From assembly GCA_032229885.1 (NCBI GenBank), contig JAVYAJ010000193.1:2904-66903 (forward strand): 64,000 nucleotides of DNA, given 5' to 3'. Both the position numbers and the translations under genes were made by a program. Each line of letters begins with the position of its first letter. Position 1 is the stretch's first letter. The DNA comes from Candidatus Anammoximicrobium sp. Lineage in GTDB: Bacteria; Planctomycetota; Planctomycetia; Pirellulales; Pirellulaceae. Below, piece after piece: positions 1 through 64,000 of the stretch. The notes under the pieces are model-generated. The model was given only the letters and a program-made list of their open reading frames with translations, ran no database searches and was not told where the DNA came from.

Positions 1-282
1 CGTGGATGCGTTTGTGCGACCGCGAGGACCGCTCGACGGTCGGCGACTTCTAACGCGTCGTCGAAACAAGGCATTGGCGGGCGCAACCGCGCTCAGCGCC
101 CCAGGATTGCGCCTGCTGGTGATGGGAGCGATGCTTCGCGCGGGCAGCAATGCCCGCGCGAACGTCACGTGCGGGAGAGGTGGACCGAAATCCGTCGTGT
201 GGGGTTTCACTCTCAGCCGCGTGAAGTATCCGAGAGAATCGAGTCGCGACGAAGCACCGGTCGTGTAAGACCGGCATCTGTG

Positions 283-753
283 ATGGCGCCGTGCCGAGGA
301 GAACTGGCCGTGAAGCGGAATCTGCGTCAGGAACGGACTGAGGAGCGGAACAGGGCGAACGCGAGAGGATGGCTGCTGATTGGGGTTATTGCGGCCGGGC
401 TCGCGGGCTGTGGCGGCGCGAGTGGGCCACCGCTGGCAAACGTCGCCGGAACGGTCACGCGCGACGGCCAACCAGTGGCCGACGCGGACGTGATGTTCAT
501 GCCCGAGCATGGCGTGCCTTCTTCGGGAAAGACCGATTCGGCCGGCCATTTCACCTTGAAGTTCAACGACGGCCGACCGGGCGCCGTGCCCGGCAAACAT
601 CGTGTCCTGATCACGGTCCCCGGCACGCCGTTGCCGCCGCCCACGCCCGACGCGGTCATGCCCACGGACATCAAACCACCGGGCGAGTTTCGAAAAGAGG
701 TCGAAGTTCCCAGCGCGGGCGCCAGTGATCTGAAGATCGAAATCGGCACGTAG
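283..753 (+). CDS. Lipoprotein with carboxypeptidase-regulatory-like beta-sandwich domain
   Basis: ORF 169..753 has an internal ATG at 283. It is followed by a basic stretch, a hydrophobic helix and a lipobox-like LAGC (WLLIGVIAAGLAGCGG). The pattern GTVTRDGQPVADADVMF...TDSAGHFTL...GKHRVLI is typical of CarboxypepD_reg-like domains. Confidence 0.7.
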   Translation: MAPCRGELAVKRNLRQERTEERNRANARGWLLIGVIAAGLAGCGGASGPPLANVAGTVTRDGQPVADADVMFMPEHGVPSSGKTDSAGHFTLKFNDGRPGAVPGKHRVLITVPGTPLPPPTPDAVMPTDIKPPGEFRKEVEVPSAGASDLKIEIGT

Positions 754-763
754 GCAACGTGCG

Positions 764-827
764 CCGCGGCGAAAGATCGCGGCGGCGAAAAGTCACGGCG
801 GTGAAAAGTCGCGGCGGTGAAGACGCG
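764..827 (+). repeat. 16-nt tandem array (3 good units plus 1 partial), consensus CGGCGGYGAAAAGTCR
   Basis: Read directly: cggcgaaagatcg / cggcggcgaaaagtca / cggcggtgaaaagtcg / cggcggtgaagacgcg. It begins 11 nt after the TAG stop at 751-753, in a convergent intergenic region. Confidence 0.8.
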
Positions 828-1048
828 ACGCAGCGCTGCAGTGTCGCAGTCTCGCACCGCTCGGTGCGTCGCGCTGATCGACCGCCACCCGAACGAGTCT
901 CGTGCGATCGTCGATTCGATTCGCCCGCCGGCGTGACGCAGTAGACGGCGTCAGAACCCGTCCTGGAAACGCCTCCGCCGCCTGGGCCGCCCGCACAATG
1001 GTCGAGAAACCGGCGCAGATGCGGGACCGAGTTGGCGGTCTTGCGGCA

Positions 1049-2410
1049 CTACGAATCGGCCGTCGCCCGCTCGATGCCGTGCTCGACGGCGGCGCAGATC
1101 CGATCGAGTTCTTCGAGAGTGATGGCCAGAGGCGGCATGATTACGACGACGTTGCCCAGCGGCCGGAGCCAGACGCCTTCGGTTCGTGCATGGTCGCAGA
1201 CGCGATAGCCACGCTTTTCGGCCCAAGCATAAGGCTGCTGACGCGCCCGATCCTGCGCCAATTCCACGCCGGCCATCAGCCCGCACTGGCGCACATCGCC
1301 GACGTGAGGATGCGCGGCCAGACGCGAAAGGTGTTCGGCCAAGCGATCGATCTTGGGCTGCAACGTGGCCAGCGTTTGTTCGTCGTCGAAGACGTCGAGC
1401 GTGGCGAGCGCTACGGCGGCCGCCAGCGGGTTGGCGCTGTACGTGTGGCCGTGATAAAACGTGCGGCTCGCGGCGTAGGTTCCGAGAAACGCCTGCCAGA
1501 TCGCGTCGGTCGCCAAGGTCGCCGACATGGGCAGATAGCCGCCGGTCAACCCCTTGCCCAGGCACAGCAGGTCGGGGACGACCTGTTCGTGCTCGCACGC
1601 GAACATCCGACCGGTGCGGCCGAATCCGGTGGCGACTTCGTCCGCGATCAGCAACACGCCATACCGGCGCGTCAAATCGCGCACGCCGCGGAGAAATCCG
1701 GGCGGGTGCGTGACCATGCCCGCCGCGGCTTGGATCAACGGTTCGATGACCACGGCTGCGATCTGGGCATGCTGCTGGGCTAGCACCGCCTCGAGGCCGG
1801 CCAGATAGTGAGCCGCCGCCCGCTGGCGCGTCACGCCGCGGGGCAAACGGTAGCAGTCCGGCAGGGGCAGGCGAATGACATCGAACAGCAGCGGACGGAA
1901 CATCTCGTGAAAGCGAACCACGCCGCCGACGCTGACGCTGCCCAGCGTGTCGCCATGATAGGCCTCGTGAAAGGCGACGTACTTCGTCTTGTCGGGCTGC
2001 GGATTGGGGCATTGGCGCCAGTATTGAAACGCCATCTTGAGCGCCGCTTCGACCGCCGACGATCCGTCGCTGGCGAAGAACACGTGGCGCAAACCGGGCG
2101 GGGCCAGTTCGGTCAGCCGCTTGGCGAGCCGAACCGTGGTCGGGTTGGATAGGCCCAGCGAGGTGACGTGGGCGACCCGGTCCAGTTGCTCGCGGATCGC
2201 CTGATCCAGCCGCGGGTGACCGTGGCCGTGGATGTTGCACCACAGATTGCTGACGCCATCCAGATACTGGCGTCCGTCGATGGCCGTCAGCGTACAGCCG
2301 CGAGCGCGTTCGATCAGCAGCGGCTCGTACTCGGCCATCTGGGTGAACGCGTGCCAGACGATCTCGCGGTCCCAGACTTCGAGCTGATCCTGCGCAGCGG
2401 TCATGACCAC
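1049..2410 (-). CDS. bioA: Adenosylmethionine-8-amino-7-oxononanoate aminotransferase
   Basis: 453-aa ORF with class-III PLP aminotransferase signatures: [49 protein letters not shown]. The N-terminus (WHAFTQM..., GxxLxDxxGxxYLDGVSxLW) is typical of BioA. Confidence 0.93.
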
Positions 2411-2691
2411 TCTACGACAACGGACTGGCCGGCGCGGATTCCCAGCATCAGGCTCGCGCTCTCTCCGACGATTTCCAGGTGCAGGAAACCGTCGTCCGCG
2501 AGAACGGCCAGAAAGGTCATTTCGGGCTCGGTGTGATTCGACGGATACAGGCCTTGCGTAAAGTGCTCGTCACACCGAACCAACGTCCGCACGTCGCGCG
2601 GCGCATCGCGCAGTTGGTCGACAGTCAGATCGGTGATCAAGCTGCCTGAACCGGTGACTGCGGTCACACGGCCTTGAATTCTTCCAGCCAC
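2401..2691 (-). CDS. Small protein resembling the C-terminal beta-barrel domain of SAM hydrolase / SAM hydroxide adenosyltransferase (DUF62)
   Basis: The ORF runs 2401..2715. The likely start is GTG at 2691, 7 nt after a strong AAGGGAGGA Shine-Dalgarno. GRVTAVTGSGSLITDL and FLHLEIVGESASLMLGIRAGQSVVV resemble the DUF62 C-terminal domain. The stop overlaps the bioA start (2401-2410). Confidence 0.5.
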   Translation of the reverse strand: MAGRIQGRVTAVTGSGSLITDLTVDQLRDAPRDVRTLVRCDEHFTQGLYPSNHTEPEMTFLAVLADDGFLHLEIVGESASLMLGIRAGQSVVVEWS

Positions 2692-2999
2692 AGGAATTCC
2701 TCCCTTTTTACGCAAGGCCGCATTCTAGATAATTTATCGGCAACCGCCAACTATACGGTCCGCAGGTCGGCACGATCGCGCGAACAGCGCAGCTCGGGCG
2801 AGAAAGACGGATCGAGGTTCGTCAATTGTCTGTCGAGCGGCGCCGACGGGGATTATTTTCGAACGGCAAGTTGGCGACAATGCGGGGGCACGGCGAACGT
2901 CGTGCGGCACGGCGGCGGGCGGCGAGGGCAAGTAGCCGACGGGACGGCCGTTTCTATAATGCTTTGTTTTGTCTTTCCCCAACGTTTGGATCGAGAAGC

Positions 3000-4046
3000 A
3001 TGTCACCGGCAATCAACCTGGCAGTCGCCACGGCCATCGGGCTGGGGCTGGCGCTGGCGCTCCGCCCGCGGACCGGCTGGGTGTGGCGCTGGCTGCGCAG
3101 CCGACGGGCGACGGAACGAGCGCGGATCGAAGACGCCCTAAAGCACCTGTACGAATGCGAGTACGCGCGGATTCCGGCCACGTTGGACAGTCTGGCGGGC
3201 GCGCTCGAGGTCGGGCGCGACGAAGCCGCGCGGCTGGTCGCCCGACTCGAATCCCTGGATCTGTTGACCTCCGAACGCCGCCGACTGGCGTTGACGCCCG
3301 AAGGCTGTAGCGACGCCTTGCGCGTGATCCGGATCCACCGGCTGTTGGAAAGCTATCTGGCCGAGAAAACGGGCATCGACGAGGTGGAATGGCATCGCCA
3401 GGCCGACCAGTTGGAACATCATGTCACCGCCGAGGAGGCCGAAGCCCTATCGGCTCAATTGGGCAACCCCCGCTTCGACCCGCACGGCGATCCGATCCCG
3501 ACCAGCGACGGCGCGATGCCCGTCCGCCACGGCATGCCGCTGACGGACCTGCGGCCGGGCGCCGTGGCGCGGATCGTTCACGTCGAGGACGAGCCCGACG
3601 AAGTCTACGCCCAGTTGGTCGCGGCCCGCTTGTCGCCCGGCGTCCGAATCCGCGTCCTGGACGCCAAGCCCGAGCGGATCCGCATCGAGGCTCAGTTCCA
3701 AGAACACGTGCTGGCGCCCGTGGTCGCCGCGAACCTGACTGTCGAACCACTCAGCGACGTCGCCGAGCCGCTCGTGTCGGACAGCGCCCTATCGTCGCTG
3801 GTCGTGGGCCAGCAGGCGACGGTGATCGACATCTCGCCGACCTGCCGCGGCGCCGAGCGCCGCCGCCTGCTGGACCTGGGGGTCGTCCCGGGCACCGTCG
3901 TCCGAGCCGAGCTGCGCAGCGCGGGCGGCGATCCGGTCGCCTATCGGATCCGCGGGGCGGTAATCGCGCTGCGCAACGCGCAGGCCGATCTGATCCTGGT
4001 CAAGCGACACGCGACGGCGACGGACGCGGCCGGGACAAGGGTGTGA
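3000..4046 (+). CDS. Membrane-anchored DtxR-family metal-dependent regulator fused to a FeoA domain
   Basis: ATG at 3000 within ORF 2826..4046. N-terminal hydrophobic helix (AINLAVATAIGLGLALAL). DtxR-like wHTH and dimerisation region (ALKHLYECEY..., RIHRLLESYL, HHVTAEEAEALSAQLGNPRFDPHGDPIP). An SH3-like domain is followed by a second FeoA-like SH3 domain (LVVGQQATVIDIS...LLDLGVVPGTVVRAE...IALRNAQADLILV). The stop lies 1 nt before the feoB ATG. Confidence 0.85.
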   Translation: MSPAINLAVATAIGLGLALALRPRTGWVWRWLRSRRATERARIEDALKHLYECEYARIPATLDSLAGALEVGRDEAARLVARLESLDLLTSERRRLALTPEGCSDALRVIRIHRLLESYLAEKTGIDEVEWHRQADQLEHHVTAEEAEALSAQLGNPRFDPHGDPIPTSDGAMPVRHGMPLTDLRPGAVARIVHVEDEPDEVYAQLVAARLSPGVRIRVLDAKPERIRIEAQFQEHVLAPVVAANLTVEPLSDVAEPLVSDSALSSLVVGQQATVIDISPTCRGAERRRLLDLGVVPGTVVRAELRSAGGDPVAYRIRGAVIALRNAQADLILVKRHATATDAAGTRV

Positions 4047-4047
4047 G

Positions 4048-6300
4048 ATGATGGACAACCCCGCCGTCACGCCGTCCGGCGAGTCCCGGATGCACAATCG
4101 AGCGCAGCTAGTGCGGATGGGCATCGACGTCGCCGCGTCCGACTATGTCGTCGCGCTGGCAGGCAATCCGAACGTCGGCAAGAGCACGGTGTTCAACAGC
4201 CTCACCGGCCTGCACCAGCACACGGGCAACTGGCCCGGCAAGACCGTCACCCGGGCCGAGGGCGGCTTCGAATTCGCCGGACGGGCGTACAAACTGGTCG
4301 ATCTGCCCGGGACCTATTCGCTGTTGGCGACCAGCGCGGACGAGGAGGTGGCGCGGGACTTTCTGTTGTTCGGGCGGCCCGATGTGACCATCGTCGTGGT
4401 CGATGCGTGCCGTTTGGAGCGAAACCTGAATCTGGCGCTGCAGGTTCTGGAAATCACGGATCGCGTGACCATCTGTCTCAACTTGATGGACGAGGCGGCT
4501 CGCCGCGGGATCATCGTCGATAGTGCACGACTGGCCGAGGAACTCGGCGTGCCGGTGGCGCCGACGGCGGCCCGGCGAAACGAGGGCATCGGCGGTTTGT
4601 TGCGACGCCTGAACGCCGTCGCCTCGGGCCAATTCGTCTGCCAACCGCGCCGCGCGGGCGCCTTGAGCCCGTCGCTCAAACGGGTCGTCGATGAATTGTC
4701 CGACGTCGTTGCCAGCGCCATTCCCGATCTGCCGAATCCGCGGTGGGTCGCGCTGCGGCTGCTGGACCACGACGAACGAATCAGCCAGGCCCTGTCGAGT
4801 GGCGAGCTGGGCGACCTGGGCCGCGCCAAAATCGTCGAGGGGGCGGCGGCGAATCACTCCGCGCGGCGCGCCGCGGCGCGCCGCGCCGCCGACGAGATCC
4901 TGGCCCGGGCGGATCGGCTGCGTTGGCAGGCCGGACCGGACTTCCATCAAGCGCTGGTCGAGGGGATTTACGTCGAAGCGGCGGCGATCGCCGACCGCGT
5001 CGTGCGGCGCGACGAAACGCGGCGCAGCGCCGACTGGGATCACAAGCTGGATCGGTTGTTGACCAACCGCTGGACGGGCTTCCCCATCATGCTGGCCATG
5101 CTGGCCGGTGTGCTGTGGCTGACCGTGACCGGGACCAACGCACCCTCGGCCATGCTGTTCGACCTGCTGCTGGGCGTCGTCCACCCGGCGCTCAAATCGG
5201 CCGCGGCCGCCATCGGTCTCCCGTGGTGGCTGGACGGGATCCTGATCGACGGCCTGTACCTGGCGACCGCCTGGGTGGTCTCGGTCATGCTGCCACCCAT
5301 GGCGATCTTTTTTCCGTTGTTCACGTTGCTCGAGGATTTCGGCTATCTGCCGCGGGTGGCGTTCAACATGGACAAAATGTTCCAGCGGTGCGGCGCGCAC
5401 GGCAAGCAGGCGCTGACCATGTGCATGGGCTTCGGATGCAACGCGGCCGGAGTCGTCGCCACCCGCGTGATCGACAGCCCTCGCGAACGGCTGATCGCGA
5501 TCCTGACGAACAACTTTTCGCTGTGCAACGGTCGCTGGCCAACGCAGATCCTGATCGCCACCATCTTCCTGGGCGCGCTGGTCCCGCCGTATCTGTCGGG
5601 CGCGGTCGCCACCGCGGCGGTCGCCGGGGTCGCCATGCTGGGCATGGCGAGCATGTTCCTGGCGTCCTGGTTCCTGTCGCGGACGGTCCTGCGAGGCGAG
5701 CCATCGTCGTTTCACCTCGAGTTGCCGCCGTATCGGCCGCCTCGACTGTGGCAGACCTTGTACACGTCGGTGATCGACCGCACGATCTTCGTGCTGTGGC
5801 GAGCGGTGGTGTTCGCCCTGCCCGCGGGCGTCGTCATCTGGCTGATCGCCAACATTCATCTGGGCGGATGGTCGCTTGCCCAGTGGGCGATCCAGGGGCT
5901 GAATCCGCTCGGAGCGCTGATCGGTTTGAATGGCGTGATTCTCTTGGCTTACGTCGTGGCGATTCCGGCCAACGAGCTGGTGATCCCCGCCGTGTTGATG
6001 TTGACGGCCCTGTCGGTGGGGATGACCGGCGTCGGGGCGGGGGCGGGCGTGATGTTCGAGGCCGATTCCGTCGAGACGACCGGCCAGATCCTGCGCGACG
6101 GCGGCTGGACGCTGTTGACCGGCGTGAACCTGATGCTGTTCAGCCTGTTGCACAACCCGTGTTCGACGACGATCTATACGATCTGGAAAGAGACGGCCAG
6201 CGCCAAGTGGACCCTGCTGGCGACGCTGATGCCCGTGGCCCTGGGCGTGACGACGTGCTTTGTGGTCGCGCAGATCTGGCGCCTGGTCGCGGGTGGTTGA
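4048..6300 (+). CDS. feoB: Ferrous iron transporter B
   Basis: 750 aa. N-terminal G-domain (VALAGNPNVGKSTVFNSLTG, DLPGTYSL, NLMDEA) followed by a polytopic permease with gate motifs. Confidence 0.95.
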   Translation: MMDNPAVTPSGESRMHNRAQLVRMGIDVAASDYVVALAGNPNVGKSTVFNSLTGLHQHTGNWPGKTVTRAEGGFEFAGRAYKLVDLPGTYSLLATSADEEVARDFLLFGRPDVTIVVVDACRLERNLNLALQVLEITDRVTICLNLMDEAARRGIIVDSARLAEELGVPVAPTAARRNEGIGGLLRRLNAVASGQFVCQPRRAGALSPSLKRVVDELSDVVASAIPDLPNPRWVALRLLDHDERISQALSSGELGDLGRAKIVEGAAANHSARRAAARRAADEILARADRLRWQAGPDFHQALVEGIYVEAAAIADRVVRRDETRRSADWDHKLDRLLTNRWTGFPIMLAMLAGVLWLTVTGTNAPSAMLFDLLLGVVHPALKSAAAAIGLPWWLDGILIDGLYLATAWVVSVMLPPMAIFFPLFTLLEDFGYLPRVAFNMDKMFQRCGAHGKQALTMCMGFGCNAAGVVATRVIDSPRERLIAILTNNFSLCNGRWPTQILIATIFLGALVPPYLSGAVATAAVAGVAMLGMASMFLASWFLSRTVLRGEPSSFHLELPPYRPPRLWQTLYTSVIDRTIFVLWRAVVFALPAGVVIWLIANIHLGGWSLAQWAIQGLNPLGALIGLNGVILLAYVVAIPANELVIPAVLMLTALSVGMTGVGAGAGVMFEADSVETTGQILRDGGWTLLTGVNLMLFSLLHNPCSTTIYTIWKETASAKWTLLATLMPVALGVTTCFVVAQIWRLVAGG

Positions 6301-6378
6301 GGGCGGTCGAGGGCCGTTGGATTGCTGGCTGGCGCGGTTCGTGCGGCGGTCGAGCTTGTCGCGACTGCGTGGGTAGTT

Positions 6379-6434
6379 GTCAGTAGTCAGTAGTCAGTGG
6401 TCAGTGGTCAGTGGTCAGTGGTCAGTGGTCAGTG
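6379..6434 (+). repeat. Heptanucleotide tandem repeat (GTCAGTR) x8
   Basis: gtcagta x2 then gtcagtg x6, read directly. It lies in the convergent feoB/rnr intergenic region. Confidence 0.9.
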
Positions 6435-6594
6435 GTGGTCGGCACCCCCCGCGTGTGGGCAGGCAGTGGCAGCGGCATTTTGCCGCTGTGCCGGCACAAC
6501 CGCATCAGTATGTGCGCAGGCAGCCACGCACCGGATACGCGGCAGGATGCCGCGTCTACGCGGGCCTGGCGTGCGTCTGCACGAACAGGGCGTC

Positions 6595-8961
6595 TCAGTC
6601 GCGTCGTCGTTTCGCCGCCCGTTTGCCCGCCTTGCGTTTGGGCGCCGCCTTTTTGCCCGAGCCTTTCGCGCCTTTTTTCTGTCGCCGTACGGTGGGCAAG
6701 ATCTTTTGCCCCGAAGGACTTTCCAGACGCCGGACCAGGCGGAATCCCAGTTCTCGCCGGCCGATGTCCACGTGCGCGATCTCGACGACCACCAGGTCGC
6801 CCAGCCGATAGCTCTGGCCGCGGCGATAGCCGGTCAGACAGTGAGCGCGCCGATCGTAGCGGTAGAAATCGTCGGACAGCGCCGCGACGCGGATCATTCC
6901 CTCGGCCGGCAGTTCGATGCCTTGTGCGAACAGGCCGAACTCTTCGACGCCCGTGACCACGGCATCCATCTGCTCGCCGATCCGCGTGCTCAGGAACGTC
7001 AGCAGCTTGACTTTGACCAGTTCGCGTTCAGCGGCCTCGGCCCGTTGCTCGCGGTCCGAGCAGTGCTGGCCGAGATTCGCCAGATAGTCGAAATCGTCGC
7101 GCGGCCGGACGCCACGGGCCAGGGCGTCCAGCGCCCGGTGCACGACCAGATCCGGATAGCGGCGGATGGGCGACGTAAAGTGGCAATAGTGTTGGCTGTT
7201 CAACGCAAAGTGCCCCTCCGCGCGCGGACTGTACACCGCCTTTTGCAGGCTGCGCAGAACGGCGTAATGGACCGCGTGCTCGCGCGGTTCACCCCGGACC
7301 GCCTCGACCACCCGCTTGATCTCGAAGCGGTTCTGAAGACTGTCGCACGGAACGCCCAACTCGCGGACGAACTCGGTCAGATCAAACAGCTTGCGCGGGT
7401 CCGGCGGCTCGTGGATCCGTCGCAGGAAGTTCAATCCCAGCCCGTCCAAATGTTCGGCGACCGCCTCGTTGGCCGCGAGCATGAATTCCTCGATGATCTG
7501 ATGGCTGACCGTGTGTTGGACGACGTGGGCGCCGGCGACGCGGCCGGCCTTGTCCAGATCGATCTTGACCTCGGGCAGCGTCAATTCGATGGCCCCGTTC
7601 TCGAGCCGTCGGCGACGGAGGATCAAGGCCAGTTCGCGCATCCGGCCGAGCAGAGCGAAGACGCCGCTGGTCAGTTTCGATTTCCAGCGGTTCGGGTCGG
7701 ACAGGAAACTGTCGACCTCCTCGTACGCGAACCGCCGCTTGCCGCAAATGGCCGAGTTGTGAAACTCGGCGGCCACCCGCGCTCCGTCGGCGGTGAACTC
7801 GATGAACACGGTCTTGGCATAGCGGACTTTGCCCGGCTGCAGGCTCGCCAAGCCGTTGCAGATCAGCTCGGGCAGCATCGGCAGCACGCGGCCTGGCAGA
7901 TAGACGCTGGTCCCCCGCGCACGGGCCTCGACGTCCAATGGCGAGCCGGCGGGTACGAAATGGGCCACGTCGGCGATGTGGACGCCCAACCGCCAATGGC
8001 CGTTGTCCAGACGCGCGAGCGAAATGGCGTCGTCGAAATCCCGAGCGTCCTTGGGGTCGATCGTGATGATGGTCTGGTCGGTCAGATCTAGACGGTCGCC
8101 GATCGATTCATCGAAGCGTTCCGCTTGGGCCCGCGCCGTGTCCATGACTTCGAGCGAGAATCGATCGGGCAGGTTGAATTCGCGGATGATCGACAACGTA
8201 TCGACGCCCGGCGCGCCGCGGGCGCCCAGCACCTCGACGATGACGGCCTCGCCCGGCTGATAATGCGTCGGGAATCGCACCATCTCGACGACCACCTTGT
8301 CGCCGGCCATCGCGTTCTTTGCGCCGGGATCCGAGACGGGCAGCGGGTCGGAGACGACATGGCCATCGATCTGGACAAAGGCCTGGCCGCCGCGTTCCAG
8401 ATACGCGCCGACGAATTGGTTCGTCTCGCGCTGGACGATCTCGACGATCGAGCCGCTCGCCTTGGCCGCGCCTCGCCGCAGACGCTTGAGCCGCACTGTG
8501 ACGATGTCGCCCGTCGAGGCGTCGCGCGTGTCGCGCAACGGGATGAAGATGTCATGTTGGCGCCCTGCTGCCGGCGGCGCCGTCGCCGGCCGCACGAATC
8601 CATAGCCCTTCGTCGCCCGACGAAACTCGCCGGTGATCAACCCGGCTTCGCGTTTCCGTTCACCGGGCGTCGCGCTCGAACCGGCCGCGCCCGCCGCGCT
8701 CGACGGCGCGTCCTCGTCCGTACTGGCCGCGAGGTCCACGTCTGTCCCCACTGGAAGGATCGCGCGCTTCTTGCCGTACGTCAGCCGACCCTCGCGGATC
8801 AAACGCTTGATCGTGATGCGCGCCGGGCGAGCATGCTCGCCCGGCAGCCCTAGCTGCGCGATGATCGCCTTGGTGGCGATTGGCGTGTAATCCGCCGCGT
8901 GGACCAGACAAAGAATCGCTTTCTCGAAATCCGTATTGTTGGTTTCATTCATGTCCGTCAT
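6595..8961 (-). CDS. rnr: Ribonuclease R (RNase II/R family 3'-5' exoribonuclease)
   Basis: 788 aa. RNB catalytic motifs (IDPKDARDFDDAISL, HFALNSQHYCHFTSPIRRYPDLVVHR), cold-shock-like N-domains, a C-terminal S1 domain and a Lys/Arg-rich tail. Confidence 0.95.
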   Translation of the reverse strand: MTDMNETNNTDFEKAILCLVHAADYTPIATKAIIAQLGLPGEHARPARITIKRLIREGRLTYGKKRAILPVGTDVDLAASTDEDAPSSAAGAAGSSATPGERKREAGLITGEFRRATKGYGFVRPATAPPAAGRQHDIFIPLRDTRDASTGDIVTVRLKRLRRGAAKASGSIVEIVQRETNQFVGAYLERGGQAFVQIDGHVVSDPLPVSDPGAKNAMAGDKVVVEMVRFPTHYQPGEAVIVEVLGARGAPGVDTLSIIREFNLPDRFSLEVMDTARAQAERFDESIGDRLDLTDQTIITIDPKDARDFDDAISLARLDNGHWRLGVHIADVAHFVPAGSPLDVEARARGTSVYLPGRVLPMLPELICNGLASLQPGKVRYAKTVFIEFTADGARVAAEFHNSAICGKRRFAYEEVDSFLSDPNRWKSKLTSGVFALLGRMRELALILRRRRLENGAIELTLPEVKIDLDKAGRVAGAHVVQHTVSHQIIEEFMLAANEAVAEHLDGLGLNFLRRIHEPPDPRKLFDLTEFVRELGVPCDSLQNRFEIKRVVEAVRGEPREHAVHYAVLRSLQKAVYSPRAEGHFALNSQHYCHFTSPIRRYPDLVVHRALDALARGVRPRDDFDYLANLGQHCSDREQRAEAAERELVKVKLLTFLSTRIGEQMDAVVTGVEEFGLFAQGIELPAEGMIRVAALSDDFYRYDRRAHCLTGYRRGQSYRLGDLVVVEIAHVDIGRRELGFRLVRRLESPSGQKILPTVRRQKKGAKGSGKKAAPKRKAGKRAAKRRRD

Positions 8962-9804
8962 TGTACCGGCGATTCCCCGTCGCGCGTTAGGCGGTCGCCC
9001 GCGATCGAAAGACGGACGAAACTGCGCTGTCGGCGAATTCCAGTTCGCGCCGTCAACGCGATCCGGACAAACACGAGGCTCTCGGTGATGGTTAGCTGAT
9101 TCGACACGTCATCCGATCCGTCGGGAGAGCCCAGGGATAGCCAAACGCAGATGCCCTTCGCGCGGCATCCACAAGCCAAGCACCAGAGACAAGACACGTC
9201 ACCGCATGACAAATGCGAGCGACTTTCGAGCCGCAATTCCGAGCGTAGGACACCACCCCACACCCGTGTGCCGCCGACCGACGCGATCCCGACGACGGTC
9301 GCCGTGCGTCCGGCCGTGGTGGACCGGAAGATGGCCCTCGGCCTAGCGCGTTGTCCAATCATACTTACAGGGCTTGCGCATTCGCCTGAGCACGGAATTC
9401 CGGCGGCCCAACCATCGCGGCCGCACCCATCCTGTAGCCGAGCCGTCGCACTTGGACCGAACATCGTGACCATACATTGTGGCCACAGGCGCTCTTCACC
9501 ACGTTGGCCGCAGCCCATCGATCGCCGTAGCCTAGGTGTGCGGGATTGTTCCAGCGCCGCAGCTCCGGCGTCGAGGGACGCCACGGTCCGTTATCCTTAC
9601 GGCGTCGCGGCCTGCATCGGCTCGCAGTCGGAAACGCAATATTCAAACAGACTCGGCGGCCGCCACGACCGGACGCCATCGCTGCTCGCAAAATGCGCCA
9701 TACTCCGATCAAGGCCCCCGCACTCGCCACGTCGCCTGCCCGAAGATCCGTATATCCCCCAATGATTTGAATTGCCAGCGATCGCGCTTGAGCAGCCGCC
9801 CGCT

Positions 9805-10686
9805 TTATCTGCCCGGCATCAGCTCGGCATCGCGTAGCACGCGGCCGCTCGAGCGTTCCTCTGGCGTCTGTGGAAATCCCTGGGTGACCAGTTCGCCGAG
9901 GTCGAAGCGGAACCGCTGGGCGGTCGACACCTGGCGGGCGCGGGCCGCGAGATCCTCGCGGTCGAGCGGCTGGCGTCGCGGCAGGGCCAACAGAATTCGG
10001 TTGCCGGCGTGCGGGACGGTGAGTACGCACAACTCGTCGAAGACCTCGCGATAGGTGCGAATCATCGAATCGTACAGGCGGTTGGACGCTCGACTCCAGA
10101 CGTTGCCGACGACCACGCCGTTGGGCTTTACCGCGCGGCGCACGGCGCGCAGAAACTCGTACGTCGTCAGGTGCGCCGGTACGCTGTCGCTGCTGTAGGC
10201 GTCCAGAAAGATCAGATCGTATGGCTGTCGATAGCGTTCGATGAACTCGCGTCCGTCGCCTACATGCGCCCGCAGGCGGCTGTCCTCGCGAAATCCAAAG
10301 TACTGCTTGGCCACGAAGACCACTTCGGGGTCGATGTCCACGACGTCGATCTCGGCGTCGGGATAATAGTGCCGCAGGAACATCGGCAGCGTTCCGCCGC
10401 CCAGGCCGACGATCAGGATGCGGCGGGGTTGCTCGCACAGCGCCAAGCTGGCCATGGCCACCCGGGCGTATGGCAGTTCGAGGTGCGCGGGATCGCCCAG
10501 CTTGACGACGCTCTGTCGAGCGCCGGCTGGCTCGAACCGCAGGATCCGAAACCCGTCTTCGTCCGTGACGAGGACTCGGCCGAAGGCAGACGCCTTTTCA
10601 TAGACCAACGTCTGATCCGCGCGGGCCAGCATGGCCAACACGACAAAGGTGATCGTTCCCGCGTACAACGACAGGCGAAGAAGCAT
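9805..10686 (-). CDS. Spermidine-synthase-like (polyamine aminopropyltransferase family) protein with N-terminal membrane/signal helix
   Basis: ORF 9805..10806 has an internal ATG at 10686 that gives MLLRLSLYAGTITFVVLAMLARA. Rossmann SAM-type motifs are present: ILIVGLGGGTLP, VVDIDPEVV, DLIFLDAYS. Confidence 0.8.
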   Translation of the reverse strand: MLLRLSLYAGTITFVVLAMLARADQTLVYEKASAFGRVLVTDEDGFRILRFEPAGARQSVVKLGDPAHLELPYARVAMASLALCEQPRRILIVGLGGGTLPMFLRHYYPDAEIDVVDIDPEVVFVAKQYFGFREDSRLRAHVGDGREFIERYRQPYDLIFLDAYSSDSVPAHLTTYEFLRAVRRAVKPNGVVVGNVWSRASNRLYDSMIRTYREVFDELCVLTVPHAGNRILLALPRRQPLDREDLAARARQVSTAQRFRFDLGELVTQGFPQTPEERSSGRVLRDAELMPGR

Positions 10687-10912
10687 GGGCGAGCACTCCT
10701 GCAAGGCGAATTGCGCAACAACTGCGTTCGATCGTTCGGACGCTGCCGCGCCGGGGCGGCAGCCCGAGTCGCGCGTGGCACGTTTGGGCATTGTATCGCA
10801 CGGCATGTTGGCCCGTTAATCAGCCTGCGGCTTTTTGTCCACCGCATCCGCGCCGTGGATGCAGGATCGGGCCCAGGGTCAATATCCGGGATGGCGCGGT
10901 GGCGACCGCAGC

Positions 10913-11013
10913 GAAGTGCGCCGTCCTGGAGCGACGCGCTCCGTCGCGTCCGTTGCGTTGCGGCACGCACTGGCGCGCCCACCCGGGTGCGGGCACGCGT
11001 GGAGCGCGGCCCT
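10913..11013 (+). repeat. Dispersed structured repeat, copy 1 (degenerate second hairpin)
   Basis: gaagtgcgccgtcctggagCGACGCGctccgtCGCGTCCgtt... shares the core GGAGGGACGCGCTCCGTCGCGTCCGT with copies at 13576, 33183 and 42071. Confidence 0.75.
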
Positions 11014-11196
11014 AGCCGACCGAAGATCGGCGCTGGCTCGCGAAGCGCGGATTGCCCAGCTGGACCCAACCGCGTCCAGAAGCTACCTTGCGAAGGCTCG
11101 GACGTCGTGGCTGGGAGGCCGACGCGCGTTCGTGCGGCGCGGGTGCCCTGGCAAGCCGCGCTCTCTCCAATACTCGAACAAACAAGGTGACGCCCC

Positions 11197-12510
11197 GTGA
11201 CACACAGATTGCTCGTGATTGCTTGGCTGGCGTGCTGTGCGATGCCGGCGCAGGCCGAAAACTGGCCTCAATGGCGCGGACCGCTGTTCAACGGCTCGAC
11301 TCCGGAAACGGGATTGCCGGCGCAATGGAGCCGGACTGAAAACGTCGTATGGAGCGTCCCGCTGCCCGGTGCGGCCGCGGCGACGCCGGTGGTTTGGGAC
11401 GATCATGTTCTGGTCAGCGGCATCGACGCCGAACGCGATGCGCTGGTGGCGGCGTGTTACCGCCGCGCCGACGGCGCGCGGCTGTGGCAGCACGACGTGG
11501 CGGACGGGGTCAGCCGGGATTATCGCAGCAACTTTGCCTCCGGATCGCCCGCGACCGATGGTCGGTTGGCGTATTTCTTCTACGGCAGCGGCCAGTTGGT
11601 CGCCTATGCGTTGGACGGCCAGCGGCGTTGGGCTCGGAACATCGAGCAGGACTACGGACCGTTCGCGTTCCAGTGGACGTTCAGCAGCAGCCCGCTGGTG
11701 TTCGGCGACAAGCTATACATCCAGGTTCTGCAGCGAGACGTACCGGTCGAAGGCCGTGGCACGCCCGACCGGTTCAACGAATCGTACTTGCTGGCGCTGG
11801 ATCCGCGGACGGGCCGCACGCTGTGGCGGCAGGGACGCGCCAGCCAAGCCGTGGCGGAATCGCGCGAAGCCTACTCGACGCCGATCCCCTGCCGCGTGGG
11901 CGACGCCTTCCAATTGCTGGTGGCGGGCGGCGACGACTTGACCGGGCACGACCCGGAAACGGGCGCCGAACTGTGGCGCTGGGGCACCTGGAACCCCGAA
12001 CGGATCGGCCATTGGCGACTGGTGCCCTCGCCGGTCGCCGGCGACGGGATCATCCTGGTCTGCGCGCCCAAACGCGATCCCGTGTACGCCATCCGTGCCG
12101 GCGGCAGCGGGTTGCTGGACGACAGCGCGTTGGCCTGGACGAGCCGCGACACGCGGGCCGTCTCGAGCGACGTGCCGACGCCGGCCTTTTATGACGGCGA
12201 CCTGTTCGTGCTGAGCGATGTCCGCAAGAGTCTGTCGCGAGTCGAGCCGCGGACGGGCCGCGTCAAATGGACGGTCGCGACGCCGGGCAACGCCAAGTAC
12301 GAAGCCTCGCCGCTGGCCGCCGACGGCAGGCTGTACACGATCAATTTCGATGGCCAGGTCGCCATCTTCGATGCCGCAGACGGCCAGTTGTTGCGCACGA
12401 TTTCGATGGACGAGCCGACCAAGGGCGAGATGGTGCGAGCCTCGATCGTCGCCGCCCACGGCCAATTGTTCATTCGCACGACGCGACGGCTGTACTGCAT
12501 CGGTCGATGA
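11197..12510 (+). CDS. Secreted PQQ-like (BamB/YVTN-type) beta-propeller repeat protein
   Basis: 437 aa with a GTG start. Signal peptide (LLVIAWLACCAMPAQA), then NWPQWRGP and repeated W...G...SSP blades. Confidence 0.85.
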   Translation: MTHRLLVIAWLACCAMPAQAENWPQWRGPLFNGSTPETGLPAQWSRTENVVWSVPLPGAAAATPVVWDDHVLVSGIDAERDALVAACYRRADGARLWQHDVADGVSRDYRSNFASGSPATDGRLAYFFYGSGQLVAYALDGQRRWARNIEQDYGPFAFQWTFSSSPLVFGDKLYIQVLQRDVPVEGRGTPDRFNESYLLALDPRTGRTLWRQGRASQAVAESREAYSTPIPCRVGDAFQLLVAGGDDLTGHDPETGAELWRWGTWNPERIGHWRLVPSPVAGDGIILVCAPKRDPVYAIRAGGSGLLDDSALAWTSRDTRAVSSDVPTPAFYDGDLFVLSDVRKSLSRVEPRTGRVKWTVATPGNAKYEASPLAADGRLYTINFDGQVAIFDAADGQLLRTISMDEPTKGEMVRASIVAAHGQLFIRTTRRLYCIGR

Positions 12511-12554
12511 TCCGCGCGGACCGATGATCCGCGTCGGCGATTGATCCGCGCGGG
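12505..12554 (+). repeat. 17-nt tandem repeat x3 (GATGATCCGCG core) overlapping the stop codon of the propeller gene
   Basis: TGA occurs at 12508, 12525 and 12542. The 17-nt spacing places TGA in all three frames. Confidence 0.8.
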
Positions 12555-12753
12555 CTGCGCTCTCGGCGGCTGTCTTCGACAGCGATTCGTCCATGCGATA
12601 ACACATGTCGCGTCGTCCGCCGGACTGGGCGGATTGTTGCACGGCGTTCTTCCGAGCGCCAGCGCCGCTGCGTTGAGAATAGGTAGGCGTGGCCTGATGA
12701 ACCCCGCGTCCAAACGGGTCGATCGTTCGACCTGTTTCGGCCTGTGTCGAGCC

Positions 12754-13164
12754 TTAGCCCAGCAACCGATCGACGCTGTCCAGCAGGCGGTCCATGGCGA
12801 ACGGTTTGCGAATATAATCATCGACGCCGAGCATCTCGGCGTACGCTTTGTGGCGGCTGCCCTCGTTGGCCGTCACCATGATGATCCGTAGCGGCACCGG
12901 CCGTGTGCGGCGCAGGCGTTCGAGCACCAGAAAACCACTGCGTTTGGGCATCATCATATCCAGGATCACTAGATCCGGATCCTCGCGTTCGGCCATCGCC
13001 AAGCCCTGGTTGCCATCGCGAGCGACCAGGATCTGGTATCCGCGAGCTTCGAGCGCGTATCGCATTGCTTCGATGATCTCCGCATCATCGTCAACCAACA
13101 GAATCCGCTTCGCCGCTTGTCGGTCGGCCATGCTCTCGTGTTCCTTCGTAACGTCCTTGGCCAT
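12754..13164 (-). CDS. Single-domain response regulator (CheY-like receiver)
   Basis: KRILLVDDD...DLVILDMMMPKRSGF...IIMVTA...DDYIRKPF. The start is uncertain, between 13197, 13164 and a later Met. Confidence 0.85.
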   Translation of the reverse strand: MAKDVTKEHESMADRQAAKRILLVDDDAEIIEAMRYALEARGYQILVARDGNQGLAMAEREDPDLVILDMMMPKRSGFLVLERLRRTRPVPLRIIMVTANEGSRHKAYAEMLGVDDYIRKPFAMDRLLDSVDRLLG

Positions 13165-13575
13165 CGTCGTCTGCCACCTCCGCATAAAATGCGTCATATC
13201 CGATATACGGCTATTATTACCGAAACTTGTCGATTTAGGAATATGGCTCAGGGTCGATCGCTAGGCTTGCGCCCATTTGCGATACAAAGGGTATCGTCCT
13301 TCGCACGGTTCGCCAAGGCGAGCAAACAAAGATGCCTCGTGCGTCGTCCGGCCGCTGACGCCGCGTGGTCCGCAGATGTTTTGGCGTGGAAATCGCCACG
13401 CGACCGGCGGCGTCCCCCCTCGTTCCCGCCGTCAAAAATTTCCGCCGCGGGGAACGTGTGCCCAACGGCGCGGCGTTCGAGGTTCTGGTCTATCCGATGA
13501 CGCGATCCTGGGCGCGCGATCGTTCTTGGATCGTAGCCGCGTGACAGCCGCGCGTCGCGTGGCGTCCGCAGCATA

Positions 13576-13673
13576 GCGCTCCGTCGTGGAGGGACGTGCG
13601 CCGTCGCGTCCGTGGGGTTTCGTCACGGTCGGTCGCATCCCCCGGCCGCGGCCACGACGCCGCGTGGCCCTCC
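13576..13673 (+). repeat. Dispersed structured repeat, copy 2
   Basis: GGAGGGACGTGcgccgtCGCGTCC ... GGCCACGacgccgCGTGGCCCTCC: two 7-bp hairpins enclosed by GGAG...CTCC. Confidence 0.8.
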
Positions 13674-13945
13674 AGTGCGACATAGGTTTGTCTCGGCGAG
13701 ATGCGGACCAGGCTGGCAAACTAGGCAACGACCGCCCGTAGGGCACGACGAATTCGGACTCGCGGTTCGCGACGGAACCGTGGCACGGCGGATGACGCGC
13801 GCCTGCTGCTGGACGATGGCGAAAACGTTGCTGGACGCGGCTTGCTATTATAGGCTGTGGGTCGGTTCCTACGGGCGACCGCGTGTGCGGGCATGGTGCA
13901 AAAGCCTGCTCACGACTCTTCGAGACAGATGCAAAGGATTGAGAC

Positions 13946-16900
13946 ATGACATCGTTGATCTGTGCGCTCGCGACCCAGCTTGTCGCGTTCGGCGCGGCGG
14001 CCGACACGGCGGCCCGGGACGTCGCACCGCCGAAGACCCTGCTGGTTTGCGGGTCCGCCGACAACCCTGTTTCCCAGGGCCTGGCGGCGTTGGACGTGCC
14101 GCACCAACGAGCGACGGTCGCCGCGTATCGCGAAATGTCGCCGTTCGACTTTGACCTGATCATCTGGGGCTTGGACGAGAGCCGCGCGGCGCTGCGGGAC
14201 GATGCGTCGGTGATCGAGGCGTTCGTCCGGGCGGGCGGCGTGTTTTTGGGGTTTCGATCGAGCGACGAAGACGCTTGGCTGCCCGTGCCCGTGCGGCGCG
14301 ATAAAGCGTATGCCTTTGGCGAAATCCTACAGCCCGAGCATCCGATCTTTGGCGGGCCGCATCGACTGGGGCGCGAACACCTGACTCAGGTCCATGGCGG
14401 CAGCATCTACCGCGGGTTATTCGCACTGGGGCCGGGTTGGGTTCCGCTGGTCAGCACCGGCAAGCCGCAGGACTGGGACAAATCCGCGGCCTTGGACGAC
14501 GGACCGCATTACGGGATCGTCGAGCTGCCGCTGGGCAAGGGTCGGATCGTGCTGGTCCAGATGATCCCCGCTTACCATTGGTTCCACGACGCGGAGGGCG
14601 ATGCCAACGCGGCCGGCGCGATGCTGTTCGAGAACTTGGTGCGCTATGCGATCGACCGCGCGCCGCGATCGGCCGCAGACCGCCCGCCGCGGCAACGGCC
14701 CGCCGATTTTGTGACCTCGTATCAGGATCTGTTCCGCACGCCCCAGCGCGGCGATGGCTTGTCGCTGGCCGATCCTGCCTGGAAGGCGTCGTCCGAAGGG
14801 CCGTATTCATGGCAGGTGGATCGTCGCGGCGTGCTCACGCTGACGCATGTCGACACTCCCAGCAAGGCGGGCAACTTTATCCAATTCAGCCGCGCATTGC
14901 CGGTTCCCGAGAGCGGCGGCCCCGTGACGTTGCGGTGGTACTATTCGGACACCTATTGCGGCGGCCGCGAGCGGATTCTGGGCGGCGCCCAGCACGGCCA
15001 GACGGCCCAGGAAAACTTCAAACGCAGACGCCGCGTCGCGTCGGTGCTGGTCGACGGCGCGCCCGTCTGGACGCAGGACGTGTTGGGCCTCAATCCACAG
15101 CCGACGAGTCTTCGGTTTCACCAGGCGCAGTTGTCGCTGCCATCGGATCGAGCCGCGGACGGCATCAAGCTGGCGGTGCGGATCGACGACCTCCAAGATT
15201 CCGGCGACGACCCGTTTGCGATCGACACCTTTTTCGGCGCGATCGAGTTGATCCCGAACCTGTCTCGCGAAGCGATCACTGCCGCGGAAGGGACGGGCGA
15301 CGGATTCGAGTCGGCCGGGACGACGGGCATTCGATTGAAGGGCAATTCAGGCTCGTACCAGGTCGCCCATCGCGGGGCGGCGGGCCGGTACGCCATTGCC
15401 GTGTGCCTGCGGGACGAACACACGGGCCAATCGTCGCTGCGCATCCGGGCTGGCGATCAGATCGCGGGCCAGTGGACGCTGTCCGCCGACGATCATCACA
15501 CCTATTGGGTCGCGACGCCGCCCTTGACGCTTTCGCCGGGAACACCGATTCAGATCGAGGCCCAGCGCGATGGCGACGAGACCGTGACGCTTTTCGAGTG
15601 GGCGATCATTCCCGAACGACTGCTGGCCCGACCCGCGGCGACGCACGGCGAGGGTGCGTTGCCGACACAGGCGGGACGCGAGACGCAAACGTCGCAGCGA
15701 AAAACGGCCGCGTCAACAACGCCTGCGTCAACAACGCCCGCGTCAACACCAGCGGCCTCGCAGCCCGTGCGTTTTTCGGTTGCAATCGCCGAGCTTGCCG
15801 GCGCGGCGCGGCGCGACGAGATCGCTGCCCAGGGGCTGCCATTTCCGTGCGGCTGTTTGCGGCGACCCGACGCGATTCGCGTTCGCGCGCCCGATGGCCA
15901 GTCGGTTCCTGTCCAGACCCGCCAGATCGCGGCGTGGCCCGACGGGACGGCCAAGAGCATCGTGGTCGCGTTTCCGGCTCGCGTGGACGCGCACGGCGTC
16001 GCCGAGTACAGGGTCGAAGCGGGCGCTGGCGTCGAACCCGAGCCGCCAGCGGGCGGGCTGACGGTGCGCGCCGACGACGGGCGGCTGACGATCGACACCG
16101 GCGTGATCATGGCCACGGTCAGCACCCGCCACGGCCGCATCGTGGACGAGATTCGCCGAGGCGAGCGCGTTTTGAAGGCGGCGGACGAAGTGTGGGATCT
16201 GGCCCTGGAAGACGAATCGGGCCGCGTGGTTCGCACGCGCGACGCAGCCGTGGCGGCGACGCAGGTCGTCGAGTCCGGTCCGTTGCGGGCCTTGATCGTG
16301 CGCACCGGTTCATTTGTCGATGCGGCCGGCGCGCTGATCGACTATCGACTGCAGCTCGAGGCCACGGCGGGCTCGGATGCGTTGCGGGTCTACGCCCAGA
16401 TCATCAATCGCGAGGACGAGCCCGAGGTGTATCTGAAACGTTGGTCGCTGGATCTGGATCAGGCCGCGTCGGGCGGGCGTGTGTGGATCGACGCGGCGCA
16501 GACGGCGGCCGCGGCCGCCGGGGACGTGCTGTACCAACATCGCGAAGACACGTTGACGTGGACGGGCGCCGATGGGCGTCGGGAACGCCAGGCCGGCGCG
16601 TCGCCGGGTTACGTGCGGCTGGACGGGCTGGCGGTCGGCACGCGCTGGTTCTGGCAGCGATTTCCCCAGGCGATCCGTTTCAGCGATCACGGCGTGCGTT
16701 TCGACTTCATCCCCCAGGCGTTCGATGATCGCGATCTGCCGACGCGGTGGGCGGAACGGATGCGGCAGACCACGGACCGCTATCCCGTGGGCGGCGTCGG
16801 TTATCCGCAATCGCCCGGCAAGATGGGCCTGTGCCGCTTGGCGCGGGGTCAAGCGTTCAGCCAAGAGATCCTGTTTGTGCTGGACGGCAAACGGACCGAG

Positions 16901-18160
16901 GCGACGGACGCGGACGTGTTCGCGGCCTTGGCCGCCCCGCTGCGCGGCGTTGCATCGCCGCGATATACGGCCGACACCGGCGTGTTCGGCGAGTTTCTAC
17001 CGGCCGATTCGGACCGTTATCCAGAGTATGAACGGGGCGTCGAGCAGACCTATCAGCAAATCCTCGCCCAACGCAAGAAACGGCGCGAGTACGGCTTCAT
17101 GAGTTTTGGCGACTGTACGTTCGAGTGGGGCTACGGCCCGTCGTACACGTACTGGAGCAACGAAGAGTACGACCATCATCACGGCTATGCGATTCAGTAT
17201 CTGCGCAGCGGCGATCCTCGTTGGTGGGAGTTGTGCGAGCCTGCCGCGCGGCACTATCGCGACGTCGTCGTGATTCACCATGCCCCGCCGGACAGCCTGC
17301 AGCAGGGCGGACCGCGGCACCACAATGCTACGTCGCTATGGATGGCTCAGGATCCCGAACAGTATTGGATTGCAGATCATGCCTGCGCCGGCGCCAGCGC
17401 GGGTCACAGTTGGGTCGAAGGGATGATCGACTATTGGCTGCTGACGGGCGATCCGTGGGCCGAAGAGGTGATCCATTCTCTGGAGAACTGGTACTGCGAC
17501 ATCGCCGAGAACAACCGGTTCGGCGCGGGCGGCCAGGAGCGCGGCCCGGGCTGGGCGCTGATCGCCATCTCGGCGTTGGCCAAAGCGACGGGGCGCCCGC
17601 GAACGTACAACGCGGGTCGGATCGTATCCGACTGGATCGTCCAGTGGCAGGATCCGATCCGTGGCGTCGTCTCGGTCCCGATCTCCGAGCAGCCCAGTTA
17701 TGAAGGCGGCTCGACCTTCATGCACGGAATCGTCGGCCGCGGCCTGGGCCGTTGGTACGACGTGACCGGCGACGAACAGGTCCGCCGCGCCGTGGTGGGC
17801 ATCGCCGAGTGGATGACGACCGAGCCGATGGGCGAGCCGGGCACGTTTTGGTACAAGCAAAGCCCGCAGAACAGCCGTCGCTATTCGCCCACCGACCAGT
17901 GCTTGAGCGGGCTGACGTACGCGTATCGGCTGAGCGGCGATCCGTGGTTCGCCCAGGTCGCCGAAGCCCTGGTCGCTCGCACCCGTCCCAACCGCCGCTC
18001 GATCTGCTGGTATCCCCAGGCACTGGCCCATCTGGCCCCGCCCGTGCTAAACGAGCAGCCAAACCGAGTGGGCTCAAAAGAGGCGACGTCGGACGACAAC
18101 TCGCGAGCGAAATCGCGGCGCGGCAGCTCGAGCGCCGACCCCGGCGTCGATCGACAATGA
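13946..18160 (+). CDS. Large secreted multidomain protein (GATase1/ThuA-like N-domain, beta-sandwich modules, C-terminal alpha/alpha-toroid-like domain)
   Basis: 1404-aa ORF with a short N-terminal signal-like segment. The LLVCG...DLIIWG...GGVFLGF layout resembles class-I glutamine-amidotransferase-like folds. A Thr/Pro/Ala linker (TAASTTPASTTPASTPAAS) is encoded by a 15-nt repeat near 15700-15760. The C-terminal His/Trp-rich helical repeats (HHHGYAIQYLRSGDPRWWE..., GHSWVEGMIDYWLLTGDPWA) resemble glycoside hydrolase/lyase toroids. Confidence 0.8.
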   Translation: MTSLICALATQLVAFGAAADTAARDVAPPKTLLVCGSADNPVSQGLAALDVPHQRATVAAYREMSPFDFDLIIWGLDESRAALRDDASVIEAFVRAGGVFLGFRSSDEDAWLPVPVRRDKAYAFGEILQPEHPIFGGPHRLGREHLTQVHGGSIYRGLFALGPGWVPLVSTGKPQDWDKSAALDDGPHYGIVELPLGKGRIVLVQMIPAYHWFHDAEGDANAAGAMLFENLVRYAIDRAPRSAADRPPRQRPADFVTSYQDLFRTPQRGDGLSLADPAWKASSEGPYSWQVDRRGVLTLTHVDTPSKAGNFIQFSRALPVPESGGPVTLRWYYSDTYCGGRERILGGAQHGQTAQENFKRRRRVASVLVDGAPVWTQDVLGLNPQPTSLRFHQAQLSLPSDRAADGIKLAVRIDDLQDSGDDPFAIDTFFGAIELIPNLSREAITAAEGTGDGFESAGTTGIRLKGNSGSYQVAHRGAAGRYAIAVCLRDEHTGQSSLRIRAGDQIAGQWTLSADDHHTYWVATPPLTLSPGTPIQIEAQRDGDETVTLFEWAIIPERLLARPAATHGEGALPTQAGRETQTSQRKTAASTTPASTTPASTPAASQPVRFSVAIAELAGAARRDEIAAQGLPFPCGCLRRPDAIRVRAPDGQSVPVQTRQIAAWPDGTAKSIVVAFPARVDAHGVAEYRVEAGAGVEPEPPAGGLTVRADDGRLTIDTGVIMATVSTRHGRIVDEIRRGERVLKAADEVWDLALEDESGRVVRTRDAAVAATQVVESGPLRALIVRTGSFVDAAGALIDYRLQLEATAGSDALRVYAQIINREDEPEVYLKRWSLDLDQAASGGRVWIDAAQTAAAAAGDVLYQHREDTLTWTGADGRRERQAGASPGYVRLDGLAVGTRWFWQRFPQAIRFSDHGVRFDFIPQAFDDRDLPTRWAERMRQTTDRYPVGGVGYPQSPGKMGLCRLARGQAFSQEILFVLDGKRTEATDADVFAALAAPLRGVASPRYTADTGVFGEFLPADSDRYPEYERGVEQTYQQILAQRKKRREYGFMSFGDCTFEWGYGPSYTYWSNEEYDHHHGYAIQYLRSGDPRWWELCEPAARHYRDVVVIHHAPPDSLQQGGPRHHNATSLWMAQDPEQYWIADHACAGASAGHSWVEGMIDYWLLTGDPWAEEVIHSLENWYCDIAENNRFGAGGQERGPGWALIAISALAKATGRPRTYNAGRIVSDWIVQWQDPIRGVVSVPISEQPSYEGGSTFMHGIVGRGLGRWYDVTGDEQVRRAVVGIAEWMTTEPMGEPGTFWYKQSPQNSRRYSPTDQCLSGLTYAYRLSGDPWFAQVAEALVARTRPNRRSICWYPQALAHLAPPVLNEQPNRVGSKEATSDDNSRAKSRRGSSSADPGVDRQ

Positions 18161-18378
18161 GACCGGCAGCGATGACACCCTCGTGGAAGCGGCATCCGGC
18201 CGCTTGTCGGTCGTGGCGTCGATCGATAACGACGCCCGCAGCAATGACATCGGCAGCAATGACAACACCGCCCGAGGCACAAAGGAATGCCCGCGGCCGG
18301 GGCGGCGGCGATTTGCGATTTGGCAGAGATGGGCGTCGCGTTGACAAACAGCGAGCGGCTCGGTTACCCTGCACAGCG

Positions 18379-20253
18379 ATGAGCAAATACGCCAAACCTC
18401 TGGAAGTGGCCACGGACGCCGCGTTGCGCGCCGGCGCGATGTTGCGCGCCGAGTTTCACCGATCGGACGGGCCTCGCGGGTGCGACGGACACGCCCCGGT
18501 GGATCGCCAAGCCGAACTTCTGATTCGCGACCTCTTGCAGTCCGAGTTTGCCTGGAACTACCGCGGCGAAGAACTGGGGTACACGGCAACGCAGGCGGAC
18601 GCGCCGCTGTGGCTGGTCGACCCGCACGACGGCACGTCCGTATTCCTTACCGGCCGCCGCGGCAGCGCGGTCAGCATCGCCGCGCTGGAAGACGGCGTGC
18701 CCGTGCTGGGCGTGGTCTATGCGTTCGGATACCCCGACGATGACGGCGATTTGATCTGCTGGGCCGAGGGGTGCGGGCCGCTGCAGCGAAACGGCCGACC
18801 GATCGGCGATGGCGACGCAGCCGAAGGGCGCGAGCCGACTCGGCGGTTCGATCCGGTCGTGCTGTTATGGGCCACGGCCGACGCCCAGGCGCAGGCTGCT
18901 TGGCGCTGCGTCCAACCGGCTCGCTATGCCGCACTGCCCAGCATCGCATATCGTCTGGCTCTGGTGGCGGCCGGCGACGCCACGGCCGCCGTGTGCGTCA
19001 CCGGGCCGATGGGTTGGGATTACGCCGCCGGGCACGCCCTGTTGCGCGGCGTGGACGGCGTGTTGCTGAACCAGGCGGGCGATCCGATCAGTTATTCTCG
19101 GGATGGGCAGAGCTACGCAAGCCGTTGTTTCGGCGGAGACAAGACGCTCGTGCGAACGCTCGTGCCTCGAGATTGGACGGCCCTGTTCGCACCGGTTGGC
19201 CGCGCCCGCGGCCGCGGCTTTTCCTTGACGGCCCCGCGGCGCGGACGGGGCGTTGCCGATGCGGGGCTGCTGTGTCGCGCGCAAGGTTGCCTGTTGGGCC
19301 AGTTCGTCGGCGACTCGTTGGGCGGCTGCGTCAAGTCGCGATCCGCGACCGAGATTCGCAGCGAGTTTCCGGATGGCGTGCGCGACCTGGGCGACGGCGG
19401 TGTCGATGGTCGGCTGGCCGGCCAGCCGACCGACGACTCGGAACTGGCGCTGATGCTGGCCCGAACGCTGGCGCAACAGCAGGCGTTCGATCCAGACGCC
19501 GTGCGCCAGGCATACGTGCATTGGCTGGACTTGCCCCTGGTCGGCGACAACCCGACGACGTTTGCCGCGCTGACGGCGACTTTGCGAGACGCGACGGTCG
19601 ATCGGCGCCAGAGCGCCGAATCGGCCGAGGCGGACAGCCACGCCATCGCGCCGCTGGCCCGGATCAGCCCGCTGGGGATCTTTGCCGCCGGTCGGCCGGC
19701 GGATGCGTTCGCGTGGGCTCGCGCGGACAGCGGCTTGACTCATCCGCACCGCGTCTGCCAGGACGCGTCCGCGGTGTTCGCGGCGGCGATTGCCCATGCA
19801 GTGGGCAGCGGGGCGACAGCCCGCGAGGTCTATCGGACCGCGCTGACGATCGCCCAACATGCCGAAGCGTGCGACGAAGTGTGTCGGTCCGTCCGCGCAG
19901 CCGAACACGCGGCTCCGCCCGAGGACGAGCGCCAGTCGGCCGGCGTTTTGGCCGCGTTGCAGAACGCCTTTTATCAGGTGCTGCACGCGCCGAGTTTCGA
20001 ACAGGGCCTTGTGGCGACGGCGATGGCCGGCGGTGACGCCAACGCCAATACGGCCATTGCCGGCGCGTTGCTGGGGGCCGTGTACGGCCGCTCGGCGATT
20101 CCGCGGCGGTGGCGGCGCGCCGTGCTGTCGTGTCGGCCGCTGCGAGGCACGCCGACGGCGCATCCTCGCCACGTCGAATTCTGGCCCGTCGACGGGCTGG
20201 AACTTGCCGAAGCGCTGCTGTTGGCCGGGCAAGCCGCGTCGTCTCGCCACTGA
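18379..20253 (+). CDS. Fusion protein: inositol monophosphatase/CysQ-family phosphatase + ADP-ribosylglycohydrolase
   Basis: ATG at 18379 inside ORF 17752..20253. IMPase motifs are WLVDPHDGTSVF and GWDYAAGHALL. ARH motifs are GQFVGDSLGG, PTDDSELALMLA and GGDANANTAIAGALLGAVYG. There is one uninterrupted frame. Confidence 0.85.
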   Translation: MSKYAKPLEVATDAALRAGAMLRAEFHRSDGPRGCDGHAPVDRQAELLIRDLLQSEFAWNYRGEELGYTATQADAPLWLVDPHDGTSVFLTGRRGSAVSIAALEDGVPVLGVVYAFGYPDDDGDLICWAEGCGPLQRNGRPIGDGDAAEGREPTRRFDPVVLLWATADAQAQAAWRCVQPARYAALPSIAYRLALVAAGDATAAVCVTGPMGWDYAAGHALLRGVDGVLLNQAGDPISYSRDGQSYASRCFGGDKTLVRTLVPRDWTALFAPVGRARGRGFSLTAPRRGRGVADAGLLCRAQGCLLGQFVGDSLGGCVKSRSATEIRSEFPDGVRDLGDGGVDGRLAGQPTDDSELALMLARTLAQQQAFDPDAVRQAYVHWLDLPLVGDNPTTFAALTATLRDATVDRRQSAESAEADSHAIAPLARISPLGIFAAGRPADAFAWARADSGLTHPHRVCQDASAVFAAAIAHAVGSGATAREVYRTALTIAQHAEACDEVCRSVRAAEHAAPPEDERQSAGVLAALQNAFYQVLHAPSFEQGLVATAMAGGDANANTAIAGALLGAVYGRSAIPRRWRRAVLSCRPLRGTPTAHPRHVEFWPVDGLELAEALLLAGQAASSRH

Positions 20254-20352
20254 CCGTACGTTTCCCGTTGATCCATCACACGGCCGGCAGATCCGGGCCG
20301 CGCCACCGACCTGTCGACTCACCCCGCCGACCCAACCGAGAAGGAGTATCCG

Positions 20353-21621
20353 ATGACCGTAGACACCCGAGCTTGCGACCGTCGTCAGTTCTTGGGCCAC
20401 GTTGCCGCGGGAACGATTGTATCGCCGTTGGTCTTGGCGCGTGCGGCTCGCGCGGCGGACGCCGCGCCGCCCAGCGATCGCGTGGTGGCCGCCCTGATCG
20501 GGTGCGGCGGGCGCGGCCTGGGGCTGTTGGGCATCCACAACGATCCTGGCTGTACGTTGGCCGCCGTCTGCGACGTCGACCTGCAGCGCGTCGACGTCGC
20601 GCAGAAACGGATTGGCGGCGGTGAAGCCTACCAGGATTTCCGCCGGATCCTGGACCGAAGCGACATCGACGCCGTGCTGATCGGTACGCCCGATCATTGG
20701 CACGCCGCGATCACGACGATGGCTTGCCAGGCGGGCAAAGACGTGTACTGCGAAAAGCCCTTGTGCCGCACCATCGACGAAGGGCGGAAAATGACCCAGG
20801 CGGCGCGGCGTTACGACCGGGTCGTACAGATGGGCAGCCAGTATCGATCGATCGCGCGTTCGCGCGAGGCCTGCGAATGGGTCCGCAACGGCCGACTGGG
20901 CAAGGTGCACACGGTGCGGTTGACGCACCCGTCAAACCGGACACACCCCTGCGAACCGTCGCGCCCGGTCCCGGCTAACCTGGACTGGGATCTATGGTTG
21001 GGGCCCGCCCCGTGGGCGGATTACCATCCGGCGAGATGCCATTTCAGTTTTCGTTACTTTATGGACTACGGCGGGGGCGCGCTGGCCGACAACGGCGTCC
21101 ACATGTTCAGCGTCGTTTCCTGGGCAATGGGCACGGATCAGACTGGCCCGGTCTCGGTCGAGGCCACAGGGCGATCCGCGCCGAACAACCTGTTCGATGT
21201 GCCGGTGGATCTGCGCGTCCAGTACGAGTTTGCCGACCCACAGTTCACCATGATCTGGGACCAGGGGCCAAACCAAAAACTGAACCTCGAGTTTGTCGGC
21301 AGCCAGGCCACTTTGAGCGGCTTCTGGGAGTTCGAGATCACGCAGGGCCAAGCCGATCTGTCGCCGACGCGCGGGGATGAGATCCAGTTGGAACGCAGCA
21401 ACAGCCACAACGGCAACTGGCTCGAGTGCATCGCCTCGCGCCGCCGCCCCGTGCTGGACGTGGAAACCGGGCATCGCGTGACGACGTGGAGCCATCTGGG
21501 CAACATCGCCTATCAACTGGGCCGCAAGCTGCGCTGGGATCCGGCCGCCGAACAGTTCATCGCCGACGACGAGGCCAACCGCCTGTTGCGCACCGCGTAC
21601 CGCGCGCCCTGGCGGCTGTGA
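20353..21621 (+). CDS. Gfo/Idh/MocA-family oxidoreductase with twin-arginine signal
   Basis: Tat-like N-terminus (DRRQFLGHVAAG...AARA). Rossmann segment ALIGCGGRG, plus EKPL and DAVLIGTPDHWH motifs. Confidence 0.9.
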   Translation: MTVDTRACDRRQFLGHVAAGTIVSPLVLARAARAADAAPPSDRVVAALIGCGGRGLGLLGIHNDPGCTLAAVCDVDLQRVDVAQKRIGGGEAYQDFRRILDRSDIDAVLIGTPDHWHAAITTMACQAGKDVYCEKPLCRTIDEGRKMTQAARRYDRVVQMGSQYRSIARSREACEWVRNGRLGKVHTVRLTHPSNRTHPCEPSRPVPANLDWDLWLGPAPWADYHPARCHFSFRYFMDYGGGALADNGVHMFSVVSWAMGTDQTGPVSVEATGRSAPNNLFDVPVDLRVQYEFADPQFTMIWDQGPNQKLNLEFVGSQATLSGFWEFEITQGQADLSPTRGDEIQLERSNSHNGNWLECIASRRRPVLDVETGHRVTTWSHLGNIAYQLGRKLRWDPAAEQFIADDEANRLLRTAYRAPWRL

Positions 21622-21718
21622 ATGCCGCCTGCCGCACGAACGGTTCGGGCAGGCCTGGACTTGGCGAACGAATTCCCGGCCGTTGGCGGCGGGGGCGGCG
21701 ACGCTGAGCCCCAGCGCT

Positions 21719-22843
21719 TCATGTGCGGCGTGCGTCCGAGGGCGGGTTTTCCGCGTCTTCGATTTGATAGTCGGCCAGTTTTTTGCGGAGCGTGTTGCGA
21801 TTGATCCCCAGGCGCGCGGCGGCTTTCGTCTGTACGCGGTTGCACTCGGCGAGAACCTGAACGATCAACTCGCGTTCGACCCGATTGACGATCCGCTCGT
21901 GCATGTCCGCGGCGGCCGGTCCGGCGGCGGCCAGACCCTGCTGGACGACTTCGACGACCAGTGTGTCCAGATCCACCCCCTGAATCTGGCCGCGCCGTGC
22001 GCGGTCTCGGCCGGTAAGCACGCCCGGCAGCAGGGCCGGCGTCCAAGTGTCGTCTTCGGTCAGTACGACAGCCCGCTCGACGTAGCTTTGCAATTCGCGC
22101 ACATTCCCCGGCCAATGGTAATCCTGCAGCGCTTGATGCACGTCGGGATGGACTTGCAGCGCCGGCCGGTCGGCGCGCTCGGCGAGCTGCCGCAGGAAAT
22201 GCTCGACCAGCTCGGGGATGTCCTCGCGCCGCATCCTGAGCGGCGGAACCGTGATCGGTGCAACGTTCAGCCGCCAGTACAAATCCTCGCGAAATCGCTG
22301 CGCCTCGACCTCGCCCAGCAGGTCGCCGCTGTTGGTCGCGATCAGGCGGATATCGGCGCGGCGCGTGCGCGTGTCGCCCAGGCGGGTGAACGAGCCGCCC
22401 TGCACGACGCCCAGCAACCGCGTCTGCAAGCGCAGCGGCAGCGCCCCGATCTCGTTCAACACGAGCGTGCCGCCGCCCAGCGACTCGACACAGCCGACAC
22501 GGCCGCCAACGGCCCCGGCAAACGCCCCGCGGACGTGGCCGAACAGTTCACTCGCCAGGCCGAGTTCGTCGAACCCACGGCAATCGACGGTCGCCAGCGG
22601 CCCGCCGCTGCGGTCGCTGAGCCGATGGACCGCGTGGGCGAGCAGAGTCTTGCCGACGCCCGGTTCGCCCTGTACCAGCGCGCACGTGCGGCTGCGGGCG
22701 ATTTGGCGCGCCCAGTGATTCACGTGCTGCATGGCCGGGCTGCCGCCAACCAGACTCGAGGTCGGTGATCGACCGCCATCGGGCGGCCGATCGCCATCGG
22801 GCGACCGATCGCCATCGGGCGCTTGCGAGCTGTCGGCAGACAT
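21719..22843 (-). CDS. Sigma-54-dependent transcriptional activator (AAA+ bEBP) without a recognisable sensor/receiver domain
   Basis: ATG at 22843 within ORF 21719..22954. Walker A (GEPGVGKT), GAFTGA-type loop (GAFAGA), Walker B (GTLVLNEI), WPGNVRELQ, and a C-terminal Fis-type HTH (TKAAARLGINRNTLRKKL). Only about 40 aa of low-complexity N-terminus (PDGDRS repeats) precede the AAA+ core. Confidence 0.9.
   Translation of the reverse strand: MSADSSQAPDGDRSPDGDRPPDGGRSPTSSLVGGSPAMQHVNHWARQIARSRTCALVQGEPGVGKTLLAHAVHRLSDRSGGPLATVDCRGFDELGLASELFGHVRGAFAGAVGGRVGCVESLGGGTLVLNEIGALPLRLQTRLLGVVQGGSFTRLGDTRTRRADIRLIATNSGDLLGEVEAQRFREDLYWRLNVAPITVPPLRMRREDIPELVEHFLRQLAERADRPALQVHPDVHQALQDYHWPGNVRELQSYVERAVVLTEDDTWTPALLPGVLTGRDRARRGQIQGVDLDTLVVEVVQQGLAAAGPAAADMHERIVNRVERELIVQVLAECNRVQTKAAARLGINRNTLRKKLADYQIEDAENPPSDARRT
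22770..22823 (-). repeat. 18-nt in-frame coding tandem repeat x3 (encodes PDGDRS-type repeats)
   Basis: cgaccgccatcgggcggc / cgatcgccatcgggcgac / cgatcgccatcgggcgct, read directly on the + strand. Confidence 0.85.
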
Positions 22844-23073
22844 GTGCAGGCTACCTGTCGAAGGCTGGGTGTGCGGTCCGGGCCGGCTTGGGGCCGCGGC
22901 TCGCGGGTTTTGCGCGCGGCGTTTGTCGGCGTCTGGACGAGCGAGCGGTTGCAAGCTGACATCCGCCGGACGGCCTCCTCTGTCGAACCGTGTTCGGCGC
23001 TTAGCGGGCTGGCAACGTTTCGCTGGAGCGCGACGTTCCGCTTGGTTGTGACGTTCCGCCCGATGCGCGGCGT

Positions 23074-25431
23074 TCAGTTGGGTTGCGGCGAGGCGACGGC
23101 GCGGTTGGTGGTCAGTCCTTCGTGTGCGCCGCTGTCGCGGCTGGGTTCTTCGATCGCGTCGAGGATGTTGCCCAGCACCCGCTGTGTCGAGACATCCAGC
23201 GTCTCGCTACGGTTATAACGCTCGTATTGCTGAAGGATCTCGTCGCGAGTCAGGAGCACTCCGCGTCGCTGGACCGCTTGGGCAAACGCCGCGGCGGCCG
23301 CTTGCCGTTGGTCCAGTGGCCGCCCGTGTTGGCTGGCCAGCGATACCAGGGAACGCTGGCACTCGGGGCACCCCAGCAGTCCCAAAATTTGCGAGGCGCT
23401 CGTCGATAATTGCGGGGTATCCAACGCCGCCACAGCGGCCGGACGCACGCGGAACAGGTCATAAAAGGTCCGCGGCGGTTCGGCCTCGATCAGCCGGACC
23501 AAATGCTGCATCGCCCGACCAGCCTGGTCCAAGCGGCCGTCGTAGTCGACTCGCCACAAGCCCGTCAGGTCCTTCAAACGCGAGACCTGGAAGCTCATGC
23601 TTTGCACATCGTGCGGCAGCGGAAAGGCGAGCAGCAGCGGATCCAGCTCGGCGATCTCCTCGGCACGCCGTTGATTCTCGCGGCGCGCCATCAGCCCGAT
23701 CGGCAGGCCTGCGGTCAGCGGATCCTTGCGAAACATCTGAATCGTCTCGTTGGCGTCGAGCGAGTCGATTGCGTCGCTGATCAGCAAGAATTCGTAATCC
23801 GGATTGTTGATGGCCATCCGAAACGCTTCTCTGCCGCTCTCGGCGACATCCGCGCTCAAGCCGATCTCGTTCAGCACGCCGACCAGCGTCTGGCCTTTTT
23901 CGATTCGCGGCATCGCCACGAGCGCCCGCCGCGAGCCGACGGTGCGCACGAAATAACAGAACGTTTCCAAGAGATAGCTCGATCCGGGATAAGGCCGATC
24001 CGGATCCAACCGCATGATCGCGTCAGCCGCGGCCAGCCTCAGCCGCCGGTTGCTGTGCCGCAGGGCTTGGACCAGCGGACGAGGCTGTCCATCCATCGAG
24101 TAGACGAGCGTTGCCTCGCCCAGCTCGCCCAACAATTCCGCCGCGCCGATCGCGGCTGCCGGATAGTCGTTCTGGATTGCGTAGGCCAAGGCGTCTTCGA
24201 TCGCGGCCACCCCGACTTGTTTGGCTTGCGCGGCGAGCGTCCCATCGCCCTGGGGCAACGGCCGATCCAGGCCGCCTTCGATCTTGGCCTGAATCAGATT
24301 GGCCACCAGATAGAGACGGCGGGCGTCGCGGTTCTGGGGATCCAGCTTGAACAGGTCTTGAGACAAGCGGGCCGCCATCAGTCGGGAAGCGTCGGCCGCC
24401 TCGTACGTCCGCGGGACGCAGCTCCGCGTAGCGGCGTCCCAGTGCCACAACACGGTCTGATCGAGGTGGTTGACCCGTCCGACCGCGACTCCGTTCAGGT
24501 GCTCGCGGACACGGCGAAACAGATAGGTCACGGCCTCGACCCGCGACGGTTCGGAACCGACCAGTTGCACCAGTGCCAGGGCGGCGGCTTGGCGCGTCGC
24601 TTCGGGCACGCTCGGATCCAGCGCGGGGCCGACCAGAAACGGGATCGCGCGGGTCGAGCCGAATCCGGCCAACGCATGGATGGCTTGAACGCGCAGCCCC
24701 TCGTCGGGCGACTCGAGCGCTCCGAGCACGGGACCGAACATCGGCTGACCCAACTCGACCAAAGCCGTGCGAATCCAAGGATGCGCGGCTCGAAGCTGGT
24801 CATCCGCCAGAGCCTGCAGCAGAGGCGTAGCCGCCGCGTCGCCGGCGCGTTCCAAGTCGGCGATCGCCCGGGCCCGAATCGACGGCGACGGATCGCTCAA
24901 CTGCGGAACCAGCGCGGCAAGTCGCCGGGGATCGCGCGCCGCCTCGTACGCCGCGTCTCGGACGGACTTGGCGAACTGGGCGGCCTCGGGCTGCATCCGC
25001 GGTTCGCGCGCCATGCGCAGGAAAAAGCCCGTTCCGTATTCGCGGTGAAAGGCCTCGAGCTGATCGCGGTCGGGCTGGGCGGCGATCAGCCGCGTCAGAT
25101 AAAACTTGGCCACCTCAGGACGGTCGATGTCGAACAGCGACTTGACGGCGAACATCAGCTCGTCCGGCGTCGTCGGGTTTCGGTCCCGAATGGCCAGAAC
25201 CACCGGGTCGCGTTCGGTGACGGCAAGCCCGGGGCCGGCGGCGTCCGCGGCCGCCGCTTTAGGCGCCGCGGCCTTGGGCGGCGGAGCGAACGGATCCGCC
25301 GCGGGTTTGGCCGGCTGGGCGAACGGATCCGCCGCGGCATTGTCGGCAGCCTGCTGAGCCGCCAGCGACGCCGTGACCGATAGCCAGACAAGCGTTGTTG
25401 CCGTGAAAACCGCGTGCGATGATCGCTTCAT
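23074..25431 (-). CDS. Secreted HEAT-repeat protein with degenerate receiver-like domain
   Basis: ATG at 25431 gives signal peptide [27 protein letters not shown]. It contains an Ala/Pro-rich linker and HEAT-like repeats ([48 protein letters not shown]). The CheY-like segment (ALVAMP...[11 protein letters not shown]...LPIGLMA) lacks the acidic pair. Confidence 0.8.
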
Positions 25432-26849
25432 CGTGGTTCCTCGTGTGGCGCGCGATTCGACGCATCCGCCTCCAGCCCCAAATGGTTTTTCCACCGTTCG
25501 ACCTGACTGGCCACCTGGTTCGGACCCGTCGAGCCGTAGCTCACGAACCGTCGGACGGCATTGGCCACACCCAGCGCGTCGTAAACCGTCGCGTCAATGG
25601 TCGGATCCGCCGCTTGAAACTGTTCCAGCGACAAATCCGCCAAACGTTGGTTCTGCTGCGAGGCGAGCGCCACCAGGCTGCCGACCAGGTGATGCGCCGT
25701 CCTCTGTGGCAACCCGCGCAAAATCAAGTGCTCCATCAACGTCGTGGCGTCCAAATAGCCGCGATCCAAGCGTTCGGCGATTTCCGCTCGCCGTAGCTCG
25801 GCGCCCGCCACCAGCGGCGCCGCCAATGTCAGACATGCCTCGACGGTGTCGAACGCGTCGAACAGCGCCGGCTTGTCCTCCTGCAAGTCCCGGTTGTAGG
25901 CCAACGGCAGCCCCTTGATCAGCACCAGAAGGGTTTGCAGATCGCCCATGACGCGCGCCGTTTTGCCCCGCGTCAGCTCGAGCACGTCCGGATTGATCTT
26001 CTGCGGCATGATCGACGAGCCGGTACAGAAAGCCTGCGGCAACGTGAGGAATCCGAACTCTGAGGTCGACCACAGAATCCACTCCTCGGCCCACGCGCTC
26101 AGGTGCGCAGCGATCAGCGCCAACACGAATACGGATTCGACGACAAAATCGCGATCACTGGACACATCCAAGCTGTTGGCGGCAACGTCGTCGAAATCCA
26201 GCCGCCGCGCGACGTCGTGACGATCGATCGGCAAACTGGTTCCGGCCACCGCCGCACACCCCAGGCTACTGACGTTGACCCTTTTTCGACAATCGGCCAG
26301 CCGTTGCCGATCCCGTTCGAGTTTCTCGCAGTACGCGAGCCAAAAATGGTTCGCCAGTACCGGTTGTGCTCGCTGCAGGTGGGTATATGCCGGTAAAATC
26401 ACGTCGGCGTCCTGATCGCACCGCTCGACGAACGACCGCTGCAGCGCCACGATCGCGCGGTCCACGCGGTCGAGCGCATCTCGAACCCACAGTCTCAGAT
26501 CGGTGGAAACCTGGTCGTTTCGGCTGCGGCCCGTATGCAGTTTCCGGCCCACATCGCCCAAACGTTTGACCAACTCGTGCTCGATGTGCATGTGGATGTC
26601 TTCGAGCTCCACACGGTATTCGAACCGCCCCTGGTCGATCTCGCGCCCGATAGCCCGCAGCTCGGATTCGATCTGCCGAGCTTCATCGGGCCCGATCAAC
26701 CCGACCGCGGACAGCATCGCCGCGTGCGCAATCGAACCCGCGATGTCGTGCGCGTACAGCCGTTGGTCGAAACTGATGCTTTCGGTGAACTGCTCAACTC
26801 GGCGATCCGTTCCGGCCTGAAAAACTCCGCTGCGACTGGGACTGGCCAA
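25428..26849 (-). CDS. argH: Argininosuccinate lyase
   Basis: Fumarate-lyase superfamily signature ([15 protein letters not shown]), TGRSRNDQV and [12 protein letters not shown]. The ORF extends to 26939, but TTG at 26849, preceded by AAGGGAG, gives a canonical length. The stop overlaps the HEAT gene start (ATGA at 25428-25431). Confidence 0.92.
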
Positions 26850-27805
26850 TGATGCTCCCTTTTGCGTGAAGTACGAGTGAACGGTTGATTGGGGCGTGCG
26901 AGCCGCACACGTAGTCCGCCTCGCTGCCGGAGACGGCATATCGGGTGCGCCGAACGCCGGAAAGTCTTTGTCCGAAGCGGCTCGCCGCGCAGCGAGTCGC
27001 GGCCACGACCTCAGCCGCAGCGCGAAACGAGCGGGCTGCCCAGCGCGAGAAACGTCGAGCCCGCGTTTTCCGGGCTCGTCCCCACACCCACTGGATGCTT
27101 TTTACGTCCGTCTGCTGCAAATGGACAAAACGCATTCGCTGGCAGACCGCGCGTGGTTCAGTAAAACCAGGTAGAATCTCGTCTTTCGAGGCGGCGCACG
27201 GGGCCCCTGCGCAGTATAACTTGCGAACTGCCGTCAACAAAGCGCGTGGATGCCGGTGCGAATCATTATTTCTGCGCTGTTCGCGGTTGCGTTCGGCGCT
27301 ATTTCCGCGGACCGGTGGTCGACACAGATTGGATACACCAGCCATACGGCGCCGTCACGGGGGCGCAAGCTAGGGCGTTGCCCCAGGCTACGGTGTACGA
27401 TGGCCTGGGGCCAACACGACGGATATGGCTTGCGGCCAAAAGGCGTCTGCGGTCACTCGCCCCCGTGCGATGACAGCATGCCGGCTATTGGCTCGTTAAT
27501 TTTTGCTCGAGCCCGTCAATTCGATGCAAGCCACGCAACTCATCTAACCGATAAACTCGCCATAACCGCGGTAACCGCCATCGAGCGGCCGTGTTGCGCG
27601 CGGCTGCCAACAGCCAGACGCGACGCGCTGGAACAGGATCCGCGTCGGGGATGAACGTGCGCGTGTGCGTCGTCTAACGGCCGCGGGACGGCGGTTATCT
27701 TCAGCGTGCGTTCATTGCTCTGGGGCGACGTCCGGGCACGGCGGAACATGACGGGACGACCGTCCGCGGCAGAGCCAACCGGTCAGCATTCTCGCACAGG
27801 GCGCG

Positions 27806-28768
27806 ATGTTGGAGAGTCGCATGGATGAAAGGGTCAACACGATGCCGGAGAAACACGGACCGCAGCCGCTGATCGATGGCCCGGTCGGTGGCCGCGCGTT
27901 CTACGCGCTTCGTACGAATGCCATCGCGCGCCTGAGCGCCGAAATGCCGCCGCGCGGCGCAGCGATCGTCATGGTTCAGGCTGCGCTGATCTGCAGTGCG
28001 GTCTGCGCGGGCTGGGGCTGTTCGACCACACGGACGTCCGACACGTCACGCACGGGCATCGAACAGTTGCTGATTTCGAATGCGGTCGACCAAGCGTTGG
28101 AAAAATACGACTTCCGCCCGCTGCAGGGAAAAGCCGTCTATCTCGACGACCAATATCTCGACGCCGTGGACAAAGGATATCTGCTGTCGTCGATTCGCGA
28201 GCAGATCCTGTACAACGGCGGCAGAATCGTGCCCAAGGCTGACGACTCGGACGTTACGCTCGAGGTTCGCAGCGGCGGTGTCGGGACCGACAATCAGGAG
28301 CTGTACGTGGGCATTCCCAATATGTCAGTCCCCGGTTTGCTGCCGATCGAGATTCCGCAGATCAAGCTCTGGAATCGCACGAGTCAGATCGGCACGGCGA
28401 AACTGGGGATTCTGGCGTATGACACCAAAGCGGGCGTGGTGTATCAACAGGGAGGCCAATCGCTTGCGCGATCGGACGATACAAAGTGGTTCATGTTCGG
28501 GCTGGGGCCGTTCCAATCTGGATCCATCAAGAGCGAAATCGACCAGTCAAACCGGAATCCTACGGCGGTCGCCCGGGCGATGCCGCACGGATCCCAGATC
28601 TTGGTCGCGGATCGGGCGGCGCCGTTGGCCACGGCCGAAGCCCACACGGCCAATTCTCCGCGAGCTATCGGGCTGCCGGGCCCGCCCGGATCATTTCCAG
28701 CCCCCGAAACACCGGAGATGATCGCTTCGCCGATGTACCCGGCGTCCTATTCGAATTCAGAGCGTTGA
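27806..28768 (+). CDS. Hypothetical lipoprotein
   Basis: 320-aa ORF with coding-like composition. An internal Met at 27944 would give a signal peptide ending in a lipobox-like AGWGC. No recognisable catalytic motif. Confidence 0.7.
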   Translation: MLESRMDERVNTMPEKHGPQPLIDGPVGGRAFYALRTNAIARLSAEMPPRGAAIVMVQAALICSAVCAGWGCSTTRTSDTSRTGIEQLLISNAVDQALEKYDFRPLQGKAVYLDDQYLDAVDKGYLLSSIREQILYNGGRIVPKADDSDVTLEVRSGGVGTDNQELYVGIPNMSVPGLLPIEIPQIKLWNRTSQIGTAKLGILAYDTKAGVVYQQGGQSLARSDDTKWFMFGLGPFQSGSIKSEIDQSNRNPTAVARAMPHGSQILVADRAAPLATAEAHTANSPRAIGLPGPPGSFPAPETPEMIASPMYPASYSNSER

Positions 28769-28929
28769 CCGGAAGACCTGGGGGCGCCGCGGCGCATTTC
28801 GGCATTTCCCTGCAAGTCCCGCGCGGGTATGATGGCAGCCCGAGAACGGAGTCGCTGCAGGCTCGGTGCGCCCGCGAGCCAGGCTTTGCTTCGAGTTCCA
28901 CGACCGAAGATTGTCGATAGCTAGGAGGA

Positions 28930-30891
28930 TTGAACGTGCGTCGATCTGCGTTGTTTGTGCTTGTTCTGTTGAGCTTTTCGATGCTCGCCGGAGTCGCGCC
29001 GAGTTGGGCTGCTCGCCCCATCGACAGCCTAGTGCCGCCTACGACCAAAGGCTTTTTGTCCATTCCCGACGCCGAGCGTCTGCGGCGCGACTTTGAGAAG
29101 ACTCAACTGGGTGCGTTGGTCAACGACCCGGAGATGAAAGCGTTTGTCGAAGATTTAGTCCAGCAGATCGAGACCAAGCTGGGACGCACCGAGTCGCGAC
29201 TGGGGCTGAAGCCAGCGGACCTTCGTGGGGTTCCGGCGGGCGAGGTGGCGCTGGCGACCATGCAGCCCGGTGGCGATGCAAGGCAGCACGCTTACGGGCT
29301 GATCGCCGACGTCACGGGAAAATCGGAACAGACCAATCAACTGCTGGCGACCGTGGCCGAAAGAATGCGCGTCAAAGGAGCCAAGTCGAGCGTCAAGCAG
29401 GTTCAAGGCGTCTCGTTAACCGTCTATCAGATGCCTCGCCAGCAAGGCGAGACAACGTCCGAACGGGCGGTGTATTTCGTAACGGGCGATTATCTGGTGG
29501 CCGTCGATCACGAAGTGGCGGCCGAGCAGATTTTGACGCGAATCTTGGATGCCAGCCAAAAGAGCCTGAAGGACGATGCGGCGTATCAAGCCACGATGAG
29601 TCGCTGTCGCGCGGCGGCGCCCGAGGCGCAGCCGCATGTCCGCTGGTTTATCGAGCCGTTCGGCTATGCCCAAGCGTTGCGAGCGTCGACCGACGCCCGG
29701 AAGAAACGCAGCACCGACCTGTTGAAAGTTCTGGCGAACCAGGGCTTTACGGCTATCCAAGGAATAGGCGGCGTGGTCGAGTTCGGGACGGGCGAGCAAG
29801 AACTGCTGCATCGAACGTCGATCTACGCCCCACCGGTCAACAGTTCCGGCGCGCCGTATAACCTGGCGGCGCGGATGATGGCGTTTCCCAACAGCGAGAC
29901 GGTGGCCCCGCCGCCTTGGGTTCCGCATCACATGACGAACTATCTGACGATGCACTGGAAGATGAAAGAGGCGTTCGAGTATTCGAAGACGCTGATCGAC
30001 GAGGTCGCCGGCGCGCCGGTCTTCGAAGACATCATGGACAGCCTGAAGAACGACCCGAACGGGCCGCGGGTCGACATCCGTCAGGGATTGGTCAAGTATT
30101 TGGCCGAACGGGTTGTGTTCTTCAGCGACTATCGACTGCCGATCTCGACGACCAGCGAACGCTGGATGGTGGGGCTGGAGGTCACGAATCCGGCCGCGGT
30201 CCAAGCGACGTTGGACAAGGCAATGAGCTCGGATCCTGGAGCCAAGAAACGCGTCATCGGCAAGCATACGGTTTGGGAGGTCATCGAAAACGAGGCGCCC
30301 GCCGAGGTCGAAGAACTGGACATCGGCGGGGCCGGCTTCGGCGAGTTTGAGGCCGAAGACGAAGATGAAGACAAAGACGAGCGACCGCTGCTAACCCATG
30401 CCGCGTTCACCGTAGGGTTTGGCCAGTTGTTGGTCGCGTCGCACGTGGACTTCATCGAGGAGATCCTGAACCAGGGCGCCGGCCAGGCGACGCTGGACAG
30501 CACCAAGGATTTCACGCTGGTCAACGACGCGCTGACAAAGATCGGCGCGGGCAGCGACGCCGTCCGCTACTTTACGCGAACCGACAAGGAATACCACACC
30601 ACGTACGAGCTGATCCGAGAGGGCAAGATGCCGCAGTCGGAAACGCTGTTCGGCAGCGTGCTGAACCGGCTGTTTGCGCCCGATGAAAAAGGCGCCGTGC
30701 GCGAGCAACAGATCCGCGGCGACAAGATGCCAGATTACGAGAAAGTCCGCGGCTACCTGGGGCCAGGCGGCCTGTTCGTCCGCTCCGAAGCCGACGGTTG
30801 GTTCGTCGCTGGCTGTCTGTTGAAAAAACCGGCCGACGGCATGGGGCCGGCCGGCCCGATGGTCTCGCGACGCAGCGCGGAACGCCGTTGA
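28930..30891 (+). CDS. Hypothetical secreted protein
   Basis: 653-aa ORF. AGGAGGA lies just upstream of alternative starts TTG 28930 and GTG 28936. Signal peptide RRSALFVLVLLSFSMLAGVAPSWA. It also has an acidic EDEDEDKDE insert. Confidence 0.75.
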   Translation: MNVRRSALFVLVLLSFSMLAGVAPSWAARPIDSLVPPTTKGFLSIPDAERLRRDFEKTQLGALVNDPEMKAFVEDLVQQIETKLGRTESRLGLKPADLRGVPAGEVALATMQPGGDARQHAYGLIADVTGKSEQTNQLLATVAERMRVKGAKSSVKQVQGVSLTVYQMPRQQGETTSERAVYFVTGDYLVAVDHEVAAEQILTRILDASQKSLKDDAAYQATMSRCRAAAPEAQPHVRWFIEPFGYAQALRASTDARKKRSTDLLKVLANQGFTAIQGIGGVVEFGTGEQELLHRTSIYAPPVNSSGAPYNLAARMMAFPNSETVAPPPWVPHHMTNYLTMHWKMKEAFEYSKTLIDEVAGAPVFEDIMDSLKNDPNGPRVDIRQGLVKYLAERVVFFSDYRLPISTTSERWMVGLEVTNPAAVQATLDKAMSSDPGAKKRVIGKHTVWEVIENEAPAEVEELDIGGAGFGEFEAEDEDEDKDERPLLTHAAFTVGFGQLLVASHVDFIEEILNQGAGQATLDSTKDFTLVNDALTKIGAGSDAVRYFTRTDKEYHTTYELIREGKMPQSETLFGSVLNRLFAPDEKGAVREQQIRGDKMPDYEKVRGYLGPGGLFVRSEADGWFVAGCLLKKPADGMGPAGPMVSRRSAERR

Positions 30892-31053
30892 GATCCGTGT
30901 CGCTGACCGCTCGGCATCACGCTCCTCGCGACCCTGAACACAGACGTGCACCGCGGATTTGCGTCCGCCGGCGCCGCACAGGAAGCGAGGTTGACGCGGT
31001 CGTTGGCGCCGACGCTTGGCTGGCAGCCAGCGAGCCGCTTGGGTTCATGGAAT

Positions 31054-31094
31054 GAAAAAAGGGCTTGCCGCGAACCACGGCAAGCCCTTTTTTA
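31054..31094. terminator. Bidirectional intrinsic terminator
   Basis: Perfect 10-bp stem gggcttgccg (31061-70) / cggcaagccc (31078-87) with a 7-nt loop. It is flanked by A6 upstream and T6 downstream. It lies between the + strand gene ending at 30891 and the 3' end of the - strand tRNA. Confidence 0.7.
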
Positions 31095-31095
31095 G

Positions 31096-31180
<85 letters not shown>

Positions 31181-31421
31181 CGGCAAATCCGATCCTGAAA
31201 CCGCTCCCAGTCTACCACAAATCTCCGTCCGTCCAAGGCCTCTCGCGAATTTTTGGCGTCCCCCTGGGCATGTTGTCGCCAGCGACCCGCCGGTTCGCCG
31301 TCGGCGATATCTCTGGACTCTGGCGGGCATTCGGGGCCGTCTGCCGGCGTCTCGCGGTCCAATTGGGGCGAGTCCGATTCCGGGGTGGGCGACTTCGTGC
31401 CGTGTCGCGATGCGCACTGCA

Positions 31422-31449
31422 CAAAAAAAGGCGTCTCTTTCGAGACGCC
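31422..31449 (-). terminator. Intrinsic terminator downstream of the YHS-domain gene
   Basis: On the - strand, ggcgtctc gaaa gagacgcc is followed by TTTTTTT. It lies about 135 nt after the stop at 31585. Confidence 0.65.
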
Positions 31450-31584
31450 CCACGTTTTCCGCGTGTTTTTGTCGCGATGCCTCGCGCCACTTGGAACAGA
31501 ACCTCGTCGTATGGACTTCGGTCTGCCGCTGGCGCAGAGACCCTGACGGCCGTGCGGTCCTTCGGCCCGTGCCCGAGATACCGG

Positions 31585-32022
31585 CTATTTCTTCTTCAGT
31601 TCAAAGCCTTTGGCGAAAGCTTTATCGTTGAACACCAACTGCAACTGCTCGTCGCCGCTGGCATTGGCCGCCTTGCTCTTGCAGTTGTTGCAGCAAAAGG
31701 CAACTTTCACGCCCGCGATCTCGACCGTCAGCTCGGGATTCAGCTTGCGGCCACTGAACGGGCACTTCACCTCTTTGGCCTGCTTCGTCTCGACCAACTG
31801 ATGATTGGCCTTGGCGGCATACTTGGCTGGGTGCTTCTGGAACTCGGCCAGGCAATCCCCGCAGCACAAGTAGACCTTGCCGCCGTTGTAGGCCACAACC
31901 TCGGACTGGTCGGCGTCTTCGCCGGAGACCGGACAGTGCGCCTTGAAGTCGCTCTCAGCGGCGAACAAACTGGCGGACACAAACAACAAGGCGGCCGAAG
32001 CCGAAAAAAATCGTTGCATCAT
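31585..32022 (-). CDS. Secreted tandem YHS/TRASH-like metal-binding domain protein
   Basis: Signal peptide MMQRFFSASAALLFVSASLFA. Two repeats follow the YHS pattern: CPVSG...V.YNGGKVYLCCGDCLAEFQKHPAKY and CPFSGRKL...GVKVAFCCNNCKSK. Confidence 0.8.
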   Translation of the reverse strand: MMQRFFSASAALLFVSASLFAAESDFKAHCPVSGEDADQSEVVAYNGGKVYLCCGDCLAEFQKHPAKYAAKANHQLVETKQAKEVKCPFSGRKLNPELTVEIAGVKVAFCCNNCKSKAANASGDEQLQLVFNDKAFAKGFELKKK

Positions 32023-32293
32023 CGCAACACTCCTTCGTCTCTTGGATGGCGTTCGAGGCGACTAGCGCGAAACCGCGGAACACGGGAACACGACCCGCGT
32101 TGGGAAAATCTCGGCGCACAACGCCTGGACACGTTTCACGCGACCCTGAAACGGCGTGACGCGTGCGTCGCAAGATTCTCTCGGGGCTAGATTTCGCGAG
32201 GCCTGACACATTATAAAAGTGAGCGCGTGATTTTCAAACTTTCCTTCCAAGTCAAGAACCGTCCGGCAACACGCCCGACGGATCGAGGTTCCG

Positions 32294-33073
32294 ATGCGTC
32301 CGTGGATCCTGGCCGAGACCACTTACACCCATACCCGAGACCATCAATACGAAGTCGCCGTGTTGCCCCTGGGGGCTACCGAGCCTCACAATTTGCACCT
32401 GCCATACGGCACGGACACGTTCGCCGGCGAAGTGATCGGCCGCGAGATCTGCGCAGCCGCGCATCAACGGGGCGCCAAAGTCGTGTTGTTGCCGGCCATT
32501 GCCTACGGCACCGAGACGAACATGCGCCGTTTGCCTCTGGCGTTGAACGTGAATCCCACGACGCTGTTTCAGTTCGTGACCGATCTGGTCGAATCGTTGG
32601 TGAACAGCAATATCCGCAAGATCCTGCTGCTGAACAGCCACGGCGGCAACGATATGAAGCCGCTGCTGCGAGAGCTCGCCGGCAAGTTGTCCGCGCATCT
32701 GTTTCTGTGCACGTGGCACAAGGCGATGGCCGACGAGAACCCCAAGATCTTCTCGCAAGCCGAGGATCACGCCGGCGAAATGGAGACCTCGATGGCGCTG
32801 GCCTACTTTCCGGAACTGGTCCTGCATCGGCCTGACGGTAGTCTGGCTGCCGACAGCGGACAGACCGCCACGACCCGGTTCCGGGCGGTGAACGAGGGTT
32901 GGGTGGCCATCACGCGGGCTTGGCATCTGTTGACAACCAATGCCGGCGCGGGAAATCCTCACGCCGCGACCGCGGACAAAGGGCGACGCTTGATGGAAGT
33001 TCTCGTCGACCGTTTGGCTACGTTCCTGGTCGAACTGTCCGAGGCGAAACTGGACGAGCGATTTCCCTTTTGA
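32294..33073 (+). CDS. Creatininase-family amidohydrolase
   Basis: LPLGATEPHNLHLPYGTD, LLNSHGGN and HAGEMETS motifs characteristic of the creatinine amidohydrolase/MftE family. Confidence 0.9.
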   Translation: MRPWILAETTYTHTRDHQYEVAVLPLGATEPHNLHLPYGTDTFAGEVIGREICAAAHQRGAKVVLLPAIAYGTETNMRRLPLALNVNPTTLFQFVTDLVESLVNSNIRKILLLNSHGGNDMKPLLRELAGKLSAHLFLCTWHKAMADENPKIFSQAEDHAGEMETSMALAYFPELVLHRPDGSLAADSGQTATTRFRAVNEGWVAITRAWHLLTTNAGAGNPHAATADKGRRLMEVLVDRLATFLVELSEAKLDERFPF

Positions 33074-33182
33074 TCGGTAATCGCAAATCGCAGTCCGGCC
33101 GAACCCGGCCGCTTGTTCGCGGGACGCGCCGGTCGGCGGCTTTGCGCAGTCCGGATCCCGCCAGCGTGGCGTGGGCAGCCTT

Positions 33183-33293
33183 GGAGGGATGCGCTCCGTC
33201 GCGTCCGTTTCGTTTCGTCGCGTCCATCGCGTCCGCCGTATTTCGCCGTGCTCCGTCACATCCACTCCGTCACGGCCACGACGGAGTGTGGCA
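33183..33293 (+). repeat. Dispersed structured repeat, copy 3 (expanded spacer)
   Basis: GGAGGGATGCGctccgtCGCGTCC, then a spacer of about 65 nt containing extra cgtcgcgtcc/ctccgtc fragments, then GGCCACGacggagTGTGGC. Confidence 0.8.
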
Positions 33294-33657
33294 CGCGATC
33301 AAGTCGTCTCGGCCCCCCAAACGGACGCCCGATCTGGTAGAATCGAAAAACTGCCTGCGGCTGGTCGTGTCCGCCATCTGGTCGTGGCGCGCGACCGTGC
33401 GAGAACGCGTTTTGTCGCTTGCACATCCTGTGCATTCGCCACACAGTGCGCCATTTACTACATTTGGTCCCAGTAGAGGCCGGAATTCACTGCTTTTTGC
33501 CGTGGAACTTGTCGCTAGAAACGCCATCATACGTACAATACATAATCCTTTGGGTTTAGCTGTGATTGGCGGGTCCAAGGGTCGATTGCTACTTGAAGTC
33601 TTTGCGTCCGGCGTGGGCTGTCTGGGAGAGTTCCTGGAGATCTAACGGTATTGGAAC

Positions 33658-35754
33658 ATGTCTAGCGACCAAACAGTCACTGCTGACACGATCGAGCAGA
33701 CCAAGCAACAGATCCGCGGACTGGTGAGCGAGATTGCGCAACTGTCCAAAGGCGATCTTGGTCCGGAGGAGTATTTCCCCGCATTTCTGCAGCGGATCGT
33801 CTCGGCGCTGGCGGCTCACGGCGGCGCGGTCTGGGTGGTCCGCGACGGACGCCGGCTCGATCTCGCGTATCAGATCAAGATGAGCGAGGCGTTGTTGGCC
33901 TCGGATTCGGAGGACGCGCAACGCCATTTCGGCCTGCTGACCCGGATCGTGGCAACGGGCGAGGCGAGCCTGATTCCGCCGTACTCGGGCACGGCAGACG
34001 AGCATGGCGCGGCGAACCTTACCCAGTATCTGCTGGTGTTGGCGCCGATGCGGAGCGACAATCAGGTCGAGGGCATCGTCGAGATCTTCCAGCGCCCGGA
34101 CGCGCAGCCTGTAACACAGCGGGGCTATCTGAAGTTCCTCGTCCAGATGTGCGAGCTGGCTGCCGAATGGCTGAAGACCCGCAAACTGCGGCAGATCAGC
34201 ACTCGCCATTCGCTGTGGGAGCAAGCGGACCATTTCGCGCGTCTGGTGCACGAGCAGTTGGACGTCCGCGAGACGGCATACGTGATCGTGAACGAAGGTC
34301 GGCGGATGGTGGGGTGTGACCGCGTCAGCGTCGGCTTGATGCGCGGCCGGATCTGCAAGATCGAGGCCATCAGCGGTCAGGACACGATCGAAAACCGCTC
34401 GAACATCGTCAACTATCTGGGCAAGCTGGCGACCCGCGTTGTGGCGACCGGCGAATCGATGTGGTTTGACGGGGATGAAGAAGATCTGCCGCCCCAGATC
34501 GAGGAAGCCCTCGACCGGTACATCGACGAGTCGCACACCAAGCGGTTGGCGATTCTGCCGTTGCGTCGTCCAAAGCGTCTGGTGGATGCGCGGGAAACGG
34601 CCACCGGCGAGGCCGACAGCGAGAGCAACGAAGCCAACGAGATCATCGGCGTGTTGGTCGTCGAACAGATCGAGAGCGATCTGCCCGACGAGGTGGTGCG
34701 CTCGCGGACGGATCTGGTCTACGAGCACAGCGCGCGCGCGCTGACCAACGCGGTGGATCACGAACGGATCTTCCTGATGCCGCTGTGGAAGGCCGTCGGC
34801 AAGACGCGGTGGCTGTTTGGGCCGCGGTATTTGCCGAAGACGGTCGCCGCCCTGGGCGCGTTGGTCGTGTTCATGCTGTGCCTAGTGCTGGTCCCCAAGG
34901 ATTTCGAGCCCAGCGCCAAGGGCACCTTGCAACCGGTGGTCAAACGCGACGTGTTCGTGCCGGTCGATGGCGACGTGATCGACGTCAAGGTTCACGATCG
35001 GGACTTCGTCCAGGAAGGCGACCTGCTGGTCAAGCTGCGGAACACCGAGCTCGAGGTCCGCTATCAGGACGTTCTGGGGCAGATCCAGGTCAAACGCAGC
35101 CGCCTGGTGTCCGTGCGACGGTCGCTGTTCGAGCAGACCAACCGTTCCGACGCGCGGTCGCGCGACGAAGTCGAGCGGATCCGCTTGTCGGGCGAGGCCG
35201 AAGAGCTCGAACAGGAGCTAAAGACCTTGGACGAACAGTACCAACTGTTGGCCAAGAAACGCGCATTGCTGGAAATTCGCAGCCCGATCGCGGGCGAAGT
35301 GATGATGTCGTGGGACGTCCAAAAGTCGCTGATGTATCGTCCCGTGCAGATGGGGCAGATGCTGCTGAGCGTCGCGGATCCGCAGGGACCGTGGGAACTC
35401 GAGCTGTATATGCGCGAAAGCCGGGCTGGGCACGTCCGCCGCGCGCGCAGCGATCCGCGGTTGCAGGAGCGTTACCCGGGCGCGGGCGAACGCGTGACCT
35501 ATGTCCTGGCCACCGACCCGGGAACCACTCGCAATGGTACGGTTCGCGAGGTCAAGGGAACGACCGAGATTCGCCAGGAAGAGGGCAACATCGTCATGAT
35601 TCGCGCGGACATCGACCGCGCGCAGCTCGGGGATCCGCATCCGGGCGCGACGGTTACGGGCCAGATCTTCTGCGGCCGGCGGGCGCTCGGTTATGTCTGG
35701 TTTCACGAAGCCTGGGAATGGCTGCAAATTCACCTTCTGTTCTATCTCAAGTGA
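33658..35754 (+). CDS. GAF-like (x2) cytoplasmic sensor region + TM helix + HlyD-type periplasmic adaptor domain
   Basis: 698 aa. The N-terminal ~400 aa form two alpha/beta modules with GAF-like spacing (GGAVWVV...LAPMR...VEGIVEIF; VGCDRVSVGLM...IGVLVVEQ). One TM helix (TVAALGALVVFMLCLVLV). Lipoyl-like halves (VDGDVIDVKVHDRDFVQEGDLLVKL and IRSPIAGEVM) flank a coiled coil, followed by a beta-barrel. Confidence 0.85.
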   Translation: MSSDQTVTADTIEQTKQQIRGLVSEIAQLSKGDLGPEEYFPAFLQRIVSALAAHGGAVWVVRDGRRLDLAYQIKMSEALLASDSEDAQRHFGLLTRIVATGEASLIPPYSGTADEHGAANLTQYLLVLAPMRSDNQVEGIVEIFQRPDAQPVTQRGYLKFLVQMCELAAEWLKTRKLRQISTRHSLWEQADHFARLVHEQLDVRETAYVIVNEGRRMVGCDRVSVGLMRGRICKIEAISGQDTIENRSNIVNYLGKLATRVVATGESMWFDGDEEDLPPQIEEALDRYIDESHTKRLAILPLRRPKRLVDARETATGEADSESNEANEIIGVLVVEQIESDLPDEVVRSRTDLVYEHSARALTNAVDHERIFLMPLWKAVGKTRWLFGPRYLPKTVAALGALVVFMLCLVLVPKDFEPSAKGTLQPVVKRDVFVPVDGDVIDVKVHDRDFVQEGDLLVKLRNTELEVRYQDVLGQIQVKRSRLVSVRRSLFEQTNRSDARSRDEVERIRLSGEAEELEQELKTLDEQYQLLAKKRALLEIRSPIAGEVMMSWDVQKSLMYRPVQMGQMLLSVADPQGPWELELYMRESRAGHVRRARSDPRLQERYPGAGERVTYVLATDPGTTRNGTVREVKGTTEIRQEEGNIVMIRADIDRAQLGDPHPGATVTGQIFCGRRALGYVWFHEAWEWLQIHLLFYLK

Positions 35755-35778
35755 CTCGACGGATCCCGCGCACTCGGA

Positions 35779-36720
35779 GTGTCGGCCATGCATATCACGG
35801 CATTGTTGATCGCGAACCTGGTTCTAGCCGCCCAGCCCGCCGCGCCCCCGCGCAGCGCGGATCCGGCGATTCTAGAGCTGCCCAACTGCCTGATTTCGCT
35901 GATCGACAACGTGGATCTGCCGGCGCAGGAATCCGGGGTGTTGCACGAATTGATCGCCAAGGAAGGCCTGCGGGCCAAAGCGGGAGACGTGTTGGGCAAG
36001 GTCGACGAGACCGAGACGCTGTTGCGGCAGAAGGCGGCCAAGTACAAGCTCGAAGTGGCGACGGAGAAGGCCACGAACGACGCCGAGGTCCGGGTCGCGC
36101 GGGCGATCGTCGATCTGGCGAAGGCCGAGTACGAAGAATCGGTGGCCATCAACGAGCGCAGCGGGGGCAGCGCGATCCCGCCGACGCAGCTTCGCCGCCA
36201 GCGAGTCCAGTGGGAGAAGGCCGCCCTGGACTGCGTCGCCGCGGACATGAATTTCAAGATTGCCGGGTTGGAGCGAAATGTCTCGGAAGCCGAGGTCGAA
36301 GCGGTGGCCAACGAGCTCGAACGGCGGACGTTGCGGGCGCCGTTCGACGGCGTCGTGGTCGAAATGTATCGCCAGCAGAGCGAGTGGGTGCAGCCGGGCG
36401 AACCCGTGCTGCGACTCATCCGGATGGATCGGTTGCGCGTCGAGGGCTTTGTGAGCGCCAGTCAGTATCTTCCCGAACAGGTCGATGGCGCACCGGTCGA
36501 AATCACGGTCGACCTGCCGGGCGCCCAACGGCAGCAACTCAGCGGAAAGATCTCGTTCGTCAACCCTCAAGTCGGTTCCAACCGCGATTACCGAGTCTGG
36601 GCCGAGGTCGACAACTTGCCGGGTTCGGGCGGGTATCCCTGGCTGCTTCGCCCGGGGCTGATCGTCCAGATGCGGATCCGGTTGAACCCGTTGGCCAGCG
36701 CCGCGCCGGGCCGCGGCTAG
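35779..36720 (+). CDS. Secreted HlyD-family periplasmic adaptor-like protein
   Basis: 313 aa. Signal peptide MSAMHITALLIANLVLAAQPA. ESGVLHELIAKEGLRAKAGDVLGKV, a coiled coil, then LRAPFDGVVVEMY...GEPVLRLIRMDRLRVEGFV. It starts 24 nt after the upstream stop. Confidence 0.85.
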   Translation: MSAMHITALLIANLVLAAQPAAPPRSADPAILELPNCLISLIDNVDLPAQESGVLHELIAKEGLRAKAGDVLGKVDETETLLRQKAAKYKLEVATEKATNDAEVRVARAIVDLAKAEYEESVAINERSGGSAIPPTQLRRQRVQWEKAALDCVAADMNFKIAGLERNVSEAEVEAVANELERRTLRAPFDGVVVEMYRQQSEWVQPGEPVLRLIRMDRLRVEGFVSASQYLPEQVDGAPVEITVDLPGAQRQQLSGKISFVNPQVGSNRDYRVWAEVDNLPGSGGYPWLLRPGLIVQMRIRLNPLASAAPGRG

Positions 36721-36816
36721 GCGTTGTGGCTCGCCGGTGGATGCAGCGGCTTCGTCGTCTGCGGCGCTGAGCGACCTTTCATTCAGTGTGATCGTCGATT
36801 CCTCGACGGGATATCC

Positions 36817-39093
36817 ATGGCAACCCTTGCAGAAAGCCTGGTCAGCACGACGTCGCGGCGCCTGCCGTTGCGGATGCGTCCCGATCTGTCGATCCGCAAG
36901 CATCACTATCACGGCGAAGGCTATTGGGTTGTCAAAGAGCCGGTGGGTTTGAACTACTACCGCTTTCACGAGGAGGAGTTCGCCATCCTGCAGATGCTCG
37001 ACGGCCAGACGAGCATGGACGAGATCAAGGAGCGGTTCGAGGCTGAATTCGCCCCGCAGAAGATCACGTTTCAGGATCTGGCCCAGTTCATCGGGATGCT
37101 GCATCGCAGCGGGCTGGTGATCTCCGAGGCGGCGGGCCAGGGCCGCCAGCTCAAGAAACGACGCGACGAAAAGAAACGCAAGGAGTGGCTCGGCCGTCTC
37201 AGCAACGTATTCGCGCTTCGCTGGCGCGGCGTCGACCCGGAACGGTTTCTGAATTGGCTGTATCCGCTGACTCGCTGGATGTTCCATCCGGTCTGCGTGG
37301 CGATGTGCCTGGCGCTCGCGCTGTCCGCGCTGCTGCTGGTGATGGTCCAATACGACGTGTTCTATTCGCGTCTGCCGTCGTTCCACGAATTTTTCGATCC
37401 GCGGGCCGCCAACAAATGGCTATATCTGGCGGTGACCATGGGGGTGGTCAAGGTATTGCACGAGTTCGGCCACGGCCTGTCGTGCAAACATTTTGGCGGC
37501 GAATGCCACGAGATCGGCTTCATGCTGTTGGTGCTGACGCCCTGTCTGTACTGCAACGTGTCCGATTCCTGGATGCTGCGCAACAAATACCGCCGGGCGA
37601 TGATCGGGGCCGCCGGGATGTACGTCGAACTGGTCCTGGCCTCGCTCGCCACGTTCATCTGGTGGTTCAGCGATCGGACCACGCTGGTGAACAACCTGGC
37701 GTTGAACGTGATGTTCATCTGTTCGGTCAGCACGGTGATCTTCAACGGCAATCCGCTGCTGCGCTTCGACGGCTATTACATCCTGATGGACCTGGCCGAA
37801 ATTCCCAATCTGCGGCAGAAGTCCACCGAGGTCTTGAAACGGTTCCTCGTCGGAACGTGCTTGGGTTTAGAGCAACCTGAGAATCCGTTTCTACCGCAGA
37901 AGAACCGCGTCCTGTTCGGGCTGTATACGGTGGCGGCCGTGGCGTACCGCTGGATCGTGGTGTTTTCGATCGTGTTTTTCCTGATCAAGGTTTTCGAACC
38001 GATCGGACTGAAGATCGTTGGTCAGGTGATTGCCGGAGTCGGATTTTTCGGTCTGGTCGTCCAGCCGCTGTGGCAACTGGCGCGCTTCTTCTACTTGCCG
38101 GGGAGGTTGCACAAAGTGAAAAAGCTACGGGTGGTCGCATCGGCGGCAGTCGTCGTAAGCGTGGTGGCCGCCGTCCTTTTTCTGCCGCTGCCGCACTCGG
38201 TCAAGTGCGAGTTCGAAATCCAGCCGCGCGATGCCGCGGCGGTGTACGTCGAAGTCGCCGGACGAGTCGAGCGGATTCTCGTTCGCGACGGCCAGCAGGT
38301 GGACCGTGGCCAGCCGATCGTCGAGCTCAGCAATCCGGACCTCGATCTGGCGGTTCTGAACCTGGAAGGCCAGCACGAGGTCACCCAGACGCGGCTGGCG
38401 ACGATCGAGCGAGAACGCTTCCGCAACGACCAATCCGGTCTGCAGATCGGCCACATATCCGAATTATTGGCGACCACCAAGGCGCAACTCGCCGAGAAAG
38501 AGCGCGAGCTGGCCCGGTTGCGGGTCGTGACCCCGGTGTCGGGAACGATCATCCCCGCGCCGCCGCGGCCCGCGCGCGACGAACTGGTCGATGGCCGCTT
38601 GCCGACCTGGACAGGCTCGCCGCTGGACCCCAAGAACGTGGGCGCGGCGTATGCCGAAGGCGAGCTGTTATGCCGCGTCGGCGACCCGACCGATCTCGAG
38701 GCCCTGTTGGTCGTCGACCAGGCGGACATCGATCTGGTCGACGCTGCGATGGCCCAGGCCCAGCCGGCCGTCAAGTTGGAGGCCGATGCCTATCCGGGGC
38801 GTCATCTGCGCAGCCGCGTCGAGCAGGTCGCCCGCGTCGAATTGAAGGACATCCCAGGCAGCCTGGCGGCGCAGGCCGGCGGGCGGCTCGAGACCAAGGT
38901 CGATCGCGCGTCGGGCGGGGTTCGGCCGATGAGCACCTCGTACCACGCCCGCGTGCCGCTGGATGACCAAGGTCCGTTGAAGGGGCTGTTATGCCCCGGG
39001 ATGAAGGGGCGAGCTCAGATCTATACCCAGTGGCAATCGATGGGCCAGCGAGCGTTTCGTTTCGTAGCTCGCACCTTTCATTTCGAGCTGTAG
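36817..39093 (+). CDS. Fusion: PqqD/RRE-like N-domain + M50 (site-2 protease) zinc metalloprotease + HlyD-type adaptor domain
   Basis: ATG at 36817 within ORF 36724..39093. HEFGH at 37459-37473. Second S2P motif NGNPLLRFDGYY. Multiple TM helices. The C-terminal region has AGRVERILVRDGQQVDRGQPIVEL, a coiled coil, then VVTPVSGTI. The N-terminal YYRFHEEEFAILQMLDGQTSMDEIKERF...FQDLAQFIGMLHRSGLV resembles PqqD. Confidence 0.88.
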   Translation: MATLAESLVSTTSRRLPLRMRPDLSIRKHHYHGEGYWVVKEPVGLNYYRFHEEEFAILQMLDGQTSMDEIKERFEAEFAPQKITFQDLAQFIGMLHRSGLVISEAAGQGRQLKKRRDEKKRKEWLGRLSNVFALRWRGVDPERFLNWLYPLTRWMFHPVCVAMCLALALSALLLVMVQYDVFYSRLPSFHEFFDPRAANKWLYLAVTMGVVKVLHEFGHGLSCKHFGGECHEIGFMLLVLTPCLYCNVSDSWMLRNKYRRAMIGAAGMYVELVLASLATFIWWFSDRTTLVNNLALNVMFICSVSTVIFNGNPLLRFDGYYILMDLAEIPNLRQKSTEVLKRFLVGTCLGLEQPENPFLPQKNRVLFGLYTVAAVAYRWIVVFSIVFFLIKVFEPIGLKIVGQVIAGVGFFGLVVQPLWQLARFFYLPGRLHKVKKLRVVASAAVVVSVVAAVLFLPLPHSVKCEFEIQPRDAAAVYVEVAGRVERILVRDGQQVDRGQPIVELSNPDLDLAVLNLEGQHEVTQTRLATIERERFRNDQSGLQIGHISELLATTKAQLAEKERELARLRVVTPVSGTIIPAPPRPARDELVDGRLPTWTGSPLDPKNVGAAYAEGELLCRVGDPTDLEALLVVDQADIDLVDAAMAQAQPAVKLEADAYPGRHLRSRVEQVARVELKDIPGSLAAQAGGRLETKVDRASGGVRPMSTSYHARVPLDDQGPLKGLLCPGMKGRAQIYTQWQSMGQRAFRFVARTFHFEL

Positions 39094-39164
39094 TCATGCG
39101 GGTTCCGATGAGCCCGAAGTGTGTGTTGTTTGGATCTGTTTCAGGAGAGTGAGGAGATTTAGGA

Positions 39165-39536
39165 ATGGCGGAACAAAACACTGCCCCCGAAGCGACGGAA
39201 ACCCCGGCTGCGGACGCGCCCGCGACCCGTCCGGCTCAGGCTCCAGCGCAGGCCCAGTTGCGCGTCGACGACTCGAACATCGTGGCCCTGTACGCCAACT
39301 TCTGTCGCGTCACCGGGACCCCGGAAGAGCTGATCATCGACTTTGGCCTGAACCCGCAACCGGTCGGCATTCCCACCGAGCCGATCAAGGTCGGCCAGCG
39401 GATCATCGTGAACTTCTTCACGGCCAAGCGGCTGTTGGGCGCGCTGTCCATGTCCGTCCAGCGGCACGAAGCCGTGTTCGGCGTCCTCGAGACCGACATC
39501 AACAAACGGCTCCGCATGCCCCAGGCCGCCGGTTGA
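39165..39536 (+). CDS. DUF3467-like small protein
   Basis: 123 aa with GAGGAGA upstream. Ala/Pro/Thr/Glu/Gln-rich (slightly acidic) N-terminus, then VALYANFCRVTGTPEELIIDFGL, matching the YxNxxxIxxTxxEFxxDF core of DUF3467. Confidence 0.8.
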   Translation: MAEQNTAPEATETPAADAPATRPAQAPAQAQLRVDDSNIVALYANFCRVTGTPEELIIDFGLNPQPVGIPTEPIKVGQRIIVNFFTAKRLLGALSMSVQRHEAVFGVLETDINKRLRMPQAAG

Positions 39537-40214
39537 TCGTCGGCGCCGTGTCGCCGTGCAAGTCCGCCGATCAGCGGCGACCGTCCGGCGAGAGACAGAC
39601 TGCGAGGCGCGCGGCCGTCGGCGACGCGCCGCCCGTCCTCGCCACCGCGCCCGTGTTTCAGAGCGCGGGTGATCGCGGGGCGATCGCCGGATCAGCGCTG
39701 GCCCCGCCGCTCGGCGCCGCCTACGAACGGCGTGTTCGGTTGCGACGCGGAGTGTTGCCCGCCGTGCGCTGACGCCCCACGGGATTTCGTCGCAACCGTC
39801 CGGGATCCGTCGCGTCGTCTTGTGAGGGGGGCGTCTCGCGCGACGTTCGCCGTCCGACATCTGCGTTGCTGCGACGGAACGCCGCCGCGACAGCGTGTCA
39901 CTCTCGATGCAACGGCGCGTGACGCTGGCCGAGCCTCTATGAGTTTATGGCCGGCGCTCAGAACCGCGGGCGAACCTCGCCGCACTGGGCGATGCGGCGG
40001 GCCGCGCTGGGTGGGACACAACAGATGCGGCGAAACTCTCGCCAGAACAAGTCGGCGACCATCCCGACAGGGACGCTTCGACGGCCAACGTGGCTTACCC
40101 GTGGCTTATGAATCTGACGGACGCGACGACGTTCCCACGCGCCGGTCGAGACGCCCGCAGCCCGCGGCGAAATGCGAAACCGCGGAACGTGCACAGCAGC
40201 GAAGGAAAGCGACC

Positions 40215-41186
40215 ATGAAATATCGCAGGTTTGGACGCACGGGCTGGCAGGTCAGTGAAATCGGCTATGGCATGTGGGGCATGGGCGGCTGGACGGGCTC
40301 GGACGACGACCAGTCGCGCCGATCCCTACAGCGCGCCGTCGACCTGGGCTGCAATTTCTTCGATACGGCCTGGGCCTATGGGGCGGGACATAGCGAGGCG
40401 TTGTTGGGCGAGTTGGTGCGGGCCAATCCGCGGCGAAAGCTCTACACGGCGACGAAAATTCCGCCCAAGAACCGCAGGTGGCCCAGCCAACGGCACTTTG
40501 TGCTCGACGACTGTTATCCGCCCGATTACATCCAGGAATACGTCGAGCGCAGCCTGCAGAACTCCGGCCTGCCGTCGTTCGACCTGATGCAGTTCCATAC
40601 CTGGGAGGACGCCTGGCTGCAGGACGACCGTTGGGTCACCAAGCTCGGCGAGCTCAAAGCGCAGGGGTTGATTCATGCCATCGGCCCGAGCCTGAATCGC
40701 TGGGAACCGTGGAATGGCGTCCGGACGGTCGAAAGCGGACTGATCGATTCGGTCCAGTTGATCTACAATATCTTCGACCAGAACCCGCGGGACGAACTGC
40801 TGCCGGCCTGTGCCCAGCATGACGTCGCGATCATTGCCCGCGTGCCGTTCGACGAAGGGACGTTGACGGGCCAACTGACCACCGACAGCCGCTGGCCCGA
40901 CGGAGACTGGCGGAACACCTATTTTACGCCCGAAAACCTCTCGGCGAGCGTCGAGCGCGCCGAGCGTCTGAAACGCCTATTGCCGTCCGGCATGACCCTG
41001 CCCGAGATGGCCCTGCGATTCATCCTCGCCGAACCGCGGATCAGCACGATCATCCCCGGGATGCGAAAGCTGCCGCACGTCGAAGCGAACCTGGCGACCA
41101 GCGACGCGGGCCCGCTGGACGACGCGCTCTTGGCCGAATTGGCTCGCCACCGCTGGGATCGCCAGCCGACGGAATGGTCCCAATGA
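40215..41186 (+). CDS. Aldo/keto reductase
   Basis: MKYRRFGRTGWQVSEIGYGMW..., FFDTAWAYGAGHSE and IPGMRK motifs. ATG at 40215 within ORF 39669..41186. Confidence 0.92.
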   Translation: MKYRRFGRTGWQVSEIGYGMWGMGGWTGSDDDQSRRSLQRAVDLGCNFFDTAWAYGAGHSEALLGELVRANPRRKLYTATKIPPKNRRWPSQRHFVLDDCYPPDYIQEYVERSLQNSGLPSFDLMQFHTWEDAWLQDDRWVTKLGELKAQGLIHAIGPSLNRWEPWNGVRTVESGLIDSVQLIYNIFDQNPRDELLPACAQHDVAIIARVPFDEGTLTGQLTTDSRWPDGDWRNTYFTPENLSASVERAERLKRLLPSGMTLPEMALRFILAEPRISTIIPGMRKLPHVEANLATSDAGPLDDALLAELARHRWDRQPTEWSQ

Positions 41187-42001
41187 CAGCGAACCTGTTG
41201 ATTCCGATCCTGCCCTACGTGGCGTACCTGGCCGTCGGGGCGGTCGTCGGCGTGCTGGCCGGCCTGTTGGGCGTCGGCGGCGGTCTGGTGATCGTCCCGA
41301 TGCTGATGTTCTGCTTTGCGCAGCTCGGGTTGCCACCGGAAAACATGATGCACCTGGCGCTGGGCACCTCGCTGGCCAGCATCGTCTTTACGTCGATTTC
41401 AAGTTCCCTGTCGCACCATCGCCGGGGCGCGGTGGTCTGGATCGCCGTGCGGCGGATCACGCCGGGCATCTTGGCTGGCACGTTCGCGGGCGCGTTCCTC
41501 GCATCCCTGCTGTCCACCACGGGGCTCAAAGCCTTCTTCAGCGTGTTTCTCCTGTACGTTGCCGTCCAGATCCTGGTGGACAAAAAACCGGCCCCGTCCC
41601 GCGAGCTGCCAGGGATCGTGGGCATGTCTGCGGGCGGAGCCTTGATCGGCCTGGTGTCCAGCCTGGTCGGCATCGGCGGCGGATCGCTGTCGGTTCCCCT
41701 CCTGCTGTGGTGCAACGTCACGGGGCACCGGGCGATTGGCACGTCGGCCGCGATCGGCTTTCCCATTGCCCTGGCCGGCGCCGCGGGGTACATTGTCAAC
41801 GGCTGGCAGGACCGCGCGCTGCCCGCCGGCGCACTGGGCTATGTCTATCTGCCGGCGCTGGTCGGGATCGTCGCGGCGAGCATGATGACCGCGCCGTGGG
41901 GCGCGCAGATGGCCCATCGCATTTCCGTCAAGCGACTGAAACGCATCTTTGCCGTCATGCTGCTCGTGATGGGCGTGCGCATGGTGCTCAGCACGCTGTG
42001 A
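41174..42001 (+). CDS. TauE/SafE-family sulfite/anion exporter
   Basis: 275 aa, polytopic. Duplicated GVGGGLVIVP / GIGGGSLSVP motifs. The start overlaps the end of the AKR gene. Confidence 0.9.
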   Translation: MVPMTANLLIPILPYVAYLAVGAVVGVLAGLLGVGGGLVIVPMLMFCFAQLGLPPENMMHLALGTSLASIVFTSISSSLSHHRRGAVVWIAVRRITPGILAGTFAGAFLASLLSTTGLKAFFSVFLLYVAVQILVDKKPAPSRELPGIVGMSAGGALIGLVSSLVGIGGGSLSVPLLLWCNVTGHRAIGTSAAIGFPIALAGAAGYIVNGWQDRALPAGALGYVYLPALVGIVAASMMTAPWGAQMAHRISVKRLKRIFAVMLLVMGVRMVLSTL

Positions 42002-42008
42002 GCGCGCG

Positions 42009-42071
42009 CCGCCGAGTGGGTTGGGCGCCGAGTGGGTCGGGCGCCGAGCGGGTCGGGCGGCGAGCGCAGGG
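42009..42071 (+). repeat. 16-nt tandem repeat x4 (GCGCCGAGTGGGTCGG) immediately after the TauE stop
   Basis: gccgccgagtgggttgg / gcgccgagtgggtcgg / gcgccgagcgggtcgg / gcggcgagcgcaggg, read directly. Confidence 0.85.
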
Positions 42072-42162
42072 AAGTGCGCCGTCGTGGAGGGCGCGTTGCG
42101 TCGTGGAGGGACGCGCTCCGTCGCGTCCGTTCGGCTGCGGCCATGACGGAGCGTGGCCCTCC
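42071..42162 (+). repeat. Dispersed structured repeat, copy 4 (best preserved)
   Basis: gaagtgcgccgtcgtggagggcgcgttgcgtcgt-GGAG-GGACGCGctccgtCGCGTCC-gttcggctgc-GGCCATGacggagCGTGGCC-CTCC. The two hairpin loops (CTCCGT / ACGGAG) are mutually complementary. Confidence 0.85.
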
Positions 42163-42200
42163 GCTTGATTCGATTTTGGCAAGAAAGGCGCCGCACCGAC

Positions 42201-43403
42201 ATGAGACTCGAAATCAAATCCGCCATCGTTTTCTTCGCCGCCTGGCTGCTGGCGTGGCCTGCCGCCTCGCACGCCCAACCGGCCGGACCGACGCGTCCGG
42301 CCAAGAAACTGATCGAGTACGGTTGGGACGTCCCCTACCCGGATCAGGTGCGGGCGGAGATTCGCAATATGGAGAAAAAGCCATTCGACGGCGTCATCTT
42401 CCGCTTGCGAACCTGGAATCATGCCTTCGATCCGCGGCCCTGGGACGAAGCGCAGCTTCGGCCGCAGTTCGATGACCTGGCCGCTGTCCAATGGCAGACG
42501 TTCACGGACAATTTCCTGTGCTTGTACGCCGCCAACAACTGGAAGATGGACTGGTTCGACGACCAGCAGTGGGAGAACATCGCCGCGAACTTGCGGCTGA
42601 GCGCCAAGGCCGCCAAGATTGGCCGCTGCGTGGGCCTGGTCTTCGATCCCGAACCGTACGGAGACAACCCGTGGGCCTATCCCGGCATGAACGCGGATCG
42701 CAGTTTCGCGGAGGTCGAAGCGCAAGTCCAAGAACGAGGCGCCCAGTTCATGACCGCCCTGCAGGCCGAACTGCCCGCCGTGCGCCTGCTGACCTTCTTC
42801 CATCAGAGCCTGTTCAGCGGACTGCTGGACATGCCGGATGTCGCACAGCGCCAGGACCAACTGGCCAAGCACCATTGGGGCCTGCTGTCCGCGTTTTGGA
42901 ATGGGGCGCTGCAGGCTGCGGGTCCCGAAGCGCGGATCATCGACGGCTATGAAATGGCCTACTATTTCACCAACACCGACCAGTTTTTCCGTGCTTATCA
43001 CACCACGAAACAGCGCTCGCTGAGCCTCGTTCCCCCCGAGCTGCGAAGCAAATACGCCGCGACCGTCCAAGCCGGCATGTCGCTGTACATGGACCAGACG
43101 CTGGACCTGCGGCAGCCGCAGGAACGGTATCTGTCCCACTATCTGACGCCCGCCGAGCGGCTGCGGTTCTTCGAGCACCACGTGTACTACGCGCTGACGA
43201 CCAGCGACGAGTACGTGTGGTGCTACAGCGAACGGCTGAACTGGTGGCAAGACAAGGTTCCTGACGGCGCCGAGGCGGCGATCCGCGCCGCGCGAGAAAT
43301 GGTTGCGCAAGGCCAGGCCGATCGGGCGCGCCAACTGAGCGCCGAACTGGCCGAGGCCGTCGCCGCCGGCCAAAAGAAAATGGCCGAAGCCAAGAAACAA
43401 TGA
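42201..43403 (+). CDS. Hypothetical secreted protein
   Basis: ATG at 42201 gives signal peptide MRLEIKSAIVFFAAWLLAWPAASHA. About 400 aa with coding-like composition and a C-terminal coiled/charged tail. No family assigned. Confidence 0.75.
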   Translation: MRLEIKSAIVFFAAWLLAWPAASHAQPAGPTRPAKKLIEYGWDVPYPDQVRAEIRNMEKKPFDGVIFRLRTWNHAFDPRPWDEAQLRPQFDDLAAVQWQTFTDNFLCLYAANNWKMDWFDDQQWENIAANLRLSAKAAKIGRCVGLVFDPEPYGDNPWAYPGMNADRSFAEVEAQVQERGAQFMTALQAELPAVRLLTFFHQSLFSGLLDMPDVAQRQDQLAKHHWGLLSAFWNGALQAAGPEARIIDGYEMAYYFTNTDQFFRAYHTTKQRSLSLVPPELRSKYAATVQAGMSLYMDQTLDLRQPQERYLSHYLTPAERLRFFEHHVYYALTTSDEYVWCYSERLNWWQDKVPDGAEAAIRAAREMVAQGQADRARQLSAELAEAVAAGQKKMAEAKKQ

Positions 43404-43473
43404 CCCGCTGCGGCCCGCGGCCCATCCGCGCCGCGCGACCATCCATGTTCGCGTCCCGCAATCGGTGACCGGG

Positions 43474-46400
43474 TCAGAACGGGTTCTGCCAGGGGGCGTA
43501 GTTCCAGTTTTGGAACAGGTTCATCGCGGCTCGATCGATGCTATCGGTCTGCGGCAGCAGGATCAGGGCGTCCAGCCAGGCGCCTTGGCCGGCGCCCAGC
43601 GTCAGGCGGTGTTTACCCGCTGTCAGCTCGATGTCCGCGATGCGATACCAGGCCCAGTGATCGTTTCGCTCTTTGTGGAAACGTTTGGTGTTCGCGCGGC
43701 TCGGCGAATCCCAATCTTCGAACCCGATCATCCGTGTGACTCGCAGCGGACGGGCCGACTGGTCGTCCAGCCCATAGGACAGGCTCGGATCGGCATCCAG
43801 CGGCCAGCGTGCGCGAACCCACAGGGCGTGCGTGCCGTTGCGCGAAGCTGTGAAATCAAATCCCAGCCGTCCGCTTCCCGTGAACTCGACGCCGCTCGCG
43901 CCGCTCAGTTCCGCGACGTCGCGGACGCTGGCCATCCCGACCAACTCGTCATGCGTTTCGGCCTCGCGGACCAGCGGCGCCTGCGCCGCCAACACCTCGA
44001 TCCGGGTCCGCCGCTGGGCGTCGCCGTCGCCGAGCACGACCGTCACAGCCTGGATTTCACCGGGCTGCGAGTTCGGTGCACGCAGCACAAACTCGGCTTC
44101 GGCCATCTGGTCCGCGGCAGTCAGCTCGATTGTGTGCCGCTCGGGCGTGCACGTCCAACCCGCCGGCAGATCGGCCAGGCGCACTTCGCCTTGCACACCC
44201 CGGCCATGGAACTTGACCCGTATGGGAACCTCGCCTCCCGGCGCCACGACCAGCACGTTGCGGTGCAGCTCGTCGCCTTCGGTATAGAAGCTCAGCGCAT
44301 CGACGGCAACGGCCAGCTCGCTGCGATACCGTTCGGTCCAACGGCAGGCGGTCGTAATCGGAACCTGCCCCGCGCCGCCGACGAACGCGATGGGGTTCAC
44401 CCCCAGGGCAAGCTTGCCCGGCAGAGCCAGCGACGAGACAACCACGGTGCCGCGGACTTGCAGCCCCTCGACCACGCCCGCGGCGTCGGGCGAAAGTTCG
44501 AGCTTGAGCCAATAGGCATAGCGGGCCGTGACCTGCGCGCGCAGCTCGGCGTCAAGCTCGCCGCGCCGCGCTGCACTGCGCCAGGCCTCGGTCCAGTGCC
44601 GGCCTTCGTCAAACGACAGCGCCAGCCGCACGCCGTCGGGACGGTTCGTCGTATAGACGCCCCGCACGATCGCGTCAGAGAAGATATATGGGCACTGGGC
44701 GCGATAGATCAGGCTCGCCGGCTTGGCTGCGTCCGCGGGCCGCAGCCGAGTCCGGCCATCGTCCAGACGCTCGACGACCATGTTCTCCAGGCTCGTCGCG
44801 TCACCGGCGTCGGTCGGTTCGTACACGATTGCGCCGTTCCCGAACAGCGGCGGGATCTTGGCCAAGGGCAGCGGTTGCCGGTCGCCGGAAACCTCGAACC
44901 AGCGGCCCTCGTTGTGCCAGCATAGGCTCGCCCGTTCGCCGGCTCGCAGCGCGAATCCCATGTCGTGCGGCCGCAGCGCCGTGCCGAACGGAATGCCGGT
45001 CGGACGGCCTTGCAGCCATGCGCAGGCGTCGCCTCCCTGGCGGATCTTCAGGTAGGGATCCTCCTCGATCCGTCGCCGGCCGATGATCGTCGTGTTGTCG
45101 CGATCTAGCCAGAACACACGGGCAGACAGATCAAACAACCGCCATTGGCCTTGGTAAAACGCTTGCTGAAACTGGTGGTGCGTCCCTGAGGCGTCGTTGG
45201 ACGAGATGCCGACGGACAGGAGCAGTTTGCGCAACATGTGGTTCAGCGGGCCGCATTGGTCGTACGGATAGATGTTCAGCGCCTTGAGAAACGTGTACGA
45301 GATCCGCGGACGGTGCAGCGTCGGCAGCGTTTCACAGTACGACGCGTCGTAATAGTGAGCGCTCCGCAGCGCGTAGCGAAACGCCTCGATGGCTTTCGCC
45401 TCGTCGTCGCCCGCCGGCTCGCCCAGCGTAGCGCGAAGGCTGTCCACGCTCAGCGGGACGACGGCGCCGTTGGCTTGCCAGGCCGGCAGCACGGCGGTCG
45501 GCTGTGTCGCCGACCCCTTTGCGGCCGCCTCGTTCGGTGCGGACGCGTCGGCCTTTTCCGCCGCGCGTTCGTAGGTGACGCTGCGCATCAGCGGCGGATA
45601 ATCCCCGCCCACGGTCAGTGATAGGCGATCATTCTCGCCGCTCAGCGTCCGTTCGACGCCATGCTCGCGATATTCGATGTATCGCGGGTCCGGTGGTCGG
45701 GAAAACGGTGTGTTCGTCGGCAGGCGGCCTTCGGCCCGATTGGCCTCGAACAGCGAGACCGGCGCGTGTGGCTGGACGACGACCGTCCGGCTGTCGATTT
45801 CGCCGGACGTCCGCAGTTCGAGCGTCGCCGATTCCTCTTGTGTTGGCAGTTCGAGACACAGATGGCCGCGCACAAACCGATCGTCGCCGGCATGCACGCC
45901 ATGCGGCTCGTTCTCGAAGTGGAACAGCGCGCGGGTATGTTCATCCGTCGTGAACTCGTCGCGCGGCGGCGTGAACGAATCGGCATAGCGTTCGATGTCC
46001 GAGATCCGCAGTTCGTCGATCACGGCCTCGGCCGATTGTCCGACCGCCCCGGACACCTGGCGGCCGATGCACACCTGCATGGGCATGCTGCGGCTGTCCC
46101 GTTCGAAGATCCCGATGCCCTTGGTCGCCGTGCCGGCCGCCTCGAGGCTGCTGGGCCAAGCCGTTGTGCCCGGCCCCTGTCGCGCGACCAACTGACCGTC
46201 GACGAACAGCGCCAGATGCGCGCGGGGGAAATCCCACGTGGCCGCAATATGATGCCAGCGGCCCGAGGCCAGCGGCGCGGGACCGCGCACGACACGAGGT
46301 GTTTGGTCTGCGTCGGCGATCAGGAACTCGAGCTCGTTGCGACCGTCCGCGCCCCGCTTGCGCAACGTGCATTGTCGGCGATGCATATAGGCCACGGAAT

Positions 46401-47715
46401 CGAAGAACACGCGCTCGACGTCGTCGCCCGCGTCCCACGTGGGCTGGCACCAGAATTCCAGCGTCCCGGCCTGCAGGCCCCAGTGAACCGACGCCGGCCC
46501 GGGATCACGGATGCCGCGGGTCAGCGTGCCTTCGGATGCGCCGTTGAACATCAGGAAACGCGGTTCCGTGAACGCAAACCCGCGGTTCAACGGCGCCGTG
46601 CGCAGCGCCCCTGGCACAAAGCCAGCATGGCTGGCCACGGGCCAAGGCCACCGCTCGCCGGGCCGAACGACCATCCGATCCAACCAGACGGTGAAAAAGG
46701 ACTCGGGGCCCGTTACGGCTTTGTTCGTGTCGGCGTCGGTGACGTGGCAGCGAACGCGCACCCGCACGGTCAGCGTCGCCGCATCCGGGCTGAACCGCCC
46801 ACGCTCGCAGAATTGAACCAACTGGCCGCGCGCGAGCTCGATCGTCAACCAGCGCGGATCGACGGCGTATTCCTGGATCAGCGAGCCGTCGGCGCGCGTC
46901 TGTTCGAGCTCGATCGACACCGGCGCGCCGTAAATGGCCCGTTCGGCGAACAAATCGCACTGGAACACCATCTCCTGGCCGGCGAACCGCCGCACATCGA
47001 CCTGTTGGGAAATCGCCGCCTCGCGGTTAGCGTCGGCGGGCGTTGTCTGGTCGACGACGACCGCGAGAGATTGACGGTCGCTGGTATGCGCAAATCGGCC
47101 CAGGCGGATCAGCGGCGCCGAACGCATCTGCCAAGCCGTGGGCAACCCATCGTCCGCTTGTTCGAACCCGGCGTTGACCAGCAGATTTTCCGGCGGCAAG
47201 CGTTCGTCGGTACGTTGCGCGGGCGGCGTGGGGCGATCCGTCGTGTTGAAATAGATGTCGTAGACTCCGCATCGCTCGGGCGTCCCTGAGGCGTACCAAG
47301 CCAGATACGACTCGTGCCGATTCCGGGCCGCATTGAACTCGTCGCGGACGATCACGGGGATCTCGGCCAGGGGCTCCGGCTGGATCACACGGATCGACGC
47401 CGGATCCCATGTTCCGGCCACACCGGCCTGGGCCAGCAATTGCGGAAAATCGATGACCGTCTCGACCGCCCGTTCCGCTCCGTCGCGATACGGAGTGGGG
47501 CGCGTGACCCTGGTGCGAAACTGCCAGGCGTGGTTCCACCAAGCCGAGCCGTCAGCCCCGCTGGCGGCCGCACAAGCCAGAGTCGCAAACACGGCGATGG
47601 CGGGAAGCAAACGCGTGATCGTGGCCGACAGCGCCGCGGTTTGCCGCACGCGCGGGGCGGACGGACGTTGGCGAATCGGTAGCTCGGGTCGCGGGACGGC
47701 AAGGGTCTGTCGCAT
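43474..47715 (-). CDS. Giant secreted protein with LamG/concanavalin-A-like domain, transglutaminase-like core and C-terminal CBM-like beta-sandwich
   Basis: 1413 aa with a signal/anchor LLPAIAVFATLACAAASG. LamG-like region GTLEFWCQP...GRWHHIAATWD...LALFVDGQLV...IDELRISD. Cys/His/Asp arrangement (YDQCGPLNHMLRKLL...THHQFQQAFYQGQWRLFDLS). Terminal CBM-like module. Confidence 0.85.
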   Translation of the reverse strand: MRQTLAVPRPELPIRQRPSAPRVRQTAALSATITRLLPAIAVFATLACAAASGADGSAWWNHAWQFRTRVTRPTPYRDGAERAVETVIDFPQLLAQAGVAGTWDPASIRVIQPEPLAEIPVIVRDEFNAARNRHESYLAWYASGTPERCGVYDIYFNTTDRPTPPAQRTDERLPPENLLVNAGFEQADDGLPTAWQMRSAPLIRLGRFAHTSDRQSLAVVVDQTTPADANREAAISQQVDVRRFAGQEMVFQCDLFAERAIYGAPVSIELEQTRADGSLIQEYAVDPRWLTIELARGQLVQFCERGRFSPDAATLTVRVRVRCHVTDADTNKAVTGPESFFTVWLDRMVVRPGERWPWPVASHAGFVPGALRTAPLNRGFAFTEPRFLMFNGASEGTLTRGIRDPGPASVHWGLQAGTLEFWCQPTWDAGDDVERVFFDSVAYMHRRQCTLRKRGADGRNELEFLIADADQTPRVVRGPAPLASGRWHHIAATWDFPRAHLALFVDGQLVARQGPGTTAWPSSLEAAGTATKGIGIFERDSRSMPMQVCIGRQVSGAVGQSAEAVIDELRISDIERYADSFTPPRDEFTTDEHTRALFHFENEPHGVHAGDDRFVRGHLCLELPTQEESATLELRTSGEIDSRTVVVQPHAPVSLFEANRAEGRLPTNTPFSRPPDPRYIEYREHGVERTLSGENDRLSLTVGGDYPPLMRSVTYERAAEKADASAPNEAAAKGSATQPTAVLPAWQANGAVVPLSVDSLRATLGEPAGDDEAKAIEAFRYALRSAHYYDASYCETLPTLHRPRISYTFLKALNIYPYDQCGPLNHMLRKLLLSVGISSNDASGTHHQFQQAFYQGQWRLFDLSARVFWLDRDNTTIIGRRRIEEDPYLKIRQGGDACAWLQGRPTGIPFGTALRPHDMGFALRAGERASLCWHNEGRWFEVSGDRQPLPLAKIPPLFGNGAIVYEPTDAGDATSLENMVVERLDDGRTRLRPADAAKPASLIYRAQCPYIFSDAIVRGVYTTNRPDGVRLALSFDEGRHWTEAWRSAARRGELDAELRAQVTARYAYWLKLELSPDAAGVVEGLQVRGTVVVSSLALPGKLALGVNPIAFVGGAGQVPITTACRWTERYRSELAVAVDALSFYTEGDELHRNVLVVAPGGEVPIRVKFHGRGVQGEVRLADLPAGWTCTPERHTIELTAADQMAEAEFVLRAPNSQPGEIQAVTVVLGDGDAQRRTRIEVLAAQAPLVREAETHDELVGMASVRDVAELSGASGVEFTGSGRLGFDFTASRNGTHALWVRARWPLDADPSLSYGLDDQSARPLRVTRMIGFEDWDSPSRANTKRFHKERNDHWAWYRIADIELTAGKHRLTLGAGQGAWLDALILLPQTDSIDRAAMNLFQNWNYAPWQNPF

Positions 47716-48026
47716 GGCGAAATCCTCGATTGAATGACAGCGCGTCGGTGCACTGGTGGGTTCGTCGGGTTGTTATGAGGTGAGAGCAGAGGCCGCTGGA
47801 TGCCGCGCACGGTTTAGCGAGCCGCAGACAACGGCCTCGTCCGCAACACGCGCGGCCCGCCGCTCGTGATCCGGCCTCAGTTGGCGCGTTTGGATTTTAT
47901 CCTGCAGAGCACAGGCATTGTATACCGCTTGACGCCGGCCAGCGCCCGCAACCTGGCGAACTAAGACTGGGCACGAGCACCATCTCACCGCCGGGCGAAA
48001 CAGGCTGGACATTCGGACATGGGAAC

Positions 48027-48125
48027 CGCAGAGGACACAGAGAACGCAGAGTTTCACGTTGTCTGCTACCTCTGCTACCTCTGCTACCTCTGCTATCTCT
48101 GCTATCTCTGTGTTCTCTGTGGCTT
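48027..48125 (+). repeat. 9-nt tandem array (CTGCTACCT-type, 7 units) with flanking inverted arm
   Basis: Units at 48063-48125: ctgctacct x3, ctgctatct x2, ctgtgttct, ctgtggctt. Upstream, acacagagaacgcagag (48035-48052, within gcagaggacacagagaacgcagag) is the near reverse complement of ctctgtgttctctgtgg (48106-48122). Confidence 0.85.
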
Positions 48126-48507
48126 AAACCTCTTCTTATTAACGCGGACCGGTCCGCAACGCAAAAGTGTACTGTACAGACCGGTGTACAAGATGCGCGC
48201 ACCGTGCGTGCATGAGACGAACTGAGACTCTAAGGATCGCGTAAGAAACAGCTTTGGTGTTTCAGACAAGTGGCTCTTTAGCGAGCGAGTCACACGGGGC
48301 AGTAACCCGAAGCGTCAGCGAGCGACTGAACGATCCCTGCAGGAACCTGCAAGGTGGATGCAATCCCGAATCCGGTCGCAACAAATGCTTTCGATGCAAG
48401 CCGCACTGGGCTCGTCCCTGGCTGACACTACCTATGGATTCGCGGTTGCCTGGCAGCCGAGTCTCTTGATGCATCCAGGCGAACGTCGGACGCCATCCTT
48501 TGCACGT

Positions 48508-49386
48508 TCAACTAGCCACGTCGGCCAGGCGTTGACGAGCCATCTCGCAGTACTCGGGAACACAGTCGATCCCGACGTATCGCCGGCCCAGACGTTTCGC
48601 CGCGATGGCGGTCGTGCCGCTGCCCATGAACGGATCCAGAACGATGCCGTTCCGGGGACAGCCGGCCAGGATGCAGGTCTCGGCCAACGTCTGGGGAAAA
48701 ACGGCGAAGTGCGCTTCGCGAAACTTGGACAGCGGGATGGACCACACCGTCCGCTTGTTCCGCCCGCGCGGGTGAAACGCTTGGTCCCATCGGCCGTTGT
48801 GCAGATTCGGGTTGCCCTTGTTCTTGCCCTGCTCGGGCGTTCCATTGACCTGGAAAAAATGGTTTCGGCCGCCCCGCATCCGGCTTTTGTCGGTGAACGT
48901 CACGTGCGGCTCGCGGATCGCGTCGGCATCGTAAAAATAATCCGTCGTCTTGGTGAAAAAGAAAATATATTCGTGGTCCGTGGTCGGCCGCGTCTTGACG
49001 GCGGACGGCATCGCGTTCGGCTTGTGCCAGATGATGTCGCTGCGCAGAATCCAGCCGTCGCTCTTCAACGCCAGGGCCACTCGCCACGGGATGCCCGCCA
49101 GCGAACCGCCCAGGTACTTGTCGCCGAGCACGAGCCACAGCGAGCCGCTGCTCTTCAGCGCGCGGCGGCATTCGCGAAACACGGCGGTCAAGTTCTCGAT
49201 GTACTGTTCCGGAGTCCGCTCGGCGCCGATCTGGTTGGCCCCGCGATAATCGCGCTGACGAAAATACGGCGGACTGGTGACGATCGTATCGATGCACGAA
49301 TCCGGCAAGGTTCGCGCTTGGCTGTGCGCATCGCCGCACAGGATTTGGTTGACGAAGTGTCTGACGCCGGACGTGTCTTCGAGCAT
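48508..49386 (-). CDS. Beta-class N4/N6 DNA methyltransferase (SPPY type; probably N4-cytosine), no cognate endonuclease seen
   Basis: ATG at 49386 within ORF 48508..49713. Motif IV TSPPY lies N-terminal to motif I VLDPFMGSGTT, which is the beta permutation. IIWHKPNAMP and TVWSIP are typical of the ParB-less MTase family. Confidence 0.9.
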   Translation of the reverse strand: MLEDTSGVRHFVNQILCGDAHSQARTLPDSCIDTIVTSPPYFRQRDYRGANQIGAERTPEQYIENLTAVFRECRRALKSSGSLWLVLGDKYLGGSLAGIPWRVALALKSDGWILRSDIIWHKPNAMPSAVKTRPTTDHEYIFFFTKTTDYFYDADAIREPHVTFTDKSRMRGGRNHFFQVNGTPEQGKNKGNPNLHNGRWDQAFHPRGRNKRTVWSIPLSKFREAHFAVFPQTLAETCILAGCPRNGIVLDPFMGSGTTAIAAKRLGRRYVGIDCVPEYCEMARQRLADVAS

Positions 49387-49698
49387 GGCCTGATTATGCA
49401 CAAGCGATCGACGTGACGAAAGCGGCCCGGCGCCAGTCGTGCCCCACCACGTTGGACGGCGCCGGGCCGATCGATGCCGAATATGCACGAGCTCGAAGAG
49501 CCGTTCGCGCCCGCGGCGCGCCTGGACAGCGCCGATCGCGGGCAAGGCTCGACAACGTCGTTCGCGTCGCGTACGCTGCGCGTTGTGGACGATTGGACTG
49601 TAGCCACGGCGGTTGCGACACAATCGCGACCGCAGCCCGACGCCATGCCGCGGATCGCCGTGTGCCTTGATTCGCAAGACAGGAGACTTTTTCCGCCG

Positions 49699-51747
49699 AT
49701 GTCGCACGCCCACCGACCTACCCGCCTGGCAGTGTCCCGCGCGGTCGCAGCGCTGGCCCTCTGTTTCCCGTTCTGTGCTGTCGCTTGGTGTCAGCCCGTG
49801 GCGTCGCCAGCGGGCCTGGCGTCACCAGTGGACTCGACCCTCTCAACGAACCTGGTGCGCAATCCGTCTTTCGAACAGCCCGCCGCCGCCGGGGCGTTGC
49901 CCACCGATTGGCGCGGCGCGGCCGACGTGTACTCGCTGGACACCGAGACGGTTCGATCCGGCCGGGCGTCGCTCAAATACGTCAATCAGGATCGGCGGCG
50001 GTACGCGTTGTGCACGCAGAGCGTGCCGGTTCAAGCTGGTTGGAAATGTTGGATCAGCGCGTGGATCAAGACACGGGATATCGTCGGAGACGAGAGCGGA
50101 GCGACGATCTGCCTGGAATGGAACGACCAACATGGGAAATATCTGGGCGGCGCGTATCCGACGGGCGTCAAAGGGACACGCGACTGGACGCGGGTCGAAG
50201 CCGTCACCCGTCTGCCCGACGGAGCCGCATCGTGCACGCTGGCTTGTTATGTCCGTAAAGAGATGACGGGCACGGCGTGGTTCGACGATGTCGAGCTGGT
50301 TCGCATCGCGGATCCGGCCATGCGAACGGTGCTGCTGTCGCCGATCTACCGCGGCCAGTTTACGGCTGGAGATGGCCAGGACGCGCGAGTTCGCGCGCAC
50401 TGGAACTTGACGGACTACGATTTACAGGCTTCCCAGACGCGGATCCGCGCGACGCTTGTCGGACGCAACCAGGCTTCGTTGCCGACGACGGCTGCGCAGC
50501 CCGCTGGCGAGCCTCGAGGCAGCGTGGATCTTGGCGTGCCACTAAACGGCTTGACGCCCGGCGAATACGAGTTGGCCGTTCGACTGGAAGATCTCGACGG
50601 GCGCGAACTTCAGACTGATCGGCATCGGCTGGTCTGTGCGCAGGAATCGGCGCGTCGCAAATGCGTGGTGGATCGGCATCGGCGGCTGGTGGTGGATGGC
50701 AAGCCGTTCTTTCCGCTCGGCATGTACTGGAGCAGCATCAACGCCAGCGAACTGGAGATCTACGCCCAGAGCAAGTTCAACTGTCTGATGCCATACGGAT
50801 CGCCCGACAAGGCTCAGATGGACCTAGCCGAAAAACACGGCCTGCGCGTGATCTATTCCATCAAGGATTGGTATCATGGGACGGCCTATTGTCCGAAGTC
50901 CATCCGCTCCGTGGCGGACGAAGAACAACATGTCCGTGATCGGGTCCGCCAGTATCGTGAACATCCGGCGCTGCTGGCCTGGTATCTGAACGACGAACTG
51001 TCGCAGCAGTATCTGCCGCAACTCGAGTCGCACCAGCGGTGGGTCGCGGAGGAGGATCCGGATCACCCGACCTGGACCGTGCTGTACCAAGTGCACGAGA
51101 TCGCCGGGTATCTCAATACGTTCGACGTGATTGGGACCGACCCATATCCGATCGGCCGTGGGTCGGCGTCGTTGGCGGCCAAGTGGACGATGGAAACGCT
51201 GCGCCAGGTCGATGGCGCGCGGCCCGTCTGGCAGGTGCCGCAGCTCCACAATTGGGCCAACTACGCCCAGACCGACGCCCAGAGACAGCAAGGGCGGACG
51301 CCCACTTACGACGAGGTCCGCAGCATGGCGTGGCAGTGCATCTGCAACGGCGCGACGGGCCTGGTGTTCTACTCGTGGTTCGACGTGCGGCGAAATCCTG
51401 ACGTGCCGTTCGATGTCCAGTGGGAGGGACTCAAGCGTGTGGCGGCCGAGATCGATCGGTGGGCGCCGATCGTGCTGTCGGTCGAGACGCCCCCGCCGGT
51501 AAAGATCGTCGGAGACACGCCCGCCTGGCTGCACTGGCTGACTCGCGTCGAGAAGGGCAAGCTGTATCTAGCTGCGGCCAGCGATGGCGATGGCGAAGGC
51601 GAGGTCGCCTTCGAGCTGCCGGCCGTGGCGAAATCGGTTCGCGCATTAACCGACGATCGTCCGCGGACGCCGACCGGTTCGACGCTCCGAATCTCGCTGC
51701 CGCGACTGGACGTGCAGGGCTACGAGATCGAACTGGCGACACCGTAG
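49699..51747 (+). CDS. Secreted CBM4/9-like domain + clan GH-A-like TIM-barrel glycoside hydrolase candidate
   Basis: ATG at 49699 within ORF 49474..51747, with a signal peptide. NLVRNPSFEQ...WFDDVELV matches the CBM_4_9 pattern. DGKPFFPLGMYW, HPALLAWYLNDE and IGTDPYPIG resemble a (beta/alpha)8 hydrolase. Confidence 0.8.
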   Translation: MSHAHRPTRLAVSRAVAALALCFPFCAVAWCQPVASPAGLASPVDSTLSTNLVRNPSFEQPAAAGALPTDWRGAADVYSLDTETVRSGRASLKYVNQDRRRYALCTQSVPVQAGWKCWISAWIKTRDIVGDESGATICLEWNDQHGKYLGGAYPTGVKGTRDWTRVEAVTRLPDGAASCTLACYVRKEMTGTAWFDDVELVRIADPAMRTVLLSPIYRGQFTAGDGQDARVRAHWNLTDYDLQASQTRIRATLVGRNQASLPTTAAQPAGEPRGSVDLGVPLNGLTPGEYELAVRLEDLDGRELQTDRHRLVCAQESARRKCVVDRHRRLVVDGKPFFPLGMYWSSINASELEIYAQSKFNCLMPYGSPDKAQMDLAEKHGLRVIYSIKDWYHGTAYCPKSIRSVADEEQHVRDRVRQYREHPALLAWYLNDELSQQYLPQLESHQRWVAEEDPDHPTWTVLYQVHEIAGYLNTFDVIGTDPYPIGRGSASLAAKWTMETLRQVDGARPVWQVPQLHNWANYAQTDAQRQQGRTPTYDEVRSMAWQCICNGATGLVFYSWFDVRRNPDVPFDVQWEGLKRVAAEIDRWAPIVLSVETPPPVKIVGDTPAWLHWLTRVEKGKLYLAAASDGDGEGEVAFELPAVAKSVRALTDDRPRTPTGSTLRISLPRLDVQGYEIELATP

Positions 51748-52138
51748 AGGCGAGCCGTGGAATCCCGACGATGGCTGGGGGCACAACCACCCAGTGCACA
51801 ACGAGTGTACAAGAACATGGTTGGGCAAAGGCGCGCATGAGGACGAGCGCGCGGGCGGGGACGGGCACGCGCATGGGGGCGAGTGCGAGTACGAGAATGA
51901 AGGACGAGTGGCGCGGTACGAGCTGGCGAGTCAGGCGGGGAACTCAAGCCGTGGACCTGTCAACCGTCTGGAGCGTGAATTACCGGCGAAGGTCGAGGCC
52001 GGGGCAACGAGGACGGTGATCCGCTCGCCGAGTGCGTGCGTCGCGGATTTGCACGACGTCTCTGCGCTAGATCGATCGCGGCCGCAAATCGTGGACTTAC
52101 TGGGACTGGGCGACGTTTTAAGCATTGGGGCAAACAGT

Positions 52139-52732
52139 ATGATCTCAGAACCGCAAATCGGCTTCATTGGTCTTCATCGAGTCGGCTTGGAGGCGCTTCG
52201 CAAGCATTGGGGTTGGTTTTTCGCCTTGGGCATCCTCCTTGTGATCTTCGGGACGATCGCCATCGGCTCGGCGGTATTCATGACGCTGGCGACGATGGTT
52301 TTGGTAGGTTGGCTGCTGATCGTGGGCGGCGTACTCGAGGCTGTCCACGCTTGTTCATGCAAAGGCTGGGGCGGATTCTTCATCGATTTGCTGACCGGCA
52401 TCCTCTACGTTGTGGTCGGCTTGATGATCGTGGGCAATCCGGCTGCTACGGCGCTCGCGTTGACCCTGTTGATCGCGATGTTTCTGGTCTTCGGCGGGCT
52501 GTTTCGCATCGTGATCGCGATCGTCGTCCGTTTTCACAACTGGAGTTGGCTGTTGCTGCACGGGATCGTCAATCTGGTCCTCGGAATCGCGATCTGGCGT
52601 CAATGGCCGCTGTCCGGCTTGTGGATCATCGGGTTATTCGTTGGAATCGACATGCTGCTCAACGGTTGGTCCCTGATCATGTTGGGCTTGGCAGCGAAAA
52701 GGCTGCCGGCAGACGAGTTGGAGGTGGGGTGA
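52139..52732 (+). CDS. HdeD/DUF308-family membrane protein
   Basis: ATG at 52139 within ORF 51794..52732. Six hydrophobic helices with the repeated GxxxxxxG pattern and a WxxLLxGIxxxxLG motif. Confidence 0.85.
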   Translation: MISEPQIGFIGLHRVGLEALRKHWGWFFALGILLVIFGTIAIGSAVFMTLATMVLVGWLLIVGGVLEAVHACSCKGWGGFFIDLLTGILYVVVGLMIVGNPAATALALTLLIAMFLVFGGLFRIVIAIVVRFHNWSWLLLHGIVNLVLGIAIWRQWPLSGLWIIGLFVGIDMLLNGWSLIMLGLAAKRLPADELEVG

Positions 52733-53101
52733 TGGACGCCCGGGACCGTCGGGCTCCAGGGTCTCGGTGAGGCGTTTCGCGGTGCGCTGGCGTAGGTTCG
52801 TGAATCCAACCCTGGGCGAACGGCGGGGGCGCTACGCGGCAAAAGTAGGCGCGAGACTGCGAGCCGAATCGCGACGCGAGGCAGCACGCCACGCGCGTAC
52901 GAGCGCGCTGATGCACGCCCCCTTCGTTTGCCGCGGCAAGTGCCGTCTTCTTGAACATCGACGCGGCGGCGTGCAGCCTGAGGCGAGCATGGCCCTAGCG
53001 CGGCGTCAAGGCTAAATGTCAACAGAGCCTCGTTCGCCAAGCTGCGCGAGTCCCATACGTTGAGGGGTGCGACAACCCGAAAAGTGCCATCGGCCTACGT
53101 A

Positions 53102-53671
53102 TTAGACGATGACTTGCGTCAGCTCGCGAAACGCGCGCAGGCTCCGGATGGGGTTGAAGTCGTCTTCGGACGCGGCCAGCTCGCGGTACTGGGGTTCGAT
53201 TTGGATCGAGGTCGCCAGGTACTCGAGCGCCAGTTCCGCGTTTCCGGCCAGGCTCCAGTAGCAGGCCAGGTTGTAGTGGATGATCGCCGCGTCCGGTTCA
53301 AGGGCGAGGGCTTCTTCCAGCGTGTGAATGGCCAAACGCAAGCGGCCCACTCGCTTGTAGCACCAGCCCAAGGCCAGCAGCGCATGCGTGTCGTCCGGGT
53401 TCAAGTCGGCTGCGTCGCGCAGCAACGGAATCGCTTCGTCATGGCGACACATCGCTCGATAGGCCAACCCCTGCAGGTACCGCACGTAGGCCGTCTGTTG
53501 GTCTGCCTCGTCCAGGCGCCGCAAGGCGACGAGTGCGCGCGTGGCGATGCGATCCCGCGCGGCCGACTCGAGTTCCCAATCCGGCGCACAGGCCGACAGC
53601 AACTCGAGGTATCCTTCGGCCTCGTGAGTCATCCGGTCCCGAACCAGTCGTCGCAGTGTGGAAACGGCCAT
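53102..53671 (-). CDS. Tetratricopeptide-repeat protein
   Basis: 189 aa. Repeated TPR consensus: AYVRYLQGLAYRAMCRHDEAIPLLRDAADLNPDD, ALLALGWCYKRVGRLRLAIHTLEEALALEPD, IHYNLACYW. Confidence 0.85.
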   Translation of the reverse strand: MAVSTLRRLVRDRMTHEAEGYLELLSACAPDWELESAARDRIATRALVALRRLDEADQQTAYVRYLQGLAYRAMCRHDEAIPLLRDAADLNPDDTHALLALGWCYKRVGRLRLAIHTLEEALALEPDAAIIHYNLACYWSLAGNAELALEYLATSIQIEPQYRELAASEDDFNPIRSLRAFRELTQVIV

Positions 53672-53857
53672 CGGAGTATTTCCAACTCAAGAATCGCGGA
53701 TATGCTACATCGTGTGCGGGCTGGCCGGATCGGATTCGGCCGTCCCCGTCCGCACCTGCCGTCATTGTAACTTGTGTTCGTCCAAGTCCCAAATGGTTAG
53801 CCTCCAAAATGTCTGCGAATCGTTGGTCACACGGCTCGACAACCGAGAGGTGCAGGC

Positions 53858-55486
53858 GTGAGCCAAGTTGTCGCCGCGAGTTCTGAGCGCGAATCGCGTT
53901 GGACGACGATCGCCGAGACCGGTCTGATCCTGTTGGTGTTTTTTCTTTATGCCGGCTGGCCACCGCCGAGCGTCAACGAGGCGCACTATCTGGCCAAGGC
54001 GAAACACTACTGGCAGCCCGACTGGTGTGCGGGCGATCGCTTTCTGACGTCCGCCGACGCCCACCTGGTTTTTTATTGGACGTTCGGTTGGCTGACGCGA
54101 CTGGCGCCGTTGGCCGCGGTGGCGTGGATCGGACGGGCGATAACCTGGGGCCTGCTGGCCTGGTCTTGGCAGCGGCTCAGTTGGGCGATCGTTCCGCGGC
54201 GGTTCGTCTCGTTGTGGACGGCCGGGGGGCTGCTGCTGTTCAACGGCCGTTTCCATCTGGCCGGCGAATGGGTCGTCGGCGGCGTCGAGGCGAAGGGGAT
54301 CTCGTATGCCTTTGTGTTCTTTGCTTTGGGGGCGCTCGTCCGCCAGCGGTGGAACGCGGCCTGGATCCTGCTCGGCCTGGCCACGATGTTTCATCCACTG
54401 GTCGGAGGCTGGTCGCTGGTGGCGGCCGGGTGCGCCTGGCTGAGCTGCGGAAAGCTCAGGCCGCCGCTGAGCCAGATGCGGTTTGGGCTAGCCGCGGCGT
54501 TGATCTTGGCGTTGCCCGGGTTGATTCCCGCCTTGCTGCTGAACCGCGGGGTCAGCCCGGACGTGGCGCTCCAGGCAGACCTGATCTACGTCTACCGACG
54601 CCTGTCGCACCATCTGGTCGTGCACCGTTTCCCGCACGCCTTCATGGCTCGGTATGCGCTGTTGCTGGGCGTCTGGTTGACGGTGTGTTTCGTCACGCCT
54701 TGTCGTGCGTGCCGCGGCGAGCTGGGCCAGCGACCCTTGCGCGGATTCGTCGCCGGCTCGCTGTTGATCGCGGCCATGGGGATCCTGATCGACCAGGCCT
54801 TGTTGCAACGTCTGGATTTGGCGGCGCCGCTGTTGAAATACTATTGGTATCGCTTGGCCGACGTGATGCTGCCGGCCGGCGCGGCGCTGGCACTGGCCCG
54901 TTGGATGACCGACCTCGAGGCGCGCCGACCGGCCGTCGGTCAAGCAGCCTTCATCCTCGGCGGTTTGCTCGTGGTCGCCGGCGTAGGGCAGATCAACTAC
55001 GAGCAGCGACAAGACTTGCGGCCCCTAGCCGATATTCAAAGCCTGCCGTCCTGGCCGAACCGCCCGCAGGAGACACGGCAGGTGTACGACCAGTGGCGCG
55101 AGGCCTGCCGCTGGATCGCCGTGCATACGCCGCGCGACGCCTGCTTCATCACGCCGCGAATGCAAGAGACTTTCAAGTGGTACGCCCAACGCAGCGAAGT
55201 CTGCTGCTGGAAAGACGTACCCCAGGACGCCGGGGAATTAGTCGCCTGGTGGCAGCGGCTGCGCGACCTATACCCGCGCCGCTTGATGGCGGGTGGTTTG
55301 GCGGCGCACGGCGAACCGCGGTTGCGCGAATTGGCGAACCAGTACGGCGCCCAATACATCGTCTCGGATCGTTGGCTCAGCCAGCGTCCACTGAACCTGG
55401 TCCGGGTCTACCCGCCGCCAGGCTCGCCGGAAGCAACCTCACCGGCGCCGTTCGAGGTGTACTGGGTCGGGCCGCGATCAAGATGA
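53858..55486 (+). CDS. Polytopic membrane protein (GT-C/ArnT-like topology, family unassigned)
   Basis: 542 aa with a GTG start. About 10 hydrophobic helices are followed by a soluble C-terminal domain of about 150 aa. NEAHYLAKAKHYW follows the first helix. Confidence 0.75.
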   Translation: MSQVVAASSERESRWTTIAETGLILLVFFLYAGWPPPSVNEAHYLAKAKHYWQPDWCAGDRFLTSADAHLVFYWTFGWLTRLAPLAAVAWIGRAITWGLLAWSWQRLSWAIVPRRFVSLWTAGGLLLFNGRFHLAGEWVVGGVEAKGISYAFVFFALGALVRQRWNAAWILLGLATMFHPLVGGWSLVAAGCAWLSCGKLRPPLSQMRFGLAAALILALPGLIPALLLNRGVSPDVALQADLIYVYRRLSHHLVVHRFPHAFMARYALLLGVWLTVCFVTPCRACRGELGQRPLRGFVAGSLLIAAMGILIDQALLQRLDLAAPLLKYYWYRLADVMLPAGAALALARWMTDLEARRPAVGQAAFILGGLLVVAGVGQINYEQRQDLRPLADIQSLPSWPNRPQETRQVYDQWREACRWIAVHTPRDACFITPRMQETFKWYAQRSEVCCWKDVPQDAGELVAWWQRLRDLYPRRLMAGGLAAHGEPRLRELANQYGAQYIVSDRWLSQRPLNLVRVYPPPGSPEATSPAPFEVYWVGPRSR

Positions 55487-55621
55487 GCTGCGTCTCGACG
55501 TCGATTCGCGATCCGCGCTCGGATCGGTTTTAGACGTGCCGTCGCCGGTCGATCCGGCGATCTGACAGCCCTCAGGGACACGCCATCCCCATCAGCAGGC
55601 TCGGGGGCGCCAAACGCATGG

Positions 55622-55999
55622 TCAAACCTGATCGACTGATTCGTCGTCACACGGGACTTGCAAGGCCGCAACACCGGCATCGAAGTCGTCGTAGATCTCG
55701 AAGACCCGATCCAGATGGGTAAGGCGAAACGGCTCGCGGACCGCCGGTTGAAGCGCGCACAGCGCGATGCGACAGGTCGTGGCGTTTTTCGATTTCAGGC
55801 GGATCAGCATCCCCAACGTAGCAGAACCGGCCATTGTCACGTTCCGGAAATCCAACAGCAGCCGGCTAGAGCTGTGCTGGGCGAGCAAATCCTCGATTTG
55901 TCGTCGGATACTATAGAGTACCCAATCCTTGATCAGCGCGGGCTCGAGGATCGAAACGACCAGGACTCCGTCCTTCACGAAGCAACTCACTTCCGACAT
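55622..55999 (-). CDS. STAS-domain protein (anti-sigma-factor antagonist-like)
   Basis: 125 aa. LLLDFRNVTMAGSATLGMLIRL...FRLTHLDRVFEIYDD follows the SpoIIAA/STAS pattern. Confidence 0.85.
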   Translation of the reverse strand: MSEVSCFVKDGVLVVSILEPALIKDWVLYSIRRQIEDLLAQHSSSRLLLDFRNVTMAGSATLGMLIRLKSKNATTCRIALCALQPAVREPFRLTHLDRVFEIYDDFDAGVAALQVPCDDESVDQV

Positions 56000-56815
56000 T
56001 CTGTCCTCCCCAGCACGCTTCTCCGGCGCGCCGCGCTGTCCTCTCCGGGCAGCCCACAGCGTAGTTGGCTCGGTCGCTTATGTGTACAACGCCTGTTGGT
56101 GTTGCCGCCCGTCCGCAACGAACAGGTACGACGTATATCCGTTAGGTTGTGTCGGTTTGTCGGCGAGCGAAGGGGCGGCGAGAAATCCGGCGAGGGCAAG
56201 GCCTTGGTCGAGACGGGTGACAACCATCGGAAAACCCTGACCGGGGGCAACAGATGCCGCTAACGGGCACGGAGTCGCCATCGGTTTCGTCAGCTCGGGG
56301 TTCTCAACCCCGTCCGTCAGCCAACACGGGGCGTTGCCCCGCGCCGAACATCGGCCCGCTTCAGGGCCAGGAACCCCTGCGCCCACGCGAAAAAGTGGCC
56401 CCGTATCGCTGACAAACGGACGGCGACAACCTTGTTGGCTGTGATTCGCTCGCGGTGGCGCCGTGGATGGGTCAGGAGCCGGGTCGATCCAGTCCGCGCA
56501 CCCGACTGTGGACGTCGTCTTCGTCTCTGTCACGCTTCGCCCCGCGACCAGCGGACGCCGTCCGGCAGCCCTCGGCCATTTCACGCCGCCATTCTCGCGT
56601 TCAACGTTGATCGACGTGCTCAGGCCGGTTGCCGTCGCGTCGGACTACGCCAAAAGTTACGTTTCGGTTCATCTCGGTTGTAGTTTCTTCAAGAAACCTC
56701 GCTAGCACCTCTTCCGTCAAGAGCAGATTTTAAAAAATCGCAACATCGTTGCTGAAGGTGGCTTACGTATATTTAACGCGCGCCGCTGGCTCGTTTTTCA
56801 GCAATGCGCTGCCCG

Positions 56816-56831
56816 TGGCACGAATCTTGCG
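56816..56831 (+). promoter_or_regulatory. Candidate sigma-54 (-24/-12) promoter
   Basis: TGGCACGaatcTTGCg matches TGGCACG-N4-TTGCW at all specified positions except the final W. It is intergenic and oriented toward the ECF sigma gene 475 nt downstream. A sigma-54 activator is encoded in the same window. Confidence 0.45.
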
Positions 56832-57273
56832 ACTGGTCCCAAGGCCGACAAAACGATCGGGCCGCCGGACGGACCGGCAGCCTGCACTGCCTCATTATAT
56901 CGCAGGCGATTGACAATGGCACGTTTCCTCGCCCCGCGACGTACAGTCGCAGACATGGTTTGCTCGTCCGATCCTGCTTTGAGTCCGGTGTCAGATCAAC
57001 CGCACACGGCAGGCACACTTGGCTGGACGTATCGTGGACGCGGCATCCTGCCGCGTTTTCACCTATGTGGGTACGCGGCGCGGCCGGATGTATCCCATCG
57101 ACAGACCGACGTCAGCCTGCCTTGGCTGTGCGCGACACGACGCTCGCTGGCTGGTTCTTCGATAGTATCCGCCGCGGGCAATTCGTGGCGCCTGTGGGAG
57201 GAAACGCTTGGCTAGCCAGTTGCGTGTGTGTTACGATCAAGGCAAACATGGCAAGCTGACAAACGTGTTTTTC

Positions 57274-57298
57274 TGAACTCTTCTTGACGGACGCCGTA
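57274..57298 (+). promoter_or_regulatory. Candidate ECF-type promoter (GAAC-N16-CGT)
   Basis: tGAACtcttcttgacggacgcCGTA ends 8 nt before the ECF sigma ATG, which would give a near-leaderless mRNA. This is a weak motif-only call. Confidence 0.3.
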
Positions 57299-57305
57299 GA
57301 TACAC

Positions 57306-57956
57306 ATGAAAGCAACGCTAAGCACAGCGAAATCAGAATGGACGGAGCCTAGTTCGCTGGAACACTGGTCCGACGAGGACCTGTTGATTCAGTATCGCGA
57401 GACCGGTCGCCGGGATTTGTTTACGGCGTTGGTGCGGCGGTACGAGCGCGAGCTGTACAATTATCTGCGCCGCTATCTCGGCAGCCCGGAGGCCGCCGAG
57501 GACGCGTTCCAGACGGTGTTCCTCCAAGTTCACCTGAAGTGCGGCCAGTTCGAGTCGAATCGTCGCGTGCGGCCGTGGTTGTACGCCATCGCCACCAATC
57601 AAGCGATCGACGCTCAACGCGGCAGTCGCCGTCATCGGCTGTTCAGCCTGGATCGCCCGAGCCGGCTGCGCGATACAGACGACGGGAAAAGCTGGTCGGA
57701 GACAACGGTCAGCAACGAACCGGACCCCGCACGGCAGGTGGTTGACGGCGAACGAGATCGCCTGCTAGCCGCGGCTCTGGATCAATTGTCCGAGCCGCTG
57801 CGGACGGTTGTCCATTTGGTGTATTATCAAGGTCTTCTATATCGCGAAGCTGCGGAAGTGTTGGCGATTCCCGTGGGCACGGTTCGCAGCCGATTGCATA
57901 CGGCAATTACCCGGCTGGCCGAGTTTTGGAACGGTCATCATCCCGAGTTGGACTGA
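57306..57956 (+). CDS. ECF-type RNA polymerase sigma-70 family factor
   Basis: Region 2 (LVRRYERELYNYLRRYLG...AEDAFQTVFLQV...WLYAIATNQAID) and region 4 (VVHLVYYQGLLYREAAEVLAIPVGTVRSRLHTA). Confidence 0.92.
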   Translation: MKATLSTAKSEWTEPSSLEHWSDEDLLIQYRETGRRDLFTALVRRYERELYNYLRRYLGSPEAAEDAFQTVFLQVHLKCGQFESNRRVRPWLYAIATNQAIDAQRGSRRHRLFSLDRPSRLRDTDDGKSWSETTVSNEPDPARQVVDGERDRLLAAALDQLSEPLRTVVHLVYYQGLLYREAAEVLAIPVGTVRSRLHTAITRLAEFWNGHHPELD

Positions 57957-57959
57957 GCG

Positions 57960-58964
57960 ATGCCTGTAGATCTGCTGGGTTATCTGCTGAATGCGCTGGA
58001 CGAACCCGAGCGTCAGCGGGTGTTCGAGTCGCTGCAAGCGGACCCTTTGTTGCGGCAAGAACTCGAAGACTTGCGCCAGTCCTTGCGTCCGCTGGACGCG
58101 ACGAATCACGACCATGCCCCGCCAGCGAGCCTCGCCGAATCGACGTGCGATCTGGTGGCTCGCTTTGCGGCGCAACGCGAGGGCGCCGTGCCGCCGGCCC
58201 GGCAGCCACGCCGTCCGCGAGTTCTCGGGCGCGAGAATGGCGAGCGGTACGCGGGCGCCGTCGCCCAATGGTCGCCCGCCGACGCCTTGGCGATTGCGGG
58301 TGTTCTGCTGTGCGCCGCGTTGTTGTTCTTTCCGGCCATCGCCGGCAGCCGTTTTCGCGCACAGATCGCCAAGTGCGGCGAGAACCTCCGCAACATCGGC
58401 GTCGGCTTGGCCGAGTACAGCGAACACAACCAGGGACTGTTTCCAGCAATTCCCATCGACGGCAATTGGGCGGTGGCGGGGGCTTACGCCCTGATTCTGA
58501 ACGAGGGGGGGTACTTCGACGATCCGCGAATCCTCGTATGTCCGGGCTCGTCGTTGGCCGCTCGAGGCTTTGAGTTTCGGATTCCGCACCCCGCCGAACT
58601 GGACATGGCCAGTGGGGTTCGCTTGCGCGAGTTGCATCGAGTTCTGGGCGGTTCGTACGGCTACACGCTGGGCAGCATGGTGGGCGGCAGATACCTCACG
58701 CCGCAAAACCAGCGGCGATTCAGCTATGCCCTGGTAGCGGATGCGCCGAGCTTGCATCTCCCGGGGCGCCAAAGCGGCAACCATCTCGCCCGCGGACAGA
58801 ACGTCTTGTTCGAGGACGGCCACGTCGAGTTTTTGTCGAGCCCGCTGCGCGAAGCGTTTGGCGACGATGTGTTCCGCAACCGCTTCGGCTATGTCGAAGC
58901 CGGGGTCGATGAAAGCGACTCGGTGGTGGCGTCCAGTTTTGTCCGTCCGTTGCTCGGTTACTGA
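57960..58964 (+). CDS. Anti-sigma-like N-domain + TM helix + DUF1559 (H-X9-DG) pseudopilin-like extracytoplasmic domain
   Basis: Starts 4 nt after the sigma gene stop. The N-terminal ~50 aa helical segment (LLGYLLNALDEPERQRVFESLQADPLLRQELEDL) is typical of ECF anti-sigma domains. TM helix ALAIAGVLLCAALLFF. PAIAGSRFRAQIAKCGENLRNIGVGLAEYSEHNQGLFP parallels the DUF1559 N-region. The C-terminus has GNHLARGQNVLFEDGHVEFL (H-X9-DG). Confidence 0.8.
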   Translation: MPVDLLGYLLNALDEPERQRVFESLQADPLLRQELEDLRQSLRPLDATNHDHAPPASLAESTCDLVARFAAQREGAVPPARQPRRPRVLGRENGERYAGAVAQWSPADALAIAGVLLCAALLFFPAIAGSRFRAQIAKCGENLRNIGVGLAEYSEHNQGLFPAIPIDGNWAVAGAYALILNEGGYFDDPRILVCPGSSLAARGFEFRIPHPAELDMASGVRLRELHRVLGGSYGYTLGSMVGGRYLTPQNQRRFSYALVADAPSLHLPGRQSGNHLARGQNVLFEDGHVEFLSSPLREAFGDDVFRNRFGYVEAGVDESDSVVASSFVRPLLGY

Positions 58965-59546
58965 GCCTCGCTCCTCGCTCACCGTGGGCCACCGCGCGAA
59001 CCACGTGGCCCAGGATCGCCGAGTCCCGCCGTCCGTCCGCCACGCGAGCACGAGCTTCGCCGCACGGCCCACGTGGCCGTGTCTTTACCCAGATTTTACG
59101 CTTCATCGAAGAGTAGAGCTCAGGGTCGGACGCCAGCGCGTTCCAGCCGATATGCGTTCGGCCCATCAGCCGCGGAACGCTGAACTTGCGTTGCAACTCA
59201 GATCCGAACTCGAAGCATGTGGATAAAGACAAGCCACGTGACCCGGGATCACGGAGCCCCGCCTTCCGTCCGCCGCACGACTGCCGAGCCCCGCCGCGCG
59301 GAAAAGGTGGATCGAGGTTTCGCCGCATGTGGTTCCATTTCGAGCCGGATGTAGGATAATCAAGGACGCTCCGAGTAACCTTTCGCGGCACTTGTGCGTC
59401 AGTCTCGTTGGGCATCGTGTGCCCGCGTGAAGCGCAGACGCAGTTATGACACGTGAACGCGATGTTGGTGTGCGATGGCGAACGACAATTCAACCCACGA
59501 AGATTCGGGAATTCTTGGTAGCCCGCCGGGCGAAGGGTCATCGAAT

Positions 59547-59633
59547 ATGGAGATTTTTTTCCTTTTGGCCTTCATCGGGGCCTGGTTTGTGTTGCAGATG
59601 TGGATTCTGCCTCGATTTGGCGTGTCGACGTGA
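59547..59633 (+). CDS. Candidate 28-aa hydrophobic micro-protein (below the ORF-track cutoff)
   Basis: ATG at 59547, 9 nt after GAAGGG. It encodes MEIFFLLAFIGAWFVLQMWILPRFGVST, a single TM-like helix, and ends at TGA 59631-59633. A second in-frame ORF begins with the very next codon. Confidence 0.3.
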   Translation: MEIFFLLAFIGAWFVLQMWILPRFGVST

Positions 59634-59815
59634 ATGAGCGGCGCATGTCGGCCGAGTTCGGCCGTGGAACAATTGGATCACAGCGAACACACGTCAGACT
59701 CGCCCTTTGCCGGTTCGTCGGCCAAGGACGAGTAATCGCGGAGCTGTTGGCGAAACGACCGCCCGGCGGGTTCCGATCGTCGGATCCTCGCGCGGCGGAT
59801 GTGGTTAAAAACCAA

Positions 59816-59854
59816 AATGGCCGCACGAACCTGGGGAGGGCTGGTGCGGCCATT
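59816..59854 (-). terminator. Orphan intrinsic-terminator-like hairpin (- strand sense)
   Basis: 11-bp perfect stem aatggccgcac / gtgcggccatt with a 17-nt loop. On the - strand it is followed by TTTGGTTTTT. No annotated - strand gene lies upstream of it. Confidence 0.35.
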
Positions 59855-60147
59855 GTCGCTTGCGCACCGTGTATCTGCGGCCCGTTCACCCTGCCGGTCG
59901 GCATGGCGGCGGGCGGGATGCACGGCTTGGCGCGGGGCGGCGCTCGAAATGGGATCCGCCAGGTCTGGCTAGGCGCGCGTCCGGCATCGACAGCGTTTAC
60001 GCCGCCTGCTGGGAAAAACCGGAGAGGAATGCCCGGTCGTGCCGGGCACGGGCGAACCAAAAAACCGGCTCCTACGAGGACGCTACCGCGAGTCGTGCGA
60101 AGTAGCAGGGCATACCGCAACATTGGGAACAGTAAAGGAGGCGAATC

Positions 60148-61257
60148 ATGACCCTGCGTCGCGACGTTTTCATGCGGTGGGCGCGGCGGATGGGCCACGC
60201 GATTCTGGCGTTCGTGTCGCTCGGTGTGATCGTTGGACTGGTGCTGTGGCTGGTGGGCGCATTCGAGCCGAAAGTGCCCGACCAGGCAAGTCCTGTCTCG
60301 GCGCGAACCGTCCCGCCCGGGACGAAGGTGGTGGCCGCGCGGCTGCGCACGCTGCCCGTCACGGAGAGCGCCGTGGGCAGCATTCGTGCAGTGCACGAGA
60401 CCAGCGTCGGCAGCAAGCTGCTGGCGCGAGTGCTGGAGGTCAACCTCAAAGCCGGACAGGCCGTCCAGGCCGGCGAGGTGCTGGTGCGGCTGGACGACAG
60501 CGATTTGCGGGCCCGGCTCGAACAGGCGGTGGCGGCGGTACGGGCCGCCGAAGCGGCTCGCGACCAGGCGGCGTCGGAGGAAAAACGCTATGCGCCGCTG
60601 GCCAAGGATCGCAACATCAGCCAGCAGGAGTACGAGCGAACGGTGGCCGCCTTGAAATCCGCCGAGGCCGAACTCCAGCGCAGCCGCGAGTTTGTCAAGG
60701 AAGTGCAGGCGATGTTGGAGTGGGCGACCATCCGAGCGCCGATGGATGGCGTCGTGATCGACAAACAGGTCGACGTAGGCGACACCGTCACGCCGGGAAA
60801 GATCGTCGTCACCCTATTCGATCCCACACGGATGCAATTGATTGCCAGCGTGCGTGAATCGCTGGCGACTCGGTTAAAGACGGATCAAGACATCGGCGTG
60901 ATGATCCAGGGATTGAACGAACAGTGCACGGGGACGATCAGCGAGATCGTCCCGGAAGCCAAGACCGCCAGTCGGACCTTCCAAGTCAAAGTCACCGGTC
61001 CCTGTCCGCCCGGCATCTATAGCGGCATGTTTGGGCGAATCCTGATCCCGTTGGCTGACGAACATGTTCTGGTCATCCCGCGGCAAGCCGTGCGAAACAT
61101 CGGCCAGTTGGAGTTGGTCGACGTTGTCCAGGGGAGCAACGTCGAACGCCGGGCGATACGCGTAGGGCGTGTGCTGGACGACGAGGTCGAGGTCTTGTCG
61201 GGACTGCACGAAGGCGAACAGGTCATTGCAAACGCGGCGCCGGGAGGCGTGTCATGA
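60148..61257 (+). CDS. RND efflux periplasmic adaptor (membrane fusion protein)
   Basis: 369 aa. N-terminal anchor helix, VGSKLLARVLEVNLKAGQAVQAGEVLVRLD, a coiled coil, then IRAPMDGVVIDKQVDVGDTV. The stop overlaps the next gene start (ATGA at 61254-61257). Confidence 0.9.
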   Translation: MTLRRDVFMRWARRMGHAILAFVSLGVIVGLVLWLVGAFEPKVPDQASPVSARTVPPGTKVVAARLRTLPVTESAVGSIRAVHETSVGSKLLARVLEVNLKAGQAVQAGEVLVRLDDSDLRARLEQAVAAVRAAEAARDQAASEEKRYAPLAKDRNISQQEYERTVAALKSAEAELQRSREFVKEVQAMLEWATIRAPMDGVVIDKQVDVGDTVTPGKIVVTLFDPTRMQLIASVRESLATRLKTDQDIGVMIQGLNEQCTGTISEIVPEAKTASRTFQVKVTGPCPPGIYSGMFGRILIPLADEHVLVIPRQAVRNIGQLELVDVVQGSNVERRAIRVGRVLDDEVEVLSGLHEGEQVIANAAPGGVS

Positions 61258-64000
61258 CCGAGCATCCTGCCTCCCCCGTGCATCACGAACATCATTTCTT
61301 GAACCAACTGGTGAAGGTCTTTCTGGACTCGAACCTGTCGCTGATCCTGATCCTGTTGGCGACGGTCGTCGGTCTGGGGGCCTTGGGGGTGACTCCGCGC
61401 GAGGAAGACCCTCAGATCATCGTGCCGATGGCCGATGTGTTCGTGCAATTTCCGGGGCACAACGCGGAGGAGGTCGAACAGCTCGTCACGACGCCGCTCG
61501 AGCGAATGTTGTACCAGATCGACGGCGTCGAGTACGTCTACTCGATGACGCAGGCCGACCAGGCGGTGATTACGGTCCGCTACTACGTCGGCGAAGATCG
61601 CGAACGAAGCTTGGTCAAGCTGTACAAAAAGCTCGACGAAAACATCGACGTCGTGCCGCCCGGCGTCACCGGTTGGGTCGTCAAACCGGTCGAAATCGAC
61701 GATGTTCCGATCGTGACGTTGACGTTGACCAGCGCTTCTTCGGACGACATGACGCTGCGCCGCGTGGCCGACGAGCTCACGTTGCGACTGGCCAGCGTGC
61801 CGAACGTTTCGCGGGCCTATGTCGTCGGCGGCCGCCCGCGGGTCGTCCAGGTGTTGATGGACCCCGATCGGATGGCGGCCCACAACGTGTCGCCGCTCGA
61901 ACTGCAGCGCGCCCTGCAGGCGGCCAACGTTCGGTTGACAGCGGGCGATTTCCGCAACCGCGACCAGGTGGTGCGGGTCGAAGCCGGCGAGCCGTTCAGC
62001 ACGGCGCGGCAACTGGCGACGCTGGTCGTCGGCGTGTTTGACGAACATCCGGTGCGGCTGCAGGACGTGGCGGACATCGAGGACGGCCCCGACGAAGCGG
62101 CCGCCTATGTGCGCCATGGCTGGGGCCCGGCTCGCGGGTTTACGCACATCGGCGGGTTCCCCAGCTCGCTGATCGGACCACGGCGGACGCCGTCGGGCGA
62201 CGATCCGCCGGACGCCGCGTCCGCCGTGTCTCAGCCTGCGGTCACGATCGCGATCGCCAAGAAAAAAGGCTCGAACGCCGTCCGAGTCGCCCACGCCATT
62301 TTGGCCGAAGCGGAACAGTTGCACGAGACCTTGGTCCCGGACGACATGGACCTGGTGCTGACGCGCAACTATGGCTTGACGGCCGACGAGAAAGTGAACG
62401 AACTGGTCGAAGCTTTGATCGTCGCCATCCTGCTGGTCGTGACCCTGCTGGCCTTTGGCTTGGGGTGGCGCGAGGCGCTGATCGTGGGAACCGCCGTTCC
62501 GGTCGTGTTCGGGTTGACCTTGGCGGTCAACCTGCTGCTGGGCTATACGATCAATCGCGTCACCCTGTTCGCATTGATCCTGTCGTTGGGCTTGTTGGTC
62601 GACGACCCGATCGTGGATGTCGAGAACATCACGCGGCATTTCGTGCTGCGTAAAAACGCGACGCGGCGCATCGTGCTCGAAGCGGTCGCCGAGATTCGGC
62701 CGCCGATGGTCGCGGCGACGCTGGCGGTGATTGTCAGCTTTTTGCCGATGTTCTTCATCACGGGCATGATGGGGCCGTACATGGGGCCCATGGCCTTGAA
62801 CGTGCCGGTCACCATGCTGATGTCCATCCTGGTGGCCCTGACGATCACGCCTTGGATGGCCTATCACGTGCTGCGTCGCGCGTACGGCTCGGGCGCGGCG
62901 CCCGCCCATGCCGTGCCCGACGAACAGGACGCCGAGTACCTGGAATCGCTGAAACACTCACCGCTGTACCGATTCTTCTACCCGCTGATGGCGCCGCTGC
63001 TGCATTCGCGCGTTGTCGCCTGGGGATTCCTACTGACGATGGGCCTGCTGACGATCGCTGCCATGGGGCTGGGGGCCGTTCGCAGCGTCCCGTTGAAAAT
63101 GCTGCCGTTCGACAACAAGAACGAACTGCTGCTGGTGCTCGATTTGGACGAAGGCACGACGGTCGAACGCACGGACGCCGCCGTTCGCGATTTTGAAACC
63201 TACCTGTGCAGCGTACCCGAAGTCACGGACTTTACCAGCTATGCGGGAACCGCCTCGCCGATGGACTTCAACGGAATGGTGCGGCACTATTACCTGCGCC
63301 AGGGCGACAACGTGGCGGAAATTCGGATCAATCTGGCGGGAAAAAAGAACCGCAAGCTGCAGAGCCACGCGATCGGCCTGCGGATGCGCAGCGATCTGCA
63401 GACGATCGCCGATCGGCATCGAGTTCGGCTGAAGCTTGTCGAATCGCCGCCGGGTCCGCCCGTGATTGCCAGCGTTGTGGCCGAGATCTATGGCCAGCCG
63501 GATCATCAGTATGAAGACTATCTGGCTGCGGCCGACATCGTGCGAACCCGACTCGGCCGTGAACCGGGCGTGGTCGATGTGGACGATACCCGCGAGGCGC
63601 CGCAACTCAAGCAGACGTTTGTCACCGACAAGGAAAAAGCCGCCCTGAACGGAGTCTCGACCGACCAGATCGCGCAGACGCTGCGCACGCTGTTGCCGGG
63701 CGAGGCGGTCGGGACGATCCGCAGCGACACCGAACGGAATCCGCTGCGCATCGAGCTGCGGCTGCCGGTCCCGCTGCGCGCCAGCACGGCCGACCTGACG
63801 CGCGTGCAGGTCAAAGGCGCGGGCGGCCAGTTGGTTTCGCTGGCCGAACTGGGGCACTGGGAGACGGGCCGGGTCGATCAGATGATCTACCACAAAAACC
63901 TGCAGCGCGTGGCATACGTGTTTGCCGAAACGGCCGGCCGCCCGCCGGCGGACGTGGTAATGGACGTCGTGGCGGATCGGCAGGCGGCCGGCGCCAGCGG
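61254..64000 (+). CDS. RND efflux permease (AcrB/CzcA family), 3'-truncated by the window edge
   Basis: The frame is open from ATG 61254 to the end of the window. It is absent from the ORF track because it has no stop. Sequence includes MTEHPASPVHHEHHFLNQLVKVFLDSNLSLILILLATVVGLGALGVTPREEDPQI..., VPPGVTGWVVKPVEIDDVPIV and YHKNLQRVAYVFAETAGRPPADVV. Confidence 0.92.
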   Translation, partial: MTEHPASPVHHEHHFLNQLVKVFLDSNLSLILILLATVVGLGALGVTPREEDPQIIVPMADVFVQFPGHNAEEVEQLVTTPLERMLYQIDGVEYVYSMTQADQAVITVRYYVGEDRERSLVKLYKKLDENIDVVPPGVTGWVVKPVEIDDVPIVTLTLTSASSDDMTLRRVADELTLRLASVPNVSRAYVVGGRPRVVQVLMDPDRMAAHNVSPLELQRALQAANVRLTAGDFRNRDQVVRVEAGEPFSTARQLATLVVGVFDEHPVRLQDVADIEDGPDEAAAYVRHGWGPARGFTHIGGFPSSLIGPRRTPSGDDPPDAASAVSQPAVTIAIAKKKGSNAVRVAHAILAEAEQLHETLVPDDMDLVLTRNYGLTADEKVNELVEALIVAILLVVTLLAFGLGWREALIVGTAVPVVFGLTLAVNLLLGYTINRVTLFALILSLGLLVDDPIVDVENITRHFVLRKNATRRIVLEAVAEIRPPMVAATLAVIVSFLPMFFITGMMGPYMGPMALNVPVTMLMSILVALTITPWMAYHVLRRAYGSGAAPAHAVPDEQDAEYLESLKHSPLYRFFYPLMAPLLHSRVVAWGFLLTMGLLTIAAMGLGAVRSVPLKMLPFDNKNELLLVLDLDEGTTVERTDAAVRDFETYLCSVPEVTDFTSYAGTASPMDFNGMVRHYYLRQGDNVAEIRINLAGKKNRKLQSHAIGLRMRSDLQTIADRHRVRLKLVESPPGPPVIASVVAEIYGQPDHQYEDYLAAADIVRTRLGREPGVVDVDDTREAPQLKQTFVTDKEKAALNGVSTDQIAQTLRTLLPGEAVGTIRSDTERNPLRIELRLPVPLRASTADLTRVQVKGAGGQLVSLAELGHWETGRVDQMIYHKNLQRVAYVFAETAGRPPADVVMDVVADRQAAGAS

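Follow-up and report, generated by a model that had tools for sequence, protein, structure and literature searches.

Planctomycete surface proteins possess an RRLxxExLExRxLLA motif that was described in 2004 and is found in eight of the ten longest proteins of T. immobilis; it is still considered a putative novel export signal, for which no machinery is known (PMC8567305). The described systems closest to the locus reported here are the T1SS of giant adhesins, the M50 leader peptidases of RiPP pathways, the accessory Sec system of Gram-positive bacteria, the tripartite pumps, and the site-2 proteases. This locus is a cassette of four genes in a 64-kb stretch of planctomycete DNA (we refer to the whole analyzed stretch as the window) that combines three HlyD-type adaptors, including an M50 protease fusion, with a DUF3467 protein. 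The original prediction was aware of no characterized system with such a composition, and we likewise found none in the searchable literature. Based on gene neighborhoods and homology, we lean toward viewing the cassette as part of a leader-guided secretion and processing system, and not as a T1SS.

Organization of the Four-Gene Cassette

The four genes are located on the forward strand at positions 33658-39536, and an inspection of the ORFs reproduced the predicted gaps of 24, 96, and 71 nt between them. Their GC3 values (0.81-0.85) fall into the range of real genes. Since the same arrangement was found in at least six independent assemblies, the cassette is not a misassembly. The domain architectures initially assigned to its products (GAF-HlyD, short HlyD, PqqD-like/M50/HlyD, and DUF3467) were borne out by Pfam, NCBIfam, and AlphaFold analyses.

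The first gene (33658..35754) encodes a GAF-GAF-TM-HlyD protein of 698 aa with Pfam matches to GAF_3 (residues 42-170; 4.2e-6), GAF (residues 202-341; 5.9e-9), and HlyD_3 (1.7e-6). A single TM helix is predicted at residues 395-413, and the protein comprises, in this order, a cytoplasmic double GAF region, the TM helix, a periplasmic lipoyl/hairpin/barrel adaptor, and an amphipathic segment at its C-terminus. On the cytoplasmic side of the machine, the GAF region is conserved and could be a docking platform just as well as the putative ligand sensor. A short secreted HlyD-type periplasmic adaptor of 313 aa with a hydrophobic N-terminus (RND_mfp, 2.7e-26; HlyD_3, 9.4e-19) is encoded by the second gene (35779..36720, GTG start); in other assemblies, the ATG at position 35788 is chosen as its start, yielding a 310-aa protein. 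The third gene (36817..39093) codes for the 758-aa PqqD-like/M50/HlyD fusion.

The product of the fourth gene (39165..39536), a protein of 123 aa, matches Pfam DUF3467 (PF11950) at 9e-22, with 77.4 bits versus a gathering score of 25. As had been claimed, this gene possesses its own strong SD sequence (AGGAG), about 10 nt 5' of the ATG. The DUF3467 protein has neither a signal peptide nor a TM helix; its Pro/Ala/Gln-rich N-terminus is disordered, and its core, comprising three strands and two helices according to the alignment and the model, is highly conserved. A structural search with this fold returned no informative match.

The cassette is preceded on the same strand by a non-coding spacer of 584 nt (33074..33657) that presumably contains the promoter; neither a conserved small ORF nor a consensus promoter was found in it. 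Close relatives hold a SecA paralogue and a small ORF at this site, and a SecA-like gene occupies the position of the spacer in loci L001-L008.

The Fusion Protein Carries an Intact M50 Active Site

In the fusion protein, a PqqD/RRE-like domain (residues ~18-103) and a basic helix precede the core of the M50 intramembrane metalloprotease (residues ~142-455), to which a periplasmic HlyD-type adaptor (residues 457-741) with a terminal helix (residues 742-754) is joined. Each of its Pfam matches (Peptidase_M50, HlyD_D23, and PqqD) is weak; the Peptidase_M50 score of 26.7 lies just under the cutoff of 27.2, and the PqqD match (E = 0.006) is also under the Pfam cutoff. The NCBIfam model daptide_HExxH aligns with residues 29-403 at 1e-56, and further matches were obtained to YydH/LiaK (2e-14) and RND_mfp (5e-12). 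In the AlphaFold model (pLDDT 76.5), an N-terminal domain of three strands and three helices is followed by a membrane core made up of helices and, at the C-terminus, by an adaptor. Foldseek matched this C-terminal region to AcrA, MexA, and MacA at 1e-11, and its modeled fold is that of TolC-docking adaptors.

The zinc-binding and catalytic motif HEFGH (37459..37473; H215, E216, H219) and the second M50 signature NGNPLLRFDG (37744..37773; N310, P313, D318, G319) were both found as predicted. These residues are unchanged in all 85 aligned sequences, which derive from two phyla and include eight proteobacterial ones, and the HExxH and NxxPxxxxDG motifs both fall into predicted helices of the membrane core, the arrangement typical of the M50 fold. 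Because its catalytic residues are invariant, the protease is not a pseudo-enzyme, an outcome that the original prediction had considered. The fusion has more than 6000 close homologues, and 4428 representatives of 50%-identity clusters match it at E<=1e-30.

By analogy with the RiPP proteases, the PqqD-like domain hints at an enzyme that first recognizes a leader and then cleaves it. It is conceivable from this resemblance that the cassette matures and exports a small peptide, with the RRE-M50 protein trimming the leader in the style of the daptide or YydF/epipeptide pathways and the adaptors serving an unlinked ABC exporter. Among curated families, the two RiPP ones indeed match the N-terminal 400 residues best, and there is the PqqD-like signal in addition, but the scores stay under both family cutoffs (192.7 bits versus 300 for daptide_HExxH; 53.9 bits versus 225 for YydH/LiaK). 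Furthermore, no conserved small ORF, precursor peptide, or modifying enzyme was found in the window or in 80 Pirellulaceae loci, these 80 loci share no conserved ABC exporter within 10 kb, and the relatives of the cassette adjoin giant genes instead of peptide genes. We consider a role in peptide maturation quite improbable.

Conservation of the Cassette in Pirellulaceae

A survey of gene neighborhoods upheld the claim of a conserved module: wherever a Pirellulaceae locus contained all four genes (71 of 71), they were colinear on a single strand, and the flanks are variable. Orthologues of the GAF-HlyD protein are present in 75 of 80 loci and those of the short adaptor in 77. The best-conserved part of the cassette is the DUF3467 protein, with a median identity of 79% versus 32-51% for the others. 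In close planctomycete relatives, genes for a truncated SecA paralogue and a BBP7 porin are situated just 5' of the cassette; about 70 of the 80 Pirellulaceae loci lack the SecA paralogue within 10 kb. No TolC gene was detected by tblastn at the planctomycete loci themselves, and the same type of search detected no SecA-like, TolC, or BBP7 gene within the 64-kb window. At loci L098 and L099, a weak Sigma70_r2-like ORF and a 204-aa ORF are positioned between the SecA-like gene and the GAF-HlyD gene, and L007 contains an ORF related to one of these.

The cassette had been described as possessing no pump or channel partner. The first half of this description stands, as none of about 95 loci in the two phyla has an ABC, MFS, or RND pump as a conserved partner; the second half fails beyond the window, given the TolC and BBP7 genes of relatives. 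HlyD-type folds usually partner such pumps, and one could picture the three HlyD proteins as adaptors of an ABC, RND, or MFS transporter encoded elsewhere, with the fusion to the M50 protease being incidental. The sole pump of the window is a canonical pair of HlyD and AcrB-type RND proteins (60148 to beyond 64000) that lies 21 kb off; the RND gene itself extends from 61254 to beyond 64000, but it has its own adjoining adaptor. Together with the lack of a cassette-linked pump in the two phyla, the retention of a fusion to a protease with invariant motifs across thousands of sequence clusters makes this explanation highly improbable.

Proteobacterial Relatives and a Truncated SecA Paralogue

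We read 11 proteobacterial clusters from among the 90 plasmid records that matched. That of Methylosinus pMSC49a comprises genes for a giant protein, DUF3467, GAF-HlyD, M50-HlyD, a truncated SecA, a short HlyD, and TolC; that of Mesorhizobium ciceri for a giant protein, DUF3467, a short HlyD, a HlyD, M50-HlyD, and a truncated SecA; and that of Pseudosulfitobacter for a LEPR-XLL giant protein, a HlyD, M50-HlyD, SapC, a truncated SecA, and a short HlyD. A simpler cluster (giant protein, TolC, short HlyD, mid HlyD, and M50-HlyD) is present in Azospirillum, E. coli, Magnetospirillum, Variovorax, and Cupriavidus; the E. coli relatives are plasmid-borne and occur in 24 of 5426 complete genomes. The Methylosinus counterpart of the 698-aa protein likewise combines GAF and HlyD regions (aligned over 493 aa; E 1e-14), and the counterparts of the short adaptor measure 268-293 aa. 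Among PLSDB plasmids, DUF3467 was matched four times, in each case next to HlyD/M50 and giant-protein genes; the suspected co-occurrence of DUF3467 with the system was thus found independently in Alphaproteobacteria as well.

Most of the clusters read include a TolC gene, none of the 11 contains an ABC exporter, and every intact cluster examined has a giant gene directly 5' of it. No SecY-like gene was found in any cluster, the simpler clusters contain no ATPase gene, and no obvious protein-conducting channel is apparent among the cassette and cluster proteins. The SecA paralogue is truncated to about 640-675 aa; it retains the DEAD motor and the preprotein-binding domain and is devoid of the scaffold, wing, and C-terminal domains. 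This protein, whose gene adjoins the cassette in the closest relatives of the window and in Alphaproteobacteria, is likely the motor of the system. The NGNPLL form of the second M50 signature is common to the window and the alphaproteobacterial clusters with SecA and DUF3467; its counterpart in the simpler clusters reads NLSPFM or NASPFM.

A catalytic core of the M50/S2P type could also operate in regulated intramembrane proteolysis, where the site-2 protease would cut an anti-sigma factor or a different membrane regulator, the GAF region serving as input and the HlyD domains as envelope sensors. The ORFs noted at L098/L099 and L007 would fit such a role, but the sigma-like ORF is confined to a few loci and occurs neither in the window nor in any proteobacterial cluster. 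A signaling function also leaves the three adaptors, TolC, the SecA paralogue, and the giant neighbors unexplained, and we judge it very improbable.

Leader-Bearing Giant Proteins as Candidate Substrates

Of the seven N-termini of adjacent large proteins that we read, six combine a basic stretch with a subsequent LE(P)RxLL. This leader corresponds to the NCBIfam LEPR-XLL domain and shares its motif with Pfam Planc_extracel, known as the "planctomycete-specific export signal"; the cutoff of NF012209 was passed by three of the adjacent large proteins and by a planctomycete DUF4347 protein. Because they are devoid of a hydrophobic core, the LExRxLL leaders are not Sec or Tat signals. The leader type tracks the machine type: LLSAD occurs with the NGNPLL form of the M50 protein, SecA, and DUF3467, and MFDAA with the NLSPFM form.

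Leader-bearing genes are found beside the machine in the proteobacterial clusters read and at three planctomycete loci, and none is present in the 64-kb window. At L026, the SecA-like, GAF-HlyD, HlyD, and M50-HlyD genes precede a gene for a LESRQLL protein matching Planc_extracel; at L098 and L100, genes for leader-bearing cadherin/dockerin proteins, BBP7, and the SecA-like protein are followed by the cassette. The number of leader-bearing genes near planctomycete cassettes is close to the genomic background (six genes in 1.45 Mb; 5 of 82 loci), so that the substrate link in this phylum rests on the three arrays and on the homology to the proteobacterial systems. The likely substrates differ from the peptide or membrane substrates proposed originally and are large to giant surface proteins with an N-terminal LExRxLL leader.

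The same giants could, however, be exported by another route and be subject to regulated retention and release, with the module sensing a ligand via its GAF domains and cleaving an anchoring leader, comparable to the action of LapD/LapG on LapA. GAF domains, which are conserved in the module, are classic binders of small ligands, the protease appears competent by its active-site residues, and the leader is N-terminal like the retention module of LapA. Yet the giant genes in the inspected clusters are accompanied by TolC and three adaptors and not by an ABC exporter, the fuller clusters include a SecA-type motor, and the active site of the M50 protease is oriented to the inner membrane and not to the cell surface. 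A Lap-like function is hence unlikely in our assessment.

A Proposed Envelope-Spanning Export Machine

Returning to leader-guided secretion, the four genes most likely represent the conserved inner-membrane and periplasmic core of an envelope-spanning machine of planctomycetes and proteobacteria that, as read from gene content and neighborhood, would export and trim LExRxLL surface proteins. Its clients would be surface proteins with a basic stretch and xLExRxLL(S/A)AD at their N-terminus (Planc_extracel, LEPR-XLL). In the cytoplasm, the leader would be bound by the PqqD/RRE-like domain of the M50 fusion, in the way that RRE domains bind those of RiPPs, and the truncated SecA paralogue, lacking the SecY-docking scaffold and wing and probably docked there on the GAF and PqqD-like regions, would drive the threading of the chain with ATP. 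DUF3467 may act as a cytoplasmic accessory or chaperone-like factor. At the membrane, the leader would be cut off by the M50 active site, whose catalytic residues we found to be intact and invariant. The short soluble, the GAF-anchored, and the M50-fused adaptors might jointly build a periplasmic tube that passes the unfolded chain to an outer-membrane channel; a TolC gene is present in proteobacterial clusters, and BBP7 may serve this purpose in planctomycetes. If this reading holds, the genes for the ATPase, outer-membrane partner, and substrates must lie outside the window in the organism from which it derives.

We tentatively suggest that the combination of RRE-like leader reading, threading by the truncated SecA with the help of DUF3467, an M50 cut, and a hetero-oligomeric tube of three HlyD-type proteins leading to a TolC or BBP7 barrel could constitute a new type of diderm secretion. 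If true, it would be the export route of proteins with the "planctomycete-specific signal peptide" and of LEPR-XLL giants, some of which are among the largest bacterial proteins known. The cassette is a concrete candidate apparatus, with parts common to at least two phyla and thousands of 50%-identity clusters, and would make the export route of the 2004 leader motif testable with named genes, including a tractable relative on E. coli plasmids. It also provides the first functional context for DUF3467 and the planctomycete "SecA 2"; genes of this kind currently carry uninformative or wrong annotations such as "HlyD family efflux transporter," "prepilin peptidase," or "DEAD/DEAH box helicase."

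Comparison With Known Systems

The inner-membrane engine, an M50 protease together with a SecA paralogue, is unlike that of any characterized secretion system. With the T1SS of giant adhesins (HlyB-HlyD-TolC; LapBCE/LapA; SiiCDF/SiiE), the proposed machine shares HlyD-type adaptors, TolC-family proteins in its proteobacterial relatives, an adjoining gene for a giant repeat-rich surface protein, and presumably the one-step transport of an unfolded chain. However, an ABC transporter of the HlyB/LapB type is encoded in no cluster studied here, a SecA-type ATPase is present in the fuller ones, and there are three adaptors (one M50-fused, one GAF-fused) instead of one; the signal shared by the adjacent candidate substrates is N-terminal (basic plus LExRxLL), whereas that of T1SS is C-terminal, RTX-type, and uncleaved. 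Accessory Sec (SecA2/SecY2-Asp) of Gram-positive bacteria similarly links a dedicated SecA paralogue to very large adhesins with atypical N-terminal signals, but the paralogue described here is truncated, is present in relatives and not in the window, and occurs without SecY2/Asp in diderm hosts with HlyD adaptors and TolC.

The N-terminal 400 residues of the fusion are homologous to the M50 leader peptidases of RiPP pathways (daptide, NF041824; YydH/LiaK, NF058609), including HExxH and NxxPxxxxDG; unlike these below-cutoff relatives, the fusion carries an extra periplasmic adaptor of 300 residues, and its neighbors are giant proteins, TolC, and the SecA paralogue and not precursor or tailoring genes. 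The lipoyl/alpha-hairpin/beta-barrel adaptor is that of tripartite pumps (AcrAB-TolC, MacAB-TolC, EmrAB-TolC), but no RND, ABC, or MFS transporter adjoins the cassette, whose sole polytopic membrane domain is a protease. Finally, the M50 catalytic core and its intramembrane active site are shared with the site-2 proteases RseP and SpoIVFB; in contrast to these enzymes, the fusion possesses neither PDZ nor CBS domains nor a conserved sigma/anti-sigma partner, and instead combines the protease with a fused periplasmic adaptor in a gene neighborhood of the secretion type.

The four-gene cassette and its products

ORF calls and HMM searches confirmed the four genes of the original prediction, the gaps between them and the domains of their products. 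All four lie on the + strand, separated by 24, 96 and 71 nt: GAF-HlyD (protein 1; 33658-35754, 698 aa), a short HlyD (protein 2; 35779-36720, 313 aa), the M50 fusion (protein 3; 36817-39093, 758 aa counted from the ATG) and DUF3467 (protein 4; 39165-39536, 123 aa). GC content across the window is about 0.61-0.69, and the GC3 of all four ORFs (0.81-0.85) is that of real genes. Protein 1 gave two GAF-type matches and a HlyD_3 match and has one TM helix (residues 395-413), protein 2, hydrophobic at its N-terminus, is a plain adaptor of the HlyD/RND_mfp type, and protein 4 matches DUF3467 clearly (9e-22). In protein 3, which carries the HEFGH motif at 37459-37473, the Pfam PqqD, Peptidase_M50 and HlyD subdomains were each weakly matched. 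Its first 400 residues align end to end with the NCBIfam model "daptide biosynthesis intramembrane metalloprotease" (1e-56) at 193 bits, below the 300-bit cutoff of that family, and also match YydH/LiaK (2e-14).

In the AlphaFold model of protein 3 (pLDDT 76.5), residues 18-103 form an N-terminal domain of three strands and three helices, consistent in this model with an RRE/PqqD-like fold. A basic helix and a helical membrane core extending to residue 455 follow; the C-terminal part is an adaptor with lipoyl, alpha-hairpin (507-533 and 539-566) and beta-barrel portions and an amphipathic last helix, which Foldseek relates to AcrA, MexA and MacA at about 1e-11. By sequence, the PDB held no relatives of the GAF-HlyD protein and only marginal lipoyl and adaptor matches to the M50 fusion. 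At the C-terminus of both membrane-anchored adaptors lies a conserved amphipathic segment that is aromatic and basic (window 35680-35754 and 39040-39093; ...YVWFHEAWEWLQIHLLFYLK and ...QRAFRFVARTFHFEL). R745, R748, T753, F754 and F756 are invariant within the M50 fusion family, and the proteobacterial adaptor counterparts have similar C-terminal ends. The idea that DUF3467 is a SecB-like chaperone was found to be unsupported: the PDB gave no sequence match, Foldseek with a pLDDT-67 model no match below E 0.4, and hhalign against a manually entered E. coli SecB sequence a probability of 0.6%.

Elsewhere in the window, a canonical efflux pair unrelated to the cassette consists of a HlyD-type adaptor gene (60148-61257, +; HlyD_D23, 2e-18) and, overlapping it by 4 nt, an AcrB-type RND transporter gene (61254 to beyond 64000, +; ACR_tran, 2e-118) that continues past the end of the window. 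In an iron-uptake gene pair (2826-6300, +), the first gene encodes a 406-aa protein that joins a DtxR-type repressor domain to FeoA domains, and the second encodes FeoB (750 aa).

Conservation of the cassette in Planctomycetota

At least six independent assemblies, from near-identical organisms, share the gene order of the cassette together with the flanking creatininase and aldo-keto-reductase genes; the cassette is therefore not an assembly artefact. The M50 fusion has more than 6000 close homologues. At E<=1e-30 it matches the representatives of 4428 clusters (50% identity), at least 150 of them full length. Scanning one genome per species yielded 80 loci, 78 of which are labelled Pirellulaceae or other Planctomycetota, including Rhodopirellula baltica, Stieleria, Novipirellula and Rubripirellula. 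When we searched these loci by tblastn with the window proteins, GAF-HlyD was found in 75, the short HlyD in 77 and DUF3467 in 74, the "missing" genes mostly reflecting contig ends. Wherever all four genes were present (71 of 71 loci), they were colinear, on one strand and within 8 kb, which bears out the conserved module that had been proposed. The genes flanking the cassette in the window were not conserved among the 80 loci.

DUF3467 is by far the best-conserved component, with a median identity to the window protein of 79% (M50 fusion 51%, GAF-HlyD 46%, short HlyD 32%); its N-terminal 30 residues are variable and disordered. Across 85 sequences drawn from two phyla, none of the seven M50 signature residues (H215, E216, H219, N310, P313, D318 and G319) varies. 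This invariance argues that the protease has been selected as an enzyme, and supports the predicted functional protease rather than a pseudo-enzyme.

The search for further conserved genes across the 80 loci found none beyond one clade-specific gene. It lies divergently and immediately upstream of GAF-HlyD in 57 loci of the Rhodopirellula/Stieleria/Rubripirellula clade, is missing from the window, and encodes a zinc-ribbon-like protein of 110-170 aa with a coiled coil and, at its C-terminus, a domain containing CxxC (for example in relative loci L013:6191-6703 and L027:6079-6417, both -). A seeming GAF-HlyD/HlyD fusion of Rhodopirellula baltica (1121-aa ORF, L027) was discarded as an out-of-frame read-through artefact of the ORF listing.

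Related clusters on proteobacterial plasmids

Searches of PLSDB by tblastn revealed full-length PqqD-M50-HlyD relatives on plasmids of Alpha-, Beta- and Gammaproteobacteria (24-29% identity, E 1e-30 to 1e-58). We read 11 of these loci, whose annotated neighbourhoods sort into a fuller and a simpler form. All components of the window's cassette occur in the fuller form. Methylosinus sp. C49 carries genes for a giant LamG protein (26.5-kb gene), DUF3467, GAF-HlyD (629 aa; GAF match 5e-13), M50-HlyD, a 638-aa protein, a short HlyD and TolC. Mesorhizobium ciceri has a giant Ig-like protein (31.5-kb gene), DUF3467, a short HlyD, a HlyD, M50-HlyD and a 653-aa protein; Pseudosulfitobacter a "LEPR-XLL domain-containing protein" (38.7-kb gene), a HlyD, M50-HlyD, SapC, a 674-aa protein and a short HlyD; and Rhodobacteraceae M382 a giant ORF, a GAF-like HlyD, M50-HlyD and a 652-aa protein. 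DUF3467 had only four matches among the plasmid records, all four adjoining HlyD/M50 and giant-protein genes; in Rhizobium johnstonii, the DUF3467 and M50-HlyD genes are adjacent across the record origin.

The simpler form comprises a giant repeat protein, TolC, a short HlyD (about 270-380 aa), a mid HlyD of about 430-480 aa that has one TM and an N-terminal domain in the cytoplasm, and M50-HlyD. It is found in Azospirillum, E. coli IncF plasmids, Magnetospirillum pMSR-1, Variovorax and the Cupriavidus metallidurans CH34 chromid. The E. coli cluster L083 (NZ_CP081687.1, 44829-64580) encodes a 4460-aa Ig-like protein, TolC, short HlyD, mid HlyD and M50-HlyD. Copies with >=99% identity occur in 24 of 5426 complete E. 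coli genomes; 21 of the 25 places are on plasmids, and IS elements flank the cluster. None of the proteobacterial clusters read contains an ABC, RND or MFS transporter.

A truncated SecA paralogue and outer-membrane partners

The 638-675-aa proteins of the fuller clusters are truncated SecA paralogues whose matches to SecA models, at up to 1e-179, cover only the first two thirds of the model; SecA_DEAD, SecA_PP_bind and P-loop_SecA are present, and the wing and scaffold domains are missing. Scaffold, two-helix-finger and wing are the regions that engage SecY in canonical SecA. The paralogues bear differing annotations, "prepilin peptidase", "DEAD/DEAH box helicase" or "SecA"; three that RefSeq misnames (L084:11168-13084, L085:12020-14044 and L088:14132-16093) match SecA models at 1e-172 to 1e-179 with the motor and preprotein-binding domains only.

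Among planctomycetes, the closest relatives of the window (L001-L008, L026 and L044; M50 fusion 52-80% identical) encode truncated SecA on the same strand as GAF-HlyD and 1-3 kb upstream of it; in about 70 of the 80 planctomycete loci, no SecA paralogue lies within 10 kb. The Pirellulaceae paralogue family is large and well conserved (68-88% identity among the top 120 matches), and one member is named "SecA 2" by NCBI. A 146-aa ORF (L001:5983-6423, +) overlaps the SecA paralogue at its stop codon; it matches no Pfam family and is conserved only in L001-L005. In some Pirellulaceae, a weak Sigma70_r2-like ORF (218 aa) and then a 204-aa ORF lie between the SecA paralogue and GAF-HlyD (L098:12005-13259 and L007:5363-5950); they are possibly a sigma/anti-sigma pair, which would make them a possible regulatory connection to the M50 protease.

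Divergent from and adjoining the SecA paralogue, nine loci (L001-L005, L007, L008, L098 and L100) carry a BBP7 "putative beta-barrel porin" gene. The outer-membrane beta-barrel genes that flank the cassette in close relatives (L001:2145-3680, -; L005:12644-16002, +) comprise BBP7, upstream in these nine loci, and FadL/MtrB-like and Porin_O_P-like genes directly 3' of DUF3467 in L005. SecA-like, BBP7 and TolC genes were not detectable in the 64-kb window; in this lineage, a creatininase gene and a 584-nt spacer fill the position upstream of the cassette. No small precursor ORF, promoter or terminator that was conserved or above shuffle expectation was found around the cassette. The original view of a module devoid of pump and channel partners thus holds in part: no classical pump occurs in the planctomycete loci or the proteobacterial clusters compared, and the window itself contains no partner, but some of its relatives carry truncated SecA, TolC or BBP7.

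Leader-bearing candidate substrates

We read the N-termini of seven large proteins whose genes abut the proteobacterial clusters. In six, a basic stretch leads into a shared LExRxLL motif: ...DTLEPRVLLNAD, ...EALEPRFLLSAD, ...EALEPRLLLSAD, ...FALESRQLFDGA (the E. coli 4460-aa Ig-like protein of L083), MALEPRFMFDAA and ...MALEARYMFDAA; the seventh, a smaller ELWxxDGT protein of Magnetospirillum, lacks it. Three of the six leaders, and a planctomycete DUF4347 protein in L062, pass the cutoff of NCBIfam NF012209 (LEPR-XLL). LLSAD leaders go with an NGNPLL-type M50, SecA and DUF3467, and MFDAA leaders with an NLSPFM-type M50 in clusters lacking SecA and DUF3467; machine and leader subtypes track each other. 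The window's M50 belongs to the NGNPLL type. Since the leaders have no hydrophobic core (maximum Kyte-Doolittle over 12 residues 0.5-1.8), they are unlikely to be Sec or Tat signals.

Leader-bearing genes also adjoin some planctomycete cassettes. L026 encodes, in order, SecA-like, GAF-HlyD, HlyD and M50-HlyD proteins and then a protein of at least 998 aa that starts ...RRLKFEQLESRQLLTAE and matches Pfam PF07595 "Planctomycete extracellular". In L098 and L100, cadherin/dockerin proteins of 935-1391 aa (N-termini ...AEQLEDRRLLSADF, ...SEALENRLLLASDF and ...CEQLEARTLLSAIP) are encoded immediately ahead of BBP7, the SecA-like gene and the cassette. L026 also encodes, upstream of its SecA paralogue (L026:73-4362, +), a protein (at least 1430 aa) that combines seven SpaA-type domains with RTX calcium-binding repeats. 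Overall, the surroundings of planctomycete cassettes show no enrichment of leader genes, which occur at about 4 per Mb, near genomic background; this rate fits many dispersed substrates and is not itself evidence for a substrate link. A search of all frames of the window yielded no LExRxLL protein; the 1404-aa protein encoded at 13946-18160 has an ordinary N-terminus. A 1413-aa LamG-domain protein (43474-47715, -), 4 kb downstream of the cassette, has what looks like an ordinary hydrophobic signal; as it lacks the leader, it is not an obvious client. The earlier proposal of a peptide or membrane-protein substrate was incomplete, in that relatives adjoin large to giant leader-bearing genes.

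The literature agrees that the leader motif is an orphan signal. The form RRLxxExLExRxLLA has been called a putative novel export signal; 52 Tuwongella proteins carry it, 8 of the 10 longest among them (PMC8567305). A 2026 preprint describes LEPRxLL N-termini on 36,806- and 20,647-aa Chlorochromatium proteins that lack known transport signals and have SapC and TolC genes as neighbours; SapC likewise lies inside the Pseudosulfitobacter cluster.

Proposed mechanism and comparison with known systems

The conserved four-gene cassette encodes an M50 protease with an intact active site and adaptors with TolC-docking-type folds, and the same component set recurs in two phyla. It is physically linked to TolC and leader-bearing giant genes in proteobacteria, and to truncated SecA, BBP7 and leader-bearing genes in part of the planctomycetes; a conventional pump is absent. 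This genomic context tips the balance, if only slightly, towards a secretion system. In such a system, the leader would be bound by the RRE-like domain and removed by the M50 domain, with truncated SecA as the putative motor and DUF3467 as its accessory. Because truncated SecA lacks the SecY-engaging regions, it may dock on the GAF or PqqD-like cytoplasmic domains. Gating by the GAF region as a ligand sensor, a part of the original interpretation, is hypothetical. The three adaptors together would form the periplasmic conduit, and BBP7 may stand in for TolC in planctomycetes. No component is an obvious inner-membrane channel.

In keeping with the uncharacterised system originally proposed, the assembly is undescribed in the searchable literature, subscription journals lying outside this coverage, and current annotation names its parts generically or wrongly. 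We place it outside the types of secretion system characterised so far, its function being assigned from context. Having no transporter, it is not an efflux pump. The protease half is homologous to RiPP leader peptidases, yet its scores fall short of the cutoffs of those families and their gene context is missing, and while the SecA paralogue is reminiscent of accessory Sec, the system has neither SecY2 nor Asp. Closest in working is the T1SS for giant adhesins, which likewise combines adaptors, TolC and a giant neighbour; the present system departs from defining T1SS features in dispensing with an ABC transporter and in carrying its signal at the N-terminus, whereas the T1SS signal is C-terminal.
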